A DNA stretch of 64,000 nt. Source: Minisyncoccia bacterium. GTDB lineage: Bacteria > Patescibacteriota > Minisyncoccia > Phycocordibacterales > Phycocordibacteraceae. How positions within the stretch are numbered: position 1 is the first letter of the stretch; every line of letters begins with the position of its first letter. A program made the position numbers and the translations under genes. Positions 1 to 64,000 of this stretch are shown piece after piece. The stretch is taken from the NCBI GenBank assembly GCA_038207395.1, contig JBBQZW010000001.1, forward strand, positions 13,530-77,529. The letters are read 5' to 3'. The notes under the pieces are model-generated. The model was not told where the DNA came from. It worked only from the letters and a program-made list of their open reading frames with translations, and ran no database searches.

Positions 1-137
1 ACAAGGTAATCGTACTCTTCAGTCCCCACAGCATCGTGATATTCATTTTCAAATGAACTGTACCGCTCCACTTCTCTAAGCAGCTTTATTAACATCGCTC
101 GCATGCTTCTGTTGAAGTTATTACGACTTGTAGTCAT
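1..137 (-). CDS. partial hypothetical protein (N-terminal 45 aa visible; gene continues beyond window start)
   Basis: Minus-strand ATG at 137 gives MTTSRNNFNRSMRAMLIKLLREVERYSSFENEYHDAVGTEEYDYL... with no stop before position 1. It is co-directional with and directly downstream of the Xis-like gene. Confidence 0.3.
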   Translation of the reverse strand, partial: MTTSRNNFNRSMRAMLIKLLREVERYSSFENEYHDAVGTEEYDYL

Positions 138-141
138 AAGC

Positions 142-336
142 TTAGGTCTTGGCATTGTGAAGAAACCGGTTGAACTCTGTCTTATCAATGCGGAACTCCT
201 TTCCAATCTTGTAAGCCATGAGCTTACCCGCTTTGATATAGCGGTAGATGGTCATCACGTTTAACGAGAGAACGTCAGCAAGCTCGTTAGCTGTGTAATA
301 TTCTTTCGTTTTTGCCATATTAGGTACTTTTATCAT
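142..336 (-). CDS. small helix-turn-helix DNA-binding protein, MerR/excisionase (Xis)-like
   Basis: 64 aa. ...YTANELADVLSLNVMTIYRYIKAGKLMAYKIGKEFRI... is a typical excisionase/MerR-type HTH. Its stop overlaps the Rep-like gene by 4 nt. Confidence 0.55.
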   Translation of the reverse strand: MIKVPNMAKTKEYYTANELADVLSLNVMTIYRYIKAGKLMAYKIGKEFRIDKTEFNRFLHNAKT

Positions 337-1535
337 ACTTTACTTTTGTTTACATTCAACGAATAGGGTTGATAACTCGATAAGGTCTTCTTAACTTGCC
401 CATACCACTCGCGCGGTTGCATCTTATGTAGGTCAGACGCTATCTCGCGCAGGTCTCCAGAGTGTCGATACCAGCTTCTGTCGTCAGTACGCTTATCTAG
501 TAGAGACCTTAGCTCACGGAGCCCGTTCTCATCCCGAGCTAGCAATAAGAGGCCAGTAAGGTAGATAGCCGTCTTTCCTTTTGCGCTTTTACGCGCAACG
601 AGAATGCGTCTGAGCAAGTCCTTTGGTGTATAGGCGTGTGAGAAAAGTGGAATGCTATAGCCAGCTATCATTGTTTCCCAGTAGTGGTTAACCACCTTCT
701 TGCTTTTCGCTTTTGAGAACACTTGCCGGAAAGTAGGATTTTCTTCAAAGCCAAGCTGTTTGAAGAGAGTGTTCAACCTTCTTTTTTGGCTTAATCGAAC
801 TTCTAGCCGTAGGATTTCCTGTTCTTTCTTCAGCTCCTTAAACAAGCTCATTTGGTGCTGGGTCTGGTCTTTATCTATGGCTCGTTTCTTTCCTTTTGCG
901 AGGTCAGCTACCTTGTCATAGATAACGAATGAATGGGCTACGGAGTAGAGATATAAACTCTGTCCGTCATTCATGAAGCGAGCACGAGCAAGGTCGAAAC
1001 GCTTATTGAGATTGACCTTGCCCAGCTCGGTTATTACGTACTGTGCTGAATAACCGTCGGCTAACTCGATATTCTTTGAATAGTGAACCGCACTGACAGG
1101 AGCGTTCCTTAGCACGTCGAGCGGTATTACAACTCCCATCATACGCAGTCGCTCATCCAGTACTTCTACAACACGGTCAAAGTTGCTATCGCGCAGCTCC
1201 TCGAGATTATTCTTATAGAGAAGCTTAGGAACAGAGAACTCGATTTTGATGCTTGATTGCCAGGCAAGCTTTCCTTCTGCTCGACGAATGCCAGTAAGAC
1301 GTGGAAAGTACATGCCCTTGTCGAGGTCTTTGCTCGACGGGTTCTTTACGTACTTATCATAGGTTTTGGTACGCGCCTGCAGGTTCCACCGGTCAACTCC
1401 ATAGCCCGTCATATCAAGCATCATGGCCTTATCTCGTGGAAGAGTAAGTATCACGGTATCAATCATGACTTTCTTTTGATGCATCCTCATACCGCTCCGG
1501 CTCAAGTCGCAAGTCGATTTTATAGAGCAGGTCAA
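333..1535 (-). CDS. putative replication initiation protein (Rep_trans/RstA-like rolling-circle initiator) of a mobile element
   Basis: 400 aa. N-terminal MIDTVILTLP resembles the conserved start of Rep_trans initiators (IDWLSFT.P). Basic C-terminus. Paired with the Xis-like HTH gene. Family assignment from memory only. Confidence 0.4.
   Translation of the reverse strand: MTCSIKSTCDLSRSGMRMHQKKVMIDTVILTLPRDKAMMLDMTGYGVDRWNLQARTKTYDKYVKNPSSKDLDKGMYFPRLTGIRRAEGKLAWQSSIKIEFSVPKLLYKNNLEELRDSNFDRVVEVLDERLRMMGVVIPLDVLRNAPVSAVHYSKNIELADGYSAQYVITELGKVNLNKRFDLARARFMNDGQSLYLYSVAHSFVIYDKVADLAKGKKRAIDKDQTQHQMSLFKELKKEQEILRLEVRLSQKRRLNTLFKQLGFEENPTFRQVFSKAKSKKVVNHYWETMIAGYSIPLFSHAYTPKDLLRRILVARKSAKGKTAIYLTGLLLLARDENGLRELRSLLDKRTDDRSWYRHSGDLREIASDLHKMQPREWYGQVKKTLSSYQPYSLNVNKSKV
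337..357 (-). promoter_or_regulatory. conserved leader motif copy 1 (minus strand ATGTAAACAAAAGTAAAGT immediately 5' of ATG)
   Basis: 18/19 nt identical to the motif at 2429..2450. Both sit directly upstream of minus-strand start codons. Confidence 0.5.
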
Positions 1536-1596
1536 AGAACCCTACGAAGTTAGTTCGTGCTTCGAAGTCGTCAAATATCTGTTCTACTAATGTAGT

Positions 1597-1630
1597 TTGC
1601 TCTTCCACGAGCAAACATTAGCCAGAAAGG
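1597..1630. promoter_or_regulatory. imperfect inverted repeat upstream of the Rep-like gene (possible operator or origin element)
   Basis: ctaatgtagtttgctc / gagcaaacattag arms separated by ttccac, about 60 nt upstream of the Rep-like start. Confidence 0.3.
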
Positions 1631-1675
1631 ATGGACAGGGATAAGAAACTTCTGCAGACAGATGAAAAGAACTGC

Positions 1676-2428
1676 CTACACTTCTTTTCGCTTCTGCTTT
1701 TCCAGAGAGATGATTTTGGAAATATGCCCGTAATCAATAACGGCTTCAGAGCCAAACTTATCAGCAATGGCTTCCATTATTTTCCTGCGCGGCAGGTTCC
1801 GGTTCTCATATATAAAGTCATTACGCTCCTGAACCTTAGGGTTTTTCTTTTTAACCTTTCCAATCTTCTGTCCCGTAGCATCCTTTAAATAGTGCTCTTG
1901 CATCTGCTTGATAAATACATCGTGCTTCTCTATGAAGTCGATTATGTCCCTCTGGGTTGCCTGAGGGCTTATGCGAATGGCTAACGGATAGAAGCGGTTA
2001 TCTGCTTCTTGTATTTCTTTACTAAACGGGTCTTCACCTTCGCTCTGCAGGTCTACTAGCAGACATAAGTCAGCTCCATGCATTGCTTCAAGGGGCTCAT
2101 TGTAGAACAGCACAGATTGGATGGGGTCAGACCAATAAACGAAATGTAGGCCATAGTCGGCACACATTTTTTCAACATCTTTCCATAACTCTCTATTTGT
2201 ATCGCTGTGGCTATGTACCCACTCCCTAGGCGGCACCGTCCTATTATCCACTTGAGGAAAGCCGTTTACAGGTATCTCATACTTCTTTCTAAGTTCTAGT
2301 ACCCTTTCTTGAAAACGCGTCGTTCTAACTACTTCTTTAGCGTAGTTTTCAATCTTTACCCGTCCTTGGCTGTTCCAAGATTTCTCGAAAGCAAGTTGAG
2401 CGCTCGTTGGGATTTCATCCTCGTACAT
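1676..2428 (-). CDS. hypothetical protein (mobile-element associated)
   Basis: 250-aa ORF with no recognisable domain. Carries the same conserved leader motif as the Xis-like gene. Confidence 0.45.
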   Translation of the reverse strand: MYEDEIPTSAQLAFEKSWNSQGRVKIENYAKEVVRTTRFQERVLELRKKYEIPVNGFPQVDNRTVPPREWVHSHSDTNRELWKDVEKMCADYGLHFVYWSDPIQSVLFYNEPLEAMHGADLCLLVDLQSEGEDPFSKEIQEADNRFYPLAIRISPQATQRDIIDFIEKHDVFIKQMQEHYLKDATGQKIGKVKKKNPKVQERNDFIYENRNLPRRKIMEAIADKFGSEAVIDYGHISKIISLEKQKRKEV

Positions 2429-2450
2429 TACTTTACTTTAGTTTACATAT
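2429..2450 (-). promoter_or_regulatory. conserved leader motif copy 2 (minus strand ATGTAAACTAAAGTAAAGTA immediately 5' of ATG)
   Basis: Near-identical to 337..357. Confidence 0.5.
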
Positions 2451-2563
2451 CCCGTCAGTTCAATACGTGCTGGTATGCTTGACATTGGCTTATTCATATG
2501 TTATATGTATGTACAGGCACGAACCATAGGTTCGCTTCTTTCCAGATTTCTTAGGAGGCACAA

Positions 2564-2908
2564 ATGAGCAGTTTTCAGATTACTGGCATTCTTTTGTCAG
2601 TCCATGCTATCGAGGTCGAACATACTGACCTCGGTAAGCGTGAGACCGGAAGGCGCTGCTTTGCGGACAGCCGCTTCTTCTCGAAGCCGTTATTCGTTCC
2701 TCGCATCGGAGAACAGGTTTCTCTCAACTCAACTTCGGGAGTTATGGGTAGGGTTATCGACCTGTGGAGTACCATCACCACCCTGCCCATGCAGTCAGTC
2801 CAGCTCACTGTGGAGGTGAATGTCGGCGATGTCGATAAGCTTGTTTCCGCTAAGTGGAAGCGCACTTCCAAGAAGTTGCCGTCTAAGAAGACCCCTAGTT
2901 CCAACTAG
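2564..2908 (+). CDS. hypothetical protein
   Basis: 114 aa. Strong SD (ttaggaggcacaaATG). Chosen over the antisense ORF 2575..2904. Confidence 0.5.
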   Translation: MSSFQITGILLSVHAIEVEHTDLGKRETGRRCFADSRFFSKPLFVPRIGEQVSLNSTSGVMGRVIDLWSTITTLPMQSVQLTVEVNVGDVDKLVSAKWKRTSKKLPSKKTPSSN

Positions 2909-3014
2909 CTTCAAACCGAATTGGGAGCACGGTTAATTGCTCCCCTCTATTGAGCCCGCAAGTTCACTTGTTGTCTCATCGAGTACAGTTCTTCACACCA
3001 ACCAGGAGGGATTT

Positions 3015-3380
3015 ATGGCCTATCGCGACAACGTATCTGCTTTGGCAGCAAAGTTCGGCATCTCGAATGACACAGGTCTCCGCGAGGAAGACCTGAAAAT
3101 CGCCGAACTGCGCTTCATCGACGACCAAGGAAACGTCCTTACGACAATCCAAGCAACGCCCATGAATAAGGGAGGGCGGCTTTTCTTTCAAGCTCTCGGT
3201 ACTATCACTCTCGAGGACGAAGACCGTATGGCTTCGTTGCACGTCAACGAACGCTTGCGCTCGGAAGCAGCTCGGCACTTTGCTGAGCTATGGGAACCCA
3301 ATCCCGAACCTGGCAAGCGCGTATTGCTTGATGCCATTCGCGACCCTCGGCATGCCGAAGTTGAGATTGGCTGGAAATAG
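3015..3380 (+). CDS. hypothetical protein
   Basis: Internal ATG (MAYRDNV...) preceded by caGGAGGGatttATG. Followed by an intrinsic terminator. Confidence 0.5.
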   Translation: MAYRDNVSALAAKFGISNDTGLREEDLKIAELRFIDDQGNVLTTIQATPMNKGGRLFFQALGTITLEDEDRMASLHVNERLRSEAARHFAELWEPNPEPGKRVLLDAIRDPRHAEVEIGWK

Positions 3381-3419
3381 CCAGTTTCGGCGAACCGATA
3401 CTACATAAAAACTCGCACC

Positions 3420-3458
3420 GAACCCCAGCGAGTATAAATAAGGGGTTCTTTTCTTTTT
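3420..3458 (+). terminator. rho-independent terminator
   Basis: gaacccc ... ggggttc stem followed by ttttcttttt. Confidence 0.6.
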
Positions 3459-3530
3459 ATGCAAAAGTGAATATTCCTAATTCTCTCTCAATTTGTGCCC
3501 AGTTCAGAGTTCTAAACTTGTCCAGCATGG

Positions 3531-3583
3531 GGAGCCAAATAAAAACACCAGAGATATATGCTCTGGTGTTTTTATTTGGCTCC
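3531..3583. repeat. perfect 23-bp-arm palindrome (ggagccaaataaaaacaccagag-atatatg-ctctggtgtttttatttggctcc)
   Basis: The arms are exact reverse complements, read directly from the sequence. The loop contains a TATAT element. Confidence 0.9.
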
Positions 3584-3632
3584 GCTCACACAGACATTTT
3601 GCGCCTGTATTGGATTTGATATAGTTATAGTA

Positions 3633-3812
3633 ATGAACATATTTAACTTCGGCGAAAAGAAAGAACCTAAAAAGAACTCAGGAGAAACGTCAGACATGAC
3701 TCCGTACGGCACTTCAGGTACTCATTTGGTAGATGACTCAACGGACTCAGCAAGCTGTGACTCTTCAAGTGATGGAGGTTCTTCTGACGGAGGTTGTGGG
3801 GGCGGTGAGTAA
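3633..3812 (+). CDS. candidate small peptide with a Cys/Ser/Gly/Asp-rich C-terminus (possibly 38 aa from ATG 3696)
   Basis: MNIFNFGEKKEPKKNSGETSDMTPYGTSGTHLVDDSTDSASCDSSSDGGSSDGGCGGGE. The internal ATG at 3696 is preceded by AGGAGA. Low complexity, so it may not be expressed. Confidence 0.25.
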   Translation: MNIFNFGEKKEPKKNSGETSDMTPYGTSGTHLVDDSTDSASCDSSSDGGSSDGGCGGGE

Positions 3813-3854
3813 GGAGGTAGTAAGTACTACCGCTTACTCTGATAGTATGCAAAC

Positions 3855-4700
3855 ATGACCGTACGTCGTTTACTTCGTATTAGCCGCCCACGCTTTTGGC
3901 TGTATGAGCTTGGTACGTTTGTGGTGGGGGTAGTTGCTGCATACGCGCACGGCGCACCTGCTTCCAGCATACTTTCCATCAGTACCGCGGCATTCTTTGC
4001 GTATTTTCTCTTTCCGGCAAATCTCTACATTTACGGAATTAATGATATCTACGATTACGAAACTGATCGCTTGAATCCAAAAAAGACTGCATATGAGGCT
4101 CTTGTAATGCCCGATGAGCACGCCACGCTGTGGCGTGCCATTCTAATCACCACTATTCCGTTCGCCGCTTTCCTCATGGGCGCTCCAATTTCTGCGTGGA
4201 TTGCATTCAGTGTATTTTTGTTCTTCGCGTGTTTCTATTCTGCTCCCCCGATACGGGCAAAAATACGGCCTGGGCTTGATAGCCTTTTTAGTGCTGGACA
4301 TTATGTTGCCACGGGAGTCTTTGGATATCTTCTTGTCGGAGCCACGAGTCTCAGCTATCTTCCTGTAGCCGCAGCAATGTTCTGGGCTATTGCCATGCAT
4401 GCATATTCCGCAGTTCCTGATATTCAGGCAGATAGTGAAGGAGGGCTTGCAACTATTGCCACTAGCTTAGGCAAACAAGGAACTATTCTTGTGTGTCTTG
4501 TCCTGTATACACTTGCCAGTGTCATGGCTCTTCCGTATCTTGGCGTATCCGTCCTACTCCTAGGTGCCGTGTACACCGCGCTTATGGTACTTTCGCTTTT
4601 TGCTCGTAGTGAAAAGACCTTGTTCTCCATATACAAGGTCTTTCCAACAGTAAACGCCTTAGCAGGAATGGCGATATTTTTCCTTACGCTGTATCACTAG
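3855..4700 (+). CDS. UbiA-family prenyltransferase (integral membrane), candidate lycopene elongase/carotenoid prenyltransferase
   Basis: 281 aa, multi-TM. NDIYDYETD (NDxxDxxxD) and DIQAD (DxxxD) motifs. Divergent from the crtIBE genes. Confidence 0.8.
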   Translation: MTVRRLLRISRPRFWLYELGTFVVGVVAAYAHGAPASSILSISTAAFFAYFLFPANLYIYGINDIYDYETDRLNPKKTAYEALVMPDEHATLWRAILITTIPFAAFLMGAPISAWIAFSVFLFFACFYSAPPIRAKIRPGLDSLFSAGHYVATGVFGYLLVGATSLSYLPVAAAMFWAIAMHAYSAVPDIQADSEGGLATIATSLGKQGTILVCLVLYTLASVMALPYLGVSVLLLGAVYTALMVLSLFARSEKTLFSIYKVFPTVNALAGMAIFFLTLYH

Positions 4701-6201
4701 GAATCATTTCAGTGAGTGGTTCTGGCGTTTTAATTCCCATGATGCGCTTGTACGCGAGTTCGGCCGAAATAAGACAGATCGGCATACCAATGCCGGGATT
4801 TGTACCGGCTCCTACGTAGTAGAGATTCGAGACCTTCTTACTTACGTTATTTGGGCGGAAGGTCGCCGTTTGCCCTAAGGTGTGAGCAAGCCCGAGCGCA
4901 CTTCCTCCAAGTGAGTGGTAGTCACGGGTAAAGTCGTCAGGAGTATACGTGCGAATATATTCAATACGCGAACGAAGATTTGGGATTTTCATTTCCACCT
5001 CAAGCATTTCAAGTATCTTCGTTTGGTATGCTTCAAGCATCTCTGCAGAATATTCCACACCAGCTCCTATCGGTACTAAGACAAAGAGATTTTCTTTTCC
5101 AGCAGGTGCAACGCTTTTATCGGTCTTAGAGGGACAGCACACGTAAAATGAAGGAGCATTCGGCAGAGTTGGTGACTCAAATATTTCATCAAAGTTTTTC
5201 TTCCAGTCTTTTGCGAAGAATAGGTTGTGGTGCACCAGTGAGTCTACTGACCCATCAACCCCTAAATACATAATGAATGCAGAAGGTGCGAGTGTTCGGT
5301 TCTTCCAATACGACGCCTTAAAACTTTGATCCTTCGAACTAAGAAGTGCTGTTTCAGTGTGCGCAATGTCAGCGTTCGAGATAATCAAGTCTGCGGTAAG
5401 TTTCTCCCCATTCGTGAGTATCACACCCGTTGCAACTCTTCCCTTTGTTTCTATATGGGAGACTTCAGTATCAGTGCGGATCTCTGCGCCATACTTTCTT
5501 GCAATGCCTCCAAGCACTTCTATGAGACGATATATACCTCCTTCTGGGTAGTACACACCCATATTGAAATCAATATGACTCATTATGTTGTAGAGCGCAG
5601 GAGTCTTATAGGGAGAACTTCCGAGAAACACGAGCTGATACTGCATTATCTTCTGCACCATGTCTGATTTGAAGAATTTCTTTACGTATGTGTCCATGGT
5701 TGAAAATACGGAAAGTTTACGTCCCTCCACCATGGTTCTTTTATTAAAGAAGTCCATGAATGAGTCATAGTTCTTGTACATAAATTCGTTCGTCGCAACA
5801 TCATACTGATATGCGGATTGTGCAACGTATTCCTTGAGCTTTGTTCCACTTCCCGGCTCAAGGGTTTCAAATAAAGCTGCTGCTTTTTCTATATCTGCTT
5901 CAACATCAATAGGTTCATCCTGGTCTTTGAAGTAGATACGGTAGGAAGGTGAAAGCTTTTGCAAATGTAAGTGTTCTTCAATTGGTTCACCAAGTAACGT
6001 AAAAAAGTGCTGGAACACGTCTGGCATTAAGTACCACGAAGGCCCCATATCAAAGCGGTATCCTTCTGCTTCAAACACGTTTGCACGGCCTCCAATGTTC
6101 TTGTTCTTTTCTAGTACCGTTACGTGATAACCTTGTTTTGCCAGCAAACAGGCGGTACCAAGTCCCCCAATACCTGAACCGATGATAAGTGCTTTTTTCA
6201 T
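4684..6201 (-). CDS. crtI: phytoene desaturase family (CrtI-like) FAD-dependent oxidoreductase
   Basis: 505 aa. N-terminal GSGIGGLGTACLLAKQG dinucleotide-binding motif. CrtI/CrtN family similarity along its length. 3' end overlaps the ubiA-like gene by 17 nt (convergent). Confidence 0.85.
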   Translation of the reverse strand: MKKALIIGSGIGGLGTACLLAKQGYHVTVLEKNKNIGGRANVFEAEGYRFDMGPSWYLMPDVFQHFFTLLGEPIEEHLHLQKLSPSYRIYFKDQDEPIDVEADIEKAAALFETLEPGSGTKLKEYVAQSAYQYDVATNEFMYKNYDSFMDFFNKRTMVEGRKLSVFSTMDTYVKKFFKSDMVQKIMQYQLVFLGSSPYKTPALYNIMSHIDFNMGVYYPEGGIYRLIEVLGGIARKYGAEIRTDTEVSHIETKGRVATGVILTNGEKLTADLIISNADIAHTETALLSSKDQSFKASYWKNRTLAPSAFIMYLGVDGSVDSLVHHNLFFAKDWKKNFDEIFESPTLPNAPSFYVCCPSKTDKSVAPAGKENLFVLVPIGAGVEYSAEMLEAYQTKILEMLEVEMKIPNLRSRIEYIRTYTPDDFTRDYHSLGGSALGLAHTLGQTATFRPNNVSKKVSNLYYVGAGTNPGIGMPICLISAELAYKRIMGIKTPEPLTEMIPSDTA

Positions 6202-7061
6202 GACGAGAATATAATAGGAATAGCGTAACGAAGTTTTTGTAAAGTGGTTGTGCTGCGGCGCGCGCTAAATACATCGTAATCTGCTTCACTGATGCGGTCG
6301 AGTATTTTGCTATATAGCACTCGCGAAAGGAGAACTGCTTTTCGCCCTGGAACAGAAAGCATGGGAATACCCTTATCGGCACGCTCATAGAGCACACGTG
6401 CGCGATCAGCTTCGAATTTTAGAAGTTCCTTTAATTCAGGAGTTAGTACCGCACCTTTAACCATATCCTCAGTAACACCAAAGCGATCCATATCTTCTTT
6501 AGGGAGATAGATTCTCTCACGCTGTTCATAGTCTTCTCGAATATCACGAAGGAAGTTAGTAAGTTGCATTGCGTATCCTAAATCCGCAGCGTAGGCATAC
6601 GCATCATGGTCACTAGTTCCGATAATGTGTACAAGCATAATACCTATTACTGCAGCAGAGCCGTGCATATACTCTTTTAAGTCTTCGTACGTCTCGTAGC
6701 GCGTTACATAGGTATCGCGCAACATAGCTTCGAGGAAGGTATCCATCAAAATGGATGGGACTGAATAGGTGACAAAAGCCCATGCAGCAGCTGCCAAAAT
6801 TGGATCTTCGTGGGTTCCGGTTTGAAGCGCCTCATGCCATTCGTGTTGGAGCCTTTCGAGCCGTTCTTTTGCTTCTTCGGGGGTTTTTGATTCAGTATCA
6901 ACTATTTCATCGGCCATACGCACGAATCCATAGAGAGAATAGACGGCATCTTGAATATCTTTTGGAAACAGTTTGGTAGCGTAATAGTAGTTTGTTCCGT
7001 AGTCTTTTGTAAGTTTTTTCGCCTGGCGTATTGCCTCTACAGGCTTCGAAAATGAGCGCAT
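6198..7061 (-). CDS. crtB: phytoene synthase (squalene/phytoene synthase family)
   Basis: 287 aa. Two DxxxD motifs (ADEIVD, DIRED). YAT..LFP N-terminal signature. 4-nt overlap with crtI. Confidence 0.85.
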   Translation of the reverse strand: MRSFSKPVEAIRQAKKLTKDYGTNYYYATKLFPKDIQDAVYSLYGFVRMADEIVDTESKTPEEAKERLERLQHEWHEALQTGTHEDPILAAAAWAFVTYSVPSILMDTFLEAMLRDTYVTRYETYEDLKEYMHGSAAVIGIMLVHIIGTSDHDAYAYAADLGYAMQLTNFLRDIREDYEQRERIYLPKEDMDRFGVTEDMVKGAVLTPELKELLKFEADRARVLYERADKGIPMLSVPGRKAVLLSRVLYSKILDRISEADYDVFSARRSTTTLQKLRYAIPIIFSS

Positions 7062-7062
7062 A

Positions 7063-8115
7063 CTATGTTGTTCGTCCAGCCATACGACTAAGAAGCTCGC
7101 TCCACGCTCTCGTTAGTGATGGTGAAAAATGTTGACTCTCGAGTGCGGAGGCAGCTTCTTGGAGTTCCTTAGCTATGCGTGATCGTCCATAGCTGATTGC
7201 CCCTGTGCGTTCAAAGATTTCTTTTACTAGTCCTGTGTTTTGTTCGCCGCATTCTTTTCCAAAGCAACGAAGGAGTGCTTGAATATCCTCTGCGCTTCCG
7301 TGTGTCATAACGTAATTCGTAAAAATAGTGTGCTGCCCTTCGGAAACATCCTTCAGAGATTTCTTACCCGTTACGCTTTCGCTCCCTACAATATCTAAAA
7401 GATCGTCCTGTAGCTGAAATGCCATACCCAGAGCGGACCCAAAGACCGTACTCCACTCGTCATGCTGGCCTGACATTCCTGCAAGGGCCGCACCAAAACG
7501 AAGAGGATAAATAAAAGTGTATTGCGCAGTTTTAAGGAGTGTTTTTTTCTCAATTTCCTCGAGCGTTGTTTTTTCTTGGCCTGCAATTTTAACATCTAGC
7601 ATTTGACCAATAACGACGGCATATACCATTGCGTCAAACACACTCATGCACTTCTTTGCTACTGAGGTAGAGAGAGTTTCTGTAAGAATTTCTTTTGACC
7701 AATTAAAAACAAGATCTCCAACAAGTATTGCTTGGCTTTGTGCAGAAGCAGTATTGTTTGTCCCTTCGAGTGAGCGAGCGTATTCGTGAAGTGTGGGAAT
7801 ACCATGACGAACTGCTGCCTTGTCGATAATATCGTCATGGATAAGCGCAAACACATGAAAGAGTTCAATAGCAACAAGTATCTCTAAGACGCCTTCGTCT
7901 TCACCTCCTGCAGTCTTGTACATAAGGTAACTGACATAGGGACGGACGCGCTTGCCCCCGGCAAGCGCTATATCTTTAACATAGGCAAGAAGATACCCTA
8001 TATAGAGATCGTTCGAGAATTCAGGCGCTTTTTGAATACGGCTTGAAATTGCCTTTTCCATCAACGGATCAAATACCTGCTTAAAGGTAGTTAGGTCTAG
8101 AATGGCGGGAGTCAT
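7063..8115 (-). CDS. crtE: polyprenyl (geranylgeranyl) diphosphate synthase
   Basis: 350 aa. FARM motif LIHDDIIDK and SARM motif QLQDDLLD. Confidence 0.85.
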   Translation of the reverse strand: MTPAILDLTTFKQVFDPLMEKAISSRIQKAPEFSNDLYIGYLLAYVKDIALAGGKRVRPYVSYLMYKTAGGEDEGVLEILVAIELFHVFALIHDDIIDKAAVRHGIPTLHEYARSLEGTNNTASAQSQAILVGDLVFNWSKEILTETLSTSVAKKCMSVFDAMVYAVVIGQMLDVKIAGQEKTTLEEIEKKTLLKTAQYTFIYPLRFGAALAGMSGQHDEWSTVFGSALGMAFQLQDDLLDIVGSESVTGKKSLKDVSEGQHTIFTNYVMTHGSAEDIQALLRCFGKECGEQNTGLVKEIFERTGAISYGRSRIAKELQEAASALESQHFSPSLTRAWSELLSRMAGRTT

Positions 8116-8193
8116 GATGAGCAGTAAATAGTATTCTACCTTACAATCATTCTACTTTGGAATGAGGACAGTGAGTTAGGTAGTAAAGAATAA

Positions 8194-8220
8194 GGGCGTT
8201 CATGCTTCGCATGAACGCCC
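8194..8220 (-). terminator. rho-independent terminator (minus strand)
   Basis: gggcgttcatg-cttcg-catgaacgccc hairpin with a T-run on the minus strand. Confidence 0.55.
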
Positions 8221-8237
8221 ATCAATCCTCCCAGACA

Positions 8238-8645
8238 TCATGCCTGAACGGTAAGTAATAGCCCGGTTATGAGTACGCCAGCCAATGTTGGCAGGAATAC
8301 CCAGTGCACAAAAGGTGCGTGGTATTTTGGCGACTTCTTCCCTGAAATAACAAATACAAGAAGCCCAGCCTCAAGAAGCAGAAACGCATCAAGTACCCAA
8401 TGGAAGATAAGAAACGGACCAATGTCTGGCACTAGCGATGTATTCTCATATCGCACCAGGAGTTCAACAAAGGCGATGAGAATTACAAATGCCAGGGAAA
8501 GCCGCATTCGGTAATCACGGTGTTCATTTTTTGACTCAGTACTCTGGAGTATCTGGGCACGTTTTCCGCTCCAGACAACCATTCCCGTGACATAGATAAT
8601 CCGAACCACTACGGCGAAGATACAGAGTTTTAAGAATAGAATCAT
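8238..8645 (-). CDS. small integral membrane protein (4 predicted TM), unknown function
   Basis: 135-aa hydrophobic ORF adjacent to the crt cluster. Confidence 0.5.
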   Translation of the reverse strand: MILFLKLCIFAVVVRIIYVTGMVVWSGKRAQILQSTESKNEHRDYRMRLSLAFVILIAFVELLVRYENTSLVPDIGPFLIFHWVLDAFLLLEAGLLVFVISGKKSPKYHAPFVHWVFLPTLAGVLITGLLLTVQA

Positions 8646-8663
8646 GAGCTACTCCCTTCATAA

Positions 8664-9038
8664 ATGTCCTGGCAGACTATACACTACAAGCACATGCTAT
8701 CCAAGAATCGTGTTCATCTTCTCTGTGTGAGCACGGTTCCTTTATTTGTCATACTTTCGGGATATTTTCTCCTACATAAAGAGTATCTGTATTCCCTGCT
8801 TTCACTGGGTGGTGTAGTTCTTTGCATGGAAACTCGCGTGAGAATGGGATATCGAGGCCCCCGCAAGGCCTTATTCGTTATTCACTTAATTTGTTGCATC
8901 GGACTTCTGATGGGACTAGTAACCCTTATTATTTCTCCGGCGTATGAGTGGATGTATATGCTTTCAAGTGTGTTATTCGGGGGAATGGTAGGTACGGGTG
9001 CGCTTTTGATACGACAGAGTTGGCACCCGGTATACTAA
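8664..9038 (+). CDS. small integral membrane protein, unknown function
   Basis: 124-aa hydrophobic ORF directly upstream of cydA. No clear SD. Confidence 0.3.
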   Translation: MSWQTIHYKHMLSKNRVHLLCVSTVPLFVILSGYFLLHKEYLYSLLSLGGVVLCMETRVRMGYRGPRKALFVIHLICCIGLLMGLVTLIISPAYEWMYMLSSVLFGGMVGTGALLIRQSWHPVY

Positions 9039-9059
9039 AGACACGACCTCCTTAGAATC

Positions 9060-10448
9060 ATGGATATTCTCACTCTTTCGCGCATTCAGTTTGGCGGCAC
9101 AGCAGCATTCCATATTCTTTGGCCACTCCTTTCTATCGGTCTTGGAATATACCTTTTCGTGCTTGAGGCGCTGTGGCTCAAAACGAAGAATGATTCGTAC
9201 TACCGTCAACTTCGCTTCTGGGTAAAGATTTTTGTACTTACCTTTGTTATGGGAACAGCTTCAGGTATTCCCCTCGAGTTTGAGTTCGGTACGAACTGGG
9301 CAGCCTTTTCAAACGCTGCAGGAGACTTTATGGGAAACATTCTCGGCTTTGAATCAACGGTTGCGTTTGCGCTAGAAGCAGCCTTCCTGGGTATATTCGC
9401 CTTCGGGTGGAAGCGTGTGCGCCCCGCTATCCACCTTTTTGCAAATGGCATGGTTGCCTTTGGGGCAACGCTCTCTGCGTTCTGGATAATGGTCGCAAAC
9501 TCATGGATGCAAATCCCAACAGGCATTACCGTAGAAGGTACAAAAATAATCGTGACGGACTATATGGTCGCGATCTTTAACCCTGGCTCACTTATTAGTT
9601 TTGCCCATATGGAAATCGCTTGTATTGAGACGACTCTCTTTTTCATTATGGGTATTTCAGCGTTTGCAATACTAAAAGCCACCGATACGGCGCGTAAAGA
9701 ATTCTTTCTCCAGTCATTTCGTATTGCGCTTGCTATTGCAGTACTTATTACACCGCTTCAGCTATTCTTGGGGGACATTTCTGGCCAAGTAGTTGCAAAG
9801 TATCAGCCAGAGAAACTGGCTTCTCTTGAAATGCACTGGGATACAAACCCGCCAGGCGTTGGTGCAGGGTATTCAGTTCTTGCTTGGCCCGCTATGGAAG
9901 GAGGTCGCAATACCTTTGATGCCCAAATCCCAAACGGACTTTCTCTTATTACTACGCATTCAGTAACCGGTGAGGTAAAGGGTCTGAACGAATACCGTCC
10001 GGAGGATCGTCCGACTCCTATAAACTCAATTCTTACGTTCTACTCGTTCCGTCTGATGGTGCTTTGCGGCATTATCATGTTTGCACTCATGATTGTTGGT
10101 ATGTGGTACTGGAAGAAGGGGCGACTCACCGTCGACGCAGTTACTAAGCACCGCTGGTTCTGGCGTTCTTGGATCTTTGCCATACCCCTCGGCTTTATTG
10201 CCACTGAAGCAGGGTGGATGGTACGTGAGATTGGACGCCAGCCGTGGGTGGTGTATCACCTTATGCGTACAAGTGAGGGTGTTTCTCCGAACCTTTCTGC
10301 CGTACCTGTTGCCATAACGACCGCACTCTTCGCGCTATTCTATCTAGTCTCAATTGTTGGATTTATATACTTTACCTATCGCATCGTCCGCAAAGGCCCT
10401 GATCTTACCAGTCCTGTCATTCGCTACATGCCCCGCACCACGCCATGA
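9060..10448 (+). CDS. cydA: cytochrome bd ubiquinol oxidase subunit I
   Basis: 462 aa. Strong CydA similarity (GGTAAFHILWP..., GWKRV, Q-loop region). Confidence 0.9.
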   Translation: MDILTLSRIQFGGTAAFHILWPLLSIGLGIYLFVLEALWLKTKNDSYYRQLRFWVKIFVLTFVMGTASGIPLEFEFGTNWAAFSNAAGDFMGNILGFESTVAFALEAAFLGIFAFGWKRVRPAIHLFANGMVAFGATLSAFWIMVANSWMQIPTGITVEGTKIIVTDYMVAIFNPGSLISFAHMEIACIETTLFFIMGISAFAILKATDTARKEFFLQSFRIALAIAVLITPLQLFLGDISGQVVAKYQPEKLASLEMHWDTNPPGVGAGYSVLAWPAMEGGRNTFDAQIPNGLSLITTHSVTGEVKGLNEYRPEDRPTPINSILTFYSFRLMVLCGIIMFALMIVGMWYWKKGRLTVDAVTKHRWFWRSWIFAIPLGFIATEAGWMVREIGRQPWVVYHLMRTSEGVSPNLSAVPVAITTALFALFYLVSIVGFIYFTYRIVRKGPDLTSPVIRYMPRTTP

Positions 10449-11287
10449 CCGAGATTCTGCATCTTATTCCAGTGTACTGGCATATGGATTGGCTCCCTGC
10501 CTTATGGTTCTTTACTATTGCTCTTGAGATTGGACTCTATCTGATGCTTGATGGTGCAGATCTGGGTATTGGCATTCTCTCACTATTTTCTAAGAACGAG
10601 CATACTCGAGGGTACGTTATGCAAGTGATTGGTCCTATATGGGACGCAAACGAAACCTGGTTAGTGGTTGCGGCTGGAACACTCTTTGGTGCATTCCCCC
10701 TTGCTTACGGCATCATCCTAAGCGCACTCTACATTCCAGTGATGATCCTCATCTTTGGTCTTATTCTCCGAGCAGTATCCTTCGAGTTCTATCATTTCGC
10801 CTCACGCAAGCGTATCTGGGGACGATTCTTTGGCATTGGGAGTCTGATGGCTGCTGTTGGACAGGGACTACTTGCAGGCGGACTTGTGTCTGGCATTGCT
10901 GTGTCTAATGGTGAGTTTGTAGGGGGACCTCTTAGTTTTGCAACTCCTATCGCTTTCGTGATAACGGCTGGTATTGTTATTGCGTACCTGTGTACGGGTA
11001 AAGCATACCTCGTTCGCCGTCATGAATCATCAGGATCCTTAAAGCGCCTTATGTACCCTTCTGCTCTGGCCGTGCTGGCGGTTGCCTTTGGAACAGTGAC
11101 TATTGTTTTGCTTCCAAACCTCGTGCCGCCGAGCATAACTATCTATACAGCAGCGGCCTCACATAAGACATTGAAGTTTATGCTCTACGGAATAGGGCCA
11201 CTAATTCCAATTATCTTTGCGTATAATCTGTATTTGTATAGAGTGTTCCGCGAAGAGCGTGAGGAGAGCCGTGACGACACGTATTAA
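10445..11287 (+). CDS. cydB: cytochrome bd ubiquinol oxidase subunit II
   Basis: 280 aa, multi-TM. 4-nt overlap with cydA. CydB-like start (DLGIGILS..., WDANETW). Confidence 0.85.
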   Translation: MTEILHLIPVYWHMDWLPALWFFTIALEIGLYLMLDGADLGIGILSLFSKNEHTRGYVMQVIGPIWDANETWLVVAAGTLFGAFPLAYGIILSALYIPVMILIFGLILRAVSFEFYHFASRKRIWGRFFGIGSLMAAVGQGLLAGGLVSGIAVSNGEFVGGPLSFATPIAFVITAGIVIAYLCTGKAYLVRRHESSGSLKRLMYPSALAVLAVAFGTVTIVLLPNLVPPSITIYTAAASHKTLKFMLYGIGPLIPIIFAYNLYLYRVFREEREESRDDTY

Positions 11288-11344
11288 GCATTTGGTCCAC
11301 TGAGGTATACTTGTGTACGGAAACCTTCATACGGGATATATACA

Positions 11345-11965
11345 ATGCAGAAACCAGGTATTACTTCACTTACGGTCTACACCGGACCCATGTTTTCTTC
11401 CAAATCAGGGAGTCTGATTATGGGTATTGAACGCGCCGGCTATGCCCATTTACGTATCAAAGTCGGGAAATCTGGCATGGATACGCGTACGAATGGAGAA
11501 GTTGCCACGCGGCGTATTAAAGACGGCACCCCTTCAGTGCTTTCAAGCATAGAGGCAACGCCAATCTCTTCGCGTGAGGAATTCCTTGCATTTACTGCAG
11601 GGGATGACTATGACGTACTTGCCTTCGATGAGGTACAGTTTTTTACTCTTGACTCACCGATGCAAGACACGCTTGGTTGGTTTGGCAGGGAAATTCGTGA
11701 TCTTCTTCACCGTAGGAAAGATACATCGCTTCAGATCCTGATTGCAGGACTCGACACTGATGCAACTGATCTTCCCTTTGGGGTTATGCCAGGACTCATG
11801 GCCATTGCTGACCGGGTGGAGAAACTCACGGCAGTATGTATGGTGTGTGGTTCATTCTTTGCAACGAAGTCTCAGAGACTAAGTTCAGACAAGGGTACTG
11901 TGTCAGTCGGAGATGCGGGCATTTACGAAGCGCGATGCCGCTTGTGCTTTACTACGGGAACATAA
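11345..11965 (+). CDS. tdk: thymidine kinase
   Basis: 206 aa. VYTGPMFSSKSGSLI P-loop. DEVQFF. C-terminal CxxC...CxxC zinc ribbon. Confidence 0.85.
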   Translation: MQKPGITSLTVYTGPMFSSKSGSLIMGIERAGYAHLRIKVGKSGMDTRTNGEVATRRIKDGTPSVLSSIEATPISSREEFLAFTAGDDYDVLAFDEVQFFTLDSPMQDTLGWFGREIRDLLHRRKDTSLQILIAGLDTDATDLPFGVMPGLMAIADRVEKLTAVCMVCGSFFATKSQRLSSDKGTVSVGDAGIYEARCRLCFTTGT

Positions 11966-11970
11966 GCTGA

Positions 11971-12004
11971 AGACCCAGCTCGCTGCGCGAGCTGGGTCTT
12001 TTCA
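11971..12004 (+). terminator. rho-independent terminator
   Basis: agacccagctcgc-tgc-gcgagctgggtct followed by tttc. Confidence 0.7.
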
Positions 12005-12028
12005 TTTGATTCATACAGGAGAGTATTC

Positions 12029-12397
12029 CTACGCCTGCTGGTCAAGCTTTACTGCAGCTTCGGTTCGAGACACCGGCTTACTTGCAGTAAGAAGCTTTAG
12101 AATACCCAGAGCAATGATGTAGTACACGACCATGGCAAGGAGTGTAGTCCATTCAAAAACACTCCCGGCAAGACGTGAAGCAGGAAAAACTGCTATAAAT
12201 GGCGCTGCAAATGGGTAGCTCAGTGTGTATATAAAGCTTGTAAAACCTGCAGAAGCATTTGCTCCTAGTAGTCTCAAAACAAAGCGAAATGCGAGAAGCA
12301 CTTCAAGAACTCCGAGGATGTACCAGACGATTTGTGTACCGCGATAAAGTGGACGACTGCTTCTGCTAACCGGAGTTGGATACGTGTAAATGGCCAT
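12029..12397 (-). CDS. YggT-like small membrane protein
   Basis: 122 aa, two hydrophobic segments. Loose resemblance to the YggT family. Confidence 0.4.
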   Translation of the reverse strand: MAIYTYPTPVSRSSRPLYRGTQIVWYILGVLEVLLAFRFVLRLLGANASAGFTSFIYTLSYPFAAPFIAVFPASRLAGSVFEWTTLLAMVVYYIIALGILKLLTASKPVSRTEAAVKLDQQA

Positions 12398-12503
12398 AGA
12401 AAAAGTTCATTCGAGTAATATATTAATACTATGCGGGTACACGTAAAGAATTGATGAAGGCGTGCTCAGCAGAGTAGAAATGATTTTGATATACTGATCC
12501 CAT

Positions 12504-13061
12504 ATGACACACACCAATACTTCAATTCCATTAGCAGAAGGTGCACACGTTCCAAACGTAACGTTCAAGACTCGGGTACGTGACGAATCAGTGGGCGGAG
12601 AAAACCCATACCGTTGGGAGGATGTTACCACTGATCAAGTGTTTGGTGGGAAGACCGTAGTGGTGTTCGGGCTCCCTGGCGCATTTACTCCCACATGCTC
12701 AAGTACCCATGCTCCTGGATTTGAGCAGAAGTACGAAGACTTTAAGAATGCAGGTGTTGATGAGGTGTACTGTCTTTCGGTAAACGATGCCTTTGTAATG
12801 AAGCAGTGGGCAGACAAACTTGGAATTTCTAAGGTAAAAATGCTTCCAGACGGTAACGCTGAGTTTACGCGCGGCATGGGAATGCTGGTTAAGAAAGAAA
12901 ATCTAGGCTTTGGAGATCGTTCATGGCGCTACAGTATGCTTGTAAAAGATGGTGTAATAACCAAACTTTTTATTGAGCCAGGTTTTTCTGATAACTGTGA
13001 CAGCGATCCATTCACTGTATCTGATGCTCAAACAATACTTGATGAGGTAACTGCTGCATAA
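12504..13061 (+). CDS. peroxiredoxin, Prx5-like (AhpC/TSA/redoxin family)
   Basis: [22 protein letters not shown] peroxidatic Cys motif. Confidence 0.85.
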
Positions 13062-13078
13062 GTAGCGTACAGAAATAA

Positions 13079-13107
13079 GAAAAGCCCACGCAAAGCGTGG
13101 GCTTTTC
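13079..13107. terminator. bidirectional rho-independent terminator between convergent genes
   Basis: aaaagcccacgc-aaa-gcgtgggcttttc, with T-runs on both strands. Confidence 0.65.
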
Positions 13108-13395
13108 TTATACTCGAACTGAGCGCATCGGCATTTTCTTCTGCGTACGCTTGTCACATTTCATGCACTTAACATAGAGTTTTGGCTTCTCCCCCCCTTC
13201 AATTTTTTTATCCACCTTCCAGTCATGAGCGCAGATAACGCGTGCAATAACAGCACTAATATTTCCTGCACTAAAAACGTACTCTCCCATCATGTCGCGC
13301 AACACATCATGTTCATCGAACGTAAGTGGTCGCTCCAACAGCTCTTCTACATAATCATAGATTTGCTGACGGTAGTGTTTGGGACGTCGTTTCAT
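13108..13395 (-). CDS. small basic protein, unknown function (operon partner of the SET-domain gene)
   Basis: 95 aa, K/R-rich, with a C-terminal C..H...C..C cluster. 10-nt gap after the SET gene. Confidence 0.5.
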   Translation of the reverse strand: MKRRPKHYRQQIYDYVEELLERPLTFDEHDVLRDMMGEYVFSAGNISAVIARVICAHDWKVDKKIEGGEKPKLYVKCMKCDKRTQKKMPMRSVRV

Positions 13396-13404
13396 AATTC
13401 TTAT

Positions 13405-13848
13405 TTATGGAGACGTTTTTACGATACGTTTCTTACCTGGATCATTAAGTTCAGGAGCGCAGGATGCGCATCTGCAAGGCGTACAGTGTTCTTTAGTGTA
13501 CTCTTTTCCATAGTCATAGGTAATTTCATCTCCTAGTTTTATATTTTTCTTAGCAAATATATATACCCGTGCTTTGTGTATAACTGCTTCTGCATTTGGT
13601 TTACACGAATGATTTATGTACCCTGCCTTATTAATCTTTGGCTTGCCATCAAGAGTCTTCTTCTTTGTTACCTCGAATAGATATTTACTCTTACTCGAAT
13701 AGGCTTCGTCTTCTGAAATTTCTCTCCCTACATATTCAATAATACAGTCATCTTTAGAGATCACTGATCCCGCAAACATGCCAAGGCCCGCGCTCGACCG
13801 CTTAACAAGCAGTTTAAAATCTCCTGGAGTATACGTTCGGCGTGCCAT
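13405..13848 (-). CDS. SET-domain protein (putative protein lysine methyltransferase)
   Basis: GLGMFAG, NHSCKPN, GDEITYDYG and a post-SET CTPCRCASC cluster. Start set to ATG 13848; the longer ORF uses TTG and would overlap GH18. Confidence 0.8.
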   Translation of the reverse strand: MARRTYTPGDFKLLVKRSSAGLGMFAGSVISKDDCIIEYVGREISEDEAYSSKSKYLFEVTKKKTLDGKPKINKAGYINHSCKPNAEAVIHKARVYIFAKKNIKLGDEITYDYGKEYTKEHCTPCRCASCAPELNDPGKKRIVKTSP

Positions 13849-13864
13849 AGTTATCTTAGAAACC

Positions 13865-15466
13865 TTAGGCGCCAATCTTAGCACGGCTCTGTGGACCAAA
13901 ATACCCTGTTGCCGGCAGTCCCGCAGCCTTCTGCCATGCTTTTACTGCTGCCGTGGTTGCAGGACCATACACACCGTTTGCCGTGGCTTTTAGATACCCT
14001 TTTTTGATTAGAATGTTCTGTAGCTTGGTTACCTCAGTGCCTTTTGATCCAGTCTTCAAGTCTTTGGTAAACGTTGAGGTGGTTGAAGGAGTGGTCTTTG
14101 GTGGTACTGAAGTCGTGGTTGCCACTGGTGATGCCACTACCGCCGTACTGGTGGTTGCACTTCCAGAACCAGAAAGGCTGGTTACGCGAGACGTTATCGG
14201 ATTACGCTCAGGACTTCCTATGCTTGCGAGTGCACTCCACATAGCGGGGTCTTCACTACCATCAATTTTAAAGATTGCGATACCTGCTACTCCTAGTTTT
14301 TTTGCAAGTACTGCTTTTTCTTTAATAGCTTGCGCGTCACTCCAGGTAACGAATGTTACGGGCGCCTGCTTAGTTTGCTGCTTAGTAAACGCGAGCGCTC
14401 CAGCTGCTGCAAGGTATGCTGAAGCCGTTCCGCTTGGCGCGAGCGCTGAAAGTGTTGAGTTACTTGGAAGTAAGCTTGTTTGTGCCATGTCTACATAACT
14501 GAAGTAGAGTTCGCCTGATGCATTGCGTGTTGGCGTTATGTTGTACTGCTTCGCAAGATCAACAGCATATTTCGGATTAAACGCTGAGAGCTTGGTATAG
14601 GTGAATCCTTTTCCGTCAGGATTCGACATTGCCTGGTACTCAGCTCCGTAGGTTGCAACTCCTAAAAGAATTTTGCTTGGGCTAATTTCCTGAGACATGT
14701 AGTGGATAACTTTCTCCACCCATGCGGTATCTGCAAGTGGTGCGTATAACTGATCACTATATTTGTTATTGAGCTGAATATCTGCAGTCTGCTGGTCGTA
14801 CGTCATAATACGAACGCGGTCACATACCTTGTTTATAACCGAAAGATCGTTCGCATACTCAATGTTTGGAGGAGGTGTTCCTGAGTAACGTGCCTCAAGG
14901 GGCATACGGGCTTCGATAGTACAGTCGAGTGTTAGCTTCGTATTTGCCTTGTAGAGTGCTGCTGATAACTCGGTAAGAAACGCTGAGAAACCAGGACGTG
15001 TCTCTGCCGTCTTACCTTCGTAATCAATATCAACCCCATCAAATCCGTTTTGCTGAATAGTCGTTACGATAGCTTGTATATGTGCAGCGCGAAGGTTCGG
15101 ATCATTTAGAACCGCATAAATGTTTGGAGTATCTGACCACATGATGGTAGGAACAACTTTTACCCCTTTGGCGCGTGCTGCCTGGAACAATGTCTGCCAT
15201 GCGCCACTCCCAATGTTTGAAGTATCGGCAAGAGTGCCGTCTGTTTTAACACTGTATCCAAAAGGATTAATTTCAGTAAGTTGTGAAAGATTTGCATGCG
15301 CGTCTGCAGTTCCTTTTGCTGTGGCCCAGTACGGTATCCACCCCGTGTATTCAAGCGAATTACTTACTGGGGCAGCACTAGCTGCAGGGGCAACGCTGGT
15401 AAAGATAAAAAGTGCGAGCAGTGCTGCTGCGCCTAGTTTGGAAAAGAAAGGTACAAGTCGGTTCAT
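13865..15466 (-). CDS. secreted glycoside hydrolase family 18 (chitinase-like) with C-terminal peptidoglycan-binding domain
   Basis: N-terminal signal peptide. FDGVDIDYEG catalytic motif. Thr/Ser/Pro linker. C-terminal PG_binding_1-like LQNILIKKGYL...GVYGPATTAAVKAWQ. Confidence 0.8.
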   Translation of the reverse strand: MNRLVPFFSKLGAAALLALFIFTSVAPAASAAPVSNSLEYTGWIPYWATAKGTADAHANLSQLTEINPFGYSVKTDGTLADTSNIGSGAWQTLFQAARAKGVKVVPTIMWSDTPNIYAVLNDPNLRAAHIQAIVTTIQQNGFDGVDIDYEGKTAETRPGFSAFLTELSAALYKANTKLTLDCTIEARMPLEARYSGTPPPNIEYANDLSVINKVCDRVRIMTYDQQTADIQLNNKYSDQLYAPLADTAWVEKVIHYMSQEISPSKILLGVATYGAEYQAMSNPDGKGFTYTKLSAFNPKYAVDLAKQYNITPTRNASGELYFSYVDMAQTSLLPSNSTLSALAPSGTASAYLAAAGALAFTKQQTKQAPVTFVTWSDAQAIKEKAVLAKKLGVAGIAIFKIDGSEDPAMWSALASIGSPERNPITSRVTSLSGSGSATTSTAVVASPVATTTSVPPKTTPSTTSTFTKDLKTGSKGTEVTKLQNILIKKGYLKATANGVYGPATTAAVKAWQKAAGLPATGYFGPQSRAKIGA

Positions 15467-15524
15467 ATAAGGAAAGTATACCTGTTAAGACGGACTACGT
15501 CAGCTTTTCTTACCTACGAAACTT

Positions 15525-15552
15525 TGACATACCATCTCATTTGTTATATAAA
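15525..15552 (+). promoter_or_regulatory. sigma70-like promoter (TTGACA-16-TATAAA)
   Basis: Consensus -35 and -10 elements about 50 nt upstream of the egtD-like ATG, which has an AAGGAG SD. Confidence 0.45.
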
Positions 15553-15602
15553 CTATATGGATTAAGCACGTATACACACCTTCACTACAAGGAGATGTTT
15601 TC

Positions 15603-16601
15603 ATGACTACGTATGAAGTACTTGCAACGCCGTCTGCGTCAGGAATTTCGCTCTTCGGAGCGGATGTCCTGCAAGGGCTCAGTAAACGCAAAAAGCAAAT
15701 ACCCGCTCGGTATTTCTATGATGATCGAGGGAGTGAGCTGTTTGATCAGATTACTCGGCTACCTGAATATTACCCGACTCGAGCCGAGACGAGCATTCTG
15801 AGCGCGAATGCAGACTTGATCTGCGAGCTCGTGGGCACTGAACCAACCGACATTGTCGAGCTGGGCTGCGGCTGCGGACCCAAAACGTGGGATTTGCTTG
15901 GTGCACTTCTTTCGAATGGTGCCGATATCAGATATCGCCCCATCGACATTTCAGAGGGTGCGATGAGTACACTTTACACTGAGCTTGACCGCCGCTTTGG
16001 TAGTCGCCTTGAAGTTGAAGGTGTCGTCGCCGAATATAACGGTGGACTTGCTCACTTGAATGCACAAAGCACCAAAAAAGGCCGTAAGAAGCTGATCTTG
16101 TTCTTCGGAGCAAATATCGGCAACATGACGGACCCCGAAGCGGTGCAGTTCCTGCGTGAACTTGGTGAATATATGCAGCCTGAGGATCGACTCCTTATTG
16201 GATTTGATCTGAAGAAGGACCTGCACATTCTTCAGCAAGCATATGATGACAGTCAGGGCATCACAGCTGAATTTAATCTCAACCTTCTGGCACGAATGAA
16301 TCGGGAACTTGGTGCGGATTTCGATCTCACTAACTTTACGCATCACGCGTTTTACGATCCTGCTCGTGAAGCCATGGTCAGCTGGATAATCTCTTTGGAG
16401 GCTCAGCAAGTCAGGTTTAAGGGCATGATTGGAAACCCGACGTTCATATTCCGTGAGCTTGAAGGAATCTGGGTTGAAATGTCTCGTAAGTTCAGTACTG
16501 ATGACATATCAGTACTTGCTCAACGCAGTGACCTGATTGTCGAAAATTGGCTCTTGGATTCTCAACAAATGTTCGTTAATACGATTTTAAGACGTGCGTA
16601 A
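15603..16601 (+). CDS. egtD: EgtD-family SAM-dependent L-histidine N-alpha-methyltransferase
   Basis: YFYDDRGSELFDQITRLPEYYPTRAE, FFGANIGN, LLIGFDLKKD and AYDDSQGITAEFNLNLLARMNRELGADFDL closely match mycobacterial EgtD. Confidence 0.85.
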   Translation: MTTYEVLATPSASGISLFGADVLQGLSKRKKQIPARYFYDDRGSELFDQITRLPEYYPTRAETSILSANADLICELVGTEPTDIVELGCGCGPKTWDLLGALLSNGADIRYRPIDISEGAMSTLYTELDRRFGSRLEVEGVVAEYNGGLAHLNAQSTKKGRKKLILFFGANIGNMTDPEAVQFLRELGEYMQPEDRLLIGFDLKKDLHILQQAYDDSQGITAEFNLNLLARMNRELGADFDLTNFTHHAFYDPAREAMVSWIISLEAQQVRFKGMIGNPTFIFRELEGIWVEMSRKFSTDDISVLAQRSDLIVENWLLDSQQMFVNTILRRA

Positions 16602-16612
16602 TCGTCTATATA

Positions 16613-16645
16613 AAAGGCGGCCGAGAATCGGCCGCCTTTTTCTTT
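16613..16645 (+). terminator. rho-independent terminator
   Basis: aaaaggcggccgagaatcggccgccttttt. Confidence 0.8.
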
Positions 16646-16659
16646 ATACCCATAACGCA

Positions 16660-16692
16660 AAAGAACCCACATCCACAAAGGATCGGGTTCTC
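16660..16692 (-). terminator. probable minus-strand terminator for the 3D-domain gene
   Basis: agaaccc ... gggttct hairpin with ttttgcg on the minus strand. Confidence 0.45.
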
Positions 16693-16708
16693 TTGTCCAA
16701 GTACGAAT

Positions 16709-17329
16709 TTAACGCACTGCGAGCTGTGAGGAAGCTTCTACCATACGTACGAGTTCAGCCTGCGTTGAAGGAATATCCTTAACGTTAATCTTGCCGATCA
16801 CGCGAATGGTGACTTTGCCACACAAACCGAGTGCACGCCCTGGGTTGATCTGGCGTCCGTTATGAGAGACCGTGTTGTCCTCATCAAGCAATACGTCCAC
16901 CGTGTTTGTGATTCGAGTATTCATAGCATCCGCAATAACGCGGTAGCCAATCTGCGACTCAACCTTCTTGTATCCACATGAAGGAGTGTCTGCATTTTCT
17001 CGATCAAGCTCGATGATCGTACCGTACGGAAGCTTTTTTGCGAGATCGCCGGAGCGAGCCGCAACAACTTCAGGGTTCGAGAACGCGCCGCTCGCAGTCC
17101 AAAACGGGTTGTTATCCGTCTGAGCAGGAACAGCATTATATGCGGTGAGCTTGGTTGTGAGGGTAATTGGTGCTACGGGAGCAATAACTACCATCGGAGC
17201 CGGAAGTCGTCCAACCGAAGTTGAACTCGCTACTGCTACTGGCGTCGTTGCTTGCGCAGAGGCGACGGGAGCGGTAACGCTTGCCGGCAAAACCATAAGA
17301 CCCACCAGAACGGGTATTAGGAAAGGCAT
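16709..17329 (-). CDS. secreted 3D-domain protein (MltA/RlpA-like cell-wall binding or lytic fold)
   Basis: Signal peptide. TAYNAVPAQTDNNPFWTASGA is characteristic of the 3D domain. Confidence 0.7.
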   Translation of the reverse strand: MPFLIPVLVGLMVLPASVTAPVASAQATTPVAVASSTSVGRLPAPMVVIAPVAPITLTTKLTAYNAVPAQTDNNPFWTASGAFSNPEVVAARSGDLAKKLPYGTIIELDRENADTPSCGYKKVESQIGYRVIADAMNTRITNTVDVLLDEDNTVSHNGRQINPGRALGLCGKVTIRVIGKINVKDIPSTQAELVRMVEASSQLAVR

Positions 17330-17338
17330 AAATGCAAA

Positions 17339-17370
17339 AACGGCTTACCGAGGCTTGCCGTCTTTACTTA
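17339..17370 (-). terminator. minus-strand terminator downstream of leuS
   Basis: acggcaagcctcggtaagccgt followed by ttttgcattt on the minus strand. Confidence 0.5.
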
Positions 17371-17436
17371 GCTAGACTAGCATGGCAAGGGGTGTGCTGT
17401 CAAGCATTTTCACCACTTCTTCATACCTATGGGGAT

Positions 17437-17464
17437 TATAATATGGCTTATATAAGCCATATTA
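17437..17464. repeat. perfect 28-bp AT-rich palindrome (ataatatggcttat/ataagccatattat)
   Basis: Exact reverse-complement symmetry, read directly. No T-run, so it is unlikely to be a terminator. Confidence 0.9.
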
Positions 17465-17509
17465 TCGCTATATACAAGAACACAAATACAGCACTTGTCT
17501 AGTCACCGG

Positions 17510-20425
17510 TTACGGAATTAAGTTTAGAATCTTACCCGCTCTATAGATAACGCGGCTGGGAGTACCTGTTGGAAATGCCTTTGCTACGTTTGGTTCAGAG
17601 AGTGCAGCTTTGACCGCTTCTTCCTCAGTCGCTGAGGGTGAAATCTGTATTTCTCCTTTCCGTTTCCCTGCTATTTGCACTCCTATAATCACAGCATCTT
17701 CCGTGAGAAGGGTCTCATCAAAGGAAGGCCAGGGAAGTTGGTGGATACTTTGCTCTGAAGGAAGTGCCCCTTCGTTAACTGAAATTTGCGCGTACATATG
17801 TTCGGTAAGATGCGGCGCAAATGGAGAAAGTAGCGTTAAGAAAGTACCAAAGCCGTCATGCGAAATATGGTCTTGGGTTTCGAGCGCATTAACAAGAATC
17901 ATAAGCGCAGAAACTGCAGTATTCAATTTAAAACGCTCTATATCTGCTGACATTTTTATCGTCGCCTTAGCAAGCGCTTTTTGTTCAGCTTCTGTGGCTG
18001 GAGCATCACTAGTTTTTGTACGAAGTGCGTAGCATCGATCAAGGAAACGGCGCATCGCCTCTATGCCTTCTGGTTTCCAAGGATAGTTACCCGGTTCGTT
18101 ATACGAACCAATAAAGGAAAGGTACATGCGTACCGCATCAGCACCATACTTTGCCACCACTTCATCAGGATTAATAACGTTTCCTTTTGATTTCGACATC
18201 TTTTGTCCGTCAGGACCTATGATAAGTCCGCGGTTGTATCGCTCGTAAAACGGTTCAGCGGTTGGAACAAGCGCAAGATCGTACATTGCCTTGTAGAAGA
18301 ACCGTGAATACAAAAGGTGCAGAGTCGTGTGCTCCGCTCCGCCTGAATACCGATTAACAGGAAGCCAGTTTTTCATCACCTCAGTGCTTGAAAATTGTTT
18401 TTCATCATGAGGCGCAAGATACCGCATGAAGTACCATGAAGAATCTACGAAGGTATCAAGTGTGTCACACTCAGGTGTCCAGCCTTCGCCAAATATTCCG
18501 GTAACGCGGTCTTTGAGTTCTTTGCTTGTTGCGAGCGGAGATACCCCTGATGGGGTGAAATCTACGTCAGTGGGCAAAAGCCAAGGTAGGTGTTCGCTTG
18601 GTACCAGGTGCGCCTTCCCTTCCGGGTCATAGACAACAGGTATCGGACAGCCCCAGTACCGCTGACGCGAAACTAACCAGTCGCGAAGACGATAGTTCGT
18701 CGTACGTTCACCACCTGCAGCGTCTGTGATGTCTGCCATTGCCTCCTGACTTTCTCTATTGGAATACTCTCCGGAATTAATGAGCGTGCCTGCGTCCGTA
18801 TAAACATAGTGGTCAGAAAAGATTTGCTCAACGGCATACTGATGAGTGCGTGCGGTGAGCTGCTTGCGTAATTCTTCTTTGGATAACCACACAATCTCGT
18901 GCCGTACTTCCTCTTCTGGAGCCACTGCGTCACGCATGTCGCTCGTTAGCTCCATACGTAAAATATGTCCGTGGGTTAGACGGTTTTGCTCTTTAGGAAC
19001 GTGATAAAACAAGCCATCAACAATTCCGTATGACTCAACTACACGTGCATCGGTATATCCTGTTTCTTCTCGTAATTCACGAAGTGCTGTTTCTGCCGCA
19101 GAATCATCACCTTCCATACCACCGGTGAGGAGGGTGGTCCAGCCAACATTTTTCCACTTTAAAGCAAGATATTTTTCTTCCGACCAGTGTCTTATGAGCG
19201 CTATAACTCCATCAGTAATGGTGACTGGTTCGTCTGATTTAAATGCTCCGGGTTCTTCCGTTTGTACGAGGCGGGGTGCAACAACTTGAACGATAGGGAG
19301 CTCAAACTTTGTTGCAAATTCAAAGTCACGCTCGTCATGTGCAGGAACGGCCATAACCGCACCTGTTCCGTATGAGCCCAGTACATAGTCAGCGACAAAG
19401 ACCGGAATTTCCTCTCTTGTAAGCGGATGAATGGCCATGATGCCTGTAAGTTGTACCCCTGTTTTTTCTTTATTCTCCATGCGCTCCCGCTCTGTTTTCT
19501 TCTTCGCTTCTTCTACGTATGCACGAACTGCAGCTTCGTTTGAGAGCACATCATGCTCACCATCGAGCGCAGCGAGTACCCAGGGATGTTCCGGAGCCAG
19601 CACAAGATAGGTTGCCCCAAAAAGAGTATCGGGCCGCGTGGTAAATACAGCGACTTGGGCGGGGTTGCCGTCAACGTCACGCCACTCAGAATCTTCAGGG
19701 TGTTTTTTAAATGAGAGTGCAAAGGCCAGCTTCGCTCCCTCTGACTTTCCAATCCATTCGCGCTGCGCGCTCTTTATATCTTCGCGCCAAGGAAGTCCTT
19801 CAAGATCTGTGAGAAGTCGTTCTGCATACTTCGTAATAGAAAGAAACCATTGCGTAAGAATACGTTCTTCCACCTCGTGACCACAGCGCTCACAGGTACC
19901 GTTAATAACTTGCTCGTTAGCAAGTACGGTTTGATCATTCGGACACCACTTAACAGCAGCTTCCTTACGCTCTGCAAGCTGATGTTCAAAAAGTCGCGAG
20001 AAAAGCCACTGTGTCCATTTATAGTATTCAGGCGAGCAGGTCGCTACCTCCTTACTCCAATCAAACGAGGCACCCATTGTCCGTACCTGTGCCCGCATCG
20101 TGTCCATGTTTTCATACGTCCACTTTCTAGGATCAAGTCCACGTTTTATAGCGGCGTTCTCGGCAGGAAGTCCGAAGGCATCAAACCCAAAGGGGTAGAG
20201 AACATTTTTACCTTGCATTCGCTTGAAGCGCGCAAAAATATCGGTGATGGCAAAGGCATACCAATGGCCCACATGAAGATCGCCGGATGGGTACGGAAAT
20301 TCAATTAACAGGTAGTACGGATCTTTTGACTGATCAGATAAATCGACCTCATATATTTTTTCTTCATCCCATTTCTTCTGAGCCCATGGCTCTATTTCAG
20401 AGTGATTGTAGAATTCTTTTGCCAT
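17510..20425 (-). CDS. leuS: leucyl-tRNA synthetase with an inserted NUDIX hydrolase domain
   Basis: 971 aa. HVGH, TTRPDT editing-domain signature, GTGAVMAVPAHDERD, NYRLRDWLVSRQRYWG and KMSKS. About 170 extra residues sit between the editing domain and the RLRDW motif. Confidence 0.95.
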   Translation of the reverse strand: MAKEFYNHSEIEPWAQKKWDEEKIYEVDLSDQSKDPYYLLIEFPYPSGDLHVGHWYAFAITDIFARFKRMQGKNVLYPFGFDAFGLPAENAAIKRGLDPRKWTYENMDTMRAQVRTMGASFDWSKEVATCSPEYYKWTQWLFSRLFEHQLAERKEAAVKWCPNDQTVLANEQVINGTCERCGHEVEERILTQWFLSITKYAERLLTDLEGLPWREDIKSAQREWIGKSEGAKLAFALSFKKHPEDSEWRDVDGNPAQVAVFTTRPDTLFGATYLVLAPEHPWVLAALDGEHDVLSNEAAVRAYVEEAKKKTERERMENKEKTGVQLTGIMAIHPLTREEIPVFVADYVLGSYGTGAVMAVPAHDERDFEFATKFELPIVQVVAPRLVQTEEPGAFKSDEPVTITDGVIALIRHWSEEKYLALKWKNVGWTTLLTGGMEGDDSAAETALRELREETGYTDARVVESYGIVDGLFYHVPKEQNRLTHGHILRMELTSDMRDAVAPEEEVRHEIVWLSKEELRKQLTARTHQYAVEQIFSDHYVYTDAGTLINSGEYSNRESQEAMADITDAAGGERTTNYRLRDWLVSRQRYWGCPIPVVYDPEGKAHLVPSEHLPWLLPTDVDFTPSGVSPLATSKELKDRVTGIFGEGWTPECDTLDTFVDSSWYFMRYLAPHDEKQFSSTEVMKNWLPVNRYSGGAEHTTLHLLYSRFFYKAMYDLALVPTAEPFYERYNRGLIIGPDGQKMSKSKGNVINPDEVVAKYGADAVRMYLSFIGSYNEPGNYPWKPEGIEAMRRFLDRCYALRTKTSDAPATEAEQKALAKATIKMSADIERFKLNTAVSALMILVNALETQDHISHDGFGTFLTLLSPFAPHLTEHMYAQISVNEGALPSEQSIHQLPWPSFDETLLTEDAVIIGVQIAGKRKGEIQISPSATEEEAVKAALSEPNVAKAFPTGTPSRVIYRAGKILNLIP
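18758..19270 (-). other. NUDIX hydrolase domain inserted within LeuRS (residues ~386-556)
   Basis: Nudix box GDDSAAETALRELREETGY, flanked by a typical Nudix beta-strand region (VTITDGVIALIRHWSEEKYLALKWKNVGWTTLLTGG...). Confidence 0.7.
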
Positions 20426-20445
20426 ATATATGGGCTAGGCTTGCA

Positions 20446-21432
20446 CTAGTAGACTGGCTTTGGCACTGAAGCTGGGATAGCTGGGTAGAGCGCAGGGTCA
20501 ATGTAGTTACTAAAGCATGTGCGTCCCATCTGATGATTCCAAATATTGTTTACCCCACGCCCAGGAGGAACGGCTGCTCCATATCCGGTACCATTCCCAT
20601 CTAGTGCAAACGTTGCACAGAGCTCAAACCCTACTTTCCCATCTGAAGACTTTGCCAGTCCTTTATATTCATACGCCGCTTCTGTTTTAGGGTCTCCAGG
20701 AACCTGGTACCCAGTGAAGCTATTGTTGAGTGCGCTTAGGGACGAAGGCAGTATCTGCTTCACCTGCCAGTACGAAAGTATCTCAGACTGTATTCTTTGC
20801 AGGTCTTCAACACGCTGAGTGTCAAAGCGTACGTCACGTGCATGAGCTGGAGTACCGATGATTAGGAAGCCCCCAATAACCGTCATGATTGCGAGTGCAC
20901 CTACGGCCGCCCCAACAATGTTTACCTTCCGACGATGCAGTGTCCAGTATCCTTTTAGATCAGCAAGGAAGTGCAGGATAACGAGCACGGCCATAAGTAG
21001 AACGATAAGCGCCTTAAGCGTAAAGCGAATGGTGATATCGCCGCCGAAGAATGCGGAAAGGAGGGTGATGAGGTCAATCACCGCCGTCGCTGACGCAAGG
21101 AAAATAGTAAACACGAGCGCCCATCTGCGCACCCAGATATTTGCCTTCCCTGGTTCGCGCACGATGTCACGACGAATGGTGAGAAGGAGGCCAAGCATTG
21201 TAGGAATCAGCACGACGATGGTGGCCATTGCAACTCGTACTCCGGTACTATACGGGTCATATGAGTATGAAAGCGGATCAGGAAACGCGAAGTTTATATA
21301 CTGAAACAAAAGGGTGAAAAACGAGATAATCCCACCGTAGAGTGCAATAACAGCACCTGCCCAAAGAAAGAAATCCTTAGGAGTTGTCTTCGACGTCCTG
21401 GCTGCGTGATGACTTTCTGTAGTGTGTTCCAT
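20446..21432 (-). CDS. integral membrane protein with extracytoplasmic C-terminal domain, unknown function
   Basis: 328 aa with multiple TM segments. Resembles conserved CPR membrane proteins of unknown function. Confidence 0.5.
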   Translation of the reverse strand: MEHTTESHHAARTSKTTPKDFFLWAGAVIALYGGIISFFTLLFQYINFAFPDPLSYSYDPYSTGVRVAMATIVVLIPTMLGLLLTIRRDIVREPGKANIWVRRWALVFTIFLASATAVIDLITLLSAFFGGDITIRFTLKALIVLLMAVLVILHFLADLKGYWTLHRRKVNIVGAAVGALAIMTVIGGFLIIGTPAHARDVRFDTQRVEDLQRIQSEILSYWQVKQILPSSLSALNNSFTGYQVPGDPKTEAAYEYKGLAKSSDGKVGFELCATFALDGNGTGYGAAVPPGRGVNNIWNHQMGRTCFSNYIDPALYPAIPASVPKPVY

Positions 21433-21479
21433 ATGTGAAATTATACCACTTAAGCCTAATGGTGCAGGGTCAGCTGGTT

Positions 21480-22565
21480 TTAACTATGCAAAAAGACAGC
21501 AACGTCTCCATCCTGGAAGATGTAGGTTTTTCCCTCGGTACGAATATCGCCTTTATCACGCGCTGCGCTCCATGAGCCATCAGTAATAAGTTTTTCGCAG
21601 TTCACGACTTCAGCACGGATAAACTTATCCTTAAAGTCATTATGAATAACAGCTCCTGCTTCAGGTGCTGAAGCTCCTTGAGGAATGGTCCACGCACGGG
21701 TTTCTTTAGGTCCTGTCGTGAAGAACGTAATAAGTCCAAGCGTTTTGTATGCCGAACGAATAAGCTCGGTAAGACCATTTACTTCAACCCCAAGTTCCTG
21801 GCGGAACATATCTTTATCCTCGTCAGACACATCATTTAGTTCACGTTCCGTTCCAGCGTCCACGTGAACGTACTCAGATCCCATAGCGGTAATGAGTGCA
21901 TGCACTTTCTCAACACGTTCATCATTCACCGTTGACCCTGATTTACCATTAAGTGAGTACAGTATTGGTTTGAGCGTAAGGAGATTAAGCGATTTAATTA
22001 TAAATGCTTCCTCTGGTGTAAGGTCTGCGGTGCGCGCAAGCTTTCCCGCGCTCAGCACTGCCTCTACTTTCGTAAGAACGGCATCTTCAGCCACAGAATC
22101 CTTATTACCCTGCTTCACTTCGCGAACAAGTCTTTCACGACGATTCTGCACTGATTGCGCGTCAGCTAAGATGAGCTCAAGATTAATGACTTCAATGTCA
22201 CGAACGGGATCAACGTCGCCGTGCACATGCGTAATATCAGCGTCTTCAAAGAATCGAACCATATGAAGGATGGCATCCGTCTCACGAATGTTCGTAAGGA
22301 ACTTATTCCCGAGACCTTCTCCTTCTGAAGCTCCTTTAACAAGTCCTGCAATATCCACGAATTCAATGACTGCAGGTACCGTTTTTTCAGATTTTGAAAG
22401 AGAGGCCAGCTGATCCAAACGCTCATCAGGTACCGTAACGATACCAACTGACGGATCAATAGTTGCGAAGGGGTAGTTAGCGACGAGCACATCCGCTCGC
22501 GTGAGCGCATTAAACAGCGTTGATTTACCAACGTTCGGTAACCCTACAATTCCAATTTTAAGCAT
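21480..22565 (-). CDS. ychF: ribosome-binding ATPase YchF (Obg-like GTPase family)
   Basis: [22 protein letters not shown]... with a C-terminal TGS domain. Confidence 0.9.
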
Positions 22566-22580
22566 TGTCTAACTCTACGG

Positions 22581-23156
22581 TTATTTAGCGGTAGTCGCAA
22601 GTTTTGAAACCGTTCTCATCCATGCCGTCTTTTTTTCTTCAGGCATATGTTCAACGCGTCCAATCTCAGTAATACGGACTTTGTACCCTGAAAAGCCAAG
22701 GAGCGCTTTCCCTATTTCATTTTTAAAGTCACCAAAGAAGAACCGTTCGAGGAGTGGCCAGTTCTTTGACGTTATGATTACGCGCGCTGTCTTTCCTTTC
22801 ATTAGTTGATCCCACCCCATGCCATCTTTATGGAAGTGAAAGGCAAAGCCAGGAATAAACATACGATCCCACATTCCCTTAAGAAGCGCTGGCATACCGG
22901 CCCACCAAAGCGGATAGATAAGTACAAAGTGATCTGCCCACTTCATGTCTTCTTGCACCTTGAGAAGATCTGGTTCAAGTTCTTGTATTACTTTGTAACC
23001 CTTATGAAGGATAGGATCAAAATTTAAGTCTCCAAGATTAGTCTTGCGAACTTCGTATCCTGCTGTCATTGCTTCGTTCTGGTAGTGCGTTGCAATCTCG
23101 TTTCCGAGTGTGTCTTCAGAATCAGGATTCCCCATTAAGATAAATATTTTTTTCAT
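22581..23156 (-). CDS. flavodoxin-like NAD(P)H-dependent quinone oxidoreductase (MdaB/KefF-like)
   Basis: 191 aa. ILMGNP...DLNFDPIL...ADHFVLIYPLWW, typical of the Flavodoxin_2 family. Confidence 0.75.
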   Translation of the reverse strand: MKKIFILMGNPDSEDTLGNEIATHYQNEAMTAGYEVRKTNLGDLNFDPILHKGYKVIQELEPDLLKVQEDMKWADHFVLIYPLWWAGMPALLKGMWDRMFIPGFAFHFHKDGMGWDQLMKGKTARVIITSKNWPLLERFFFGDFKNEIGKALLGFSGYKVRITEIGRVEHMPEEKKTAWMRTVSKLATTAK

Positions 23157-23157
23157 G

Positions 23158-23412
23158 CTATTTCTGCATCAATCCTGAAAGCTCGGTGCGGTACTTCTTC
23201 ATAACATCCATAGTGGCTTTCATTTGGTTTTCGCCCCCTTTAGTGCGCTTTTCTACTTCTTCACCAATCTTTTTGAAGAGCTCAGGATCTTTTTGCACAA
23301 GCGCCATTATTTGCTCACGCTGCGCCTCTGGAACATCCTTCATCTTCCACTTCATTGCCTGTCCTAACAGAAAATTTTGTATACCCATATATCTACATAC
23401 TATCAAATACAT
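23158..23412 (-). CDS. hypothetical small protein
   Basis: 84-aa ORF, 1-nt gap to the downstream gene. Confidence 0.4.
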   Translation of the reverse strand: MYLIVCRYMGIQNFLLGQAMKWKMKDVPEAQREQIMALVQKDPELFKKIGEEVEKRTKGGENQMKATMDVMKKYRTELSGLMQK

Positions 23413-23460
23413 CGCTATTCGAGAACAGGTATGAAAGTGCCCCGATGCTTTGCATCGGGG

Positions 23461-24030
23461 CTATTCTCCAAGAGCTTTGAAGCCCTTTACTTTATCTAGA
23501 TAAAAGTATCCATTTGCTGCATCCTGGAGGTCTTGCGACATTCCTGAAAGCCAGCTGTAGACAATAAATTCGAGTTCGAGGTTAGACCCGTAGATCCCCC
23601 GTAGCTTTCGAATAGTTCGCAGATAGTCACTGTCTCCAGAGACAATCACAAAACGAACGCGCAGAGGATATTCTAACTTCCCTCCCTGAATTGAGTCTTG
23701 CTCATGCTGAGCAACGACGCCCCACATATCTTCAATGATTAGTGAGTCGATGTCGTCATTGGTTCGCACTTGCATATCAATAGCTTTGCCAAACGTACGG
23801 AATTGAACCTTATTGGAGGCAAGCAAGTCTTGACCCTCGTTCCAGTCCCTGACGTAGGCCGTAGCTCGGACGAGCGTTGTGCCGACAAGTATTTCGCTAG
23901 ACGCTATCGCTTGCGAGAGACGCTTCCAGTTAATGTCTTGCCATGCGTTTGAACGAACACCTTGAGCAATGTTAGGTACATCGATAAAGACAGCTGACGC
24001 TGGCTTTATATCGAATTCGATATCAGCCAT
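23461..24030 (-). CDS. NYN-domain (LabA-like, PIN-fold) protein
   Basis: AVFIDVPNIAQG... and SGDSDY, characteristic of NYN domains. Confidence 0.7.
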   Translation of the reverse strand: MADIEFDIKPASAVFIDVPNIAQGVRSNAWQDINWKRLSQAIASSEILVGTTLVRATAYVRDWNEGQDLLASNKVQFRTFGKAIDMQVRTNDDIDSLIIEDMWGVVAQHEQDSIQGGKLEYPLRVRFVIVSGDSDYLRTIRKLRGIYGSNLELEFIVYSWLSGMSQDLQDAANGYFYLDKVKGFKALGE

Positions 24031-24102
24031 GTGCGGTCTCCCTCCTGCCAGAATAGCAGGTCTGGTACCACCATGACATTAGATACCTCTTACGTCAATA
24101 CT

Positions 24103-24351
24103 TTACAGGATAACGGTTGCTTGGTTGTTCGAAATTTCTAAAATTCCGGTGGTCAGTAGTTCGAATTCTGTCTTTGTCCCATCTTCTGTCTCAAACCGAA
24201 TCATTCCTTCCTTCAAGGGTGAAACAAGAGCCTCATGGTGCGCAAGAATCGTAAGTACACCGTCTGCGCCAGGAAGCGTTACGGAAACCGCTTCCCCATC
24301 AAAGATATTTTCTCCTACTTTTGCAATGGTTAGATGGAAGGTTTTTGCCAT
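24103..24351 (-). CDS. atpC: F0F1 ATP synthase subunit epsilon (short, N-terminal beta-sandwich only)
   Basis: 82 aa. Last gene of the atp operon; no C-terminal helical hairpin. Confidence 0.8.
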   Translation of the reverse strand: MAKTFHLTIAKVGENIFDGEAVSVTLPGADGVLTILAHHEALVSPLKEGMIRFETEDGTKTEFELLTTGILEISNNQATVIL

Positions 24352-24378
24352 AGTGTTGGGTTGCGTACGCGCTACCTA

Positions 24379-25782
<1,404 letters not shown>

Positions 25783-25789
25783 CTAAAAG

Positions 25790-26698
25790 CTATACGGATA
25801 ATGCCTCACGCCCGCTAATAATCTCTGACACTTCGCGGGTAATGGCTGCCTGACGAAGTTTGTTGTAGAGGCGCGTGAATTCCTTAGTGCGTTCTTTTGA
25901 CTTATCAGAAGCGTTCTTCATCGCTACCATACGCGCTGAGTGCTCTGAAGCCTTTGCCTCCAGAAGCATGAAGTAGAGAGAGACTGCCACGAGGCGGGGG
26001 ATGAGAAGCGTAAGGACTTCTTCTGCTGATGGCTCAATACTGTACGTTTCTGGTGCCTCAAGAGAAATAGTACTGCTCCACTTTCCACGAGCTGGGCGAA
26101 TGCCCGTCACTATCTCACTCACCGCTTCAAGAGAAAGGGGGAGAAGTGCACGGACGGTCGGTACCTGTTCGAAGGTAGACCGGAAGTCACTATAGGCCGC
26201 AAGCACTTCGTCGAATTCTCCGTTCAGGAACCCTTGAGAGAGCTGCTGCGAAAGTTCGTCCATCGTGTTTACGGGAATACTGTCTTCACGATTTTCCTTT
26301 GCCATTACCACGGCATATCCCCGGTTACGGAAGAATTCCTCTCCTTTCTTTCCAAAGGCAAAAACCTGGATGGAATCTAGTGGACGTCCTTCAACCGCTT
26401 TCTGCGCTGCGCGTATCACGCTTGAGTTAAGCGCGCCTGCAAGTCCTCGATCACTTGTAATAACGACAAGTGCAGTCTTCTTCACTTCACGCACCTGCGT
26501 AAGCGCGTGAGACTTCACATCAGCGCTTCCTGAAAGTCGAGCAAGGATAGAGAGTGCGGCACGCGCATAAGCGCGCCCCTGAAAGGCTGCCTGCTGCGTC
26601 TTACGCATCTTTGCCGCAGACACTGCCTCCATGGCACGAGTCACCGTGTTCATGCGCTGTGTCGCGAGAATCTTTGCTTTGATGTCTTTAAGTGCCAT
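25790..26698 (-). CDS. atpG: F0F1 ATP synthase subunit gamma
   Basis: 302 aa. Conserved N- and C-terminal helices (IKAKILATQRM..., ITREVSEIISGREAL). Confidence 0.9.
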   Translation of the reverse strand: MALKDIKAKILATQRMNTVTRAMEAVSAAKMRKTQQAAFQGRAYARAALSILARLSGSADVKSHALTQVREVKKTALVVITSDRGLAGALNSSVIRAAQKAVEGRPLDSIQVFAFGKKGEEFFRNRGYAVVMAKENREDSIPVNTMDELSQQLSQGFLNGEFDEVLAAYSDFRSTFEQVPTVRALLPLSLEAVSEIVTGIRPARGKWSSTISLEAPETYSIEPSAEEVLTLLIPRLVAVSLYFMLLEAKASEHSARMVAMKNASDKSKERTKEFTRLYNKLRQAAITREVSEIISGREALSV

Positions 26699-26727
26699 GG
26701 ATTTATGGTGCGAATACTTTTCTGAGC

Positions 26728-28275
26728 TTACGCAGCGCGCTCGGTGAACTTCGTCAGAGCAGCGCGTAGTGCTGCTTCTGTCTCTTCACCAATGTCTTTG
26801 GTAGAGCGAATCAGCTCAAGTGCTTCCTTTCCTTCACGCTCTAAGAATTCCTGGAGCTTGTTCTGTGCAGAACGCGTATCTTCAGGTGCAAATGCATCGA
26901 AGAATCCGTTGATGGCGGCAAAGATAACGGCAACCTCAACTTCAAATGGAAGCGGCTTACCCTGTACCTGCGTTAACACCTCCGTCATACGGCGCCCAGA
27001 ATCAATTTGTGCCTTAGTATCAGCATCAAGATCAGAGGCAAACTGCATGAAGGCTTCAAGTTCACGGAACTGCGCAAGGGTGAGCTTAATTTTTCCAGAC
27101 ACTTTCTTCATAGCTTTTGTCTGTGCGGAAGATCCCACACGAGACACAGAGATACCCACATCAATAGCAGGACGTAGTCCTTTGTTGAAGAGATCTGCCT
27201 GAAGATAAATCTGTCCGTCAGTGATTGAAATCACGTTCGTAGGAATGTAGGCAGATACGTCACCTTCCTGCGTTTCAATGATTGGAAGCGCAGTTAATGA
27301 GCCTCCGCCCTTTTCCTTAGAAAGTTTTGCTGCTCGCTCAAGAAGGCGTGAGTGCAAATAGAAAATGTCTCCAGGATATGCCTCGCGTCCAGGAGGGCGG
27401 CGAAGGAGAAGTGACATCTGACGATACGCAACAGCCTGCTTTGAAAGGTCGTCATATACCACGAGCGCGTCACGTCCTGCGTCCATGAAGAATTCTCCGA
27501 TGGTGGCTCCCGCGAATGGCGCGAGGAACTGGAACGCGGCAGGGCTTGATGCTGGAGCCGTAACCACAATCGTGTAGTCCATTGCTCCTGCTGCAGTAAG
27601 TTCAGCCACGATACGTGCCGTCTTTGATTCCTTCTGACCGATAGCGACATAAATACAGATTGGACGAGTTTCTGCTGGTTCTGATTTCTGGTTGAGAATA
27701 GTATCAATGGCGATAGCTGTCTTTCCCGTACCACGGTCTCCAATGATGAGCTCACGCTGACCGCGACCAATCGGAATCATCGCGTCCACTGCCTTTACTC
27801 CGGTATGAAGAGGAACGTTCACTGGAGCACGGTCAATAACACCATACGCCTCACGCTCGATTGGCTTCAGCTCTACATCTTTGAGTGCTCCCTTATCGTC
27901 AACGGGTTCACCAAGCGGATTAAGTACGCGCCCTATCAAAGATTCACCTACGGGGATGGAAAGTAGGCGATTAAGGCGACGCACCTGCATTCCTTCAAAC
28001 ACATCACTGGCCTCTCCTAGAATAACGGCACGAACGCCATCTTCCTCAAGGTTAAGCACCAGACCGTACACAGACTTCGTATCCTTGAGCGCATCCTCAA
28101 GACTTCGGTCGAACGTAGGATCGAAAAGCACCATCTCTGACATCACTGCGCCATCGAGTCCGTCAATTTCTGCAATACCGTCTCCGGTCTCGCGAACAAT
28201 ACCAATGCTTTCATCTACTCCTGTGGGAGTAAAACCTGCAATTTGTTCTTCGATTCGTTTAATGATGCTTTCCAT
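26728..28275 (-). CDS. atpA: F0F1 ATP synthase subunit alpha
   Basis: GDRGTGKT P-loop. Very strong similarity. Confidence 0.95.
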   Translation of the reverse strand: MESIIKRIEEQIAGFTPTGVDESIGIVRETGDGIAEIDGLDGAVMSEMVLFDPTFDRSLEDALKDTKSVYGLVLNLEEDGVRAVILGEASDVFEGMQVRRLNRLLSIPVGESLIGRVLNPLGEPVDDKGALKDVELKPIEREAYGVIDRAPVNVPLHTGVKAVDAMIPIGRGQRELIIGDRGTGKTAIAIDTILNQKSEPAETRPICIYVAIGQKESKTARIVAELTAAGAMDYTIVVTAPASSPAAFQFLAPFAGATIGEFFMDAGRDALVVYDDLSKQAVAYRQMSLLLRRPPGREAYPGDIFYLHSRLLERAAKLSKEKGGGSLTALPIIETQEGDVSAYIPTNVISITDGQIYLQADLFNKGLRPAIDVGISVSRVGSSAQTKAMKKVSGKIKLTLAQFRELEAFMQFASDLDADTKAQIDSGRRMTEVLTQVQGKPLPFEVEVAVIFAAINGFFDAFAPEDTRSAQNKLQEFLEREGKEALELIRSTKDIGEETEAALRAALTKFTERAA

Positions 28276-28300
28276 ACGGGTGTGCGGTTACTAAATTTAA

Positions 28301-28672
28301 TTATGCGTGTGCAGTGATGCGCTTATAAAGGTCTAACAGAGCGCGCTTTCCTGAATGATCAATAATGCGGCTTCCAATACTTCCCCGCCATCCAGAAACA
28401 AGTTCTTTGTTAACAGTAGGGGATGCCGTAATGCCAAGTTCTTTTGCTTCCTTTGCAGCAGTGATCATTTCTGATTCACTCGCAACTTCAAGTGTTTGTG
28501 AGAGGACTCCAGCGCGCGCATCCAGCCGCTTCAGTTCTCGGAGAATTCGCGGCAAGAGTTTTAGTCGTCCGGTCTCGTGCAAATGCGCGATGAGCGTATC
28601 GACAAGCTTCTTGGGATCAGCTCCTTCTTTAGAGCCAAGTTCAAAAAGTGCTTTTGCGTACGTTTTTTCCAT
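28301..28672 (-). CDS. atpH: F0F1 ATP synthase subunit delta (shortened OSCP)
   Basis: 123 aa. YAKALFELG N-terminus, position between atpF and atpA. Confidence 0.7.
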   Translation of the reverse strand: MEKTYAKALFELGSKEGADPKKLVDTLIAHLHETGRLKLLPRILRELKRLDARAGVLSQTLEVASESEMITAAKEAKELGITASPTVNKELVSGWRGSIGSRIIDHSGKRALLDLYKRITAHA

Positions 28673-28690
28673 ATGCGTTACAGTCTCAGT

Positions 28691-29137
28691 CTATGCGTTT
28701 TTACGCATAGCTTTTTCAGCAGCAAGAATTGCAAGACGCGCTACTTCCTTTTCGCTATCGCGCATCATGCGGTCGTGATCTTCCTGAGCACGCGCCTGTG
28801 CGTCGCGCTCAATACCTTCTGCGCGTGCCTGCGCTTCCTTCATCATACGGTCACGCTCACTTCCTGCCTCTTCACGGGCACGAGCCGTAATGCCTTCTGC
28901 TTCGGTTTCTGCGCCACGGGTTATGACACTAGCAGTAACACTGGCATCTTTAAGCGCAGCTTCTGCATCTCGAGCGTCTTCGACACCCTTCGCCACAATG
29001 AGTCTGCGCTCATCAAGTACTTTCATGACAGGGCGGTATAGAAAATACCAAAGAATCATGAAGAGTATCGCAAAGTTCACCAACTGAGCTATCAGCAGGT
29101 GTGACTCAATTCCGAAAGCTTCGAGTAGTGATCCCAT
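28691..29137 (-). CDS. atpF: F0F1 ATP synthase subunit b
   Basis: 148 aa. N-terminal TM followed by a charged coiled coil. Confidence 0.7.
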   Translation of the reverse strand: MGSLLEAFGIESHLLIAQLVNFAILFMILWYFLYRPVMKVLDERRLIVAKGVEDARDAEAALKDASVTASVITRGAETEAEGITARAREEAGSERDRMMKEAQARAEGIERDAQARAQEDHDRMMRDSEKEVARLAILAAEKAMRKNA

Positions 29138-29156
29138 ACCGTGAAGAGATTAGTCG

Positions 29157-29411
<255 letters not shown>

Positions 29412-29453
29412 TTAATACTGCTCCATCCCGGAGCCACACAGACTGACGAAGCA

Positions 29454-30215
29454 CTAATGTGCCTCTTCACTCCCGTGTGACTCCATGATCGCAAGCTTAA
29501 TAAAGAACAGGGTCAACATAGAGAAGACGACTGCCTGAATAAACCCTACAAATACTTCAAATGCCTGAAGCGGCACGGGAAGTAAGTATGCGACGAAGAA
29601 ACTTGCGACGATAATCAACACCTCTCCTGCAAATACGTTTCCAAAGAGACGAAATGAGAAAGAAATGATGCGGCCAACGTTAGAAATAATCTCGATCAGT
29701 CCCACAACAAAGTTTATGGGTGAACTGAAGTTGATGTATTTGCCTATATATTTTCTCGCTCCAAGTACAACGAGCCCGGTTATCTCAATCGTAAAGAAGG
29801 CGATAAAGGCAAGTGCAAGCGTGAAGTTAAGATCTGCACCAGGCGCACGGAAGAGTGGAATGAATCCTTCATGGGTGTGGAAGCCAATAGACCCAACACC
29901 TGGAATGAATGCGAGTTCATTCCCAATCAAAACAAACAAAAAGATTGTCATGATGAGGGGGAAGAACGTCCGTGCATACTTTTCACTTTCCAATGTCTCT
30001 GTCATGTAGTTCAGCACACTTTCAAACAACCACTCAATGCCTGTCTGGAGTAGACCGGGAATAAGTGCGATTTTACGGCGGAAGTAGAACGTAAAGCCGA
30101 TAAGAATCAGCATCACGACCCAAGTCATAAGAAGACTATTCGTAATAGTAAAGCCAAAAAGAGAGCCGATTGGTTCAGCCTTAAGAATGACGCTAATACC
30201 TGAATGCGTTTCCAT
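29454..30215 (-). CDS. atpB: F0F1 ATP synthase subunit a
   Basis: 253 aa, multi-TM, first gene of the operon. Confidence 0.85.
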   Translation of the reverse strand: METHSGISVILKAEPIGSLFGFTITNSLLMTWVVMLILIGFTFYFRRKIALIPGLLQTGIEWLFESVLNYMTETLESEKYARTFFPLIMTIFLFVLIGNELAFIPGVGSIGFHTHEGFIPLFRAPGADLNFTLALAFIAFFTIEITGLVVLGARKYIGKYINFSSPINFVVGLIEIISNVGRIISFSFRLFGNVFAGEVLIIVASFFVAYLLPVPLQAFEVFVGFIQAVVFSMLTLFFIKLAIMESHGSEEAH

Positions 30216-30278
30216 GAAAAAGCACGGCTGCCCGCCGTAATATAGGTACTATAACGTACGCATCTAAGTAATGAAAGC

Positions 30279-31148
30279 GTGAATAGCGTGTGCTATAACA
30301 GAAAGATGAAACGTGAGGACGGTACCTTTTGGCAGCAGCAAGTGCTGCCCATTTCTCTTACCCTCGTCACAAGTGTAGTGCTTATCGGACTTATCTACCT
30401 TCAGATAACATTCCTGAACCGTTTTACCACGGAAGATATCTCACTTCGCATAGCACTTGCTGACATTCTTATAGGCATGACCGTGTACCTAAAGACATCT
30501 ATTGATTTTGCCTTATTTATTGGGAACTTGATGCGTGAGAATACTGGGTGGAAAAATCGTATAAGCATTGAACTCGGCACCGCCCTTGGGAACGCTCTTG
30601 GAACGATGGCCGTATTAACCATTTGGACTTTCTTCCGGGAGATTGACTGGCTACTCGCAATCATGATTATTGTGGCGGCACTGGTGCTTTTTAAGCTCGC
30701 TGAATCAGGTCTTGATCACGCAAAGCATACCGACCGTGAATACCCAGCGTTTTTCAAACGCTCAGTTTCGCTACTAGAACGCTTCCTCCACCATCTCAAC
30801 TGGTTCAGTTCACCACTTCTTAGATACATTCTTCCGGAAATGTCGATGAATGCAGGCCCTCGAAAAAGTTTCTGGGCCTTATTTGTTTTTTCTATCACGG
30901 TTCCGTTCGTACTTGGACTCGATGATTTTGCAGGCTATGTACCGCTTTTCTCTATCGTTAATGTTCTTGGCTTTACCATCGGTGTACTCATCGCGCATGC
31001 CTTTCTCAATATTCTTTTGTACATCTCACCGGCAAAAACAATTCAGGCCGTGAAAAACCCTATTATTTCATTCGTTGGAAGTATTGCCTTTGTAGGGCTT
31101 GCGGTATGGGGCATCTACGAAGCGCTTAGGCTATTATTTGGAGCATAG
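30279..31148 (+). CDS. integral membrane protein, unknown function
   Basis: 289 aa with 6-8 predicted TM segments. Confidence 0.5.
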   Translation: MNSVCYNRKMKREDGTFWQQQVLPISLTLVTSVVLIGLIYLQITFLNRFTTEDISLRIALADILIGMTVYLKTSIDFALFIGNLMRENTGWKNRISIELGTALGNALGTMAVLTIWTFFREIDWLLAIMIIVAALVLFKLAESGLDHAKHTDREYPAFFKRSVSLLERFLHHLNWFSSPLLRYILPEMSMNAGPRKSFWALFVFSITVPFVLGLDDFAGYVPLFSIVNVLGFTIGVLIAHAFLNILLYISPAKTIQAVKNPIISFVGSIAFVGLAVWGIYEALRLLFGA

Positions 31149-31167
31149 ACATTGATACTACTTACGT

Positions 31168-32676
31168 ATGGAACGAACACGCCTTGTCATATATTGGTCC
31201 CGAAGAGACTTTCGATTCGCTGATAACCGCGCGTTAGTGGCAGCTCTAGCTGAATCAAAGGAAGAAGACGCCGTACTCTTGCCATTGTTTATTCTAGAGA
31301 ACTATATGGCCGCAGGAAATCCTGCAGCTCAGTTCGGACTTCCGTCTCGTCTTTTTCTTTCCCGTGCACTTCCCCACTTTGCTGCACAATTTCCTTCATT
31401 TATTATCGCACGAGGAACTGCCGTAAAGACAATCCTAGCCTTGGCACATGAATTTGCTATTACCATTCATACAAATGAAGATATTCATCCTGACTTTACG
31501 AAACAAATTACAAAAATACGTAATGCTGGGATTTCAATAAAAGTATATGCAGACCGGCTTACTGCGCCAAAAGATACGCGAACCGGAGCTGGCTCAGTGT
31601 ATTCAGTTTTCACTCCGTTTAAGAACGCCGTGCGTGAGCGGTTTGTACAAACTCCCGTAACTGAGACAGTTACGGCCAAAACCATTTCACCAGTGCCGAG
31701 CCACATACTAGAACGTATACCTTCACTCATACCGGTACTAGCGAATGATGAGTCTGCACTACTAAGCGAGTTTTCAACAGATCGAACATTCTTAATACGA
31801 AATGAGGTAATTGATCTAGAGAAATTACTTCCTCGTACCGATCCACGCGCCATTCTTAAAGACTGGTATATCACTGAAGAAGAAGCGATGGAGCATTTTA
31901 CCCAGTACCTGACCTCAGGATCTATGGATGCTTACGGTGAAAAACGTGATTCCCTTGCCTTTGACGCTGAGGGCACGGGTACCTCACGCATGAGCCTGGC
32001 ACTCGCATGGGGACTCGTGTCTGCGCGAATGCTTGTTTCGAGTATTCAAACACACTACGGAGATACGTTCGTGCACCCGCAAGCGGGTGCACGATATGAA
32101 GGCGCAGAAAAGTATATCTCCGAACTTATTTGGCGCGAGTTTTATGCGTACCTGCTCCACCACCGTCCCTCACTCTTAGATACTGAATTTCAAGAAAAAT
32201 TCCAAGGGACCATAGCGTGGGCAGACCAGAGCGACGCACTCACCCGCTTTACTGCATGGATTCAAGGATGTACTGGATACCCTATTGTGGACGCGGCAAT
32301 GAATCAGCTCGCACAAACTGGATGGATGCACAACCGCACTCGCATGGTGGTAGCTTCTGTTCTTACGAAAAATCTTGGAGTGGATTGGCGATGGGGACAA
32401 GAATATTTCCGTGCAGCACTTCTAGATCTTGATGAATCCTCAAATAACGGAGGATGGCAGTGGGGTGCATCGGTGGGTGCAGACCCTAAACCAATTCGTA
32501 TCTTTAACCCTGAACTGCAGGCTAAGAACTATGACGCGGAAGGAGCGTATCAAAAAAAGTGGCTTCCTTCTGAGTATCAAACACATCCTCCTGAACAGAT
32601 TATTCCCCACAAAGATGCTCGGGCGCAGGCACTCGCTCGGTATGGACTTTCAGGTGTAGAACCCCGCGACTACTAG
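31168..32676 (+). CDS. phr: deoxyribodipyrimidine photolyase / cryptochrome family flavoprotein
   Basis: N-terminal photolyase domain and C-terminal FAD-binding domain (GWMHNRTRMVVASVL, WQWGAS...DPKP..FNP). Confidence 0.9.
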   Translation: MERTRLVIYWSRRDFRFADNRALVAALAESKEEDAVLLPLFILENYMAAGNPAAQFGLPSRLFLSRALPHFAAQFPSFIIARGTAVKTILALAHEFAITIHTNEDIHPDFTKQITKIRNAGISIKVYADRLTAPKDTRTGAGSVYSVFTPFKNAVRERFVQTPVTETVTAKTISPVPSHILERIPSLIPVLANDESALLSEFSTDRTFLIRNEVIDLEKLLPRTDPRAILKDWYITEEEAMEHFTQYLTSGSMDAYGEKRDSLAFDAEGTGTSRMSLALAWGLVSARMLVSSIQTHYGDTFVHPQAGARYEGAEKYISELIWREFYAYLLHHRPSLLDTEFQEKFQGTIAWADQSDALTRFTAWIQGCTGYPIVDAAMNQLAQTGWMHNRTRMVVASVLTKNLGVDWRWGQEYFRAALLDLDESSNNGGWQWGASVGADPKPIRIFNPELQAKNYDAEGAYQKKWLPSEYQTHPPEQIIPHKDARAQALARYGLSGVEPRDY

Positions 32677-32686
32677 CCTTTACCGA

Positions 32687-33238
32687 TTATTTCTTTTTCT
32701 TAAGCGCTTCGAGGTCGTCTAGAATCTGACGTACGTGTGAGGTGAGCTGCTCAAGAGTGACTGCTTGCTCCTTTTCTCGTTTCTCTTCCTCTTCGTCTTC
32801 TTCACCCAGTTCTTCAATATCCTCACCAAGCTCTTCAAGATCCTCCTGCATTTCTCCCACATCCTCCGTAATCTCCTCAATGTCTTCTTGAATCTCATCA
32901 AGGTCTTCTCCGAGCTCTTCAACATCTTCCTGAATTTCATCAATATCCTCTTCAACTTCACGGAGACTCAGTGTGTTTTGGTTCACTGTCATCTGAATAA
33001 ATATTGCAAGGTAAATTGCTTCAAGCGAAAGCGCCGTCGTTAGAACAAGGAGCATAGTGCTCAAATCCAAGAGACCAAACACCACTACGCCGAAACTAGA
33101 TATGAAAATAATCGTATGAATGATAAGCGACATTGTTGAACCAATGCCGCGAGTTATGCGCTCAGTGAACGTAGGAGGGAGGTCGCGCTTCTTCATATAC
33201 TGACCGTAGCCCGCATGTGCGTCCTTGTCCACCCGCAC
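32687..33238 (-). CDS. DUF1003-like membrane protein with acidic coiled-coil tandem repeats
   Basis: Two TM helices followed by about four 14-aa repeats (DIDEIQEDVEELGE / DLDEIQEDIEEITE / DVGEMQEDLEELGE / DIEELGEEDEEEE). Confidence 0.6.
   Translation of the reverse strand: MRVDKDAHAGYGQYMKKRDLPPTFTERITRGIGSTMSLIIHTIIFISSFGVVVFGLLDLSTMLLVLTTALSLEAIYLAIFIQMTVNQNTLSLREVEEDIDEIQEDVEELGEDLDEIQEDIEEITEDVGEMQEDLEELGEDIEELGEEDEEEEKREKEQAVTLEQLTSHVRQILDDLEALKKKK
32780..32950 (-). repeat. approximately 42-nt imperfect tandem repeat x4 within coding sequence (acidic repeat region)
   Basis: Periodic ga(a/g)gatctc... units read directly from the sequence; they encode the acidic repeats. Confidence 0.6.
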
Positions 33239-33291
33239 AAATCATAAGTTGTTCAAAACATCGGTTCCGCAATCTTGTCAAAATAGGTACA

Positions 33292-34371
33292 ATGAATCAA
33301 ATGAATACTCCTCGAATTGATTCAGGTCTAATGCCCAAACCACGCAGTCCTCGTATACCTCCTCAGCGGAGAAAACGCCGGTTTCCGTTTGTTCCCATTT
33401 TAGTTTCAGTTATTGCTATTAGCGCAGCCATATTCTCCCTCCCCCTTATTCTTGCAGTAGACGTACAGCTCGCTACGAGTTCAAGCTATGACAGCACTCC
33501 GTTCCCCGTAACCGTTAACCCCGCTCTTAAGACTATTCACACGAACCCTGAGGTTGAAGCATTTTTATCAACGCGTCCCACTCAGCTTCCCGCTTCTGTA
33601 GGTTTTCTGCATAAAGTATTTGAGTACGTCGCGCTCAATATTGCATCGCTCCCTATATATCAGCAGATTGCAGGCGCCGCAGGCGCTCCAAGTCTTTTCG
33701 TTTCTATTCCTGCAGGAAGTCGTCAGGAACAGGTGGCACAATCATTTGGTACGCAGCTCGGCTGGACTGCAAAGCAGCGTGCTCAGTTTGTAGCAAAGGC
33801 ACGCACACTCGAGCCAGATCTTCCTCAAGGATCAACCGTTCCGGGAATCTACTTCGCAAGTATTAATGACCCCAATGACATAGCCACACTTGTACACAAT
33901 CGTTTTGATACGGAAATACTTTCCCGGTATAGCAGTAGTACGGAAGCGCAGGTTCCTTTGAGTGACGCTATTACCATTGCCTCACTTATTCAGCGCGAAG
34001 CAGGTGGCTGGGATGATATGCGTCTTATTTCAGGAATTATCTGGAACCGGTTATTTGTCGGCATGAAGCTGCAGATTGATGCCACGCTTCAATACGCTGA
34101 AGCAAATCAAGCCTCAGGAAAAACAGGATGGTGGCCGTCAGTTGAGCCTAAAGATAAATACATTAAATCTGCGTATAACACGTATCAAAATGCCGGACTT
34201 CCTCCTGGCCCTATAGCGAATCCGTCTATCGCAGCAGTGCTCGCTGCACTAAACCCTAAAAAGACTGACTGTCTCTTTTACTTCCATGATTCACACAGTC
34301 AGTTCCATTGCTCAAAAAACTACTCAGACCACGTAGCGATGCTAAAGAAGTATTATGGACAGGGTAAGTAG
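33292..34371 (+). CDS. mltG: endolytic murein transglycosylase MltG (YceG-like)
   Basis: N-terminal TM. LIQREAG, GIIWNRL, LQIDATLQYA and YNTYQNAGLPPGPIANPS motifs. Start set to the internal ATG at 33292. Confidence 0.8.
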   Translation: MNQMNTPRIDSGLMPKPRSPRIPPQRRKRRFPFVPILVSVIAISAAIFSLPLILAVDVQLATSSSYDSTPFPVTVNPALKTIHTNPEVEAFLSTRPTQLPASVGFLHKVFEYVALNIASLPIYQQIAGAAGAPSLFVSIPAGSRQEQVAQSFGTQLGWTAKQRAQFVAKARTLEPDLPQGSTVPGIYFASINDPNDIATLVHNRFDTEILSRYSSSTEAQVPLSDAITIASLIQREAGGWDDMRLISGIIWNRLFVGMKLQIDATLQYAEANQASGKTGWWPSVEPKDKYIKSAYNTYQNAGLPPGPIANPSIAAVLAALNPKKTDCLFYFHDSHSQFHCSKNYSDHVAMLKKYYGQGK

Positions 34372-34378
34372 AAACCTC

Positions 34379-34585
34379 TTACGGTGAAGAGGTTTCTGTA
34401 ATCGCGCGTGCCGTTTCGGCTATCTCTTTGCATGCTGGGCACGTAATGAACTGTAGCTGTTCAGGCCATACCCAAATATTTCCTTTAGGCCAGCTAGATG
34501 CTGGACCTTTCATCTGACCACACGCACTTTGTGTTGAAGAGTGATCAAACCGAATATGGACAACACGTTCTTTGACTTGGGTCAT
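34379..34585 (-). CDS. small Cys-containing hypothetical protein
   Basis: 68 aa from an ATG preceded by AGGAG. Has a C...CxxC spacing. Confidence 0.35.
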   Translation of the reverse strand: MTQVKERVVHIRFDHSSTQSACGQMKGPASSWPKGNIWVWPEQLQFITCPACKEIAETARAITETSSP

Positions 34586-34650
34586 TTCATTCGCTCCTGC
34601 GTACTGTTCCTGCAAACACGATATACCTTATGGTCCGGAATGTATACAGC

Positions 34651-34679
34651 AAAAGCCGCGAACATTCGCGGCTTTTTTC
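34651..34679. terminator. rho-independent terminator hairpin, usable on both strands
   Basis: aaaagccgcgaacattcgcggcttttttc. Confidence 0.7.
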
Positions 34680-34700
34680 AGGTGGTCATTACTACATGAT

Positions 34701-34712
34701 ATTAGAACCTCC
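34701..34712. repeat. ATTAGAACCTCC motif copy 1
   Basis: Exact 12-mer shared with 35516..35527. Reads as an SD-like GGAGGTTCTAAT on the minus strand, followed by ATG-TAG. Confidence 0.6.
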
Positions 34713-34790
34713 CTACTCCAATCCAGGCCAATAGATTTCCTTAGACTGATGGAGTCGCGGGGTGGGCTAGAGGGAAGAAAATTCCCTTAG

Positions 34791-34802
34791 GTTAGAACCT
34801 CT
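34791..34802. repeat. GTTAGAACCTCT motif copy 2 (10/12 match)
   Basis: Immediately 3' of the kinase-like gene's stop codon. Confidence 0.5.
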
Positions 34803-35472
34803 ATTGCCTTACAACAATCTTGGTTCGTTCCCAGTCCGTAGGAACAATCGAAGTAATTCTTTTATTTTCTACATCTATCTCAAATACCATGTCTTTTAGC
34901 TTCCACCCCCGAACGACACCTACCTGCTCGAATTGGACTTTTAGCTCATCCATTCTCTCCTCTGCCTGTTGCATAAGAGTTGAAATATCTTCATCGGAGT
35001 ATCCGTTCTCCTTGAGATTGAGGCTTTCCTTTTCAGACCATCTAATCCCTGGAATACGCTCCATAACTATGATGTGAGTTCCAGCTTGTTCTGCTTTTGC
35101 GATAGGCTTTGCCACTGGTAGTCCCATTACAGTTAGCTTTTCAAGGATTTTATACTCGTAAAAAGGATCGCCTGATTCTCCGACAGCACCTTTGATCGTA
35201 TTAACCCTTCGTCCGACAGTATGAATTTCTTTCCCTTCCGCATTTGTCCAAGCTGGTAGATCTTTTACAGCAGTTGGATCCTCGCGAACTACACCAGCTT
35301 CGTCATATTTAACTTCTCCTGTTTTTATATTCTTTCCTTCACGCTCGAAATACCCCGCAGGATCATTAAGAAATGCTTGCGGCACAAACTCTACAAAACC
35401 TGATTCCACTTCTACCGTAGGAGTAGGAGGACTTTCTTGAGCGTTGCTATTAGGTTTGGCGGGACCTTCCAT
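34801..35472 (-). CDS. atypical kinase-like protein (RIO/Kdo-kinase-like signature), function unknown
   Basis: EYKILEKLTVMGLPVAKPI....HIIVMERIPG resembles the RIO/Bud32/Kdo-kinase hinge region. The ORF-track start at 35490 is TTG; ATG at 35472 is preferred. Confidence 0.4.
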   Translation of the reverse strand: MEGPAKPNSNAQESPPTPTVEVESGFVEFVPQAFLNDPAGYFEREGKNIKTGEVKYDEAGVVREDPTAVKDLPAWTNAEGKEIHTVGRRVNTIKGAVGESGDPFYEYKILEKLTVMGLPVAKPIAKAEQAGTHIIVMERIPGIRWSEKESLNLKENGYSDEDISTLMQQAEERMDELKVQFEQVGVVRGWKLKDMVFEIDVENKRITSIVPTDWERTKIVVRQ

Positions 35473-35515
35473 GGTGTTAGTGTACAACAAAATTGCATCT
35501 TACAAATTCCGTAAG

Positions 35516-35527
35516 ATTAGAACCTCC
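35516..35527. repeat. ATTAGAACCTCC motif copy 3
   Basis: Exact copy, about 45 nt upstream of the kinase-like gene start, between it and tRNA-Ala. Confidence 0.6.
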
Positions 35528-35583
35528 TAAAACCTAAGCGCGCCAATACGAAATGACGGAAACCTTGACTTTGTGAACAAATG

Positions 35584-35656
35584 TGGACCCTAGCGGATTC
35601 GAACCGCTGACATCTTCATTGCAAATGAAGCGCTCTACCAACTGAGCTAAGGGCCC
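35584..35656 (-). tRNA. tRNA-Ala (anticodon UGC)
   Basis: Hand-folded 73-nt cloverleaf: 7-bp acceptor stem with the G3:U70 alanine identity pair, GCTC/GAGC D-stem, anticodon loop TTTGCAA, TTCGAAT T-loop, A73. CCA not encoded. Confidence 0.8.
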
Positions 35657-35696
35657 GTATATGGGTATCTGTTCACAGGAAGTGAACCTTTAGACT

Positions 35697-36644
35697 TTAC
35701 CGCTTCCGGCTTTCCAAGGCAAGGGCAATAATGTGCTCAAGAAATTGAGTGAAGGTTATGCCGACCGCAGCAAGGCTCTTTGGCATAGGGGACTCTGCCG
35801 TTAATTCCGGAAGACTGCTTGTTTCAAGGTAATATATTCCCTTTGGAGAAACGATAAATGAGGAGTGAGAATAGTGCCGAAGACCAAGTTCCTGATGTAT
35901 ACGCTTCGCCTGCTCCTGGAGCTCACCCATTATTTGTTTGGAAAACCGCCCAGGAGCAACAAGGCTAGCAACTGATTCATACCTTGAAGGTACGGTCTCC
36001 ACCGCTGGCAGTGTGTATAGGTATTCTCCACGAATATTCTCAACAACACTGACTGAGGCATGCGTACCTCGAATATATTCTTCAATAAGTGCCCCGCCGG
36101 CTCCTTCGTTAAAAAGTCCGGTGACTGCTTGGTGTACGGGCAAGTATCCGGCAGGTAAAGTCGTTCCTACCGAAGAACCCCAGCGAGGTGATTTAACGAC
36201 CACTGGTTGAGGGTACGTTCGAATAACTTCGTGGATAATTGGATCAACACCTTCTTCGGTTTCAATAAACGTATAGCGAGGTACCAGAAAGCCGAGGCTT
36301 CGTGCTTTTTCTTTTGCTAGTACCTTGTGAATTGAAACAAACGAAGCAAATGAGTCAGATCCTGCGTATGGAATTCCGTACCTTTCAAGAACTTTTTGCA
36401 CTTCCCCATCCTCTCCGTATATTCCGTGGAGTGCGATCACTGCAACGTCAATACTAGGCAGTACAACAGCTGGTGATGTTATAAGTCCACGCTCATGCCA
36501 AGTGCCTTCACGGTCAATGAAGATGTCGCGTACCGTGTATTTCTCACGCGGAAGTGCATTTAGTACGGCATGACCAGAGCGTAGCGAAATCTCATGCTTG
36601 TGAGAAGGACCACCACGAAGTACGCCTACGACTGTGCCTTGCAT
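35697..36644 (-). CDS. ddl: D-alanine--D-alanine ligase
   Basis: VGVLRGGPSHKHEISLRSG, HGIYGEDGEVQ..LE..GIPYAGS, and ATP-grasp C-terminus. Confidence 0.85.
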   Translation of the reverse strand: MQGTVVGVLRGGPSHKHEISLRSGHAVLNALPREKYTVRDIFIDREGTWHERGLITSPAVVLPSIDVAVIALHGIYGEDGEVQKVLERYGIPYAGSDSFASFVSIHKVLAKEKARSLGFLVPRYTFIETEEGVDPIIHEVIRTYPQPVVVKSPRWGSSVGTTLPAGYLPVHQAVTGLFNEGAGGALIEEYIRGTHASVSVVENIRGEYLYTLPAVETVPSRYESVASLVAPGRFSKQIMGELQEQAKRIHQELGLRHYSHSSFIVSPKGIYYLETSSLPELTAESPMPKSLAAVGITFTQFLEHIIALALESRKR

Positions 36645-36662
36645 ATGATTCGAGTATACCAG

Positions 36663-37964
36663 CTACTTTTTCTCAGCACTCTTTCGCATTTGCATAGTAC
36701 GCGCATGACGGTGACGCGCGAGAGAAAAACGATGCGCCTCAGAGTTGACTAGAACAGCGTCAGCGTCTGTTATTCCTGCACGCAGACTTCCTATCACTTC
36801 ACGCGGACGGTGACGTTCATCCTTAACTACGGCGACTACCGGAATACCGATGCCGATCTCTTTCAAAAGTTCTTCAGCTGCTTTCTTATGCGTCTTACCG
36901 CCATCTACGACAAACGCCTTTGGAAGTGGCCACTCCGTGTGCCCTAAACGGCGCGAAAGGATCTCCTTAAGCGAAGCAATATCATCATTCGTTGATTTAC
37001 CGCCTCGTCCTTGGATGCGGAACATGCGGTAGTCCTTTTTCTGCGGCATACCATTTTCAATCATGACCATCACGCCAATGGCATTCGTGCCTCCAATGTG
37101 TGCCGTATCATATGCTTCGATACGCGGACCTTCCTTTTCTTCTCCATGATCTTCACGGATAAGTGAAACATCTTGGACATGATCAAGCGCGAAGAGCTGG
37201 CCGCGCGTAACCGCAGCTTCTTCAAATTCTTCCTGCTTTGCAAATTCCTTCATATCTTTCTGAAGCGTAGTGCGAAGGGTCTTAACCCGTCCTGAAAGAA
37301 ATAGTGAGACGTTACGTATTGAGCGCAAATACTCCTTGCGATCCATATTTCGAGGATACTGGCCAATCTGTCGGTTAAACTCAACATTCGCCTGCAGATG
37401 TTTGTTTCCTCCGCGTACCGTCACACTTCGTCCAGCTGCAGCTATCGGTTTTGCAGTGTCGTAGAAGGGAAATATCTTACGTATGATGCGGAGTGCTTCG
37501 CGGAGCTGAAACCCAGACGTGAAGGGGCCATGCGCATGAGTAAAGGGAATTACGGGTGCACCCAGGAGCACCTTTCCTTTAAAATCAATTTCCTTTCCTC
37601 GTATTGCAAGCACGCGCGGAATCTCTTCGTCAGTAATAACTGCATACAAAAAACTCTTATCATCCTTACCCATCGTATTGGCAGGAGGATTGTGTTCACG
37701 GATGAGCGCGGCTTCGCGTACGAGTGCTTCAAGTACGGTCGGCACGGTTTCGTGCTCAAGCCCATCAGACTGCGTGACCATGTCCACAATGCGCGGTCCG
37801 CGCGTAACGATAAGGTCATCATCAAAGTACGAGCGCACGCGGTCACGAAGGGACGTTGCCTTCCCTACATACAGTATTTTCTTGCTCCGTCCTTTCCCTT
37901 TGGTAAATAGATATACTCCTGGGCAGTCAGGGAGATCAAATGCTTTTAGATCTGCGCGCTCCAT
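36663..37964 (-). CDS. uvrC: excinuclease ABC subunit C, short form lacking the C-terminal (HhH)2 domain
   Basis: GIY-YIG (PGVYLF...LYVGKA), UVR domain (EFEEAAVTRGQLFAL), RNase H-like endonuclease domain (RIEAYDTAHIGG, VVDGGK, EAHRF). Ends at 433 aa. Confidence 0.8.
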   Translation of the reverse strand: MERADLKAFDLPDCPGVYLFTKGKGRSKKILYVGKATSLRDRVRSYFDDDLIVTRGPRIVDMVTQSDGLEHETVPTVLEALVREAALIREHNPPANTMGKDDKSFLYAVITDEEIPRVLAIRGKEIDFKGKVLLGAPVIPFTHAHGPFTSGFQLREALRIIRKIFPFYDTAKPIAAAGRSVTVRGGNKHLQANVEFNRQIGQYPRNMDRKEYLRSIRNVSLFLSGRVKTLRTTLQKDMKEFAKQEEFEEAAVTRGQLFALDHVQDVSLIREDHGEEKEGPRIEAYDTAHIGGTNAIGVMVMIENGMPQKKDYRMFRIQGRGGKSTNDDIASLKEILSRRLGHTEWPLPKAFVVDGGKTHKKAAEELLKEIGIGIPVVAVVKDERHRPREVIGSLRAGITDADAVLVNSEAHRFSLARHRHARTMQMRKSAEKK

Positions 37965-37973
37965 ACCGCTACA

Positions 37974-40721
37974 TTATGTAGTCTCCTTATTCTTTTTCCG
38001 TTTCTTTGCTTTTGCAAACAATGTTGCAAGATATTCACCCGTAAATGAACCGTCCGTCTCAGCAACTTCCTCCGGTGTTCCTTTCGCGATAACCTTTCCC
38101 CCCTTAATTCCTCCTTCAGGCCCAAAGTCGATTAAATAATCTGCTGACTTTATGAGATCCAGATTGTGTTCAATAACGACTACCGTGCTTCCACGACGAA
38201 CAAGCTCCTGAAGAATTTCAATGAGTTTTTGAACGTCATCATAGTGAAGTCCTACCGTTGGCTCATCAAGAAGATAGAGGGTCTTCATGGTTGTAGGGCG
38301 GTAGAGTTCAGATGCCACTTTCACACGCTGTGCTTCCCCGCCTGAGAGGGTCGTCGCAGACTGTCCAAGCGTGAGGTACTGAAGACCCGTCGCGTTTAAT
38401 GCTTCAAGTCGGTCATTGATTGCAGGGATATCTTTAAAGAATACTTCTGCTTCTTCAATGGTCATACGAAGAACGTCGTAGATATTCTTTCCTTTATAGG
38501 TAACCTCAAGCGTTTCGCGCATGTAACGGGTTCCATTACAGACATCACAAATAACATAGACCGTTGGAAGAAAGTGCATCTCAACGGCAATCACACCGTT
38601 ACCCTGGCACGTCTCACAGCGTCCACCAGCAACGTTAAAGGAGAAGCGTCCGGGCTTCCAGCCTCGTGCACGTGCCTCGTTCGTCGCCGCAAACAAATCA
38701 CGGATGTGGGTAAACGCGCCTGTGTACGTAGCAGGATTGGAGCGAGGGGTGCGCCCAATAGCTGACTGATCGATAAGGACAACGCGTCCGATGTACTCCG
38801 TGCCGGTTACGCTTGCAGCATTCACCACCTCTGCTTCACGCTTCGCGAGTCGCGCAGCGACGTTCTTATGAAGAACATCGTAGAGGAAGGTTGATTTGCC
38901 CGAACCAGACACACCCGTAATGCCGACTAACTTCCCGAGAGGAATATCAACGTTCTGATTCACCAAGTTATGAAGTGTTGCTCCTTTAATCTTAATTGAT
39001 CCTTTTTCTCCCGTACGGCGTTCTTCAGGTATTTCAATCTCTTTTTCCTCACGAAGATAGGCGAGGGTTGAAGAACCACTTTCATTTTTTGGAGCGGTAA
39101 GAAGATCGTCGAGCCATCCCGCGGCAACGACGTTGCCGCCGTGAGTCCCCGCGCCAGGTCCAATATCAATTAAATAATCTGCAGCATAAATGGTGTCCTC
39201 GTCATGCTCTACCACCAAGATAGTGTTGCCAAGTTCTTTGAGCGTTAAAAGCGTCTTTATGAGACGATCGTTATCCCGCTGGTGTAGGCCAATAGTGGGC
39301 TCATCAAGCACGTAGAGCGCCCCTACGAGCCCGGTACCGAGCTGTGAGGCTAATCGTATGCGCTGTGCTTCTCCTCCTGAAAGCGTGGCTGCTGAGCGGT
39401 TGAGAGTGAGATAATCAAGTCCGACGTTCAGCATGAAGTCCAGGCGCGCGACGATTTCACGAATTATAGGTGCCGCCACTTCTGCACGGAATTCAGAAAG
39501 ATGAAGTCCGTCCATGAAATCTTTAGCGTCACGAATAGACATACTCGTGAAGTCCACGATATTCTTTCCTAGATCTCCACCATACGTGTCCTTAGCTTCC
39601 TTTACCGGACCTTTCTTTTTTGACTCCTTAGTGGCGCCTTCAGCGGGCACCGATTTTAGATACACGCGAAGGGTCTCAGGACGAAGACGTTTTCCATGAC
39701 AGACAGGACACGGTTCGTCAGAGAAAAGAGATTTTGTGCCAAGGCCGTTACAGTTTGGACACGCACCATAGGGACTGTTGAATGAGAAGAGACGTGGTTC
39801 AACTTCAGGGAATGACATACCATCTTCTGGACAGATGAACTTCGAAGAAAGTGTTTCTAAGGTTCCGTCTGCATGACGGATCTTAACGAGCCCGTCAGCC
39901 TCTTTCAGAGCAAGTTCAAGCGCCTCTGACAAGCGTTCACGAGCACCATCGGGATTACGCACAAATTCAGTTACAAAAATAGAGTCGACTATTGCATCAA
40001 TATCGTGGCGCTTGTTTCGATCAAGGGCAATCTTTTCGCGAAGCGAGTGCTCTACACCGTCCACCATCACGCGCTCATATCCTTTACCGAGGAGGTCATA
40101 GAGCATTTGGTAGTATTCGCCTTTTCGCCCCACAACAACTGGCGCAAACACTACCACCTGCGTACGATCAAATTCAACACCCATAACATTCTCTGCCTGT
40201 GCCGTTCCTGTTTTTGCCTGTACACGATTCCATACCATACGAATCATTTCCTCTTTTGAAAGACGAATGATGGGCACGTCATGATTAACACAGTACGGCT
40301 GACCTGCTCGTGCATATAACACGCGAAGGTAGTCATAAATTTCAGTAACTGTCGCAACCGTTGAGCGAGGATTATTAGAACGACTTTTCTGATCTATCGA
40401 AATGGCAGGAGAAAGTCCAGTTATTTCATCTACATCTGGCTTCTGCATCTGATTCAAGAACTGGCGCGCGTACGCCGAAAGTGACTCCACATACCGGCGC
40501 TGCCCCTCGGCGAAAATTGTATCAAAGGCAAGGGAGGACTTTCCGGAACCGGAAAGTCCTGTGAGCACGGTCATAACCCCTCGCGGTAAAGATACCGAAA
40601 GATTTTTTAGGTTATGCGTGCGTGCGCCTTTAACGTGAATCCAGTCTTCGCCGATGTGCTGCTGATGCGCACGGCTTTCCGGATTAGGCGCAGAGTCTGC
40701 TTGGAGTGATTTTTTTGACAT
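37974..40721 (-). CDS. uvrA: excinuclease ABC subunit A
   Basis: 915 aa. Two ABC ATPase modules with zinc fingers ([35 protein letters not shown]). Confidence 0.95.
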
Positions 40722-40825
40722 GAAAATAGGTACGACCCTCCTTGTGCGGCCATCACCATTAAGGCAATGGCCTGTCCGAGGCGGGACAGGTACCTATGCA
40801 GTATAGCGGGAATGACGAAGCTCGG

Positions 40826-41206
40826 CTAGACCGGAAGATATTTCTTAACCGTCGTAACAATTTCATCAACATCAACTTCTGCCTTAACAAGGTAGTCATT
40901 TGCTCCAAGTGAAAGCACGCGATCTTTTGCGGTCTGTTCTCCAAGGTTCGAAACTACGACTACTGGCACGGTCTTACCTTCATCGGTGCGAGCCCGCAGC
41001 TCTTCAAGCACTCCAAATCCATCCTTAGATCCAGGAAGGGTAAGATCAAGAAGGATAAGTACTGGTTTAAATTGGCTAAAGAGGGAAAGTGCTTCATCTG
41101 CATTAGCCGCATAGAGTACGTGGTATGAGCCTGACAGAGTATGTCCCAGTAAATTTTTAAGGATTGGGTCGTCTTCGACTACGAGAATACAAGGAAGTTC
41201 GTTCAT
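40826..41206 (-). CDS. single-domain response regulator (CheY-like receiver)
   Basis: ILVVEDD, LDLTLPG and conserved Lys. No output domain. Confidence 0.8.
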   Translation of the reverse strand: MNELPCILVVEDDPILKNLLGHTLSGSYHVLYAANADEALSLFSQFKPVLILLDLTLPGSKDGFGVLEELRARTDEGKTVPVVVVSNLGEQTAKDRVLSLGANDYLVKAEVDVDEIVTTVKKYLPV

Positions 41207-41271
41207 GAAGAAACTATAGCGCACTGCGAAGCATACGGAAATGCACCCTGGCTATTGCCTTGGTGCTGGCG

Positions 41272-42366
41272 CTAAGCCGTTGGTAGAGACAACGTAAACG
41301 TCGTTCCTGGACCATTTACATTTGCAGCAAAATTTAGATCACCTCCATGATCGGTAGCAATAGTGCGTGAAATGTACAACCCAAGCCCATTCCCTTTGTT
41401 TTCTTTAGCAACAGCATTCTCTGCGCGATAGAAACGCTCAAAGATATTATTTCTATCTTTGGACGTAATACCAATTCCGGTATCACTTACCAGTACCTGT
41501 ACACGTCCACTAAAGGCGTTCATGACAATATGGACGGTACCTCCTGAGGGAGTGTACCGAATAGCATTCTCTATAAGGTTATTGAGTACCCATTTTATTT
41601 GCTGGCGGTCTGCACGGACAAGTGGTAGTGCGGGATCAAACGCATCAACACTAAGCGTTACCTTACTTTCTACTGCCTGGTGATTAAAGTCTCGTACCAC
41701 CATTTCTACAATTTCCTGAAGTTTTACGGATTCAAATACGTATTTATGTTTACCTGACTCAATACTCGAGATATCAAGAAGCATTCCTACAATCCCTACA
41801 AGGTCTCGACTCTTATTCGCAGCATCATCCACAAACGTCTTCTGCATTTCAGTGAGAGGTTCTTTTGCTAGCGCTTCGAGTGCCCAGCGAATACCGGTGA
41901 GAGGAGTTCTAAGTTGATGGGCAGCGGTAGATATAAAGTCCGATTTCACTCGTGACATCTCCATGTCGCGAGTGTGTACCTGTTCAACGCTATTAGTGAA
42001 TTCAACAAATACCGCAGCAAGACGGCGGATTTCAGTAGACGTAAGCGTAAGTGCAGGAAGTGCGGACAAGGTATTTGACGTTGCAAATGTTTCCATCGTC
42101 TTCGTAATCACCTTGATGGGCTGTATGAACAGTCTATCAAGAAGAAGAAATACGAATACAAATACCAGCGCAGTAAGCACAAACAATACTGATCCATATG
42201 CCGTAATAATATCCACCAAAGGAACATCAGCATTTGCTATCTGTATTGTTAGTGGGAGAGCCGCACCGTATTTTGCCCAAAAGATGTAGCCTGTAAAAAA
42301 AATAAAAACAGAGAGCACGAACAATGCGAACAGCAATTGAAGTGCGACAAGTACCCGAAGTCTCAT
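41272..42366 (-). CDS. sensor histidine kinase
   Basis: Two N-terminal TM helices. HisKA H-box FISTAAHQLRTPL. HATPase_c N/G boxes (NLIENAIRYT, DTGIGI, GNGLGL). Confidence 0.85.
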   Translation of the reverse strand: MRLRVLVALQLLFALFVLSVFIFFTGYIFWAKYGAALPLTIQIANADVPLVDIITAYGSVLFVLTALVFVFVFLLLDRLFIQPIKVITKTMETFATSNTLSALPALTLTSTEIRRLAAVFVEFTNSVEQVHTRDMEMSRVKSDFISTAAHQLRTPLTGIRWALEALAKEPLTEMQKTFVDDAANKSRDLVGIVGMLLDISSIESGKHKYVFESVKLQEIVEMVVRDFNHQAVESKVTLSVDAFDPALPLVRADRQQIKWVLNNLIENAIRYTPSGGTVHIVMNAFSGRVQVLVSDTGIGITSKDRNNIFERFYRAENAVAKENKGNGLGLYISRTIATDHGGDLNFAANVNGPGTTFTLSLPTA

Positions 42367-42405
42367 ACCACTATGCTATCACGAGCAAAACAGTCAGTTC
42401 TGATC

Positions 42406-44523
42406 TTACCGGCCGCGCCGAGGAGAGGATGAAGCTTTTTTTATCCCAGCCCTCGGCTTACGCACCACCTCTTTGCCTTCTAGCCGATATATCTCATCAC
42501 GAAGGATTGCCGCTGTCTCAAAATCTAAGTTCTCTACGGCTTCATTCATTTGTGCACGTTTTTCTTTCATAAAGGTCTTTGGATCTTCTTCGTATAGCTT
42601 TGAATCCAGCTTGAGAAGTTCATGGACCGTCTTATCGTGCTCACTACGCATTGATTCAGCAATATCTTTAATTTCTTTTTTAATAGACATAGGGGTAATG
42701 CCGTGCGCTTCGTTATAGGCAACCTGAATGGCCCGGCGGCGGTTCGTTTCACTAATTGCTCGCGTCATTGAGCCAGTCATGACATCGGCATAGAGAATTA
42801 CGCGTCCAAGAATATTTCGGGCTGCGCGTCCTATCGTTTGAATAAGCGATGTTTCGCTTCGAAGGAAGCCTTCTTTGTCCGCGTCAAGAATTCCCACGAG
42901 TTCCACTTCAGGAAGATCGAGTCCTTCTCGTAGGAGATTAACGCCCACCAGAATATCAAAGGTTCCCCGTCGGAATTCAGTGAGAATTGTAATGCGATCG
43001 ATTGTTTTAATATCACTATGTAAATACTCTGCTTTAATTCCCTTTTCTTTTAGGAACATAGAAAGGTCTTCGGCCATCTGCTTGGTGAGTGTCGTAGCGA
43101 GCGCGCGTCCTCCGCGCTTAATAACTATTTCGGCTTCAGTGATGAAGTCCGCAATCTGGCCACGGTACGCGGCCCCTTCGTCGGATGTTATCGCTCCCCC
43201 TACCCCTACGCCTTCAGCAATAGGACGCACGATAAGCTCAGGGTCAATAAGTCCAGTTGGGCGAATGATTTGTTCAACCACCTGCCCTTTTGGCAAAACA
43301 CTTTTCTCACGCTCATAGTTCCCCGGCGTTGCTGACGTGAAAATCACCTGTCCAATACGTTTTTCAAACTCTTCAAACTTAAGGGGGCGGTTATCACGCG
43401 CTGAAGGAAGACGGAATCCATGTTCAACCAGCACATCCTTTCGAGAACGGTCACCTGCATACATACCTCCAATCTGAGAAACTGTTACGTGTGACTCGTC
43501 GAGAATCGTGAGGAAGTCCGGCGTACCATCTTTTTTATGGGGGAAGTAGGAAAGAAGGGTGTGCGGCGCCTCACCGGGTGCGCGTCCGTCAAAGTGACGA
43601 GAATAATTCTCAATACCTCCGACGAATCCTGTCTCACGAATAAGCGCAATATCATGCTGCGTTCGACGTTTCAAGCGCTCTGCCTCTAAGAGTTTCTCTT
43701 CACGCTTTAGCGTAGCAAGGCGCTCATCAAGTTCAGCTTGAATATCCTCAATAGCGCGAGCACGTTCGTCTTCGTTCGAAACGAAGTGTTTAGCCGGGAA
43801 CACAAACAGTGTTTCAGGTGATGAAGTAAGTGCACGCGAAACAGCATCAAGGCACTCAATACGCGTAATTGAGTCAGCATCAAAGGCGATGCGGTAGATA
43901 ACGCGTTCGTTAACCGGCATCACCTCAAGTGAGTTACCAATAGCGCGAATCTTTCCGGGTTCAAGGTCTGCAGTTGTTCGTTCAAAATAGATACTAATAA
44001 ACTTACGAATGAGTGATGCACGATCTTCCTTTCCACCCACAGCAAGTTTGATATGTACCTTTTCATAATTCTCCGGTGAACCGAGTCCATAGATAGCAGA
44101 TACTGACGCAACAATGATCACATCTTTTCGGGTGAGGAGTGCTTGTGTTGCCGCGTGACGAAGACGATCAATTTCCGCATTGATCTGTGCTTCCTTTTCT
44201 ATATACGTATCAGAATGCGCGATGTACGCCTCTGGCTGGTAGTAGTCATAGTACGAAACAAAGTAATGCACGGCGTTCTCTGGAAAGAATTCCCGGTACT
44301 CCTGCGCGAGCTGTGCGGCCAGCGTCTTATTATGCGCCATAACAAGCGTTGGCTTCTGAATGTTTTGAATCACATTTGCGCCAGTGTACGTCTTACCAGA
44401 ACCCGTCACCCCAAGAAGCGTTTGATAGATAAGACCATCCTTAACGCCTTTGGTTAGGAGTTCAATAGCTTTTGGCTGATCACCAGCTGCGGGAAATGGA
44501 GAATGAATTTTAAAGCCTGACAT
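42406..44523 (-). CDS. uvrB: excinuclease ABC subunit B
   Basis: 705 aa. GVTGSGKT helicase motifs. C-terminal UVR domain (ETAAILRDEIYRL). Confidence 0.95.
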   Translation of the reverse strand: MSGFKIHSPFPAAGDQPKAIELLTKGVKDGLIYQTLLGVTGSGKTYTGANVIQNIQKPTLVMAHNKTLAAQLAQEYREFFPENAVHYFVSYYDYYQPEAYIAHSDTYIEKEAQINAEIDRLRHAATQALLTRKDVIIVASVSAIYGLGSPENYEKVHIKLAVGGKEDRASLIRKFISIYFERTTADLEPGKIRAIGNSLEVMPVNERVIYRIAFDADSITRIECLDAVSRALTSSPETLFVFPAKHFVSNEDERARAIEDIQAELDERLATLKREEKLLEAERLKRRTQHDIALIRETGFVGGIENYSRHFDGRAPGEAPHTLLSYFPHKKDGTPDFLTILDESHVTVSQIGGMYAGDRSRKDVLVEHGFRLPSARDNRPLKFEEFEKRIGQVIFTSATPGNYEREKSVLPKGQVVEQIIRPTGLIDPELIVRPIAEGVGVGGAITSDEGAAYRGQIADFITEAEIVIKRGGRALATTLTKQMAEDLSMFLKEKGIKAEYLHSDIKTIDRITILTEFRRGTFDILVGVNLLREGLDLPEVELVGILDADKEGFLRSETSLIQTIGRAARNILGRVILYADVMTGSMTRAISETNRRRAIQVAYNEAHGITPMSIKKEIKDIAESMRSEHDKTVHELLKLDSKLYEEDPKTFMKEKRAQMNEAVENLDFETAAILRDEIYRLEGKEVVRKPRAGIKKASSSPRRGR

Positions 44524-44588
44524 AGATATAAGAATAGTGTACCGTGCACACTAAAAGTTCGCATTAAGAGCCCAGTCTGTCTTCGTTT

Positions 44589-45824
44589 CTATCCGTAATA
44601 CGACCGAATGAAGTTTTCACGATATTCGCTAAAGGTGCCTTTCTCTAGTGCCTCACGTGCCCCATCAACAAGCTGAATGATAAAGCCTAGGTTATGCATT
44701 GAGGCAATAGTTTGTCCTAAGAATTCTCCTGAGCGTAAAAGATGCGCAACGTACGCGCGAGTGAATAGCTCAGTGCCCTGAACTGTGGTCTCCGGATCAA
44801 GCGGAGTAAAGTCATCCTTATACTGTTCTTTCTTAAGGTGCACGGGTCCGCGTTTTGTATAGATAGTTCCGTGGCGTCCCAACCGCGTGGCGGCAACACA
44901 GTCAAACAAATCCATTCCTTCAGCAATACCCGTGAGCACGTCTCCCGGCTCACCAATACCTAAAAAGTGCCGTGGCTTATCTTCAGGAAGAAACGGAACC
45001 GCTGCCTGCAGTGCTCCCTGCATATCCTCCTTACTAAACGAGCCACCAATACCAAAGCCATCAAAGCCAAGTGAAGCAATCTCACGCGCACTTTCAGCGC
45101 GCAAATCCGTGTGACGTCCTCCCTGAATAATACCGAATATTGATTGAGTACGTGAAGCCTCAAGGTTCTGACGATGCGCTTTTAATGAGCGATCTGCCCA
45201 TCGGTGCGTACGCTCCATTGCTTCGCGCTGGTAGGCGTACGGCTCCGTAGGAGCCGTACATTCATCAAAGGCGAAGAACATATCTGCGCCGAGCGCATGC
45301 TGAATCTCAACAGAACGCTCAGGGGTAAAGCGGTGGAGCGAACCATCGAGATGAGACGTGAAAGTCACTCCAGCATCATCAATCACGGCAAGCTGTCCGT
45401 GCTGAGACGCAACTTCTTCGTCGAAGACGGTCATGCCTTGATCACGCGGAAGTTCTTCGCCTTTTGCAATCTTTGTTATGGTGCGGCCAAAGGCCGCACC
45501 AAGAGAAAAGACTTGAAACCCTCCTGAATCCGTCATCGTTGGCATGCGCACGCCGTCCTTTGACCAACCCATAAAGTCAGCAAGTCCTCCTCCTTTTTTT
45601 ACAATCTCTTCTCCCGGCTGAAGATACAAATGATACGTATTTGCTAACACGACTTGTGCACCAAGATCCTGAAGCTGAGCAGGAGTAACTCCTTTTACGC
45701 CAGCCTTTGTTCCCACAGGAACAAAGGCTGGCGTCTTAATAACGCCATTGCGGGTAGTAAGTACTCCTGCACGAGCTCGTGACTTTGAATCACGAGCAAC
45801 AATAGAAAATGAGAGCGGGGTCAT
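44589..45824 (-). CDS. tgt: queuine tRNA-ribosyltransferase homolog lacking the canonical zinc-binding Cys triad
   Basis: MTDSGGFQ and LFDCVAATRLGRHG catalytic Asp motifs are present. The region aligning to Z. mobilis ECHCAVC reads ETTVQGT; the downstream His is retained. Confidence 0.9.
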   Translation of the reverse strand: MTPLSFSIVARDSKSRARAGVLTTRNGVIKTPAFVPVGTKAGVKGVTPAQLQDLGAQVVLANTYHLYLQPGEEIVKKGGGLADFMGWSKDGVRMPTMTDSGGFQVFSLGAAFGRTITKIAKGEELPRDQGMTVFDEEVASQHGQLAVIDDAGVTFTSHLDGSLHRFTPERSVEIQHALGADMFFAFDECTAPTEPYAYQREAMERTHRWADRSLKAHRQNLEASRTQSIFGIIQGGRHTDLRAESAREIASLGFDGFGIGGSFSKEDMQGALQAAVPFLPEDKPRHFLGIGEPGDVLTGIAEGMDLFDCVAATRLGRHGTIYTKRGPVHLKKEQYKDDFTPLDPETTVQGTELFTRAYVAHLLRSGEFLGQTIASMHNLGFIIQLVDGAREALEKGTFSEYRENFIRSYYG

Positions 45825-45881
45825 TAAAATAGCCTATAGGTTAGGCATATATTAGGCAAGTATTTAAAGCATAGGTAAACC

Positions 45882-45910
45882 TTGACAAGCATGTCTTACT
45901 CTGCTATAAA
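45882..45910 (+). promoter_or_regulatory. sigma70-type promoter TTGACA-17-TATAAA
   Basis: Textbook hexamers about 60 nt upstream of the glycine-zipper gene, which has an AAGGAG SD. Confidence 0.6.
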
Positions 45911-45972
45911 TGTATCAGGTGTGCGATTTTGCACCTTGATTCATTCAAGTTCAATTCTTAAGGAGACGCGTA

Positions 45973-46593
45973 ATGCGTATATCTAAAAGACTCTTCATTG
46001 CCGGCGTTTTTGCTTCAGTGATGACTGCTTCGCCGGCATTTGCCCGCGACAATGACAACAATTTCAAGCCTCAGATGGGGCGGATGTATTTTGTTGTCAG
46101 CGACACTGGCCTGCCAGGTCTCGCAGAAGCACGCCCAATCACGGGCGAGCAGTGGGACCAGCTCGCGTTTGTTGACCGTGGATGCCAGGGCCAGCTCAAG
46201 GCTCAGCGTCCAAGCGGTCTTTCCGAAGTGTTCCACACGGCTCTCGTGGGAGCACTCGGCGGTGGCCTTGGCTACGGCGCCGGTTACGGTGCTTCAGGCC
46301 TCGGCCCCGTCGGAAAGGTTGCCGTTCTCGGTAGCGTTGTCGGCGCAGTCGGTGGCATCGTCGGTGGCATCGATGGTCGTGCTCGCGCAAAGCGGTACGA
46401 CATGGGTCAATGCATGGTGCTCGTTGTGAGCATGCTTCAGCGTCGGGGTTTTCTGACCAACGTCGGCATTCTGATCAACTCCCATGCAGTCAACGGGAAA
46501 GGAATTTCTCGCCCCGACAATGCAGGGATGGCAGACGCCGCACCGACTGCTGCAAGCAGCACAAGTGACACCACGCCAGTAGTTATCCCGTAA
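45973..46593 (+). CDS. secreted glycine-zipper (Gly-zipper/Rick_17kDa-like) protein
   Basis: Signal peptide (ASPAFA). GALGGGLGYGAGYGASGLGPVGKVAVLGSVVGAVGGIVGGIDG glycine zipper. GC-rich Gly codons. Confidence 0.65.
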   Translation: MRISKRLFIAGVFASVMTASPAFARDNDNNFKPQMGRMYFVVSDTGLPGLAEARPITGEQWDQLAFVDRGCQGQLKAQRPSGLSEVFHTALVGALGGGLGYGAGYGASGLGPVGKVAVLGSVVGAVGGIVGGIDGRARAKRYDMGQCMVLVVSMLQRRGFLTNVGILINSHAVNGKGISRPDNAGMADAAPTAASSTSDTTPVVIP

Positions 46594-46616
46594 CACGGAT
46601 ACCTGGCACTAACACA

Positions 46617-46653
46617 AGGGCCGCACGATTTCATCGTGCGGCCCTTTTTCTTT
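46617..46653. terminator. bidirectional rho-independent terminator between convergent genes
   Basis: agggccgcacgatttcatcgtgcggccctttttc. Confidence 0.8.
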
Positions 46654-46670
46654 AGTACACTTTCTGTGGA

Positions 46671-47219
46671 TTACTTTACGTCGAGAAGTTCAATATCAAA
46701 GATAAGTGTTGCGTTAGCAGGGATTACTCCGCCAACAGCTTGATTTCCGTACGCAAGGTCAGCAGGGATAATAAGTTGTCGCTTTCCTCCAACTTTCATA
46801 CCAGCAACACCAAGGTCCCATCCTTTGATAACTTGTCCTGCACCAAGTGCAAAACTAAATGGCTGACCGTGCTTTGCGCTTGCGTCAAAGACCGTTCCGT
46901 CAGGAAGCATTCCTACATAGTTAACGGTTACCGTTTTACCCGCAACCGCTTCTGCGCCGGTTCCGACTACGATATCTTTTCCGGCAAGCGTCGTTGGCAA
47001 TGGATCTGGAATCTGATTTGGAGCGGATGATGGTTCTTGATTCATAGTAGCTTTTTCAGCAGTCGTTGATGCGATCCCTTCCGTGGTCGTTGCATTTGTT
47101 TGTATGCCGGGAGTACTAAACGGCGCGAAAATGCGTGGACCAAAGAATAAAAGACCTAGGGCAACCACGACCGCAATAGCGACCGCAATACCCGTAGACG
47201 TTACCTGCGTTGTATTCAT
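46671..47219 (-). CDS. FKBP-type peptidyl-prolyl cis-trans isomerase (membrane-anchored or secreted)
   Basis: GKTVTVNYVGMLPDGTVFDAS...GAGQVIKGWDLGVAGMKVGGKRQLIIPADLAYG. Confidence 0.85.
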   Translation of the reverse strand: MNTTQVTSTGIAVAIAVVVALGLLFFGPRIFAPFSTPGIQTNATTTEGIASTTAEKATMNQEPSSAPNQIPDPLPTTLAGKDIVVGTGAEAVAGKTVTVNYVGMLPDGTVFDASAKHGQPFSFALGAGQVIKGWDLGVAGMKVGGKRQLIIPADLAYGNQAVGGVIPANATLIFDIELLDVK

Positions 47220-47228
47220 AGTATTGTA

Positions 47229-47546
47229 TTAATCCTGGCTTTCGCCGGTTGCGGCTAGTATATCATCTTGAAGTTCGTCTACGGTAGCTTCAATAATCTC
47301 GTCAGCGTTAGGCACCCGTTCTTCTATAAATGCCATTACCTGTTCTTCTGTTGGCTCAGTCTCAAGTAATGCATTAAAGGCGTCTCGTGACACATCATCC
47401 ATCTGTTCGATAATCCGGAGCAATGCCGTCTCATACGCAACATCATTTAACTCAGTGAGGAGTTCTTCCTGTTCTTCTATAGGGAGTGCACTCAGGTCCA
47501 TCGCTTTCTCGAGCACTTTTTTAGCTTCAGGGGAAATATCTTTCAT
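47229..47546 (-). CDS. small acidic hypothetical protein (resembles conserved Patescibacteria DUF proteins)
   Basis: 105 aa, very acidic, helical. 9- and 12-nt gaps to its neighbours. Confidence 0.5.
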   Translation of the reverse strand: MKDISPEAKKVLEKAMDLSALPIEEQEELLTELNDVAYETALLRIIEQMDDVSRDAFNALLETEPTEEQVMAFIEERVPNADEIIEATVDELQDDILAATGESQD

Positions 47547-47558
47547 ACGTATGATTAT

Positions 47559-50210
47559 TTATTTCTTATACACAAAGTCTACCTTCTTTTCAAATACATT
47601 GGGATCAATCTTGGGGAGTGGCGCTTCATTCATGAACTGAGTCGGCGGAATAAGAATTGGGGTCCCATCCTCAGTGGATGACCATTCGACAACTACCGGC
47701 TTACTAACTCCTGTCTCTAATATCTTTGATGTTACCTGGAATCTAATTGTTGAACCCGGATGAGTCTCAATATATTTTTGTGCTGCTGCATAGCGAGCAT
47801 CATCGTTAACTCCGCCAAATAAAGAAAGAATTTGATGACCTTTTTTATCTGTATATGAATACACGCTTGGCTCGTTGAGATTCAAGGTCAGCCCTCGAGG
47901 AGTAGTTAGTGTATTTGCTACAGATTCCAGTGGCGCTGAGGGAGCGGTATCTGGAACACTGGTCTCAGTATTCGAAGGTGCTAGTTCAGAAGCAAAGGAT
48001 TCGCTTGGTTCTGCTGCAAATCCTACAGATTCACTAGACAAAGGCTCAGTCACTTCCGTTGGAGGTATCGCTGGAGCAACTTCTGCAGTCGTCTCTAATG
48101 GTGATACTCCTGAAACTGGTGCACTACTTTCGGTAGAAGGCGCAGGTGATATTTCTTCTACTAACGGAGTGGGAGGTACTAGAGTCTCTCCTCCAGACGC
48201 CGAGGGTGTATCGACTAATTGCTCAACGCGCACCGGAGTTTGTTCAGCATTGAGAGAATGAATAGTAAATCCTTCTGCGTTTGGAGTGTTTTCTATGAAC
48301 AGCTGTGGTTTCCCGTTAACCGGGTCGTACCAAATATTTTGGTTGTCATCAACAAAAAACTGATCTCCCATCACGGTACGCATTCCCTTCTCTCCAAAGG
48401 CGTTTCCGACTTCGCGCGAAAGTGTATTTGGATTAGTTTCGAGAAAATGTTTTAAGCCAGGTGTTTGATGCGCAGAATCATACAAATTACTATTTTGAAT
48501 TGATGATTTTAATTCTTCAAATAACGTTCCTGTTCCTTCACCTGCCGTGTGTATCGTAGCTCCAACATTAAAATTAGCTGGTCCCGTACCTTCGATATTT
48601 GGAAGTCGTCCAGTACTCACTGATTCTCCCTGTAGTGTTTGCACGGTAGACGCTTTCAGCTCATGTACGGTATCTAGTGATTTTTGAACAGAGGGCAGAT
48701 GTCCAATCGAAGAATGACTGAGAATTTCTGCTGACGTAATTGATGCCGTACCAGCAACGGCAAGCGTGGTATACATTTCGACTTTCCTACGTGCAGCTTC
48801 ACGAGCTTGTGCATTGCCGCGTTCATAGAGTTTTGTTTCTTCGGCGAGCGCATCGGCATCACTAATCAATCCCGTAGTAGTATCGCGTAGCGTTCCAAGA
48901 AGAGCTTTTTGACGATTTGCACCAGCGGTAGTTGAGAATATCTTTCCAGCAAACGCACCAGCTGCAGCTCCTCCAAAAGTGCTGAGTGCGCCCCGTCCCA
49001 AGCGCCATGCAAGCATTGCTGCCCCTCCAAATCCGCCTGTCGCAACGGTCGCGATAAGTGCACCACCCAAAATGCGGGTAGAGCGTGCGTACTGCTCAGC
49101 AGCCTTTTTCTGATCAAAGTCTTCATTACTTCGCGAAATTGTTTTTGACTGTATGCGCGCGAGACCTTCACCAATTTTTTGTGTTCCGATATTCACTGCA
49201 CCCAGTATTCCAAGAGCACTATTTGTTCCCCACAAAAGCGCTTTGTTATGAAGTTTCTTACCCTTCTCATCAAGTGCTTCGCGCATTGCGGCTGTACGTG
49301 CATCCGCAGGACGAATTGCCGTATCACGAATACCTATAAACCGAGCCACTATCTTATCCTTAGTATCAGCTCCTTCGGCGACCTTCCCGAGATTTGTTCT
49401 CCAGGCAAGTCGGGCAGCATCATACTTCTCCTGTACTTCAGCAGGGATTTTTTTACCAAACGCGGTCCTTCCTATAGCTGAAGTTGAGGTGTGTAAATCA
49501 CGAACTGCATCAGCATATTCTTTCTCCGCTTCAAGCATTGCTACGCGAGAATCTTCAATTCCAAACTTCTTTGCGAATTCTTCAGCGCGCTGTTCACGTT
49601 CTATTCTTCGTCTTGAGACTCGCTCTTCCACTGATTCTTTTTTACTTTCTATATCTGCAGCGGGGAGTACTTCTGTGTTACCTTTTTCTGGAGCTTCCTG
49701 AACCTCACTAGTGGTAGGGATAGTCTCCACTGCTCCGCTAACAGTCTCATTAGGAGAAACTTCTTCTTGTTTTTCGTTTTCAATCTCTGCAACGGTTTCT
49801 ACAAATACCGCTTTTTGCTCTGCTGGCGTGAGTTTTCGTATGATATTTGATCGTATTTTCATCTCAAGCGCGTCTCCAAGTGGTCCGTTTATCGATTCAA
49901 TTTGATCTTCAAGTGAGTCAGCTAGCTTTTGCTTTTCAGCTACGTCTTCAGTGCTCATCATCTCCCGTGCTATCTCAACGGCTCGATTCTTTGCTTCCCG
50001 CAGTGCGCGTTTTTCATCTGAGATAAATACGTCTTCTTGTGTAGAGTACTCATTCCAGGCATCTAACTTTGATTCTAGTGCCTCTTCCAACTCTTCTGGT
50101 GATGCATGCACCAATCTAAGCGGCACCGCTTCAGGACGGTACAGCCGAGGAAGTTCTTCTTCAACGCTCTCTATTTTCCTTGGTGGAATTTCCCATGAGC
50201 CAATCTTCAT
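47559..50210 (-). CDS. large hypothetical protein (883 aa) with glycine-zipper hydrophobic segments and a Ser/Thr/Pro/Glu-rich linker
   Basis: N-terminal coiled-coil/acidic region. Central GGALIATVATGGFGGAAMLAWRLGRGALSTFGGAAAGAFAG. ST/P/E-rich low-complexity stretch at residues ~690-780. Globular C-terminal domain. Confidence 0.6.
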   Translation of the reverse strand: MKIGSWEIPPRKIESVEEELPRLYRPEAVPLRLVHASPEELEEALESKLDAWNEYSTQEDVFISDEKRALREAKNRAVEIAREMMSTEDVAEKQKLADSLEDQIESINGPLGDALEMKIRSNIIRKLTPAEQKAVFVETVAEIENEKQEEVSPNETVSGAVETIPTTSEVQEAPEKGNTEVLPAADIESKKESVEERVSRRRIEREQRAEEFAKKFGIEDSRVAMLEAEKEYADAVRDLHTSTSAIGRTAFGKKIPAEVQEKYDAARLAWRTNLGKVAEGADTKDKIVARFIGIRDTAIRPADARTAAMREALDEKGKKLHNKALLWGTNSALGILGAVNIGTQKIGEGLARIQSKTISRSNEDFDQKKAAEQYARSTRILGGALIATVATGGFGGAAMLAWRLGRGALSTFGGAAAGAFAGKIFSTTAGANRQKALLGTLRDTTTGLISDADALAEETKLYERGNAQAREAARRKVEMYTTLAVAGTASITSAEILSHSSIGHLPSVQKSLDTVHELKASTVQTLQGESVSTGRLPNIEGTGPANFNVGATIHTAGEGTGTLFEELKSSIQNSNLYDSAHQTPGLKHFLETNPNTLSREVGNAFGEKGMRTVMGDQFFVDDNQNIWYDPVNGKPQLFIENTPNAEGFTIHSLNAEQTPVRVEQLVDTPSASGGETLVPPTPLVEEISPAPSTESSAPVSGVSPLETTAEVAPAIPPTEVTEPLSSESVGFAAEPSESFASELAPSNTETSVPDTAPSAPLESVANTLTTPRGLTLNLNEPSVYSYTDKKGHQILSLFGGVNDDARYAAAQKYIETHPGSTIRFQVTSKILETGVSKPVVVEWSSTEDGTPILIPPTQFMNEAPLPKIDPNVFEKKVDFVYKK

Positions 50211-50221
50211 ATTATGTTCAA

Positions 50222-52975
50222 TTACGAAAGGTAACGCTGCTTAATAGTTGCTTCAACTGTAGCACGGTCACGTCCGTACGTGAGATACGAAAGTTGACGG
50301 AGATCATCAATTTGATCAGGGTTTCCAGCAGACAAGGTACGAGTTTTTATATTGAATGGTTTCTGCGGAACGCCATTTGCAAGAATCTTCACATACGCGT
50401 TTCGGTTTTCAATATTCGTAAAGTCCTTTGCTTCAAAGGTAGGGGTAAATTGCTTACCGAAGAACTCCCCATCATCCTGACCAACGCGGAACACACTCAT
50501 TGAGCCAACGTTTCCGAAGACCGCATCACGAATCTTTTCATCAATCTGTGCGAGGAACTGATGCGCAATGGTGAGAGAGAGTTTATACTTTCGGGCTTCA
50601 GACAAAATACCGGGAATCGAATCCGTGGTGATGTTTTGGAATTCGTCGATATACAAATAGAACGGTGCAAACGTACCTCGTGGATTATCCGCACGAGAAA
50701 GTGCGGCCATGAAGAGCTTTCCAACCAAGATGAGACCAAGTAAGTTTGCATTACGTTCTCCGAGGCGTCCTTTTGAGAGATTCACGAGCAGAATCTTTTT
50801 GTTGTCGATAATGTCTCGGAAATTAAATGACGATTCCTGCTGACCAATGATTGGACGCATGAAGTCATTTGCCGTGAAGTCATCAAACTTATTCGTAATA
50901 TACGGAACAATGTTTTCAAGTGACGCATCCCCTCCTGCCTTGCTCGCAATCTCGTTCCAGAACTGATTAACTATCGGGTTATGTGAACGCGAGAGTTTTA
51001 GATCACGGAATTCTTTGTTTGAAAGAACGCGCCCAATGTCCATCAGTGTTGATCCTGATGCCGGATCTTCCATTACTAGAAGTGTTGCATTACGGAAATA
51101 CTGCTCAAAGGCAGGGCCCATAGACTCAGGCACATCCCCATATAGGCGTCGGAAAATAGCCAAGAGCTCATTTACGATAAACGTTTTTTGTTCAGGATAG
51201 GCGGCATCGTATTCAAGAAGATTGAGTCCTATAGGGCGTGAAAGTTCTGCAGGATCGAAATAGATTACGTCTTCATAGCGTTCCGGCGGAATGGTTGCGA
51301 GAACATCCAGAATGTCGTTTCCATGCGGATCAATGAAACACACACCATTACCCGCTTTAATATCTTGCTCAATCAGTGTGCGAAGGAATCCAGATTTACC
51401 GGTACCAGTTTGTCCAATGACATACAGGTGACGCAAGCGATCTTCAGGAGAAATACGAACTTCGGTTGTTTGCCCTCGGAAGGTATTCGTTCCAAGGATA
51501 ATACCCTCGTTCGGGAGATCAACGGGTGCGGCAGCTCCCGTGAAGCGGGCTTGTTTGAGATGGGGTGACGACTCAATACCGTTAGGAGGAAAATGATAGA
51601 GCGTTGTGAGCTCATGAAGTGAAAGTGGAAGCGTTGCACTTTCTTCAAATAAGCGGAAACTAATGTCGTGAAAGAGACGGCGCAAACTTCCCTTTGAGAC
51701 ACGCTGCCAAACAATGCGGTTGCCGAGAGGATTCTCAAACTGATGGAATGATGACTCAAGCTCAGTAAGAATGTGTGCGGCTCGCTCAGGGTTCTGTGAA
51801 GAAACCGCAAAGCGCATGTTAACGGAAAGTATAGGAGCGCTAATCTTTTTTTCTACTTCTTCAATTTCTGTCTTATTAGACTGAAGTTCACGCCGGCGCG
51901 TACGATCAGCTTCCATTTTCTGATTATTCTTAAAAAATGTGGTGCTTAGTTCACGCACAGCTTCTCCGAAAAACGATTCGGGGATTCGTAAGGAATCGTG
52001 TTTATCTTCGCCCCTGCGAAGGGCTTCAAGGATTCTGCGCGTATGGGTTGTATGGCGATCTCCTTCTGGCTTAATCACTATCTGGAGTGATGCTCCTTCA
52101 TTCTCCGGAGAGATTTTTCCAAATGCATTTAAGAGCGTGTTTAATGGGTCATAATCAAAGCTCGTATAGTCCTTTATCGGAAGCGCTGCGGGCTGTGCCA
52201 GAGTTGCCACAGAAGCAACGCTCGTACCGTCTTGTACGAATACGTTGTAATCATTCGGCTGCACGGTAATGTGCGCGCCGGGGAAAATGGCTAAGATTTG
52301 TTTTTCAAAAAGATCGCAGCGGGAATTAGGTACGGCAGCGTAGAACATAAGGTGCGCCTGACCAACAGGAACGGCCAGTTCGAGTGTGAAATACGCAGGC
52401 TCACCAGTGTGTGCGTGTTCGAGTCCAAATAACCCAGAGTAGAACTGCTCCATCGCTGAAAGAAGTTCTTTGAGCGGCTTTGCTTTTTCTTGATCTGACG
52501 TTCCTGTTATCTCAGGAAGTGCGATCTCGTACATAGTCATGTGCAGCGCACGCCACGCAGGCTGCTTTTCGGTAAAACCTTGTACGGTCATTCCCTTTAC
52601 TAAATACTGCACAAGAAAACGATGGAAATCATCTTCAATATGAGGCGAGTTTAGATTCTCAAGTACGGAAAATGCATTCTTAATGCCCTTTGTTTCCATA
52701 ATGTCCCGGAGCTCCTGAATAGTTTCGTCATCACTTTCAGGATCAAGGTTAAGGGCGAGAGTCTTTGCTTCCTGCGAAGAAAGTATGTACGCAGGATCAA
52801 GCGCTGCATGACCATTCTCTCTATGGTGCGTGATACGCTCATGCACAATGTCTTCGCGTGGTCGCGATTCTTTGAGTGCCGCTAATTCTTGTTCTTTAAC
52901 GGCAATCTGTTCACGCAAAAATGCGAGTTCTTGCTCAGGAGTTGCGACTGTTGCTACAGGACCTTCAAATGCCAT
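50222..52975 (-). CDS. FtsK/HerA-clade P-loop ATPase of the VirB4/VirD4 (T4SS translocation ATPase) superfamily with ~500-aa N-terminal extension
   Basis: Walker A HLYVIGQTGTGKSG. Walker B YLYIDEFQNI. C-terminal KYKLSLTIAHQFLAQI...FGNVGSMSVFRVGQDD, like the TraG/VirD4/VirB4 Q-motif. 917 aa. Confidence 0.7.
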   Translation of the reverse strand: MAFEGPVATVATPEQELAFLREQIAVKEQELAALKESRPREDIVHERITHHRENGHAALDPAYILSSQEAKTLALNLDPESDDETIQELRDIMETKGIKNAFSVLENLNSPHIEDDFHRFLVQYLVKGMTVQGFTEKQPAWRALHMTMYEIALPEITGTSDQEKAKPLKELLSAMEQFYSGLFGLEHAHTGEPAYFTLELAVPVGQAHLMFYAAVPNSRCDLFEKQILAIFPGAHITVQPNDYNVFVQDGTSVASVATLAQPAALPIKDYTSFDYDPLNTLLNAFGKISPENEGASLQIVIKPEGDRHTTHTRRILEALRRGEDKHDSLRIPESFFGEAVRELSTTFFKNNQKMEADRTRRRELQSNKTEIEEVEKKISAPILSVNMRFAVSSQNPERAAHILTELESSFHQFENPLGNRIVWQRVSKGSLRRLFHDISFRLFEESATLPLSLHELTTLYHFPPNGIESSPHLKQARFTGAAAPVDLPNEGIILGTNTFRGQTTEVRISPEDRLRHLYVIGQTGTGKSGFLRTLIEQDIKAGNGVCFIDPHGNDILDVLATIPPERYEDVIYFDPAELSRPIGLNLLEYDAAYPEQKTFIVNELLAIFRRLYGDVPESMGPAFEQYFRNATLLVMEDPASGSTLMDIGRVLSNKEFRDLKLSRSHNPIVNQFWNEIASKAGGDASLENIVPYITNKFDDFTANDFMRPIIGQQESSFNFRDIIDNKKILLVNLSKGRLGERNANLLGLILVGKLFMAALSRADNPRGTFAPFYLYIDEFQNITTDSIPGILSEARKYKLSLTIAHQFLAQIDEKIRDAVFGNVGSMSVFRVGQDDGEFFGKQFTPTFEAKDFTNIENRNAYVKILANGVPQKPFNIKTRTLSAGNPDQIDDLRQLSYLTYGRDRATVEATIKQRYLS

Positions 52976-53033
52976 TACTAAAAGTATACTCTACGTTTTG
53001 TAAGTACTGCATCGTACAAACAATGTAAAGATG

Positions 53034-53633
53034 CTACGGAACGAACGTAACACTCGTAATACTGTTTCTGAGAGCGTAGACAGTACTTGAAGCCGTTGCT
53101 GGGAGTGGCTCTAGTATTTCAAAGGCGAAACAAGCGTCTCCTTTAAGTGTTCGGTAGCTAGTTACCTGTTGCGGATTATCCGTTCCTACTTTCTCAAATG
53201 AAAAATGCTGCCAGGTGGTACTGCCAACGATTAGTTCCTCCTGTTTTGTTTCTGCAGGATCTTTTTTAAGACAAGTAGCTTTTTCGCGAGAGTCAGTGCT
53301 TACTCCTACCAGAAGTACTCCCTGAGTGCTTTGAATTCGTACTATTGGAGTTCCTTTCCCGCTAGCGTTCGTACGCCAAGCTAAGTCATGCGCTGATGAA
53401 CTTGCAAACGAGTCAGTTACCACGCCATCTGCTGGGTAAAAGAAAGAAAATCCATACACACCATTGGTGTATATAGAAAGTGATGACGGATCTGTTTCCT
53501 GGACTGACACTTCCACAGGAGTGGTGACGGGCGCAGGAGATAGTGCTTTGATACGAAAAAGTACGAGGACAGTCGCAATGAGAATGAGTAGAGTAAGAAT
53601 GCCGCCAAGTACCATCCATCCGAAACGTGTCAT
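53034..53633 (-). CDS. membrane-anchored hypothetical protein (N-terminal TM, extracytoplasmic beta-rich domain)
   Basis: 199 aa. One N-terminal TM helix. Confidence 0.5.
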   Translation of the reverse strand: MTRFGWMVLGGILTLLILIATVLVLFRIKALSPAPVTTPVEVSVQETDPSSLSIYTNGVYGFSFFYPADGVVTDSFASSSAHDLAWRTNASGKGTPIVRIQSTQGVLLVGVSTDSREKATCLKKDPAETKQEELIVGSTTWQHFSFEKVGTDNPQQVTSYRTLKGDACFAFEILEPLPATASSTVYALRNSITSVTFVP

Positions 53634-53685
53634 ATATCTAGTATATACCGGAGTACTGCGTGTTGAGTCATGTAAGGTATCGCAA

Positions 53686-54153
53686 TTACGACTCTAATGA
53701 AGTGAGTACGAAACGATTTTCATAGAAGTATCCAGTGACCGTTATGGCTTCCCCATCACTAATCTTTGGATATCCGCTACTGCCGCTATATCCCGGAACG
53801 CACGGAAGATCTCCTGCACCTGGGGCACATCCGCGAGCATCAAGAAAGGTAAGCTGCTTTGTTGCTACTCTATTTGATTCGTCCATATACCTAATAAAGG
53901 GAACGGCTGGAATGCCTGACGAATAATCGAGTACCGCAGTACCGTGGATTGTGTATAGCTCAGTGTCGTAAGACGATTCCGTGCCAATGGATTGTGGAAT
54001 TTCAACTCTGGCCGTAGGTACTGAGTCTGCTACTGAAGCTGTAATAGCGAGCGTAGGTATGGGGGTATCACGAAGCAATAGAATGCTACCAACAATCACA
54101 CAAACACCAAATATAAGCACACCTACCACTTTCATTACCAAAGGGTACGCCAC
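53686..54153 (-). CDS. membrane-anchored hypothetical protein
   Basis: 155 aa. One N-terminal TM helix. Confidence 0.5.
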   Translation of the reverse strand: MAYPLVMKVVGVLIFGVCVIVGSILLLRDTPIPTLAITASVADSVPTARVEIPQSIGTESSYDTELYTIHGTAVLDYSSGIPAVPFIRYMDESNRVATKQLTFLDARGCAPGAGDLPCVPGYSGSSGYPKISDGEAITVTGYFYENRFVLTSLES

Positions 54154-54185
54154 CCTACCTAAAGCAACGATGAAGTGTTACTTCC

Positions 54186-55868
54186 CTACCCTTCGTACAC
54201 CGTGCGTGCGAGCCGAAGATCATCAAAGTTCACCGTACCTTTAAGAAGCTCATATATAGGTGCAAGGTGCTCACTGCTATGCGCACGGAACGCATCATGA
54301 ATACGGGGTAATTCAGTACGAAGAGAATCAGGAATATGCGCTTGAACAAGCGATCGTGGAACCGTACCTGCCTGTACTAATTTTTCTATATGTCCGCATA
54401 TAGTCCCAAACGTAAGCTTTCTTTCAGCGGCAATTTCATGGGGATTCATACATGATTCAAGTAGTCGCTGAGTTTCTGCGTACGTGCTTACTTTCGCAGA
54501 CTTCTTCTTCGGAACAAGCGCTTTCGCATCAGTACCGTCATGCCATTCTCCTCCGGAAGCAGTTACAAAATTCTTTTCAAGTTCAGTACGCTCTCCAGAT
54601 GCATCGAGTGCCGCAAATGCCGCAACCGCATCGTCTGAAGCATCACGAAATACTTCATCGTGAGCAACCACGAGCGGATGTACGATAAGAGCCTGCTCGC
54701 TCCATCCCAATATATGAAGTCCTGCAAGAGACCGCACGCGCGAAAGAGCCACATACCCCTGCCCGTATTCAAATGCGCGTGAAAGATCTATAGCGGCTGC
54801 GTCCATACTCATTCCTTGACTCTTATGCACCGTAATAGCCCACGCAAGACGTAGCGGGACCTGGGTGACCGTCGCACGTGCCTTTCCTCCTTCTTCCACT
54901 GCCCATTCAACGGCAGCTACAGTGATGGTTCGTCCGTCATGCGTTTCAATAACAGGATTGTTCGTGCCTCGCTCGAAAGAAATAACCGTGCCGAGCGTAC
55001 CGTTAGCCATACCAAGCGCAGGAATATTTTTTGTACCCATAACAACCGCTCCTTCTTTAAGTACGAGCACCTCAGGCGAAAGACACCCTCTCTTTAGTGC
55101 TTCAATGAGTGGAGGTGCGCCTGTTCCATTCATAACGTATTTCTTAGGCCCGCCCGGAAGCTGGTCAAGCTTTTGTTGATTCACTCGGTCTACGTCTACG
55201 TTATGCGTATACAAGCGTGGCACATCTTCATCAAATCCTTCCATTTCAACTTCGCGCCCTAAAATAACTGAAACGGTTGTGGGGTCAGGGTCAGCAGCAC
55301 GAATAGAGGAGAGTACTGAAAGGAACCGAGGGTCATCTTGGCGATGCTGCTCGGTCAGGTAGCACACTAACGGATGGAGGTCTTCCCACACGCTTGATTC
55401 AAAGGCAAAGGGTGGTCGATTCGAACCGCGTCCAATAGGGGGTAGTTGAAAAAAGTCACCCACAAGCACAACCTGTATTCCCCCAAACGGTAAGTCATTT
55501 CGTTTTACCTCCTTACAAACCATATCAACCATGGCGAGTACGGGAGCAGAAAGCATTGAGATCTCATCAATGATGAGCGTCGTGGTTTTCTGAATACGCC
55601 TTGAGACATGCTCCTTAGAAGCAATCTGATCAACATCCATAGCGGATAGTGATTCACGGATACCAATTCCACTCCAGGCATGAATGGTCATGCCGTGAAT
55701 GTGCGTTGCGGCAATACCTGTAGAGGCAGTAACCGCTGGCTCCACACCGGTGCTTCGAAGCCACGCAACAAACTGGTTGATAGTGTGTGTTTTCCCACTA
55801 CCGGGTTCACCGGTAAGAAATACATTCGCGCCTGTTTTGAGTATCGTAAGAGCTTCTGCTTGAGTCAT
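54186..55868 (-). CDS. Pif1/RecD-family ATP-dependent DNA helicase with C-terminal helix-turn-helix domain
   Basis: FLTGEPGSGKTH Walker A, LIIDEISML Walker B, FFQLPPI, and a C-terminal HTH-like region typical of bacterial Pif1-like helicases. Confidence 0.8.
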   Translation of the reverse strand: MTQAEALTILKTGANVFLTGEPGSGKTHTINQFVAWLRSTGVEPAVTASTGIAATHIHGMTIHAWSGIGIRESLSAMDVDQIASKEHVSRRIQKTTTLIIDEISMLSAPVLAMVDMVCKEVKRNDLPFGGIQVVLVGDFFQLPPIGRGSNRPPFAFESSVWEDLHPLVCYLTEQHRQDDPRFLSVLSSIRAADPDPTTVSVILGREVEMEGFDEDVPRLYTHNVDVDRVNQQKLDQLPGGPKKYVMNGTGAPPLIEALKRGCLSPEVLVLKEGAVVMGTKNIPALGMANGTLGTVISFERGTNNPVIETHDGRTITVAAVEWAVEEGGKARATVTQVPLRLAWAITVHKSQGMSMDAAAIDLSRAFEYGQGYVALSRVRSLAGLHILGWSEQALIVHPLVVAHDEVFRDASDDAVAAFAALDASGERTELEKNFVTASGGEWHDGTDAKALVPKKKSAKVSTYAETQRLLESCMNPHEIAAERKLTFGTICGHIEKLVQAGTVPRSLVQAHIPDSLRTELPRIHDAFRAHSSEHLAPIYELLKGTVNFDDLRLARTVYEG

Positions 55869-55925
55869 TCTTTCTATTGTACCAGTGCACGTGTTTGAAG
55901 CTATGATTCCCGCACCCCGAGCTTT

Positions 55926-56972
55926 CTACGGCTTTATATTTTCTTTATCCTCTACGCTAGTTTGAGGCATTTTATCATTCGGTGGGACTGATTCCGTGGT
56001 ACTTGCTACAGGGGTAGTACTCGCTGTTGTTGAAGCGGTAGGAAGGAACTTAGCAAGGAGTGCTGTGTGGCGGCCAAGTATAGACGTAATCTCTCTTGCG
56101 CGTACTGCGTCCTGAGTTTCTATATGTGCAGCAGAACGTATCTCAAGCACCTCTTTAGGTGAATGTTGAGGTTCTCGTATTTCAGAATTTTCAGTGAGTG
56201 CCGTAGTTACTTTTGCTCGGGCAGGAGCTGAGTTGGACGAGACTGTAGCTGCAGCACGTGAGGGTGCAATGGAGTCTTCTAGCGCAAGACGCTTTGAGAC
56301 AATACCTTTTTGGTGAACTTTAACTTTTTCAATAAGCTGGGCGAGAGAGCCTTTAGTCTCAAGATTTGCCGGCTCTTCTGAAGACGTGCCAGCATCATAG
56401 TGCGCCGCAATCACCCCTAGAATCTGCTCATGAGCCGTAAGGCGCGCCTCTAGATCAGACTGCACTGAGAGTGAGCCAGTGGTATCACCTGAACGCTCAA
56501 GCTCAGCAGCATGCGTCTCAGTAGCTGATATATGTGCGGTGAGATTTGTAGCGAGTTCAGTTTGTACTGATGGCGTAAGTTTATTTATCGCTGCTAGCTG
56601 TGCTGCTTCCTCTAGGCGGCGTTCTGCGAGGATCGCATTCCATGCCGCTTTGCCGCGCTCACTTGGCACAAGCGCTGTCTGGAGAGGTTCGGTAAATCCA
56701 ACCTTAACTGAATATAAAATGTCGCCCGGTAACGTGTTTTCTGCCGCGTATGCAGTACCTCCAATGCTCACAATCAAAAGGAGTGCAATACTAAGACCGC
56801 TATATATACGCAGGCTAAACGCACTAAAGAAGGGTGACGGTATGGAAATAGGTGCCGGTCGTGGGGCATGCAATTCAGCATACGCAATAAGCTCGGCACG
56901 CATGCGAGTTTTCGCCTCCTCAGGAAGGCGTACGGTATTCAAATGGGTTAGTTGTTCTTCGAGGTTTGTCAT
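55926..56972 (-). CDS. putative membrane-spanning anti-sigma factor
   Basis: 4-nt ATGA overlap with the ECF sigma gene. Single TM at ~residue 50-75. Extracytoplasmic Ala/Ser/Thr-rich domain. Confidence 0.55.
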   Translation of the reverse strand: MTNLEEQLTHLNTVRLPEEAKTRMRAELIAYAELHAPRPAPISIPSPFFSAFSLRIYSGLSIALLLIVSIGGTAYAAENTLPGDILYSVKVGFTEPLQTALVPSERGKAAWNAILAERRLEEAAQLAAINKLTPSVQTELATNLTAHISATETHAAELERSGDTTGSLSVQSDLEARLTAHEQILGVIAAHYDAGTSSEEPANLETKGSLAQLIEKVKVHQKGIVSKRLALEDSIAPSRAAATVSSNSAPARAKVTTALTENSEIREPQHSPKEVLEIRSAAHIETQDAVRAREITSILGRHTALLAKFLPTASTTASTTPVASTTESVPPNDKMPQTSVEDKENIKP

Positions 56973-57469
56973 ATGCGTAGTCGGTCTTGTAGTTTCTTTA
57001 TCGCGCGGTTTATCCGAACAGATACTGCATTAGGCGTTTCATTCGTTAGTGCAGCGATTTCTGCGGGAGTCCAGCCTTCAGTATACCGAAGGAGAATTGC
57101 TTCACGAGAGGGTTCATTGAGCGTTTCCACTGCTCGAAGAATTTCTCCATATGAAGCGGACTTTTCAATATCAACTCCTGCGCTTCCCTCAACCTCCATT
57201 CCTTCGTCCTGAAGCTGATCTAAGGATTCTTCTTTTTTCTTTCGATACCAGTCCGTGATGCGGTTGCGGGCGATGGTAAAGAGGAGTGCGCGAGGATACG
57301 TTATCTCAGTACCGACCCGAACTGACTGCCAGTATCGAGTAAAAACGTCCTGCACAATATCCTGTGCTCGTTCAGGATCAGATACCTTGAACAAACAGAA
57401 TCGATACAACTCATCGGCATACAGATCGTATGCTTCAATGAACGACGTGGTGAGGGGTTCGGGTTCCAT
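56969..57469 (-). CDS. RNA polymerase ECF-type sigma-70 family factor
   Basis: Region 2 (DIVQDVFTRYW) and region 4 HTH (TEGWTPAEIAALTNETPNAVSVRINRAIKKL). Confidence 0.85.
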   Translation of the reverse strand: MEPEPLTTSFIEAYDLYADELYRFCLFKVSDPERAQDIVQDVFTRYWQSVRVGTEITYPRALLFTIARNRITDWYRKKKEESLDQLQDEGMEVEGSAGVDIEKSASYGEILRAVETLNEPSREAILLRYTEGWTPAEIAALTNETPNAVSVRINRAIKKLQDRLRI

Positions 57470-57768
57470 CTATAGAGACGGCACAGAGTGCCATTCCTTA
57501 CGTAGCGAATTCGCCTAAGGTACCCCTAAGTATACCGTATGAAAAGACTGTGGGTAGAGAAAATATCCTCTGCACATAGGCGCTTATGAGTGAGCTATGG
57601 TAAACGCACCAATCATACTTGCGAGCATGAGTGCGGGAAGGGCGATAGCGAGATCGTATTTGATACTTCGTAGCATATAAGAGTTCGTTAAGGTAGATAA
57701 AAGAATGAGTATTCATTCACGTAACTAGGTAACGTTGAATACTATAGTTCCAGGTCCATGAAGTATCG

Positions 57769-58551
57769 ATGAGCGACTATGCGCGGTATACTCACCCTAT
57801 GAAAGAAGCTCCTGAAGAATCTGCTGACAATTCCCTCCTGCCGATGCGTCTTAATAAATACCTTGCGCATCAAGGTGTCGCTACGAGGCGTGATGCTGAT
57901 GTGCTTATTGAGAAAGGACGTGTGCTCGTAAATGGAAAACGCGCAGAGGTGGGGATGAAGGTGAATGACGGGGACGCCGTTGAAGTCCTCCAAAAGAAAG
58001 GGCAGGCGAAAAAACTGTATTACGTTGCGTACCATAAGCCACGCGGAATCATCACGCACTCAGCTAAAGATGGTGAGGAAGATATTATTTCCGTACTTCC
58101 TTTTGAGTACCGAACGCTGGGTCTCTATCCGGTTGGGCGTCTTGATAAGGACTCATATGGCTTGATTGTTCTCACCAATGATGGACGCATTACTGACCGT
58201 CTTCTGCGCCCTGATGCTGAGCACGAAAAAGAATATTCAGTCCGCACCAAACTTCCCCTCCGTCCCAGTTTCAAACAGCACATGGAGGCAGGTGTGGATA
58301 TTGAGGGATACGTAACGAAGCCAGCAAAGATTAAAGTGACGGGTGAAAACACCTTCTCCATAACAATCACTGAAGGAAAGAAGCATCAGATCCGCCGCAT
58401 GGTTGTGGCTATGCATAACGAAGTCGTTGACCTTAAGCGCACCCGCGTTATGAATATTCGTTTAGGAACACTAAAGAGCGGACAGGCGCGGCACATTGAG
58501 GGGGATGAGTTGACGAGCTTCATGGAGCAGCTCCATTTGCCCGTTCAGTAA
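57769..58551 (+). CDS. rRNA pseudouridine synthase, RsuA/RluB family, with N-terminal S4 domain
   Basis: RLNKYLAHQGVATRR (S4 domain). HKPRGIITHS...YPVGRLDKDSYGLIVLTNDG catalytic Asp motif. The true start may be an internal ATG. Confidence 0.85.
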   Translation: MSDYARYTHPMKEAPEESADNSLLPMRLNKYLAHQGVATRRDADVLIEKGRVLVNGKRAEVGMKVNDGDAVEVLQKKGQAKKLYYVAYHKPRGIITHSAKDGEEDIISVLPFEYRTLGLYPVGRLDKDSYGLIVLTNDGRITDRLLRPDAEHEKEYSVRTKLPLRPSFKQHMEAGVDIEGYVTKPAKIKVTGENTFSITITEGKKHQIRRMVVAMHNEVVDLKRTRVMNIRLGTLKSGQARHIEGDELTSFMEQLHLPVQ

Positions 58552-58562
58552 CATCTTCCGGT

Positions 58563-59033
58563 ATGCGGCATTTCACGCTTGCACTTCTTATTGACGAAGA
58601 ACACCAAACGATTTTGCTGGGCAGAAAAAAGACTGGTGACTATGGTATTGGCACCCTTAACGGACCAGGCGGCTCGTTAGAGGATGGCGAATCGCCTCTT
58701 GAGGGCATAATCCGTGAGACGCGCGAAGAGTTTGGTATTGAACTTGCACTGGATGAAGTGCAGCCCGTTGCAACGCTGACCTGCCATGCTGGTGGTACAC
58801 CAGACGCACTCGTACACGTTTTTATATCCCATAAATGGAGTGGGGCTCCAAAAGAAAGTGACGAGATGATTCCCACCCTAGTTCCCCTATCTGCTATTCC
58901 ATACGAGCATATGCTTGAGGGTGATAGACACTGGATGCCACGTGCACTGAACAAAAATAGCGAACCTTTTTGTGCACATATTTTCTATGCCAACCGAGCA
59001 AGGGGGTTTGTTGGTATTGAGTTTGATGAGTGA
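58563..59033 (+). CDS. NUDIX hydrolase (MutT-like)
   Basis: Nudix box GGSLEDGESPLEGIIRETREEFGI. 12 nt downstream of the pseudouridine synthase gene. Confidence 0.85.
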   Translation: MRHFTLALLIDEEHQTILLGRKKTGDYGIGTLNGPGGSLEDGESPLEGIIRETREEFGIELALDEVQPVATLTCHAGGTPDALVHVFISHKWSGAPKESDEMIPTLVPLSAIPYEHMLEGDRHWMPRALNKNSEPFCAHIFYANRARGFVGIEFDE

Positions 59034-59124
59034 TTCGTGTATTGCTGGCCGTTTGGGACGGCATTCGAACAATTTTGCATAAAAGTTGGCTCTACCAGGA
59101 TTACTTCCGGCAGAGCCAATAATG

Positions 59125-59808
59125 TTATGCAACCGCACCCTTCTTTCGTAAAAGCCTCGGATCAATCTTGCCTTCCCATGGAAGGAAATCATAGGTGGTG
59201 CAAACGAAGAAGTCTCCCTCGTGATCAAATACACTCACCGATGCATTCCTTGGAGTTTTCCACGAATGCCAATCCTCGAGAGTTGAACCGGTTAGCAGCC
59301 GTCTGAGGCACAAACCTGAGATGCCATGGCCGGAAATATAGATCGTCGAATCTGGACTTCCGAGAGTATCAGAATTGAGTAGCTCAGTCAGCCGACTCTC
59401 AACTCCAGTACACGATTCCCCCTCGGGAGCTTGATAGGCATAGTAGCCTACTTCCTTGAGGCGCTCTTCTTCACCAGGGTATTGGGCAAGGACATCGGCA
59501 CGCAGGGTTGTATGCCAGACACCCATGTTCCGTTCGTCGAGGAAGGGACTTTCCGTAAGCATGCTTTCGAAGCCAGCCGCGATGGGTATGGTATGCGTCC
59601 TTAGGAAAGTCGAACAGAATGCCGCGCTAATAGTGGGAAATTCTTCTCGTAGATAGGCGGCAGTGATGTCGCGCTGAAGTTCCCCGACCTGAGTTAGTGG
59701 AGACTCGCGATTCGGAATGCCCGACTGGAGCGCTCCCTCGTGATCCACATTATGTAGGCACTCGGGGTGACGAGTGAAAATAATCCGTTTTGGTAGATGT
59801 CCTAACAT
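59125..59808 (-). CDS. histidine phosphatase superfamily (phosphoglycerate mutase-like) protein, tentative
   Basis: IIFTRHPE resembles the RHG catalytic motif. Downstream His-containing ISGHGISG. Confidence 0.45.
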   Translation of the reverse strand: MLGHLPKRIIFTRHPECLHNVDHEGALQSGIPNRESPLTQVGELQRDITAAYLREEFPTISAAFCSTFLRTHTIPIAAGFESMLTESPFLDERNMGVWHTTLRADVLAQYPGEEERLKEVGYYAYQAPEGESCTGVESRLTELLNSDTLGSPDSTIYISGHGISGLCLRRLLTGSTLEDWHSWKTPRNASVSVFDHEGDFFVCTTYDFLPWEGKIDPRLLRKKGAVA

Positions 59809-59904
59809 CTCTGTATCCTTTCTAATCCAAGAATACAGTACCTTATCTTATGCAAAACTGCGAGCTGGGTATTTGAGAAAATATTCGAACAAATCTATTC
59901 TTAA

Positions 59905-60546
59905 TTAAAAAGCTGCAAGCTTCTTAAGTTTTGCTCCACAAGTCGTTGTAGTTACTTTTTGGAATTTCGTAATCTCAAATTTAAGGCCCTCAATAGTTTT
60001 CTTTGGTGCATAGAAATATCCCTCGTCTCCATAGAACTGAGTAATACCTGCCCTTTCATTATCAAACTTGGTCTTTGCATCAGTTGTATTCATACCTCCA
60101 CTAACATCTCTTTGGAATTCAATGTGAATATCTCCAAGAAGTTTTTGTGCCGTTTTTGCTCGTTGCTCAGTAGCTACCCATATAAAGTTGTTCTGGCGAT
60201 TAACTAAATCCTCGACGCTACTGCACGAATTGTAAAAATTATTCATTAATTTCAATTCATCTCCATCAAAATCTTTTGCAAAGAGATGTGAATATTTAAT
60301 CCAACTATTTACAGGTAGAACTGAAGGTAAATCTATAGAATTTTCTGAGTTTAGCTGTTCTCGAAGAATTTCGAGTTTTTCTTCGGCGTTTCGAATTTCA
60401 AAAAGAATTGAAACCGCTGCATTTACTTTTTCATCGAGCTTCTGGAGTTTAAAAACTCTTATTGCAAACCAACCGGTTCCAAGGGTAGATGCACCAGCAA
60501 GAACTCCTGCAAATAAGGGTGAATCTATGAGGTGAAGAAAGTCCAT
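59905..60546 (-). CDS. hypothetical membrane-anchored protein in an AT-rich segment
   Basis: 213 aa. N-terminal TM. Markedly lower GC than its surroundings. Adjacent to tRNA-Gln. Confidence 0.45.
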   Translation of the reverse strand: MDFLHLIDSPLFAGVLAGASTLGTGWFAIRVFKLQKLDEKVNAAVSILFEIRNAEEKLEILREQLNSENSIDLPSVLPVNSWIKYSHLFAKDFDGDELKLMNNFYNSCSSVEDLVNRQNNFIWVATEQRAKTAQKLLGDIHIEFQRDVSGGMNTTDAKTKFDNERAGITQFYGDEGYFYAPKKTIEGLKFEITKFQKVTTTTCGAKLKKLAAF

Positions 60547-60570
60547 ATTTATTAATTACAAATTAACTAG

Positions 60571-60641
60571 CTGGGGGAGAAGGATTCGAACCTTCATAGA
60601 CGGCACCAAAAACCGTAGTCCTACCCTTAGACGATCCCCCA
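60571..60641 (-). tRNA. tRNA-Gln (anticodon UUG)
   Basis: Hand-folded 71-nt cloverleaf: U1:A72 and G73 (bacterial tRNA-Gln hallmarks), anticodon loop TTTTGGT, GGTTCGAATCC T-arm. CCA not encoded. Confidence 0.8.
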
Positions 60642-60749
60642 ATTGAACTATCTTGCCGGTAAATAGGATAAACGGCAAGGTGTGTGTTCAGAAAAACTTT
60701 ATATATTCTTTATCTTTTCTTGATGTACCTTGTTCTATACTGCATCCGC

Positions 60750-61043
60750 ATGCAAGAACACTATTTAATTAACGCGCGCATTCGTATACTTAGGGATTCA
60801 CCCAAGAACATTGATTTTCATATTCGTACAGGAGATTATTTCCTGTACGTTGCTACGCTCGTGGGAGCGCTTGAGGAGGCACTCGGACGCGGAGAATACG
60901 CCACACATACTGAGCAGGAACGCGCTATCGCACGTGAACTTCGCAACGACTTACGGTACGTTCATGCGAACTATGAAATACACTCACGTTCACTCGCTGA
61001 TATTCAGATGATTCGCCCGGCGGGTAATCTACTCTCCCGCTAA
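60750..61043 (+). CDS. hypothetical protein (weak call)
   Basis: ORF from an internal ATG (MQEHYL...). Overlaps the dnaX 3' end by 15 nt. No domain recognised. Confidence 0.25.
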   Translation: MQEHYLINARIRILRDSPKNIDFHIRTGDYFLYVATLVGALEEALGRGEYATHTEQERAIARELRNDLRYVHANYEIHSRSLADIQMIRPAGNLLSR

Positions 61044-62060
61044 CTCATACACGGCGAGCTCAAGGGGAAGCGCGGGGATAGGTGCAAAGCGCATACGGGA
61101 TGCAGCGTCGAGGAGAACCGCCAAGGTGCGGTGCGTAATCTTTGATTCTTTATTCTCTGCAATCTCCTTGATACCTGCGACGTTCTCCATTCCCTGCTCT
61201 TCAGTTAGTTCTTTCCGGAGTTCAGGAGCATGACGGAAGAGCAGCACGGTGCGTACATACTCAAGGACGAGTGAGAGATAGAGAGGGTATTCAATATTCT
61301 CGTGTGAAAGTGACGTTATAACGCTAAGTGCCTGTTCAGTATTTCCTTCGGAAAGTGCGTGGACAAAGGACTCCACGAGGGCGCGCCTTGGCGCGCCCGT
61401 ACTCTTTTCGGTCTCCGTAAGCGTAATCTTTTTGTCAGGCGAAGCGGCACACACTTTCTCAAGAATGGAGAGTGCGTCACGGTATGAGCCATCCGCTAGA
61501 AGCGCAATAAGATCACTGGCTCCCTGTTCAATTGAAAACCCTTCCTTCTGTGCAACGGTAGAAATAATTGAAACAAGACCTTCTCGGCTTGGTTTTTTGA
61601 ACGTAAAGACTTGGCATCGAGACTGTACCGTTTCAGGAACTTTCTCAAGTTCTGTGGTAGCTAATATGAAAATAGCGTGCGCAGGAGGCTCTTCGAGCGT
61701 CTTTAGAAAGGCATTCCACGCACTCTTTGAAAGCATATGTGCCTCATCCAGAATGTATATTTTATACTTGGACTCAAAGGGAAGCGTGTATACGTTTTCC
61801 GTAAGCTGGCGAATATCCTCCACTGTATTATTTGATGCTGCATCTATTTCGTATATGTCTTTGCCGGAGCTTCCAAGCTCACGTGCAAAGATACGCGCCA
61901 CTGACGTCTTGCCAAGCCCCCGTGAGCCTGCAAACAAATACGCATGCCCCGGAGTTTCTGAGCGTATTTGCTCTCCTAGTGGACGGGTAACTTGCTCCTG
62001 TCCAGCAACGTCAGCAAAGCTTCCAGGGCGATACGCGCGGTACAAAGACTGATGAGCCAT
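61029..62060 (-). CDS. dnaX: DNA polymerase III subunit gamma/tau (short form, no zinc module)
   Basis: AYLFAGSRGLGKTS P-loop, ILDEAHML, SRCQVF sensor-2 region. 343 aa. Confidence 0.85.
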   Translation of the reverse strand: MAHQSLYRAYRPGSFADVAGQEQVTRPLGEQIRSETPGHAYLFAGSRGLGKTSVARIFARELGSSGKDIYEIDAASNNTVEDIRQLTENVYTLPFESKYKIYILDEAHMLSKSAWNAFLKTLEEPPAHAIFILATTELEKVPETVQSRCQVFTFKKPSREGLVSIISTVAQKEGFSIEQGASDLIALLADGSYRDALSILEKVCAASPDKKITLTETEKSTGAPRRALVESFVHALSEGNTEQALSVITSLSHENIEYPLYLSLVLEYVRTVLLFRHAPELRKELTEEQGMENVAGIKEIAENKESKITHRTLAVLLDAASRMRFAPIPALPLELAVYELAGE

Positions 62061-62066
62061 ATGTGT

Positions 62067-63044
62067 CTAGTATACCGTACTGTCTTTTGCTCTGCTGAGT
62101 ACGTCTTGAAAGGATTCTAGGGTAGTGGCTTCCATGAGGGCGCCGCGCAGCGGCGCCGAACCATCCCATCCGCTAATAAATGCTTTTACGTGCTTTTTGA
62201 GAATATGGACTGACTTAGCAGGAACCAGTTCACTAAAGTATTCAGTGAGTTTGGTGAGTGCAGCAATCCGTTCTTCTGGCGATATATCTGTTTTATTTCT
62301 TCCGGTAAACAACCACGGATTACCAAATACTGCGCGCCCAAGCATTATCCCATCACACCCATACTGCTCAGTTTTGCTGCGGGCATCGCTCACGTCTTCA
62401 ACATCTCCATTTCCGATAATAAGCGTGTCAGGACTTACCTCATTACGGAGCGTAACAATACGCGGCATGAGATCCCAGTGCGCAGGTACCTTCGACATTT
62501 CTTTACGGGTACGCAAATGCACCGTCAGTGCTTCTGATGTTTCTTCAAGCACAGCACGAATCCAGCCATCAATATCTTCTGTGTTGTACCCTATCCGCGT
62601 CTTTACGGACACCGGTAACCCAGAACTCTTTGCCGCACGAATTATTTCTTTCGCATTCTCTGGGTTTCGCATCATGGCCGCTCCACATCCCTGCTTTTCA
62701 ATTGATTTATCAGGACACCCCATGTTGATATCAACACCGTCAAAGCCAAGCTCACGCGCCAGATTTGCGCCGTACGCCATCATCTCTGGTTTGCTTGAGA
62801 ACAGTTGGGCGACGATGGGGCGTTCAGCTTCCGTGAATTGGAGATCACGCAAAAGGGGATTTACGTCGTCACTCATGATTCCCTTTTCACGGGTGTGATA
62901 GAGGCCATCTGCTGATACAAACTCCGTCCACGTAACGTCTGCGCGCTTATACTCAGCAATAAGTTTCCGGTATGCAGGATCAGTGACATCCGCCATAGGC
63001 GCAAGTACGAAGAACGGTTTTGGGAGTTGTTTCCAGAACGACAT
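62067..63044 (-). CDS. dus: tRNA-dihydrouridine synthase
   Basis: FVLAPMADVTD..., DINMGCP and catalytic Cys/Lys motifs. Confidence 0.9.
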   Translation of the reverse strand: MSFWKQLPKPFFVLAPMADVTDPAYRKLIAEYKRADVTWTEFVSADGLYHTREKGIMSDDVNPLLRDLQFTEAERPIVAQLFSSKPEMMAYGANLARELGFDGVDINMGCPDKSIEKQGCGAAMMRNPENAKEIIRAAKSSGLPVSVKTRIGYNTEDIDGWIRAVLEETSEALTVHLRTRKEMSKVPAHWDLMPRIVTLRNEVSPDTLIIGNGDVEDVSDARSKTEQYGCDGIMLGRAVFGNPWLFTGRNKTDISPEERIAALTKLTEYFSELVPAKSVHILKKHVKAFISGWDGSAPLRGALMEATTLESFQDVLSRAKDSTVY

Positions 63045-63268
63045 ATCCGCACTCTAGCGCACCGCTCGCTCATGGACAAATAATCTGGCTAGCACATACT
63101 TATCGTGGAAGGAGTGCAGGTCATGGAAAATCATTTACTTATTCAATTCGTTTTAAGTGTTGGGTTTCTGACAGCTCTGGGGATTGGATTATGGAGAAAC
63201 AGCCGTAAGCGTCGGGACTGAGACAATGCAAAGACACACAGACAGGAAGCGTTTTCGCTTCCTGTTTA

Positions 63269-64000
63269 CTATTCTCCGTACTTCTTTACGTATACTTTTC
63301 CAGGGAATCGAAGATCAACATACTGAATACTTCCGTTAGTGAGCGCGAGATTTGAAAGAGAACTTGCTGCAGATGATGCGGCATCGCGCTCATGTCCTAG
63401 TACGTACGTAATGCGCGTTGATTGCCCAATCCAAAGATCTGCCTCGTCACCTCTGATGACGAGTGATGTTATGGGTGCACCAAGTTCGCGAATAGCATTA
63501 ACAAATTTTAGTGCCTCAGGCATTCTTCCGGGTAGTACGAGATGCGCACGGGTAGGTGAATTCCCATTTGTGATATCACGATCTAAAGGACCGTATACCA
63601 GAATTTGTGAGCGATTCTCTACAGGCGCTACTGGCTTGGGTAGTGGAGGGGTAGATGAGCTGGTTGAAGCCACTAGCACTGGTGCCCCTACGGTGTGTGA
63701 GTCTTGTGCAAAAATAAATCCTTCAATATCAGACTGGTAGCAGTAGCCGTCAGGCGATGGAGTACTAAAATCTGTTCCGCACCACAGGAAAGATTGTGCA
63801 CGTGGAGTCGTGTAGATAGATAGAGAAGAGAAGGAGGTTGCAGTAAGAGACACTGCCGATACTTCAGGATTAGCATCTAGTATGGCTGCGCGGATCTTTT
63901 CTTTCGGATAAAATACAATTGAGTTCTTAGGTATGAGGTAGAAATACGAACCAGTCATAGTAATTTGTGCAATATGCTGTACAGCATCGCCTGGTGCACC
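63269..64000 (-). CDS. ftsQ: FtsQ/DivIB-like POTRA-domain cell-division protein, 5' end beyond the window
   Basis: C-terminal YVDLRFPGKVYVK, typical of FtsQ. No stop upstream of the ORF-track ATG before the window edge, so the N-terminal TM region probably lies outside. Confidence 0.5.
   Translation of the reverse strand, partial: GAPGDAVQHIAQITMTGSYFYLIPKNSIVFYPKEKIRAAILDANPEVSAVSLTATSFSSLSIYTTPRAQSFLWCGTDFSTPSPDGYCYQSDIEGFIFAQDSHTVGAPVLVASTSSSTPPLPKPVAPVENRSQILVYGPLDRDITNGNSPTRAHLVLPGRMPEALKFVNAIRELGAPITSLVIRGDEADLWIGQSTRITYVLGHERDAASSAASSLSNLALTNGSIQYVDLRFPGKVYVKKYGE

Follow-up and report, generated by a model that had tools for sequence, protein, structure and literature searches.

We found that the beginning of the 64,000-nucleotide stretch of the Minisyncoccia bacterium contig analysed here (the window) very probably holds the attL-proximal part of an integrated, site-specific mobile element, which runs from position 1 to about position 3537 and belongs to a family widespread in Patescibacteria. 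It is most likely an integrative element that would replicate as a rolling circle. The source organism belongs to a group of ultra-small bacteria, and the Patescibacteria (CPR) account for a large share of bacterial diversity; to our knowledge, their mobile DNA is almost unknown and there are few genetic tools for them. Searches of the literature turned up no account of this element family. As a more tentative proposal, to which we give somewhat less than even confidence, the family is phylum-wide and undescribed, with a large serine recombinase (LSR) that targets tRNA 3' ends and whose gene spans attP, a recombinase tail that is swapped for tRNA codons, a G2P-like initiator that replicates the circle, and a swappable slot for restriction-modification genes.

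The features of the element and its host flank in the window are:

1-104, minus strand: 5' portion of the first cargo gene, truncated at the window edge; likely start M12 (ATG 104), with the reading frame open from 137
142-336, minus strand: excisionase-family winged-HTH (Xis-like) gene, a 64-aa ORF; HTH_17 E 1.3e-12, TIGR01764 E 4.7e-13
332-359, minus strand: promoter-like site P2; -35 TTGAAT (359->354), -10 TATGAT (337->332)
336-354, minus strand: motif copy 2, TGTAAACAAAAGTAAAGTA, in the P2 spacer; it also encodes the Rep C-terminus (..NKSKV and stop)
333-1466, minus strand: Rep, 377 aa, distant member of the G2P (Phage_CRI)/Rep_trans group
1459-1614, minus strand: conserved small ORF (cluster c4), 51 aa, missed in the first-pass annotation
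1676-2428, minus strand: 250-aa orphan, first gene of the Rep operon (cluster c6), with a confident predicted fold that is unmatched
2429-2463, minus strand: promoter-like site P1 as read from the sequence; -35 TTGAAC (2463->2458), 17-nt spacer, -10 TAAAGT (2440->2435)
2429-2447, minus strand: motif copy 1, TGTAAACTAAAGTAAAGTA, within P1
2564-2908, plus strand: accessory gene of the left arm, 114 aa, located between P1 and the end of the element; its AGGAGG ribosome-binding site is strong
3015-3380, plus strand: left-arm accessory gene, 121 aa from an ATG with an AGGAGG site; reading frame open from 2937
3457-3537, minus strand: element left end (element arm of attL), encoding WLPMLDKFRTLNWAQIERELGIFTFA and a stop, an alternative C-terminal tail
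3531-3537, plus strand: crossover core GGAGCCA, the target tRNA 3' end (TGGCTCC on the element strand)
3538-3583, plus strand: host side of attL, the intrinsic-terminator hairpin of the displaced tRNA gene

All the ORFs that the first-pass annotation described in positions 1-2500 are present on the minus strand, the partial ORF at the left edge included, and this region is an operon of the 250-aa orphan, the 51-aa ORF, a Rep-like gene, an excisionase-family HTH gene and the start of a cargo gene. The reading of the block as the edge of a mobile element is borne out by comparison with related loci and by an attL-type junction in the window. The range 1-2500 holds for the block itself, but the element reaches about 3537 and takes in two further genes, and the junction core at 3531-3537, beyond that range, contradicts the earlier statement that no att site lies in the window. 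Since this left junction is in the window, the element spans 1 to about 3537 and continues leftwards, and the cargo, the LSR and the tRNA are expected to the left of position 1. At least 959 Rep homologues among the candidates scored, and 1182 clusters of Rep relatives at 50% identity, indicate that the block is more than a product of chance.

Comparison of the window with 80 related loci from Patescibacteria genomes, taken at the species level, revealed a shared order of first gene, small ORF, Rep, Xis-like HTH, variable restriction-modification cargo and LSR. An LSR of at least 400 aa on the same strand lies downstream of Rep and Xis in 67 of the 80. The LSR cluster representatives carry the Pfam domains Resolvase, Recombinase and Zn_ribbon_recom, and the cargo, classified likewise by Pfam matches of cluster representatives, comprises N6_N4 methylase with ResIII, C5 methylase, D12 methylase with AlwI, N6_N4 methylase with MvaI/BcnI, PLD-SNF2 with Eco57I, and GmrSD-HNH. 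The nearest full relative (L082), with a Rep identity of 81%, is a complete element including the LSR; another complete element of about 7 kb (L062) consists of an orphan gene, a small ORF, Rep, HTH, a methylase, a restriction enzyme and the LSR, and the complete elements examined measure 6-16 kb. Judged from these loci, the family order is an LSR-tail left end, optional opposite-strand accessory genes, P1, a first gene (c6, c3 or c22), an ORF of about 50 aa, Rep, P2, HTH, cargo and LSR.

The partial cargo ORF matches no Pfam family; over 33 aa it shares 52% identity with the N-terminal end of a 157-aa protein (L057:12600-13073), which sits between Xis and the serine recombinase, with the LSR directly after it. 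The 64-aa protein was correctly taken for an Xis-type HTH: both of its family matches exceed their cutoffs (Pfam HTH_17, PF12728, 48.2 bits against 27; TIGR01764, 49.3 bits against 28.8), and PHROG excisionase families match it as well. The promoter-like TTGAAT-16-TATGAT at 359->332 favours M7 (ATG 318), so that the real product probably has 58 aa. Candidate roles for this protein are those of recombination directionality factor and/or regulator, the support for the former role being its position downstream of Rep, between Rep and the cargo and LSR, in 77 of the 80 loci. The gene is not essential to the core, since four loci (L040, L059, L065 and L074) have no HTH gene between Rep and LSR.

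The stop of the 51-aa ORF overlaps the Rep start (ATGATTGA), so the two are probably translationally coupled. The ORF occupies the same position in 21 loci by tblastn, and its cluster has 36 members, the representative of which matches no Pfam family. The 250-aa hypothetical is a genuine ORF (1676-2428) with 62 homologues, all unnamed or named hypothetical; it matches no Pfam, PHROG or NCBIfam family and no PDB sequence with E < 0.27, and a Foldseek search of its model (pLDDT 89.9) against PDB gave no match. On our reading of the model only, it may have an HTH-like three-helix unit at its C-terminus. Other elements have the unrelated first genes c3 or c22 in place of c6. The 114-aa and 121-aa accessory genes gave no homologues, and the left arm of many relatives holds variable genes on the opposite strand.

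The largest protein in the block had been described as a 400-aa protein with a Rep_trans-like N-terminus. An ORF at 333-1535 exists, but most aligned homologues share the start MIDTVILTLP (ATG 1466), so Rep has 377 aa. It is a distant relative of rolling-circle initiators, yet it stays below the gathering threshold of Rep_trans (PF02486; 18.8 bits, E 0.0013, against 29.6 bits), as do all of the 14 family members, out of 38, that match Rep_trans (best E 5e-4). For Phage_CRI (PF05144), the window Rep has no match at E <= 1, and it is under every Pfam threshold, while three of the 38 family members match Phage_CRI. A homologue that is 61% identical over 100% of the length (P0022) passes Phage_CRI with 28.6 against 21.7 bits (HMM positions 1-217 of 232), and so does a distant relative that is followed by an LSR (L087, 22.7 bits). 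The structure model (pLDDT 87) has a G2P-like fold: in a Foldseek search of BFVD, whose targets are predicted and not solved structures, five models match it (probability 1.0, TM 0.43-0.54, E 1e-8 to 1e-6), among them one that carries the annotation "Replication-associated protein G2P [Inoviridae]". Against PDB, Foldseek gave no RepD/RepDE-like match, and there was no detectable similarity to solved Rep structures. The above-threshold homologue and the fold similarity make Phage_CRI/G2P the better-supported affiliation of Rep, as compared with Rep_trans.

In the alignment of the Rep family, S78/K81/L82, Y183-D184-K185 (YDK) and R220/E222/R224/L225 (R-x-E-x-R-L) are invariant. The motif order IEFsxPKL / vIYDK / LRxEvRL is that of pT181 RepC (RIEFNPNKL / RIYNK / WRVEIEL), for which hhalign aligned the first motif alone, with a probability of 0.35. 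Y183 in the invariant YDK is the candidate catalytic tyrosine. The model also shows a further, helical domain of some 140 aa at the C-terminus. For the element, no origin of replication was identified.

These affinities bear on two other explanations. The same element might carry a Rep that is chiefly a MobT-like relaxase, which would make it an integrative mobilizable element (IME) with oriT processing and helper-dependent transfer, replication being secondary. Rep_trans-related relaxases or replication initiators occur in Tn916, ICEBs1 and many streptococcal IMEs, some of them with serine recombinases (PMC5704250), and the architecture of Rep, HTH, cargo and recombinase is IME-like. However, the complete elements examined (6-16 kb) showed no gene for a coupling protein or a mating pore, Rep is nearer to phage G2P than to MobT, and an unsystematic look at the 10-kb flanks noticed neither an oriT nor a helper. 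We also know of no reported conjugation system in Patescibacteria, which counts against a MobT-like relaxase, and we consider this explanation unlikely.

An integrated inovirus-like ssDNA prophage or satellite with a G2P-type initiator would account for the viral G2P models among the best fold matches of Rep, for Phage_CRI as the Pfam family reached by its relatives, and for the inovirus-like size of the smallest relatives (6-8 kb). But neither a morphogenesis ATPase (Zot/pI) nor coat genes were identified in complete relatives such as L062, and all genes of the relatives of about 7 kb are accounted for; tblastn of Rep against 50,697 phage records gave no match, and only 2 relatives occur in 2.9 million IMG/VR contigs. 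The first-pass annotation had offered an ssDNA-phage-like element or an integrated rolling-circle plasmid. The former lacks support, with complete relatives that carry restriction-modification genes and no identified morphogenesis genes, and we regard it as very improbable. The latter comes nearer to the integrative element that we favour, with its proposed rolling-circle mechanism; tblastn of Rep against 72,556 plasmid records also gave no match.

Both operons are preceded by a 19-nt element-specific motif, of which the 64 kb contain 2 copies against 0.08 expected by chance, and most related loci have it at the same two positions, within P1 and P2. At P1, the start codon at 2428 directly follows the promoter-like region, which implies a leaderless mRNA.

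The order of the block is conserved across many genomes, as it would be in an ordinary, non-mobile chromosomal operon of Patescibacteria. This conservation, together with a Rep_trans score below threshold, had been named in advance as grounds for giving up the mobile-element reading. Both were found, yet what is conserved is a mobile cassette: it occurs at four tRNA species and in tandem arrays, and its cargo is swapped, so synteny does not refute mobility. The linkage to a serine recombinase and the differing flanking genes also speak against a non-mobile operon, to which we give next to no credence. A G+C shift, a further suggested sign, was unremarkable and not significant (46.0% vs 47.0%). 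By its tetranucleotide composition the block does stand out, since no more than 0.9% of windows of the same size lie equally far from the norm, and this too speaks against a non-mobile operon.

The site specificity of the favoured mobile element emerges from the tRNA genes of its relatives. A tRNA gene adjoins the LSR in 37 loci (Asn 29, Gln 5, Asp 2, His 1), and in 35 of these the tRNA 3' end overlaps the LSR stop by 7-64 nt. The core was obtained by comparing attL, attR and attP-like joints in at least 37 loci, and the junctions share TGGCTCC; attL lies in the window and attR at the tRNA 3' end in 37 relatives, with a short shared core. In the tandem L030 and the L080 contig, junction identity begins where the junction motif begins, at TGGCT in L080. 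The hairpin on the host side of attL is included in a perfect 23-nt inverted repeat (I1, 3531-3553 / 3561-3583), and similar hairpins adjoin the core in three relatives (L042, L044 and L070).

The other element end is conserved as TGGCTCC..TGGAC..GTTCAGAAC and encodes an alternative C-terminal tail of the LSR, which places attP inside the LSR gene. In the window, this end (3537->3457) matches left ends and LSR tails elsewhere (tblastn E 2e-8), and the DNA motif matches too. Across left ends, the median open length is 34 codons in this frame but 15 and 10 in the two others, and the codon positions rank 3 > 1 > 2 in variability; we therefore read the tail as coding. In tandem arrays, the longer LSRs end in this same peptide. 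With its reading frame crossing attP, the recombinase is 26-40 codons longer in the excised or tandem form. The c0 ORFs upstream of elements had been considered as recombinase remnants and were rejected, since they are left-end tail sequence.

For this genome, the exact host-flank pattern of an empty site was absent from the metagenome collection. Relatives of the flank reached at most 55% identity in UbiA and had no tRNA nearby or upstream, so that no sufficiently close relative was found, and no circular junction was recovered. The four tRNA targets, differing flanks and tandem arrays give indirect support for presence/absence polymorphism. None of 14 short contigs had an exact terminal overlap indicating circularity; L080 alone repeats the first 126 element bases at its end, which denotes a tandem or a circle and is no proof of an episome.

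As had been stated, no recombinase was found in the window. Its predicted place to the left of position 1 agrees with the side on which the LSR lies in 67 of the 80 relatives, a position that we infer from these and that is unseen in this genome. With its recombinase, its tRNA and most of its cargo outside the window, this element could be truncated. A decayed remnant, of which the left module alone survives after deletion or rearrangement of the recombinase side, would fit the missing recombinase and the broken LSR genes of some relatives (e.g., L021, L023, L070). However, everything visible is intact (five genes, the two promoter motifs and the tail ORF of the left end), the start of the cargo gene matches the gene that precedes the LSR in L057, and the window may merely begin at an assembly breakpoint, as in L002, L006, L041, L064 and L085. 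We give decay little weight and prefer an element that extends beyond the window.

In the mechanism that we propose, the recombinase would integrate and excise the element at the tRNA 3' end, and the HTH protein may act as directionality factor and/or regulator, in the latter case binding the GTAAA(C/G)-N4-GTAAAG motif in P1 and P2. In the excised circle, the WLPMLDKFRTLNWAQIERELGIFTFA tail would join the serine recombinase in frame; the predicted attP junction is ..AAC TGGCTCC CCATGCTGGACAAG.. and the predicted attB junction is tRNA..GGAGCCA AATAAAAACACCAGAG. The G2P/Rep_trans-like Rep would then nick an origin via Y183 and maintain the circle by rolling-circle replication, and the restriction-modification cargo would benefit or addict the host. 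In this genome, the remainder of the cargo gene would sit to the left of position 1, together with the recombinase and the tRNA.

These results correct the annotation of the window: the element occupies 1-3537, the attL core 3531-3537, and the recombinase side is outside. With this family one can test whether a serine integrase targets tRNA genes and alters its own C-terminal end when it integrates. If this is true, a conserved tail of 26-40 residues is replaced by a few tRNA-encoded codons on integration, and the swap would be a built-in switch that marks the integrated or excised state of the recombinase. The family would also be a concrete vehicle for the movement of restriction-modification genes among ultra-small genomes, and would explain a recurrent assembly breakpoint in CPR genomes from metagenomes. 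Its compact native cassette combines two conserved promoters and a candidate replicon with a recombinase that has a defined attP and attB at a conserved tRNA, and could lead to integration or shuttle vectors for these organisms.

Among known systems, the IMEs of Firmicutes with Rep_trans/MobT and a serine or tyrosine recombinase (PMC5704250, PMC5357655, PMC7563843) are likewise small and integrated, with a rolling-circle-type initiator or relaxase, short attL/attR cores, a recombinase and accessory cargo, restriction-modification genes among it. According to a review (PMC5704250), IMEs with a serine recombinase insert within genes, whereas here the target is a tRNA 3' end and attP lies within the recombinase gene; Rep is below the Rep_trans threshold and nearer to G2P, the family lives in Patescibacteria, and a conjugative helper system is not evident. 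In pSAM2-type actinomycete elements, rep, xis and int form one operon, integration is into a tRNA gene, and rolling-circle replication follows excision (PMC2440964). The rep-xis-int gene order and the tRNA-gene integration resemble ours, but pSAM2 has a tyrosine integrase, a pC194-type RepSA and an FtsK-like Tra, whereas our family has an LSR and a G2P/Rep_trans-like Rep, with no Tra-like gene of the FtsK type in the complete relatives scanned; it does not belong with these actinomycete elements.

For the initiator, filamentous-phage G2P (PF05144) resembles Rep in predicted fold and through the 61%-identical homologue above threshold, and of the pT181-type Rep_trans initiators (PF02486), for which Rep is sub-threshold, RepC has three comparable motifs in the same order. 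Unlike both types, the window Rep has no PF05144 match and has the additional C-terminal domain. For the recombinase, the closest precedents are phage Mx8 IntP and the fusellovirus SSV integrase, whose genes, as cited in PMC4383910, span attP, so that integration alters the C-terminal coding region; these are tyrosine recombinases, whereas the family described here has a large serine recombinase. According to the Islander paper (PMC4383910), no serine-family integrase was known in 2015 to have tRNA genes as its target, and an LSR at tRNA 3' ends, if true, would thus enter a target class that was then deemed exclusive to tyrosine integrases.

A block of minus-strand genes occupies the left edge of the window, as the first-pass annotation had reported, and was recovered from both the ORF list and the raw sequence, with the following members:

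2428→1676, minus strand: 250-aa ORF (ORF list and raw sequence)
1614→1459, minus strand: 51-aa ORF (ORF list and raw sequence)
1535→333, minus strand, start ATG 1466: long ORF, Rep (ORF list and homologues)
336→142, minus strand: 64-aa ORF, Xis-like HTH (ORF list and family profiles)
running off the window at position 1, minus strand: partial ORF (ORF list and raw sequence)

The ORFs listed in that annotation are all present, and the 51-aa ORF, whose stop overlaps the Rep start (ATGATTGA), was omitted from it. The long protein does carry the N-terminus MIDTVILTLP, while its length is 377 aa from ATG 1466 rather than 400 aa; we consider this the true start because homologues begin there. The 64-aa protein is indeed an excisionase-type HTH protein, scoring 48.2 bits against Pfam HTH_17 (cutoff 27) and 49.3 bits against TIGR01764 (cutoff 28.8), and it also matches PHROG excisionase families. 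The 250-aa protein has no family match in the Pfam, PHROG or NCBIfam libraries. As for composition, the block does not stand out in G+C content (46.0% vs 47.0%), but its tetranucleotide composition is outlying, at a distance equalled by only 0.9% of same-size windows.

Rep belongs to a large family, with at least 959 homologues among the candidates scored and 1182 clusters (50% identity; E ≤ 1e-3). All homologues are unnamed or “hypothetical”, and those with a named source are from Patescibacteria (Kaiserbacteria, Zambryskibacteria, Paceibacteria, and others). The earlier likening to Rep_trans was not upheld at the level of membership: the window protein scores 18.8 bits against the PF02486 profile, below the gathering score of 29.6, and is outside PF02486 by that family's own test. 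Sub-threshold Rep_trans matches are found in 14 of 38 aligned members, and three of the 38 match Phage_CRI. One homologue, P0022, which is 61% identical to the window Rep over its full length, exceeds the curated threshold of Phage_CRI (28.6 vs 21.7 bits) with a match covering HMM positions 1–217 of 232, and a 313-aa distant relative (29% identity) on an IMG/VR contig (L087, 132–2897; IMGVR_UViG_3300006147_000596) passes it as well, with 22.7 bits.

An AlphaFold model built from the family alignment (pLDDT 87, pTM 0.82) gave five Foldseek matches of probability 1.0 among predicted viral proteins, one of them annotated as inovirus G2P. Foldseek against solved structures returned nothing convincing, and a profile search against PDB sequences returned no match. 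With pT181 RepC, hhalign aligned only IKIEFSVPKL to MRIEFNPNKL, at low probability. Visual inspection places the invariant family residues in three motifs, IEFsxPKL, vIYDK, and LRxEvRL, whose RepC counterparts are RIEFNPNKL, RIYNK, and WRVEIEL in the same order; because of this parallel, we infer Y183 as a candidate catalytic tyrosine. From the profile matches and the predicted fold, we conclude that Rep probably belongs, as a divergent representative, to the G2P/Rep_trans group of rolling-circle initiators. A tblastn search with Rep gave no match in either the phage or the plasmid collection.

For comparison, one genome per species was scanned, which yielded 80 related loci with 10-kb flanks; ORFs were called, proteins were clustered, window proteins were mapped on, and each locus was oriented with Rep on the plus strand. 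This clustering and mapping revealed one gene order that recurs across the 80 loci:

Position 1: opposite-strand accessory genes, optional (DUF3800, DUF2779, orphans)
Position 2: first gene, belonging to c6 (including the window 250-aa protein), c3 or c22, which are unrelated clusters
Position 3: small ORF, ~50 aa
Position 4: Rep
Position 5: one or two small ORFs, in some loci
Position 6: Xis-like HTH, in 77 of 80 loci
Position 7: cargo, one to three genes
Position 8: large serine recombinase (LSR), ~500 aa, with Resolvase, Recombinase, and Zn_ribbon_recom domains

An LSR of at least 400 aa lies on the same strand downstream of Rep in 67 of the 80 loci, and the remainder are mostly truncated contigs or broken LSR genes. 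The identifiable cargo is restriction–modification: an N6/N4 methylase with a ResIII helicase-nuclease or with MvaI/BcnI, a C5 methylase, a D12 methylase with AlwI, a PLD-SNF2 protein with an Eco57I-type methylase, or GmrSD-HNH. Among complete relatives the closest is L082 (Rep 81% identical), which has every part of this arrangement, including a type III system and the LSR; hpf and def-fmt come next. On the IMG/VR contig L087, a 530-aa serine recombinase directly follows the Rep relative with no HTH gene between them, and the same minimal pair is seen in two other loci (L059 and L065). In L031, L038, L050, and L064 (about 11100–11680 in each) and about eight further loci, an ORF between Rep and Xis resembles an internal piece of the LSR, either residues ~117–272 (157–185 aa, 42–65% identity) or only ~117–155 (50 aa), and may be either a duplicate that has decayed or a truncated regulator.

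The gene content of the relatives also bears on what kind of element this is. A MobT-type relaxase role is possible for Rep, although no genes for transfer were seen. An inovirus-like prophage, close to the ssDNA-phage option of the first-pass annotation, is unlikely, since the relatives have no morphogenesis genes, Rep is without a match in the phage collection, and the IMG/VR search recovered only two Rep relatives.

Related contigs commonly end ~60–300 nt past Xis (L002, L006, L041, L064, L085) or begin just before Rep, and window position 1 lies 141 nt beyond the Xis stop. This fits a cargo slot that differs among co-assembled strains and seems to be a recurrent assembly breakpoint; such a break would be expected if the conserved flanks enclosed different restriction–modification cassettes in co-occurring strains. 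From its M12 onwards, the partial ORF at the window edge aligns with the N-terminal end of a 157-aa L057 protein positioned between Xis and the LSR. Judged by that homologue, ~120 further codons of the cargo gene would lie left of position 1, where a same-strand LSR of ~500 aa and a convergent tRNA (probably Asn) with its 3′ end GGAGCCA overlapping the LSR stop are also predicted. No LSR homologue is present in the 64-kb window, and the element in this genome might be a truncated remnant.

The ends of the element were located by comparing loci. In 37 loci ARAGORN calls a tRNA gene beside the LSR gene, on the other strand, and in 35 of these it overlaps the LSR stop codon by 7–64 nt. Across the 37, the target is tRNA-Asn(GTT) 29 times, tRNA-Gln five times, tRNA-Asp twice, and tRNA-His once. 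The right-end joint reads ..cctaac/TGGCTCCGCGGG.. (slash at the joint), with TGGCTCC complementary to GGAGCCA, the tRNA 3′ end. In most loci, the left end lies 1.2 to 9.5 kb upstream of Rep on the same strand, is preceded by a terminator-like hairpin, and reads TGGCTCC-N5-TGGAC-N3-TTCAGAAC-N4-AAyTGG. In the LSR frame it translates as WLPLVDxFRTxNWxxIxxELxFSG, which is the C-terminal extension of longer LSRs upstream of the second element in tandem arrays (e.g., 597 aa in L038 and 549 aa in L039). This tail frame has a median open length of 34 codons (range 26–40) vs 15 and 10 in the other frames, and its variability by codon position follows 3 > 1 > 2, so the tail appears to be coding. L030 is a tandem of two identical 6.4-kb elements; the LSR of its first copy is 519 aa long with the extension, and that of the last copy (494 aa) terminates within tRNA-Gln. 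In L080 the first 126 element bases recur after the LSR at the contig end, 100% identical, with identity starting exactly at TGGCT.

These comparisons therefore define both integrated ends (attL and attR) and a joint of attP type whose core is ~7 bp, and place attP, the site on the circle, inside the LSR gene. Judging from the sequences, the integrated LSR is shortened by tRNA sequence (..NWLRG, then stop), while the excised or tandem form would keep the tail. The predicted attP is the recombinase 3′ end ..AAC/TGGCTCC/CCATGCTGGACAAGTTTAGAAC, and the predicted attB, the empty target, is the tRNA ..GGAGCCA/AATAAAAACACCAGAGATATATGCTCTGGTG. A non-mobile operon is contradicted by these junctions.

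Past the target tRNA-Asn, the right flanks of L001, L009, L036, L045, L057, and L082 repeatedly carry the S30AE ribosome hibernation factor, with methionyl-tRNA formyltransferase and peptide deformylase also recurring, so the neighbourhood of the integration site is conserved across distant Patescibacteria. ARAGORN calls no tRNA at the right junction of L082 (13444–13530), where the tRNA-like sequence becomes abnormal past the anticodon-loop region; this target may be split, intron-containing or damaged.

The first-pass annotation saw no att site in the window, but the left-end sequence is present, with these features around it:

3537→3457: left-end sequence (tblastn E down to 2e-8; DNA motif match)
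3531–3537, plus strand: core GGAGCCA of the left-end sequence
2564–2908, plus strand: left-arm gene with a strong AGGAGG site
3015–3380, plus strand: left-arm gene with a strong AGGAGG site
3558–3812, plus strand: 84-aa ORF, first host gene past the junction; C-terminus rich in Gly/Ser/Cys/Asp

The left-end sequence reads TGG CTC CCC ATG CTG GAC AAG TTT AGA ACT CTG AAC TGG .. and encodes WLPMLDKFRTLNWAQIERELGIFTFA followed by a stop; the element therefore covers 1–3537 and continues past position 1. Directly beyond the core, a hairpin followed by a T-run forms part of a perfect inverted repeat of 23 nt (3531–3553 / 3561–3583; GGAGCCAAATAAAAACACCAGAG / CTCTGGTGTTTTTATTTGGCTCC), and we take this hairpin to be the displaced tRNA gene's terminator. 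As the left arm of the repeat begins exactly at the attL core, the terminator stem reaches into the tRNA's own 3′ end, whereas in related loci the hairpins adjoin the core without this extended pairing. Neither left-arm gene has homologues in the family libraries or the related loci.

Host DNA runs from ~3538. The 84-aa ORF scores 36.1 bits against a YxzE-like putative bacteriocin family, under the threshold of 40. A carotenoid-type cluster at 3855–8115 (UbiA prenyltransferase, CrtI-like amine oxidase, phytoene/squalene synthase, and polyprenyl synthetase) directly adjoins the element in this apparent Patescibacteria genome, and a CrtI homologue (54% identity) lies ~9 kb from the element of L071, an Uhrbacteria locus.

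A 19-nt motif, TGTAAAC-N-AAAGTAAAGTA, has exactly two copies in the 64-kb window (chance expectation 0.08):

2429–2447, minus strand: directly upstream of the first gene
336–354, minus strand: at the Rep end, upstream of Xis

Most related loci have it at the same two positions. The promoter-like site P1 consists of TTGAAC, 17 nt, TAAAGT, 6 nt, and ATG, a spacing that implies a leaderless transcript; P2, from a consensus scan, is TTGAAT, 16 nt, and TATGAT, and its position favours M7 as the Xis start. We interpret the motif as a putative promoter and operator for an element regulator, which may be the HTH protein or the product of the first gene, and it may take part in Rep recognition. No replication origin was recognised.

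Full-text literature searches found no description of this element family. A 2025 study of Patescibacteria genomic islands reported restriction–modification islands, with recombinases unmentioned. According to the 2015 Islander paper, no serine integrase was then known to use a tRNA gene as its target, and integrase genes that run across attP are those of the tyrosine enzymes from Mx8 and SSV (PMC4383910). What appears to be new is the Rep family, the tRNA-targeting serine recombinase, attP inside the recombinase gene, and the spread across Patescibacteria.

All functional statements on the element are computational; comparison among loci shows the architecture together with the tRNA target and core, the joints of tandem copies, and a reading frame that crosses attP. 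The LSR would integrate the circle at the tRNA 3′ end and excise it, with direction presumably biased by the LSR tail, the HTH protein or both. Rep would replicate the excised circle by a rolling-circle mechanism, and the restriction–modification cargo might serve as a selectable or addictive payload. Integrative elements with a rolling-circle initiator are already known as a kind: pSAM2 has rep, xis, and int in one operon with the same excise-then-replicate logic (PMC2440964), and Rep_trans-type proteins maintain the excised forms of Tn916 and ICEBs1 (PMC5704250).

What the first reader, a model, noticed from the sequence alone, without database searches (positions are those of the whole stretch)
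3381..3854. Unusually long intergenic region with a perfect 23-bp-arm palindrome
This is a 474-nt non-coding gap in an otherwise tightly packed genome. It holds an intrinsic terminator (3420..3458), then a 53-nt perfect hairpin or inverted repeat (3531..3583). The 7-nt loop atatatg looks like a -10 element. A low-complexity small ORF follows.

Possible roles for the palindrome:
- an operator for a dimeric regulator controlling the downstream ubiA/carotenoid genes (a light-responsive regulator such as a LitR-type site would fit the carotenoid and photolyase context);
- an attachment or boundary site of the upstream mobile element;
- a structured RNA.
Basis: seen in the sequence. Interest (0 to 1): 0.55.

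Follow-up and report, generated by a model that had tools for sequence, protein, structure and literature searches.

The report
Long-stem transcription terminator hairpin, clade-typical
The perfect 53-base palindrome is real, but it has the build of the long hairpin transcription stop signals that are common in this group of tiny-genome bacteria (Patescibacteria), so it is most likely an ordinary terminator that shields a small gene and the carotenoid genes from a neighbouring mobile element.

Summary
Arms 3531-3553 and 3561-3583 pair perfectly (23 bp, 7-nt loop, -38 kcal/mol). It is the strongest hairpin in the window and has no second copy.

- **Anatomy.** GGAGCC / AAATAAAAA / CACCAGAG / loop / CTCTGGTG / TTTTTATTT / GGCTCC. 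This is an 8-bp GC-rich stem followed at once by a 9-nt T-tract, mirrored by an A-tract, plus a 6-bp outer clamp.
- **Analogues.** 844 kb of related Patescibacteria DNA holds 62 perfect hairpins with arms of 14 bp or more, and 5 with arms of 23 bp or more. Several share the stem/T-tract/clamp layout, and most lie 0-25 nt after a stop codon.
- **The gap is not empty.** It holds the terminator of a mobile-element cargo gene (3420-3458), the palindrome, a leaderless-type promoter (TGaTATAGT, 3617-3625), an orphan 59-aa ORF (3633-3812), a hairpin (3806-3838) and the ubiA promoter (3840-3848).
- **Negative results.** No homologous copy turned up in related elements, next to homologues of the neighbouring genes, or in the collections I scanned. 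There was no Rfam family match.

Best reading (confidence about 0.6): a second, strong, bidirectional-form intrinsic terminator acting as an insulator at the junction between element and host. Low novelty.

The parts
142..2428 (-). Core of an integrated mobile element: HTH_17 excisionase-like gene (142-336), Rep-like gene (333-1484/1535) and a conserved 250-aa gene (1676-2428).
   Evidence: HTH_17 at 1.3e-12. Weak Rep_trans match, 18.6 bits. More than 850 homologues, those named by their sources being Patescibacteria. The same core at 72-75% DNA identity sits next to a methylase, a helicase and a large serine recombinase in L064.
2564..3380 (+). Element cargo: p114 (2564-2908) and p121 (3015-3380). 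Both have GGAGG ribosome-binding sites, and GC is 51-54% against about 45% elsewhere.
   Evidence: p121 homologues (54-56% identity) occur in L074, next to tRNA-Asn, and in L075.
3420..3458 (+). T1, the weak intrinsic terminator of p121: 7-bp stem, 15-nt loop, then TTTTCTTTTT.
   Evidence: -11.4 kcal/mol. It resembles the terminator after the p121 homologue in L075, GAACCCGcttcgGTGGGTTTTCTGTTTTT.
3531..3583 (.). The palindrome (T2): outer clamp 3531-3536/3578-3583, A-tract 3537-3545, GC-rich stem 3546-3553/3561-3568, loop 3554-3560, T-tract 3569-3577.
   Evidence: The inner stem alone folds at -12.2 kcal/mol and is followed directly by UUUUUAUUU.
3617..3625 (+). Extended -10 element TGaTATAGT, ending 7 nt before ATG 3633: a leaderless-type promoter for the small ORF.
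   Evidence: In this window 24 of 58 genes carry TANNNT ending 5-9 nt before the ATG, against 6-14 at other offsets.
3633..3812 (+). Orphan small ORF (59 aa; acidic, Ser/Asp/Gly-rich, 3 Cys). The deposited annotation extends it to ATG 3558, inside the hairpin loop (84 aa).
   Evidence: Codon-usage score is +0.20, which is gene-like; the 25-codon N-terminal extension scores -0.15. PF25184 YxzE-like scores 36.1 bits for the 84-aa form and 24 bits for the 59-aa form, both below the cut-off of 40. No homologue in 5.8 billion or 1.84 billion proteins.
3806..3838 (+). Interrupted hairpin spanning the small ORF's stop codon. It contains the 16-bp palindrome GGTAGTAAGTACTACC (3816-3831) in the -35 region of the ubiA promoter.
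   Evidence: -16.8 kcal/mol, z -3.05.
3840..3848 (+). Extended -10 element TGaTAGTAT, ending 6 nt before the ubiA ATG.
3855..4700 (+). ubiA-family prenyltransferase (lycopene-elongase-like), convergent with crtI-crtB-ggpps on the - strand (4684-8115).
   Evidence: The synteny is conserved in Patescibacteria relatives.

Best explanation
The palindrome is a Rho-independent (intrinsic) transcription terminator of the long, perfectly paired, bidirectional-form type that is common in Patescibacteria.

How it would work. As RNA polymerase transcribes either strand, the 8-bp GC-rich stem (CACCAGAG/CUCUGGUG, 7-nt loop) forms just as the polymerase sits on the UUUUUAUUU tract, and the transcript is released. 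The mirrored A-tract and the 6-bp outer clamp only lengthen the helix, to 23 bp.

Where it sits. It lies 72 nt after the weak, large-loop terminator T1 of the mobile-element cargo gene p121. It lies 33 nt before the extended -10 promoter of the small ORF. It therefore acts as a back-stop insulator: element-driven transcription cannot run into the host small-ORF and ubiA units, and any antisense transcription from the right cannot run into the element.

Shown: the anatomy, its uniqueness in the window, the clade-wide class of analogues and where those sit, and the promoter pattern. Inferred: that termination actually happens here and which transcripts it stops. The perfection and the extra clamp may come from hairpin-perfecting template-switch mutation rather than from selection.
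For: - **Canonical terminator core.** 8-bp stem (5 G:C), 7-nt loop, -12.2 kcal/mol, followed at once by TTTTTATTT, and the same on the other strand.
- **Same style elsewhere in the window.** The window's other intergenic terminators are also perfect palindromes in which A- and T-tracts pair, for example 13075-13111 and 16612-16640.
- **Common in the clade.** In 844 kb of related Patescibacteria loci there are 62 perfect hairpins with arms of 14 bp or more, 18 with 18 or more, and 5 with 23 or more. About 0.4 hairpins of this size are therefore expected per 64 kb.
- **Shared architecture.** Adding the window to that set gives 67 such hairpins. 44 of the 67 have a short stem followed by a run of four or more T inside the arm, and 10 also carry an outer clamp of 4 bp or more. 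L009:850-900 (stem 6, T-tract 11, clamp 6) and L024:7345-7391 (5, 10, 6) match the window's 8, 9, 6.
- **Position of the analogues.** Most lie 0-25 nt after a stop codon, often between same-strand genes. Some lie 185-191 nt from the previous gene, like this one. L009 and L016 have one 33 nt upstream of their own ubiA.
- **Junction position.** The palindrome sits between genes with Shine-Dalgarno sites and higher GC (the element) and genes with leaderless-type promoters (the host).
- **No sign of another role.** It is not conserved with any neighbouring gene family or element.
- **Published precedent.** Long-stem terminators with A-tracts at the ends of mobile-element operons are documented, as is A-tract/U-tract pairing that aids termination (PMC10325885).
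Against: - No transcript data exist, so termination is not shown.
- The full 23-bp helix is not followed by a U-tract; only the inner stem is.
- The 6-bp clamp and the perfect symmetry are not needed for termination.
- The palindrome lies 150 nt after the nearest stop codon, and a terminator-like hairpin (T1) already lies between.
- No - strand gene converges on it, so the bidirectional form has no obvious second client.
- Its loop (7 nt) is larger than the 3-4-nt loops of the window's other intergenic terminators.
Confidence: 0.6

Rival explanations
1. The palindrome is a functionless or only marginally functional by-product. An ordinary terminator or quasi-palindrome was made perfect and extended by intra-strand template switching during replication, and the palindrome has no role beyond what the inner stem already did.
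For: Perfect hairpins are strongly over-represented even inside coding sequences of this window, compared with synonymous-codon shuffles: arms of 10 or more, 6 against 0.57; arms of 11 or more, 4 against 0.1. The 17-bp-arm palindrome in tgt encodes a conserved peptide and is not palindromic in a relative's tgt. The outer GGAGCC/GGCTCC clamp has no role in termination.
Against: This explains how the palindrome arose, not what it does, so it is compatible with the terminator reading. Clamp-bearing analogues recur in several related genomes, which could equally mean selection.
Confidence: 0.12
2. It is a DNA site of the neighbouring mobile element: a recombination (att) site for its serine recombinase, or a hairpin origin (double- or single-strand origin, or oriT) used by the Rep-like protein.
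For: It lies within about 150 nt of the last element gene. The element encodes a Rep-like protein (weak Rep_trans match; one homologue carries Phage_CRI), and rolling-circle origins are hairpins (general knowledge). The element's right boundary must lie between 3459 and about 3850.
Against: Related elements with 78-81% identical Rep (L064, L068) have no comparable palindrome anywhere. Conserved DNA is confined to the HTH-Rep-p250 core, about 2 kb away. No half-site or arm fragment recurs in the element. Integrated serine-recombinase att sites are hybrids and not expected to be perfect palindromes (general knowledge). The layout is that of a terminator.
Confidence: 0.1
3. It is an RNA-level regulatory or processing element: a 23-bp double-stranded RNA helix that RNase III cleaves, that caps the 3' end of a small RNA starting around 3460-3525, or that occludes the ATG at 3558 of the 84-aa form of the small ORF.
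For: 23 bp of perfect helix is enough for RNase III (general knowledge). The deposited annotation starts the ORF at the ATG in the loop, and the 84-aa form scores higher against PF25184 (36 against 24 bits).
Against: No Rfam family reached threshold. No promoter-like site lies upstream of the hairpin. The 25 N-terminal codons have non-coding codon usage. ATG 3558 has neither a Shine-Dalgarno site nor the leaderless -10 spacing, whereas ATG 3633 does. The ORF has no homologues with which to test its N-terminus.
Confidence: 0.1
4. It is an operator or activator site for a dimeric or tetrameric DNA-binding regulator (for example a light-responsive LitR/CarH-type protein) that controls the small ORF, ubiA or the carotenoid genes.
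For: Perfect dyad symmetry, and a position upstream of carotenoid-pathway genes.
Against: The palindrome lies about 260 nt upstream of the ubiA promoter with another ORF between, and at -102 to -50 from the small ORF's start. The promoters here are of the extended -10 type. 53 bp of unbroken symmetry with an A9/T9 core is not operator-like. No second copy lies in front of the crt operon. A different motif, AGGTAGTAA, is the one shared by the two carotenoid promoter regions.
Confidence: 0.08

Closest known systems
Bidirectional intrinsic (Rho-independent) terminators with paired A- and U-tracts
   Same: GC-rich stem, short loop, a U-tract directly after the stem on both strands, and an A-tract that can pair with the U-tract to give a long perfect hairpin.
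   Different: It is not placed between convergent genes. It carries an extra 6-bp GC clamp outside the tracts. It lies 150 nt from the nearest stop codon, behind another terminator.
Long-stem, antitermination-resistant terminator TerR of Bacillus subtilis plasmid pLS20 (PMC10325885)
   Same: An unusually long stem with GC-rich bottom and top and an A:U-rich middle, a 7-nt loop and an upstream A-tract, sitting at the end of a mobile-element transcription unit.
   Different: TerR has a 15-bp stem followed by ten U after the whole stem. Here the U-tract is inside the stem and nothing U-rich follows the full helix. No antitermination system was identified in this element.
Extended perfect-hairpin terminators in related Patescibacteria loci (e.g. 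L009:850-900, L009:8229-8278, L016:7542-7597, L024:7345-7391)
   Same: The same order of parts (clamp, A-tract, 5-8-bp stem, loop, stem, T-tract, clamp) and the same arm lengths of 21-26 bp. Most lie just after stop codons.
   Different: No sequence homology; they are analogues by architecture only. The window's copy has a longer inner stem (8 bp) and a larger loop (7 nt).
REP/BIME-type or MITE-type dispersed palindromic repeats
   Same: An intergenic, stable, palindromic hairpin.
   Different: It is single-copy in the window. The arm is absent from the metagenome-contig and viral-contig collections, and the surrounding 121 nt have no significant match in the phage or plasmid collections. No flanking target duplication was seen by eye in the sequence.

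Membership tests
Intrinsic (Rho-independent) terminator | GC-rich stem of about 5-14 bp with a short loop | tested here: met
   Inner stem CACCAGAG/CTCTGGTG: 8 bp, 5 G:C, 7-nt loop, -12.2 kcal/mol.
Intrinsic (Rho-independent) terminator | U-rich tract immediately 3' of the stem | tested here: met
   TTTTTATTT at 3569-3577 directly follows the inner stem, and the same holds on the - strand. No U-tract follows the full 23-bp helix.
Intrinsic (Rho-independent) terminator | Lies downstream of a transcription unit on the same strand | tested here: inconclusive
   It lies 150 nt after the p121 stop codon, with T1 in between. Clade analogues lie mostly 0-25 nt after stops, but some lie 185-191 nt away.
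Intrinsic (Rho-independent) terminator | Transcripts end in the U-tract | not testable with these tools
   No transcript data are available.
Bidirectional terminator | Serves convergent genes | tested here: not met
   No credible - strand gene lies to the right; the antisense ORFs score -0.04 and -0.24 on codon usage. In related loci the symmetric form is also common between same-strand genes.
REP/MITE-like dispersed repeat | Multiple copies in the genome or in relatives | tested here: not met
   Only the two arms match in 64 kb at up to 3 mismatches. No 11-mer fragment recurs meaningfully. The arm has 0 hits in metagenome contigs and viral contigs. The 121-nt region 3500-3620 has no significant match in phages or plasmids. 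Only 64 kb of the genome could be searched.
Operator of a LitR/CarH-type light regulator | Site overlaps or abuts the promoter of the regulated carotenoid genes, and recurs at co-regulated promoters | tested here: not met
   The palindrome is about 260 nt from the ubiA -10 element and absent upstream of the crt operon.
Operator of a LitR/CarH-type light regulator | A MerR-family regulator with a B12-binding domain is encoded in the genome | not tested
   The window's proteins were not all scanned, and the rest of the genome is unavailable.
Attachment site of a serine-recombinase element | Lies exactly at the element-host junction, and related elements carry related terminal sequences | tested here: inconclusive
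   No similar sequence lies at candidate ends of L064, and no palindrome occurs in L064 or L068. The window's left end and an empty site are unavailable.
Rolling-circle origin (dso, sso or oriT) of a Rep_trans/gene-II-type protein | Hairpin conserved with, and near, the rep gene across related elements | tested here: not met
   Conservation is limited to 142-2053, and relatives have no palindrome.
Any Rfam RNA family | Covariance-model score at or above the gathering threshold | tested here: not met
   Only generic hairpin matches at 12-28 bits against thresholds of 40-144.
YxzE-like putative bacteriocin (PF25184), for the adjacent small ORF | Score at or above the Pfam gathering threshold (40 bits) | tested here: not met
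   36.1 bits for the 84-aa form and 24.0 bits for the 59-aa form. A precomputed label PF25184.2 is attached to P0121. No other homologue was found.

The most novel reading that the evidence does not exclude
The long perfect palindromes of this clade, including the outer clamps and the excess of perfect hairpins inside genes, might reflect something specific to Patescibacteria. One possibility is an unusually active hairpin-perfecting template-switch mutation process. Another is a termination or RNA-processing mode that needs helices of about 20 bp or more, for example antitermination-proof insulators at mobile-element borders or RNase III-trimmed 3' ends. On that reading this palindrome would be an extreme example of it.
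Probability: 0.15. Interest if true: 0.5.

Novelty: new member of a known kind. Interest (0 to 1): 0.15.

Why it matters
It matters little on its own. It removes a false lead (a light-responsive operator or an att site) and shows that a striking perfect palindrome in a Patescibacteria genome should first be read as a terminator.

It is useful for annotation in three ways:

- The deposited 84-aa gene model probably starts 75 nt too early, inside the hairpin loop.
- The gap is a string of small, separate transcription units.
- Host genes here use -10 boxes placed 5-9 nt before the ATG, so promoters and start codons can be predicted together.

The side observations (hairpin excess in coding DNA, and a motif shared by the two carotenoid promoter regions) are more interesting than the palindrome itself.

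Tried and rejected
- **Exact-arm searches.** Searches in metagenome contigs and viral contigs found nothing. Distant BLAST of 3500-3620 against phages and plasmids gave one insignificant hit and none.
- **Retrieving the source contig to see the element's left end.** The window's own proteins (P0001, P0121, P0122/ubiA) are in the protein collection but not in the contig index.
- **Strain-level comparison to find an empty site.** The closest ubiA relatives are only 58-68% identical, so intergenic DNA cannot be aligned.
- **Homologues of the small ORF.** None were found in 5.8 billion or 1.84 billion proteins, so its N-terminus could not be tested by conservation.
- **Terminal inverted or direct repeats of the L064 element**, and similarity of its ends to 3440-3640: nothing found.
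- **Rfam** at gathering and at permissive thresholds: nothing.
- **PHROGs and NCBIfam** for the element proteins and the small ORF: nothing.
- **Loop ATATATG as a -10 element.** Rejected: there is no -35 partner, and this genome's -10 boxes sit 5-9 nt before start codons.
- **A first version of the clade hairpin scan** was spoiled by runs of N and was redone.

Full report
**Observation.** The sequence is as described. The ORF ending at 3380 and ubiA starting at 3855 leave a 474-nt gap. Arms 3531-3553 and 3561-3583 are 23 nt and 100% complementary around the loop ATATATG. The arm has no other match in the window at up to 3 mismatches, and none is expected by chance. As RNA the hairpin folds at -38.2 kcal/mol on the + strand and -37.4 on the - strand, z = -14 and -11. 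It is the longest perfect hairpin in the 64 kb; the next has 17-bp arms. The proposed first terminator at 3420-3458 is present but weak: a 7-bp stem, a 15-nt loop, then TTTTCTTTTT, at -11.4 kcal/mol and z -1.9.

**Organism and setting.** The downstream genes are a UbiA-family prenyltransferase (NF009516, 242 bits) followed on the opposite strand by crtI-, crtB- and GGPP-synthase-like genes. The nearest relatives of ubiA are metagenome-assembled Patescibacteria (Paceibacteria, and bins labelled Saccharibacteria) at 58-68% identity. The order ubiA(+), crtI(-), crtB(-), ggpps(-) is conserved among them. What lies upstream of ubiA differs in every relative, and the gap there is usually 15-150 nt.

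**The upstream mobile element.** To the left of the gap is an integrated element.
- An HTH_17 excisionase-like gene lies at 142-336.
- A Rep-like gene lies at 333-1535, with a weak Rep_trans match. It has more than 850 homologues; those named by their sources are Patescibacteria.
- A conserved 250-aa gene follows at 1676-2428.
- In L064 the same core, at 72-75% DNA identity, continues into a methylase, a helicase and a large serine recombinase. In the window's orientation those would lie beyond position 1.
- The two + strand genes next to the gap, p114 and p121, are absent from those relatives. They have GGAGG ribosome-binding sites and 51-54% GC against about 45%, so they look like cargo.
- p121 homologues in L074 (beside tRNA-Asn) and L075 are followed by ordinary terminators. 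The L075 terminator resembles T1 in sequence. Neither locus has the palindrome.

**The gap is not empty.** This genome shows a clear promoter and start-codon pattern. In 24 of 58 genes a TANNNT hexamer ends 5-9 nt before the ATG, against 6-14 genes at any other 5-nt offset class, and it often takes the extended form TGnTAnnnT. Most of these genes lack a Shine-Dalgarno site. Of the ten TGnTAnnnT-N5-9-ATG matches in the window, six sit on the start codon of an ORF of 100 aa or more. Two more of the ten lie in the gap:
- TGaTATAGT at 3617-3625, 7 nt before ATG 3633.
- TGaTAGTAT at 3840-3848, 6 nt before the ubiA ATG.

The ORF from 3633 to 3812 (59 aa) has gene-like codon usage: +0.20, above the 95th percentile of spurious ORFs. 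The 25 codons that the deposited annotation adds, starting at the ATG inside the hairpin loop, score -0.15. The ORF is an orphan, with no homologue in 5.8 billion or 1.84 billion proteins. Its match to PF25184 (YxzE-like) stays below the curated cut-off. The 'bacteriocin' label for YxzE itself rests only on a genome-mining score (PMC1538908). A hairpin at 3806-3838 spans the ORF's stop codon.

From left to right the gap therefore reads: T1, a 72-nt spacer, the palindrome, a promoter, the small ORF, a hairpin, and the ubiA promoter.

**What the palindrome is.** Its parts are GGAGCC, AAATAAAAA, CACCAGAG, the loop, CTCTGGTG, TTTTTATTT and GGCTCC. The inner 8-bp stem (-12.2 kcal/mol) followed at once by a 9-nt T-tract is a textbook intrinsic terminator, and by symmetry the same holds on the other strand. 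The consensus scan missed it only because the scan looks for the T-run after the longest stem.

The window's other intergenic terminators are also perfect palindromes whose A- and T-tracts pair, for example ATAAGAAAAGCCCACGC/GCGTGGGCTTTTCTTAT at 13075-13111.

The decisive result came from the related loci.
- 844 kb of Patescibacteria DNA holds 62 perfect hairpins with arms of 14 bp or more, 18 with 18 or more, and 5 with 23 or more. That is roughly 0.4 of this size expected per 64 kb.
- Adding the window gives 67 such hairpins. 44 of the 67 have a short stem followed by a run of four or more T inside the arm. Ten also carry an outer clamp of 4 bp or more beyond the tract.
- L009:850-900 (GGGCAC-AAATATAAAAA-GACTCA) and L024:7345-7391 (GTGGCC-AAACAAAAAA-CAGCC) are built almost exactly like the window's element.
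- Most lie 0-25 nt after a stop codon, often between same-strand genes. A few lie 185-191 nt from the previous gene.
- L009 and L016 even have one 33 nt upstream of their own ubiA.

So the palindrome is a single-copy sequence but an ordinary member of a clade-typical structural class.

**Most likely function.** The palindrome is a second, strong terminator behind the weak T1. It sits at the junction between the foreign genes (Shine-Dalgarno sites, higher GC) and the host genes (leaderless-type promoters), 33 nt before the small ORF's extended -10 element. It would stop read-through from the element into the small ORF and ubiA, and stop any antisense transcription in the other direction.

Published work shows that pairing between an upstream A-tract and the U-tract aids termination. 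It also shows that unusually long stems, at the end of a mobile-element operon, make a terminator resistant to processive antitermination (PMC10325885). I did not find an antitermination system here, so that parallel is only an analogy. Termination itself is inferred, because there are no transcript data.

**Why so perfect and so long.** The 6-bp clamp is not needed for termination. Perfect hairpins are also over-represented inside coding sequences of this window when compared with synonymous-codon shuffles: arms of 8 or more, 19 against 6.3; 10 or more, 6 against 0.57; 11 or more, 4 against 0.1. Three of them lie in tgt. One has 17-bp arms that encode the conserved peptide TPAFVPVGTKAGV, and the same stretch is not palindromic in a relative's tgt. 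This pattern fits a mutational process, template switching, that turns quasi-palindromes into perfect ones. That reading rests on general knowledge of such mutations, not on a test here. It could account for the clamp without any function.

**Rivals.**
- *Operator.* The position and the layout argue against it, and no copy lies before the crt operon.
- *att site or rolling-circle origin.* No counterpart exists in related elements, and conservation is restricted to the core about 2 kb away. The boundary could not be mapped, because the element's left end and any empty site are out of reach.
- *Regulatory or processed RNA.* No Rfam family matched and no promoter lies upstream. The start codon in the loop lacks initiation signals.
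- *REP- or MITE-like repeat.* It is single-copy wherever I could search.

**Verdict.** The feature is real and its description was accurate, but it is ordinary: a new example of a known kind of element. Interest is low. The side observations deserve more attention than the palindrome: leaderless-type promoters, the hairpin excess in coding DNA, a motif shared by the two carotenoid promoter regions, and the probably misplaced start of the annotated small gene.

Noticed in passing
window-wide; e.g. 12487-12504, 21432-21448 (-), 36644-36661 (-), 55868-55884 (-), 3617-3633, 3840-3855: Host genes commonly have a -10 box, often extended as TGnTAnnnT, ending 5-9 nt before the ATG and no Shine-Dalgarno site. 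24 of 58 genes show this, against 6-14 at other offsets. That implies widespread leaderless mRNAs. The mobile-element genes p114, p121 and Rep instead have GGAGG-type sites.
   Followed up: partly
window 45237-45259, 45479-45501, 45697-45734 (all inside tgt, 44589-45824 -); also 4613-4643, 32069-32094, 40535-40560: Perfect hairpins are enriched inside coding sequences compared with synonymous-codon shuffles (arms of 10 or more: 6 against 0.57). The 17-bp-arm palindrome in tgt encodes the conserved peptide TPAFVPVGTKAGV and is not palindromic in the tgt of L007. This suggests hairpin-perfecting template-switch mutation, or selection for intragenic hairpins.
   Followed up: partly
window 3815-3831 and 8178-8186: AGGTAGTAA occurs exactly twice in the 64 kb. 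One copy lies inside the 16-bp palindrome GGTAGTAAGTACTACC, in the -35 region of the ubiA promoter. The other lies upstream of the ggpps-crtB-crtI operon. The flanks are also similar (GTGAGT...AGGTAGTAA). This is a better candidate for a shared carotenoid operator than the 53-nt palindrome. Several relatives also share 10-14-nt words between their two promoter regions.
   Followed up: partly
window 3558-3812: The deposited annotation (P0121, 84 aa, labelled PF25184 YxzE-like) starts the small gene at the ATG inside the hairpin loop. Codon usage and the promoter pattern favour ATG 3633 (59 aa). The protein has no homologue in either protein database.
   Followed up: yes
window 1-3460; L064, L065, L068: The integrated element has a conserved HTH_17 / Rep-like / 250-aa core, and the Rep-like family has more than 850 members. 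Relatives add an N6/N4 methylase, a helicase and a large serine recombinase, and they carry different cargo (DUF3800, SocA_Panacea). The Rep-like protein matches Rep_trans only weakly, and one homologue matches Phage_CRI.
   Followed up: partly
window 4613-4643: A perfect 11-bp-arm hairpin with a short T-run on the - strand lies inside the 3' end of ubiA, 41-71 nt past the crtI stop codon (4684). The two genes overlap tail to tail. It may be the crt operon's terminator embedded in the convergent gene.
   Followed up: no
window 23388-23405 (- strand), within the 304-nt gap 23156-23461: TGATAGTATGTAGATATATG matches the extended -10 / ATG pattern in another long gap and may mark an unannotated small gene. 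A terminator hairpin lies at 23439-23461.
   Followed up: no
L074:2438-2934: A 56%-identical homologue of p121 lies directly after a tRNA-Asn gene, which suggests p121-type genes sit at the edges of tRNA-integrating elements in other Patescibacteria.
   Followed up: no
window 17438-17465: An AT-rich 28-bp perfect palindrome with no spacer (ATAATATGGCTTAT/ATAAGCCATATTAT) lies between two - strand genes. It lacks a GC-rich stem, so it looks less like a terminator and more like a protein-binding site.
   Followed up: no

Follow-up and report, generated by a model that had tools for sequence, protein, structure and literature searches.

What does a stand-alone SET-domain protein modify in a member of the Patescibacteriota, and is the small basic protein encoded immediately behind it a partner in that activity or only a neighbour on the chromosome? 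Both questions are raised by a gene pair located in a stretch of 64,000 nucleotides from the genome of a Minisyncoccia bacterium, referred to below as the window. The characterised bacterial SET proteins are almost all secreted effectors, with only the pairs cpnSET–Hc1 and Go1-SET–MC1alpha suggesting endogenous targets (PMC3980110, PMC10117894). The own-cell roles of bacterial SET proteins form a largely uncharted field, to which a conserved enzyme of the Paceibacteria speaks. An initial annotation, made from the letters of the window and a list of its open reading frames, recognized the methyltransferase and its neighbour and considered the latter to be either the substrate or a targeting subunit of the enzyme, and the enzyme itself to be possibly secreted and directed at a host. 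Our literature search yielded no paper dealing with the SET proteins of CPR bacteria or Patescibacteria and, as far as we could find, a clade-restricted pair of SET and zinc-finger genes has not been described earlier; as a functional unit, the pair is a candidate.

An intact SET and post-SET core

The complete SET signature that had been read from the sequence by eye proved to be correct, far beyond chance, as judged by the Pfam score, the solved relatives and the intact motifs, all of which agree. The protein matches the Pfam SET domain (PF00856) with an E-value of 7.1e-20 and 71.8 bits (gathering cut-off 22.4) over profile positions 1 to 105 of 105, and a search of PDB sequences retrieved the catalytic domains of KMT2D, KMT2C, NSD2, and SET1 as its closest solved relatives (E about 1e-13). 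The motifs of the protein are G21-L-G23, E38-Y-V-G41, Y56, N79-H-S-C82, E108-I-T-Y-D-Y113-G, and the post-SET C125-x-C127-x-x-C130. In alignments with solved SET domains, G21-L-G23, Y56, N79-H-S-C82, E108-I-T-Y-D-Y113, and C125-x-C127 fall on catalytic, SAM-binding, and post-SET residues, with E108-I-T-Y111-D-Y113 aligned to ELTYDY of KMT2D and Y56 to the Tyr of the YMF motif. Neither the catalytic Tyr nor any of the NHSC residues, the loss of which had been considered at the outset, is missing from the protein. The same positions are conserved in the family: Y56, N79, H80, Y111, Y113, C125, and C127 are invariant among 32 members, with G21, L22, G23, and C82 each retained by at least 90% of them. 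All residues of the post-SET zinc cluster are present (C82 together with C125, C127, and C130, the predicted zinc ligands), the third post-SET ligand being either Cys or His in the relatives. The AlphaFold2 (AF2) model of the protein (pLDDT 72.7) was matched by Foldseek to MLL1, G9a, EZH2, and vSET at a probability of 1.0 and with TM scores of 0.55 to 0.80, in agreement with the beta-fold of SET enzymes. Sequence and model thus point with high confidence to an active-looking cytoplasmic lysine methyltransferase, and the 147-aa protein would be a catalytically competent, SAM-dependent protein-lysine methyltransferase of the SET/post-SET type.

A widespread family of small SET proteins

A word-indexed search with the SET protein returned 1,337 clusters, the best 120 of which all contain proteins of 123 to 172 aa with at least 61% identity. 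Scanning of one genome per species revealed 171 confirmed species-level SET loci, of which 80 were kept for comparison. These 80 loci display 55% to 90% identity and belong mostly to the Paceibacteria/Parcubacteria (Kaiser-, Adler-, Nomura-, and Vogelbacteria) and to unclassified Patescibacteria, with some originating from metagenome-assembled genomes (MAGs) labelled Saccharibacteria. Members of the family, at about 55% identity, are also encoded on several contigs of 160 to 363 kb assigned to the Hyphomonadaceae (Alphaproteobacteria). Already in 2014, a search had identified SET proteins in more than 500 bacterial genomes (PMC10117894; PMC3980110). Given this spread and the earlier counts, prokaryotic SET proteins can no longer be called rare, as they were in the initial annotation, and the enzyme studied here belongs to a known and fairly common kind, in which it is unexceptional.

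Judging from these identities, the small stand-alone SET family has spread widely among Paceibacteria and evolves slowly there. The maintenance of a bare SET enzyme at such a level of identity across many Paceibacteria, whose genomes are very small, argues for a real housekeeping role, and the enzyme would most likely modify a conserved endogenous protein.

Gene order and putative transcription unit

The SET gene lies between a gene for a secreted cell-wall hydrolase of the GH18 family and the partner gene, all three on the same strand, and the partner gene faces a convergent peroxiredoxin gene (Table 1). The GH18 assignment is based on matches to the Pfam families GH18 (E = 1e-30) and PG_binding_1 (E = 9e-16).

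Table 1. Features of the SET locus in the window (positions are those of the window).
Feature	Position	Strand	Description
Peroxiredoxin gene	12504-13061	+	Convergent to the partner gene; hairpin 13071-13111 common to both
Intrinsic-terminator-like hairpin	13071..13111	-	Begins at the partner stop codon; 8-bp GC stem and UUU loop, then UUUUCUUAUUU
Partner gene	13108..13395	-	95 aa, basic; N-terminal tail, three-helix domain and C-terminal three-stranded zinc finger (predicted)
SET-to-partner spacer	13396..13404	-	9 nt, ATAAGAATT, between the SET TAA and the partner ATG; both genes in the same frame; read directly from the sequence
SET-domain lysine methyltransferase gene (predicted)	13405..13848	-	147 aa from ATG, pI 9.3; SET and post-SET, no further domain
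GH18-family glycosyl hydrolase gene	13865..15466	-	533 aa; signal peptide and C-terminal peptidoglycan-binding domain; ends 16 nt from the SET ATG
Sigma-70-like promoter match	15475..15503	-	CTGACG-17-TATACT, upstream of the GH18 gene; 9/12 consensus positions (consensus scan)

The start of the SET gene was assigned to the ATG at position 13848, as in the public gene call. The TTG at position 13899, given as the start in the list of open reading frames, was rejected: it would make the gene overlap the GH18 gene, and homologues begin with MARR.Y.P. The spacer between the SET and partner genes, initially counted as 10 nt, is one nucleotide shorter on direct reading.

The short gaps between the three genes (16 nt and 9 nt), the hairpin after the partner gene and the weak promoter match upstream of the GH18 gene suggest that GH18, SET, and partner genes are likely to be transcribed together in this order. 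A transcript carrying the pair would then start in the promoter region of GH18, probably its first gene, and end at the hairpin. The hairpin was missed by a simple consensus terminator scan but is clear by RNA folding, with a free energy of -27.3 kcal/mol and a z-score of -9.1 against shuffled sequences. The sigma-70-like match is a possible promoter of the operon, although the number of such sites is no higher than expected from shuffled sequences and the match is hence weak evidence.

A basic partner protein with a predicted zinc finger

The second gene of the pair had been described as encoding a basic, K/R-rich protein of 95 aa with a C..H..C..C cluster, and this description holds. The protein contains 21 Lys and Arg residues, has a net charge of +7 and a pI of 9.45, and its Cys and His residues, C55, H57, C77, and C80, are invariant in 42 close homologues sharing 65% to 84% identity. 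The charge is unevenly distributed, with +5 in the N-terminal tail, -6 in the three-helix domain, and +8 in the C-terminal zinc half. The other residues invariant in the 42 homologues are P5, K6, R9, Y13, E17, R22, E28-H-D30, L32-R-D34, Y39, W59, K76, K79, and K82. The pN values of the partner (0.11 to 0.21), obtained with synonymous sites saturated, compare with 0.08 to 0.27 for SET, the partner thus evolving as slowly as the enzyme; such low values despite the saturation mark it as a genuine gene subject to purifying selection.

No match to the partner was found in Pfam, NCBIfam, PDB sequences, or PADLOC. Nevertheless, the ligand pattern C55-A-H57-D-W59 ... C77-M-K-C80, invariant in the 42 sequences, is of the DUF4379 type (C-x-H-x-W ... 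C-x-x-C), and comparison of the partner family with the DUF4379 treble-clef repeats of P0167 using hhalign yielded a moderate profile–profile match over residues 34 to 83 (86% probability, E = 4.9e-6). P0167, a GIY-YIG protein with five such repeats, was itself found by the partner profile (E = 1e-7), the C-terminal unit being common to both proteins. In the AF2 model of the partner (pLDDT 81.7), three helices are followed by three strands (residues 59–66, 72–77, and 83–87), and the model matches those of phage zinc-finger proteins of 43 to 53 aa in BFVD (E = 1e-3, TM 0.66 to 0.71). The partner also matches phrog_4188 weakly, and its two short relatives P0163 and P0165, which retain both halves of the protein, match the same PHROG better (1e-5). 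The best reading of sequence and model is, therefore, a protein that joins a helical domain to a treble-clef zinc finger of the phage type. The partner is predicted to bind zinc, and it would most likely bind nucleic acid. Two hints of DNA binding by the helical N-terminal domain, namely, matches to DnaB_2 (E = 0.007 to 0.09) and to the HTH-repeat protein P0175 (E = 8e-4), were too weak to be used.

The partner family is small. When 1.84 billion representatives were searched exhaustively with the partner profile, only 14 matches emerged, and the main family corresponds to a single cluster at 50% identity. The helical motif of the N-terminal domain, R-x3-Y ... R-x-L-T-x-x-E-H, is common only to several small uncharacterised proteins. 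P0163 and P0165 are encoded on short contigs together with Trans_reg_C and WDGH genes and without a SET gene, P0163 being located in a phage-like array of tightly packed small genes.

Conservation of the gene pair

In all 18 partner loci with readable flanks (the window; L001–L007, L009, L010, L012, L013, and L025; and L086–L090), the SET gene is located immediately upstream of the partner gene, on the same strand and at a distance of 4 to 58 nt. This includes L090, where an intact SET gene is masked by an over-extended call of the partner gene. Beyond the 18 loci that were read, 19 further putative SET–partner pairs were matched by the lengths of their contigs. Partner genes of the main family were seen nowhere except behind a SET gene. 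The two genes are thus kept together wherever the flanks of the partner could be read, which bears out the linkage on which the initial proposal depended.

The pairing is not a general property of the SET family, however. Among the 80 species-level SET loci, 9 carry the partner and 71 do not, and all 9 fall into one clade of the SET tree, indicating a single acquisition. As for the distribution among relatives, therefore, the pair is maintained in one clade but is absent from the larger part of the family. With 71 of the 80 loci lacking it, the partner cannot be the general substrate or an obligate subunit of the SET family, and the enzyme has another, primary role. No conserved small gene replacing the partner behind SET was found in the partner-less lineages, where the genes following SET vary (YggT-like, convergent, CTP-synthase-like, or a second SET paralogue). 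Fusions of SET and partner were found neither among the best 120 SET homologues nor among the partner matches.

The surroundings of the pair have to be considered as well. Within the partner clade, the gene order is LeuRS, a 206-aa protein, GH18, SET, partner, a VTT-like gene or second SET, peroxiredoxin, YggT, and thymidine kinase. About 50 of 83 SET loci have a GH18 homologue upstream of SET in the same orientation, which makes GH18 a far more widespread neighbour than the partner. Because the whole region is syntenic within the partner clade, adjacency alone is no proof of coupling between the two genes. By contrast, insertions and losses downstream of the pair have involved a VTT/DedA-like gene, the peroxiredoxin gene, and a second SET paralogue, whereas nothing has come to lie between the two genes, and in L007 and L025 the pair is intact although GH18 is displaced or absent. 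Insertions and losses that never fall inside the pair, its persistence when GH18 is displaced, and the equally slow evolution of both proteins favour a functional link between SET and partner.

Possible roles of the partner

The same observations bear on the strongest alternative, according to which the two genes are neighbours by descent and the partner is a phage-derived zinc-finger regulator or remnant with a function of its own, for example, in transcriptional control. The matches to phage zinc-finger proteins in PHROG and BFVD, as well as the occurrence of P0163 and P0165 amid packed small genes in the company of Trans_reg_C and WDGH and not of SET, are as expected for a protein of this kind. 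Furthermore, SET functions without the partner in most lineages, and, considering the clade-wide synteny, the adjacency of the two genes is not exceptional. What such a chance neighbourhood accounts for less readily is that the pair is separated in none of the 18 partner loci despite the gains and losses just behind it and the displacement of GH18 in some of them, that the spacers are very short, that the partner is under the same constraint as the enzyme, and that the main-family partner is confined to positions behind SET. We consider this explanation possible, if somewhat doubtful.

The reading that we prefer, with a probability of about 0.5, is that of a cytoplasmic SET methyltransferase with a conserved endogenous target, joined in one clade by a zinc-finger protein that derives from a mobile element, is co-transcribed with the enzyme, and would serve as its substrate or adaptor. 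The partner gene would have been inserted directly behind SET in one clade and kept there since. The partner could be a dedicated methylation substrate of SET, as Hc1 is for cpnSET or MC1-alpha for Go1-SET; alternatively, it could act as an adaptor taking SET to DNA or RNA-bound targets. Several points weigh against this preferred reading. In a syntenic neighbourhood, adjacency may partly reflect general synteny and not coupling, and relatives of the partner found without SET in a phage-like array would also suit a small gene, selfish or regulatory, that simply happened to land there. Moreover, the DUF4379 link is of moderate probability, the partner remaining below every Pfam threshold.

A more specific proposal is a minimal chromatin-type module of writer and substrate in ultra-small CPR bacteria, in which SET would methylate an invariant lysine of the partner and thereby tune its binding to nucleoid or RNA, the partner being a phage-derived, lineage-specific add-on to an enzyme whose main target would be a conserved housekeeping protein. 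We regard this proposal as unlikely. The partner lysines that may be methylated in such a module are K6 in the N-terminal tail, K76, K79, and K82 around the zinc knuckle, and those of the conserved K-K-M-P tail.

Cytoplasmic or secreted enzyme

Export of the SET protein by an episymbiont to methylate proteins of its host, with the basic partner as a co-secreted helper or chaperone, would agree with the fact that most of the bacterial SET proteins characterised so far, such as NUE, RomA/LegAS4, BtSET, and BaSET, are nucleomodulins that are secreted (PMC10117894). Host dependence is also supposed for Parcubacteria, and a secreted cell-wall hydrolase is encoded upstream of SET. However, no signal peptide was found in the SET protein, whereas that of the neighbouring GH18 protein is obvious: the N-terminus of SET lacks a hydrophobic h-region, its maximal hydropathy (KD(11)) being 1.71, located on the GLG strand, compared to 2.66 in the GH18 signal peptide, although this test is crude and T3SS or T4SS signals could escape it. 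In the AF2 model, residues 13 to 26 already form strands of the SET domain. Searches of Pfam and NCBIfam revealed no ankyrin or other targeting domains in the protein, and the effector equivalog model T4SS_AnkI of NCBIfam (LegAS4/AnkI) was matched only partially, over the SET region, with 30.7 bits against a cut-off of 550. The protein is also conserved at 55% to 90% identity across a class, unlike fast-evolving effectors, and the same family is present on the long contigs of Hyphomonadaceae MAGs. To our knowledge, the hosts of Paceibacteria have not been established as histone-bearing eukaryotes. With no signal peptide and strong conservation of the SET protein, a secreted, host-directed effector, as envisaged in the initial annotation, is highly improbable.

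A conflict or defence module, in which the methyltransferase and a zinc-finger sensor would act against phages, is the least probable of the readings and was rejected, since neither protein has a PADLOC match and SET lies in stable housekeeping synteny (LeuRS, cell-wall genes) across many genera and not in a variable island, with no nuclease, ATPase, or toxin linked to the pair, even though zinc fingers like that of the partner occur in proteins of phages and in homing endonucleases.

Implications

The adjacent, clade-specific zinc-finger partner provides a concrete and cheaply testable hypothesis for an endogenous substrate of a bacterial SET protein. If the partner is a substrate or an adaptor, the pair would allow targeted lysine methylation to be studied in a simple bacterial model. 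Otherwise, the locus would be one more bacterial SET gene that awaits characterisation, next to a gene for a hypothetical protein.

Comparison with known systems

The SET protein resembles the catalytic domains of KMT2 (MLL1-4)/SET1 and NSD, with about 30% identity and the GxG, NHSC, and ELxYDY motifs and a Cys-rich post-SET region in common. It differs from them in being a bare core of 147 aa with a short SET-I insert and devoid of N-SET, AWS, PHD, and WRAD-binding regions, and in its post-SET cluster, which is CxCxxC (CxC...H in relatives) instead of CxCx4C. In its minimal, SET-only architecture and size, it is similar to vSET of Paramecium bursaria chlorella virus 1 (TM 0.80 normalised to vSET), but the identity between the two proteins is 27%, and vSET is a viral enzyme without a Cys-rich post-SET region that methylates H3K27 of the host in dimeric form (in part from PMC10117894). 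With the secreted SET nucleomodulins NUE, RomA/LegAS4, BtSET, and BaSET, the protein shares the SET catalytic domain, but it evolves slowly and is devoid of a secretion signal, ankyrin repeats, and a T3SS/T4SS context.

As for the partner, residues 34 to 83 align to the GEYV ... C-x-H-x-W ... C-x-K-C unit of the DUF4379/CapR-type treble-clef proteins (PF14311, PF21817), from which the partner differs in scoring below the Pfam threshold and in carrying a single copy of the unit, fused to a distinct N-terminal helical domain. Its structural match to models of 43 to 53 aa likens it to the small phage zinc-finger proteins (phrog_4188).

For the pair as such, the closest precedents are Go1-SET of Methanosarcina mazei, which methylates MC1-alpha, and cpnSET of Chlamydia pneumoniae, which methylates Hc1 and Hc2 (PMC3980110, PMC10117894). 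Both are small stand-alone prokaryotic SET proteins, and their substrates are small, basic, DNA-associated proteins of their own cells. The present partner is unrelated to MC1 or Hc1, and its pairing with SET consists in conserved adjacency within one clade of Paceibacteria. By analogy, Go1-SET and cpnSET are nevertheless the best functional template for a SET enzyme likely to be co-transcribed with a basic, 95-aa zinc-finger protein.

Gene neighbourhood of SET

Upstream of the genes for the secreted GH18 hydrolase and SET, the window encodes a conserved 206-aa protein, for which a Pfam search returned no match. Twenty-seven related loci also have it ahead of GH18-SET; taken with the GH18/peptidoglycan-binding gene, it points to SET lying in a conserved neighbourhood of cell-wall genes. 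In the window, a stand-alone EgtD-like methyltransferase gene separates the GH18 gene from that of the 206-aa protein, with no EgtB-like partner seen nearby. The leucyl-tRNA synthetase encoded farther upstream contains an inserted NUDIX domain (residues 425-524), located C-terminal to the editing domain, an architecture common to relatives L001, L002, L086, and L087.

Coordinates of genes in the window and in related loci
Sequence	Position	Strand	Feature	Remark
Window	3855-4700	+	UbiA prenyltransferase	
Window	4684-6201	-	Phytoene-desaturase-like amine oxidase	
Window	6198-7061	-	Phytoene/squalene synthase	
Window	7063-8115	-	Polyprenyl synthetase	
Window	9060-11287	+	Two ORFs, 462 aa and 280 aa	4-nt overlap; read from translations
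Window	15603-16601	+	EgtD-like histidine-specific SAM methyltransferase	Methyltransf_33, E 1e-93
Window	16709-17329	-	Conserved 206-aa protein	Signal-like N-terminus
Window	17510-20425	-	Leucyl-tRNA synthetase, 971 aa	NUDIX domain inserted
L015	4406-4948		Second SET paralogue	
L016	4413-4955		Second SET paralogue	
L022	4375-4950		Second SET paralogue	
L087	3754-4302		Second SET paralogue	
L088	2796-3323		Second SET paralogue	
L002	5336-5908		VTT/DedA-like protein	Similar cases elsewhere
L086	3715-4272		VTT/DedA-like protein	
L087	4350-4904		VTT/DedA-like protein	

Variation of the locus among relatives

Many relatives that carry the partner, the basic zinc-finger protein, encode downstream of it, on the same strand, a protein of 182-190 aa in which a VTT/DedA-like domain is weakly recognisable; this gene is missing from the window, where the partner runs straight into the terminator. 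Some relatives also possess a second SET paralogue; it is divergent, measures 175-191 aa, carries a hydrophobic tail at the C-terminus and is positioned either directly after SET or after SET and the partner, depending on the relative. The two such paralogues scanned matched the Pfam SET domain with E-values of 1e-15 to 1e-17; the window has no second paralogue.

The apparent orphan partner at locus L090 (2164-2620) is an annotation artefact: the public gene call stretches the partner to 135 aa and leaves the SET gene uncalled, and tblastn recovered an intact SET ORF with 69% identity to that of the window. Among the partner-family matches, P0164 (102 aa) appears to be a partner that has undergone a frameshift, because its match stops at residue 49.

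The small SET family, at ~55% identity, is also carried by large MAG contigs of Hyphomonadaceae (Alphaproteobacteria; L063, L080, L082, L053, and L067), on which the genes neighbouring SET differ. Its presence there suggests either that the family moved horizontally between Paceibacteria and Alphaproteobacteria or that it is older and broader.

Metabolic genes in the window

Four genes at 3855-8115 constitute a carotenoid-type set in this Parcubacteria genome, which is unusual for CPR bacteria, given their reduced biosynthetic capacity. Judging from their translations, the 2 overlapping ORFs that follow resemble subunits I and II of a cytochrome bd oxidase; such a putative terminal oxidase is notable because the lineage is usually described as fermentative.

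Follow-up and report, generated by a model that had tools for sequence, protein, structure and literature searches.

A leucyl-tRNA synthetase gene with an interrupted editing domain

The window, the whole 64,000-nucleotide stretch of DNA that was analysed, carries on its minus strand a leuS gene whose synthetase features are arranged as follows.

17510..20425, minus strand: leuS, 971-aa bacterial-type leucyl-tRNA synthetase, stop codon included (open reading frame list, TIGR00396, Pfam, AF2 model)
20264..20275, minus strand: HIGH motif (HVGH, aa 51-54), located in the sequence, invariant in the alignment
19280..19762, minus strand: CP1 editing domain, 5' part before the insert (aa 222-382), Pfam tRNA-synt_1_2 profile positions 1-146
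19625..19642, minus strand: TTRPDT (aa 262-267), CP1 editing motif, located in the sequence, invariant in the alignment
19325..19342, minus strand: AHDERD (aa 362-367), CP1 motif with the conserved Asp, located in the sequence, invariant in the alignment
18692..18799, minus strand: CP1 editing domain tail after the insert (aa 543-578, TDAGTLINSGEY...GGERTTNY), then YRLRDW; aligns with the insert-less protein P0027
18188..18202, minus strand: KMSKS motif (aa 742-746), located in the sequence, invariant in the alignment

The gene encodes an intact bacterial-type leucyl-tRNA synthetase (LeuRS). The TIGR00396 leuS_bact model matches at 875.2 bits against a cut-off of 548.4, in two stretches broken at the insert, and Pfam places tRNA-synt_1, tRNA-synt_1_2 and Anticodon_1 in the 971-aa protein. 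The full-length AF2 model (pLDDT 87.5) superimposes on the LeuRS of E. coli, T. thermophilus and N. gonorrhoeae with E values of about 1e-72 and TMt of 0.81-0.86. Since the HVGH, KMSKS, TTRPDT and AHDERD motifs are intact, and invariant across 98 aligned homologs, the enzyme is expected to leucylate tRNA(Leu) and to perform hydrolytic editing.

A Nudix domain nested within CP1

The original prediction recognised this reading frame as a LeuRS with extra residues, and its interval 18758..19270 corresponds exactly to aa 386-556. The extra segment is real, but its size of about 170 residues requires revision: set against P0027, a syntenic ortholog with 75% core identity that lacks exactly this segment (...PIKEVV/TDSGTL...), the insert spans 160 residues (aa 383-542), with junction residues VV/AP...VY/TD. 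Nor does it follow the end of CP1, as had been proposed. Pfam tRNA-synt_1_2 is broken after profile position 146 of 185, where the insert sits, and the CP1 tail (TDAGTLINSGEY...GGERTT) lies 3' of the Nudix module and 5' of YRLRDW, so that the editing domain is interrupted from within.

18800..19279, minus strand: nested Nudix module (aa 383-542, APRLVQTEEPG...SDHYVY), 160 aa, the segment missing from P0027
18854..19153, minus strand: Pfam PF00293 NUDIX match (aa 425-524), Pfam-A profile search
19055..19123, minus strand: Nudix box GGMEGDDSAAETALRELREETGY (aa 435-457), with metal-binding glutamates E450, E453 and E454
18992..19006, minus strand: X-loop about 17 residues past the box, F473-Y474-H-V-P, then K478
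18911..18913, minus strand: E505, acidic residue 3' of the box, retained as Glu in 114/115 homologs, which might provide a further metal ligand or the catalytic base

The segment forms a complete, independently folding Nudix domain in a surface loop late in CP1, and the nested Nudix fold itself is almost certainly real. PF00293, which has a gathering cut-off of 21.1, scores 38.8 bits (E 1.1e-9) in the whole LeuRS and 44.1 bits (E 2.5e-11) in the segment taken alone. Predicted alone, the segment adopts the alpha/beta/alpha sandwich of the Nudix fold with pLDDT 95.5 and pTM 0.88, and within the full-length model it retains pLDDT values of 83-95 per 10-residue block; the solved structures that match it are Nudix-fold proteins. 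Profile scores and predicted fold both bear out the earlier Nudix assignment. The box reads G435-GMEGD-D441-SAAETAL-R449-E450-L-R-E453-E454-T-G456-Y457 and departs from the consensus GX5EX7REUXEEXGU by a single conservative deviation, Asp441 for the first Glu, leaving the REx2EE core intact. The claim of a complete signature therefore holds with that substitution, while the string originally quoted for it (GDDSAAE...) starts four residues into the box.

The putative catalytic residues are constant across sequences that otherwise diverge widely. Over 115 homologs E450, E453, E454, G435 and W513 never vary and K478 is kept in all but one, despite insert identities to the query with a median of 33% and a range of 24-79%. 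Across 160 diverse domain copies, which are 50%-identity cluster representatives drawn from site A, site B and free-standing contexts, these residues reach at least 96% conservation and E505 is retained in about 86% (137/160). By analogy with other Nudix enzymes, E505 may bind metal or act as the catalytic base. That the metal-binding glutamates persist over such divergent copies is what catalysis predicts, and it suggests that the insert is probably an active nucleotide pyrophosphohydrolase. Other positions are more variable: the first Glu of the box (D441 here) is E in 71, Q in 19 and M in 9 of 115 relatives, and R449 is replaced by K or A in 36 of 115. In the X-loop, position 473 is aromatic in 115/115 homologs, and position 474, at +17 from the box end, is Tyr in 53, Phe in 51 and Cys in 7.

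Occurrence, exchange and authenticity

Of the 120 closest LeuRS, which come from independent assemblies (NCBI, JGI, ENA and Logan), 119 carry the insert in frame; their hosts are Patescibacteria wherever named, a spread based on source names. An identical protein (P0001) lies on a 268-kb NCBI contig and a protein 83% identical (P0002) is read on 8 contigs, so the assembly chimera raised as a caveat in the original prediction can be set aside; the conserved DUF5671-leuS-206 aa synteny and the lack of a GC or composition break at the insert borders likewise speak against it. An intein or mobile element is also rejected, since no intein or homing-endonuclease domain matches the 971-aa LeuRS in Pfam at E<=1 and only short, chance-level repeats occur at the insert borders. 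Because the close syntenic ortholog P0027 lacks the domain, LeuRS aminoacylation and editing are likely to be independent of it.

The Nudix subfamily is almost confined to the LeuRS of Patescibacteria. Most of its 150 best representatives are LeuRS or pieces of LeuRS, and none was recognised in another synthetase. The subfamily occupies two insertion sites, in or beside CP1, with one to three copies per LeuRS. At one site, about seven divergent insert types are found that are discordant with the LeuRS core (84% core against 28% insert identity) and are swapped between close relatives. Fast divergence alone does not account for this discordance: within types 1, 2 and 4 the inserts are as conserved as the core (identity 0.70-0.74 versus 0.69-0.74), and the type found in the window is closer to the inserts of more distant LeuRS. 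The LeuRS-Nudix arrangement is common in Patescibacteria, and its versions are interchangeable.

Free-standing family members of 155-190 aa also occur, together with free-standing proteins of 273-294 aa in which the Nudix domain is still joined to a piece of CP1. Along with the insert-less P0027, the free-standing members suggest that the domain is autonomous and dispensable for LeuRS. One of them (P0137) belongs to a gene array with TatD, an HD/YfbR-like nucleotidase, MetRS, another Nudix and an insert-less LeuRS, and the proteins combining a CP1 fragment with Nudix adjoin CYTH, nucleoside deoxyribosyltransferase and cytidylate-kinase-like genes. Related LeuRS carry other nested hydrolases at other sites, namely HAM1/RdgB (P0239), HAD (P0211, P0151) and alpha/beta hydrolase (P0206, P0123).

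NCBI labels many of these LeuRS simply 'class I tRNA ligase family protein' and takes the names of some others from a passenger domain ('RdgB/HAM1...', 'alpha/beta fold hydrolase'); such vague or passenger-based names could be improved.

Proposed function and comparison with known systems

In the preferred explanation, the nested Nudix would be a working Mg2+-dependent pyrophosphohydrolase acting on a small nucleotide-derived compound, and would form a house-cleaning or salvage module joined covalently to LeuRS. As a whole this explanation stands at about even chances; a small-nucleotide house-cleaning or salvage role, taken by itself, is slightly favoured. The role in nucleotide metabolism is preferred on the basis of the P0137 array, the neighbours of the CP1-fragment proteins and the HAM1, HAD and alpha/beta hydrolases in sister LeuRS. 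The Asp at the first Glu of the box and the variability of R449 speak against the explanation, and unrelated nested hydrolases together with easy loss and exchange would fit a passenger without any link to LeuRS chemistry just as well.

The choice of substrate is the weakest step. The best guess would be Ap3A-Ap6A or chemically similar Np(n)N structures, which arise from the attack of ATP or ADP on an aminoacyl-adenylate bound to the enzyme; their breakdown would give AMP, ADP or ATP back to an organism presumably dependent on nucleotide salvage. Three observations lean this way: the profile finds its best PDB sequence match in lupin Ap4A hydrolase (E 1.6e-7, most alike in the box region), Tyr474 lies at +17, where a Tyr about 16-18 residues 3' of the Nudix box (the motif of Dunn et al.) coincides with Ap(n)A activity (PMC5389931), and Ap4A is made by synthetases such as LysU (PMC9437257). 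Against it, the +17 Tyr occurs in only about half of the family and no substrate-specific model matches; literature searches gave no indication that LeuRS stands out as a producer of Ap4A. Ap4A clearance, one of the roles suggested at the outset, is plausible, and an Ap(n)A-type substrate specifically must be regarded as a tentative and rather doubtful assignment. Hydrolysis of an aminoacyl-adenylate as the main role is considered unlikely on chemical grounds: this compound is a mixed anhydride, not a pyrophosphate, and its hydrolysis would be atypical Nudix chemistry.

The strongest alternative, unlikely though still of some weight, is that the domain is a generic MutT-like enzyme sanitising pools of oxidised or non-canonical (d)NTPs, chemically unconnected to leucylation, in which case CP1 loops would simply tolerate insertion and fusion would provide constitutive co-expression in a minimal genome. 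The unrelated hydrolases at other LeuRS sites, the clean loss in P0027, the exchange of insert types among close relatives and the MutT-like label that JGI gives one free-standing member all agree with it. The near restriction of the subfamily to LeuRS or its fragments, without any other recognised synthetase host, is harder to reconcile with a generic role, as is the placement of both Nudix sites in or next to CP1. Moreover, the 273-294-aa proteins retain a CP1 piece, which suggests that CP1 and Nudix work together, and MutT-type equivalog models are unmatched (MutT1, 13 bits against 475), as is NudB (26 bits against 103).

An RNA-end enzyme is less probable. Here the domain would act in an RppH- or decapping-like manner on 5'-triphosphate, Np4- or NAD-capped RNA, possibly tRNA(Leu), with LeuRS as the RNA-binding platform. 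CP1 touches the tRNA acceptor end in LeuRS-tRNA complexes such as 4ARC and 2BTE. The longest profile alignment to a characterised enzyme is to AvrM14, and E. coli RNA receives caps from Np4A made by synthetases (PMC9437257). Working against such a role, the NCBIfam RppH models (PRK00714 series) reach 12-20 bits against cut-offs of 116-241, the neighbours of free-standing members belong to nucleotide metabolism rather than RNA processing, and variable copy number and loss would be odd for a step in tRNA maturation.

A non-catalytic module, such as a ligand sensor binding Ap4A or ppGpp or a structural or tRNA-binding appendage that modulates LeuRS, appears quite improbable. Non-enzymatic Nudix homologs are noted in PMC5389931, and the Asp in the box and the variable R449 could point the same way, but the three metal-binding glutamates, K478 and E505 are near-invariant in very divergent copies, as catalysis predicts, the catalytic residues persist in free-standing copies, and the LeuRS of a close relative (P0027) manages without the domain. 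An artefact or selfish element without cellular function (assembly chimera, intein or mobile-element remnant), to which presence/absence polymorphism and cassette-like exchange might point, is effectively refuted by the in-frame occurrence across independent assemblies, the lack of a GC break or terminal repeats at the insert borders, the lack of an intein or endonuclease match in Pfam and the strong conservation of catalytic residues.

A bolder reading, speculative and improbable as it stands, would regard Patescibacteria LeuRS as a scaffold for a modular set of exchangeable nucleotide-directed hydrolases: one to three Nudix cassettes, of at least seven ancient types, at the two sites of CP1, and HAM1, HAD and alpha/beta-hydrolase domains elsewhere. 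The Nudix domain and the adenosine-binding CP1 pocket might then act together to destroy adenylate-derived compounds at source, with Ap(n)A, Np4 caps or toxic Leu-AMP mimics of the agrocin-84/TM84 type as candidates, and repeated cassette replacement among close relatives would be driven by substrates that change, such as the toxins of antagonists, rather than by neutral turnover.

Extra domains on aminoacyl-tRNA synthetases are familiar chiefly from eukaryotes, and most of them lack catalytic activity. In the present case the host is a bacterial synthetase, and what its proofreading domain encloses is a second enzyme that is apparently active. Full-text literature searches found no account of this architecture, in agreement with the original prediction, and it appears undescribed. 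The arrangement is conserved over a large uncultivated radiation and is modular: there are two sites and about seven ancient types, the copy number ranges from one to three, and the domain is occasionally lost. The exchange of cassettes at one fixed position represents unusual natural domain swapping within an essential gene. Should the Nudix domain remove adenylate-derived by-products, translation and nucleotide economy would be linked within the synthetase itself in organisms believed to live on salvaged nucleotides, and the way cells deal with Ap(n)A made by synthetases, long a matter of debate, would become directly testable in one polypeptide.

The structure closest to the insert is 2AZW, a free-standing MutT/Nudix family protein of Enterococcus faecalis (UniProt Q836H1) with 17% identity to the nested domain; no function is listed for it (PMC5389931), and so none can be transferred. 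The Nudix Ap(n)A hydrolases compared, namely lupin 1F3Y/1JKN, human NUDT2 4IJX, T. thermophilus Ndx1 1VC8, M. tuberculosis Rv2985 9CXX and Chlamydia CT771 4MPO, share 14-23% identity with the insert, with no HMM match at the equivalog level. Like NUDT2, the Nudix domain of the window has a Tyr at +17 past the box, and Y474 presumably aligns with Tyr87 of the human enzyme, whereas about half of the LeuRS-Nudix family has Phe at this position. A comparable combination of a class I Ile/Val/Leu synthetase with a small-molecule enzyme domain is found in NCBIfam NF040702 ('isoleucine--tRNA ligase, N-acetyltransferase domain-containing'), which differs in its host enzyme and in having a GNAT rather than a Nudix fold; its model scores 79 bits against a cut-off of 1999 in the LeuRS of the window, through the synthetase core only. 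With the solved bacterial LeuRS of E. coli (4AQ7/4ARC) and T. thermophilus (2BTE/1H3N), the window protein shares its domain order and motifs, including CP1, the anticodon-binding domain and the C-terminal domain, at TMt 0.81-0.86 and 30-34% identity. Unlike them, it contains 160 extra residues that form a Nudix domain inside CP1, which gives a chain of 971 residues compared with at most 876 in the solved LeuRS among the structure matches listed.

A leucyl-tRNA synthetase with a Nudix module inside its editing domain

The window LeuRS gene sits between genes for a 206-aa protein, for which a Pfam match was sought and none was found, and a DUF5671 membrane protein, and this gene order is kept in three related loci (L001, L049 and L050). 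The features of the window considered here are as follows.

15603..16601 (+), 332-aa histidine-specific SAM-dependent methyltransferase (Pfam Methyltransf_33, 314 bits)
16709..17329 (-), 206-aa protein flanking leuS
17510..20425 (-), leuS, 971 codons (ORF listing)
18800..19279 (-), Nudix insert of LeuRS, residues 383-542, absent from P0027
20446..21432 (-), DUF5671 membrane protein flanking leuS
35584..35656 (-), tRNA gene (Rfam RF00005, 72.8 bits)
58563..59033 (+), free-standing generic Nudix hydrolase (Pfam NUDIX, 45 bits; box GSLEDGESPLEGIIRETREEFG)
60571..60641 (-), tRNA gene (Rfam RF00005, 55.5 bits)

The host protein falls within the LeuRS family: TIGR00396 (NCBIfam, bacterial leucine--tRNA ligase) matches at 875 bits against a cut-off of 548, in two stretches separated by a gap around residue 385, and Pfam recognises the class I catalytic, LeuRS editing and anticodon-binding domains together with PF00293 NUDIX. 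The motifs HVGH (HIGH; residues 51-54), TTRPDT (262-267), AHDERD (362-367) and KMSKS (742-746) are all present and unchanged across 98 aligned homologs, which indicates, at the level of sequence, an intact LeuRS. The full-length AlphaFold2 model has a pLDDT of 87.5 and a pTM of 0.76.

The extent of the insert follows from comparison with P0027, an 805-aa ortholog that keeps the same neighbours (DUF5671 protein, leuS, conserved 206-aa protein) on its contig from a JGI metagenome. P0027 joins PIKEVV directly to TDSGTL (...PIKEVV/TDSGTLVDSG..., against ...PIVQVV-(APRLVQ...SDHYVY)-TDAGTLINSG... in the window), and the insert therefore comprises residues 383-542. The original prediction had placed the extra segment at 18758-19270, coordinates that encode residues 386-556 exactly and lie inside the real 971-codon frame; the segment is real, with its borders at 383-542 rather than ~386-556. 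The predicted position behind the CP1 editing domain does not hold, because the Pfam editing-domain model is interrupted after profile position 146 of 185 and the CP1 remainder (residues 543-578) lies C-terminal of the insert. Hence there are two levels of insertion, the Nudix lying inside CP1 and CP1 inside the Rossmann fold.

PF00293 aligns to residues 425-524 at 38.8 bits in the whole protein and matches the excised segment at 44.1 bits (E 2.5e-11), both above the gathering score of 21.1. The Nudix box, GGMEGDDSAAETALRELREETGY (residues 435-457), is canonical apart from an Asp at the first Glu position, in agreement with the complete signature originally reported. AlphaFold2 predicts residues 383-546 as a beta-sheet/helix sandwich from a 35-sequence alignment (mean pLDDT 95.5, pTM 0.88), and the secondary structure is unchanged in the full-length model, where 10-residue blocks of the insert score 83-95, so that the Nudix fold anticipated from the sequence is predicted both alone and in context. 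A Foldseek search of the PDB with the insert model returns 529 matches at E<=1e-3, those listed being Nudix-fold proteins, and both sequence and predicted fold place the insert in the Nudix superfamily. The function of 2AZW is given as undetermined in a review of the Nudix clan (PMC5389931).

Among the other genes of the window, the methyltransferase, which we take to be of the EgtD-type family, is not seen in the matching stretch of L001, L049 and L050, where other genes follow the 206-aa gene; the gene seems to have been gained by this lineage, and it is unusual to find it in a minimal genome. The free-standing generic Nudix hydrolase lies outside the LeuRS-associated subfamily, scoring 10.9 bits against the subfamily profile. 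Besides the two tRNA genes, no rRNA or other Rfam family reaches its gathering score in the window.

Conservation and distribution of the nested Nudix

PF00293 is found in 119 of the 120 best LeuRS homologs (59-100% identity; NCBI, JGI, ENA and Logan), and the named sources among these are Parcubacteria, Paceibacterota, Pacebacteria or Patescibacteria. An assembly chimera is ruled out by this distribution across several independent assemblies and by the homologs P0002 and P0004, present on 8 and 10 contigs with conserved synteny; furthermore, a protein identical to the window LeuRS occurs on a 268-kb NCBI contig, and no shift in base composition marks the insert borders. No terminal repeats flank the insert. 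An exhaustive HMMER search with residues 386-556 against 1.84 billion cluster representatives yields 321 proteins at E<=1e-3, of which 146 reach E<=1e-10; LeuRS and fragments of it predominate among the best 150 of the 321, and no host in this set was recognised as a different synthetase. One named match comes from Candidatus Saccharimonadales, so that the nested Nudix, its taxonomic range being judged from source names alone, extends beyond Paceibacterota.

Across 115 insert-bearing homologs, whose whole proteins are 59-83% identical to the window LeuRS, the inserts share 24-79% identity with that of the window (median 33%). Nevertheless, G435, E450, E453, E454 and W513 are invariant, K478 and E505 are kept in 114 and W424 in 112 of the 115, and position 473 is aromatic in all. 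In 160 domain copies taken from highly diverse representatives, conservation reaches at least 96% at the three glutamates and at K478, N481 and W513, a level common to copies at both insertion sites, in fragments and in free-standing proteins. This is the pattern that selection on a metal-dependent active site would predict. Collectively, these results place a full Nudix fold, its catalytic constellation conserved, inside CP1 of a LeuRS that is itself intact.

Insertion sites, cassette types and free-standing relatives

The Nudix module occupies two sites in LeuRS: site B, used in the window, and site A, which follows ...LTDLD and immediately precedes the WIGKSEG strand entering CP1. Each LeuRS carries one to three copies, with two or three in P0121 (two at A, one at B), P0122, P0124 (two at A, none at B) and the 1430-aa P0273 (three in tandem at A, none at B). 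Copies inside one protein are 19-46% identical, the tandem pair of P0131 being the exception at 75%.

Judged by sequence identity, the histories of insert and LeuRS core are discordant. Relative to the window, core and insert identities are 84% and 80% for P0002, 84% and 28% for P0003, and 82% and 28% for P0004, while P0014, P0024 and P0029, 62-64% identical overall, have inserts at 47-53%. Over all sequences, core and insert identities correlate at -0.33, and 43 of 99 pairs with >80% core identity show <40% insert identity. In a sliding window, identity falls at about residue 376 and recovers at about 556, the insert borders. Clustering resolves about seven insert types (<40% identity between types; exemplified in the homolog alignment by P0002-P0004, P0007/P0012, P0014 and P0024) that interleave on the core clustering and share an identical junction. 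Within types 1, 2 and 4, inserts are conserved like the core (0.70-0.74 vs 0.69-0.74), and the types are therefore old paralogs. The discordance reflects either recombinational cassette replacement or differential loss of copies that a multi-copy ancestor carried.

At least one close lineage can dispense with the Nudix, and the module is autonomous enough to occur as a free-standing protein. P0137, a 182-aa LeuRS-type Nudix, belongs to a one-strand gene array (L045, 2482-11389; GCA_023245955.1) whose other members encode MetRS, TatD, an HD/YfbR-like nucleotidase, a generic Nudix and an 823-aa LeuRS that lacks the insert; this array may be an unfused counterpart of the fused arrangement; the free-standing P0155 and P0156 have no leuS nearby. 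Other free-standing proteins of ~273-294 aa (P0216, P0235, P0202, P0220, P0230 and P0269), and P0229 of 388 aa, join the Nudix to the C-terminal half of CP1; in P0216 and P0235 the CP1 tail follows the Nudix, and the AHDxRD editing motif reads AHNQED or AHNQDH instead. P0216, present on 11 contigs (L051, 3063-3884; L052, 2468-3289), lies between two CYTH genes and adjoins nucleoside 2-deoxyribosyltransferase and cytidylate-kinase-like genes.

Sister LeuRS harbour further nested hydrolases: Ham1p_like/RdgB in P0239 (aa 984-1167), HAD_2 in P0211 and P0151 (~aa 640-808), and an alpha/beta hydrolase in P0206, P0123 and P0064 (~aa 245-360). NCBI calls P0277, a member of the P0239 cluster, 'RdgB/HAM1...', and P0206 carries the name 'alpha/beta fold hydrolase'. 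Two such clusters carry NCBI names of the passenger domain, not of LeuRS.

Proposed function and comparison with known enzymes

The nested Nudix would be an active pyrophosphohydrolase acting on a nucleotide-derived small molecule while tethered to LeuRS. A role in nucleotide house-cleaning or salvage is suggested by the nucleotide-metabolism neighbours of free-standing members, by the HAM1 and HAD modules of sister LeuRS, and by the dependence on salvage presumed for Patescibacteria. Hydrolysis of Leu-AMP itself would be atypical chemistry for a Nudix enzyme.

As to substrate, we lean, with uncertainty, towards Ap(n)A-type dinucleoside polyphosphates, because of the structural neighbours, the lupin Ap4A hydrolase, which the Nudix profile matches best by sequence in the PDB, Tyr474, and the Ap4A made by synthetases. 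Tyr474 lies in the X-loop at +17 after the Nudix box and presumably aligns with Tyr87 of NUDT2. Ap(n)A activity goes along with a Tyr at that X-loop position (PMC5389931), and synthetases such as LysU form Ap4A from the aminoacyl-adenylate (PMC9437257). Counting against Ap(n)A, however, the Nudix domain matches no equivalog-level model, the +17 residue is Phe instead of Tyr in roughly half of the family members, and LeuRS was not found singled out in the literature as an Ap4A source.

LeuRS and Nudix both belong to well-known families. The insert has no clear place in any characterised Nudix subfamily. As originally supposed, the architecture is not described in 8 million full texts, a set outside which subscription-only literature lies; tRNA synthetases go unmentioned in the Nudix clan review (PMC5389931). 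Precomputed Pfam annotations do show the architecture, but protein names do not. The whole window model superposes on the LeuRS of E. coli, T. thermophilus and N. gonorrhoeae with a TMt of 0.81-0.86; solved LeuRS chains among the matches listed are at most 876 residues long, whereas the window LeuRS has 971.
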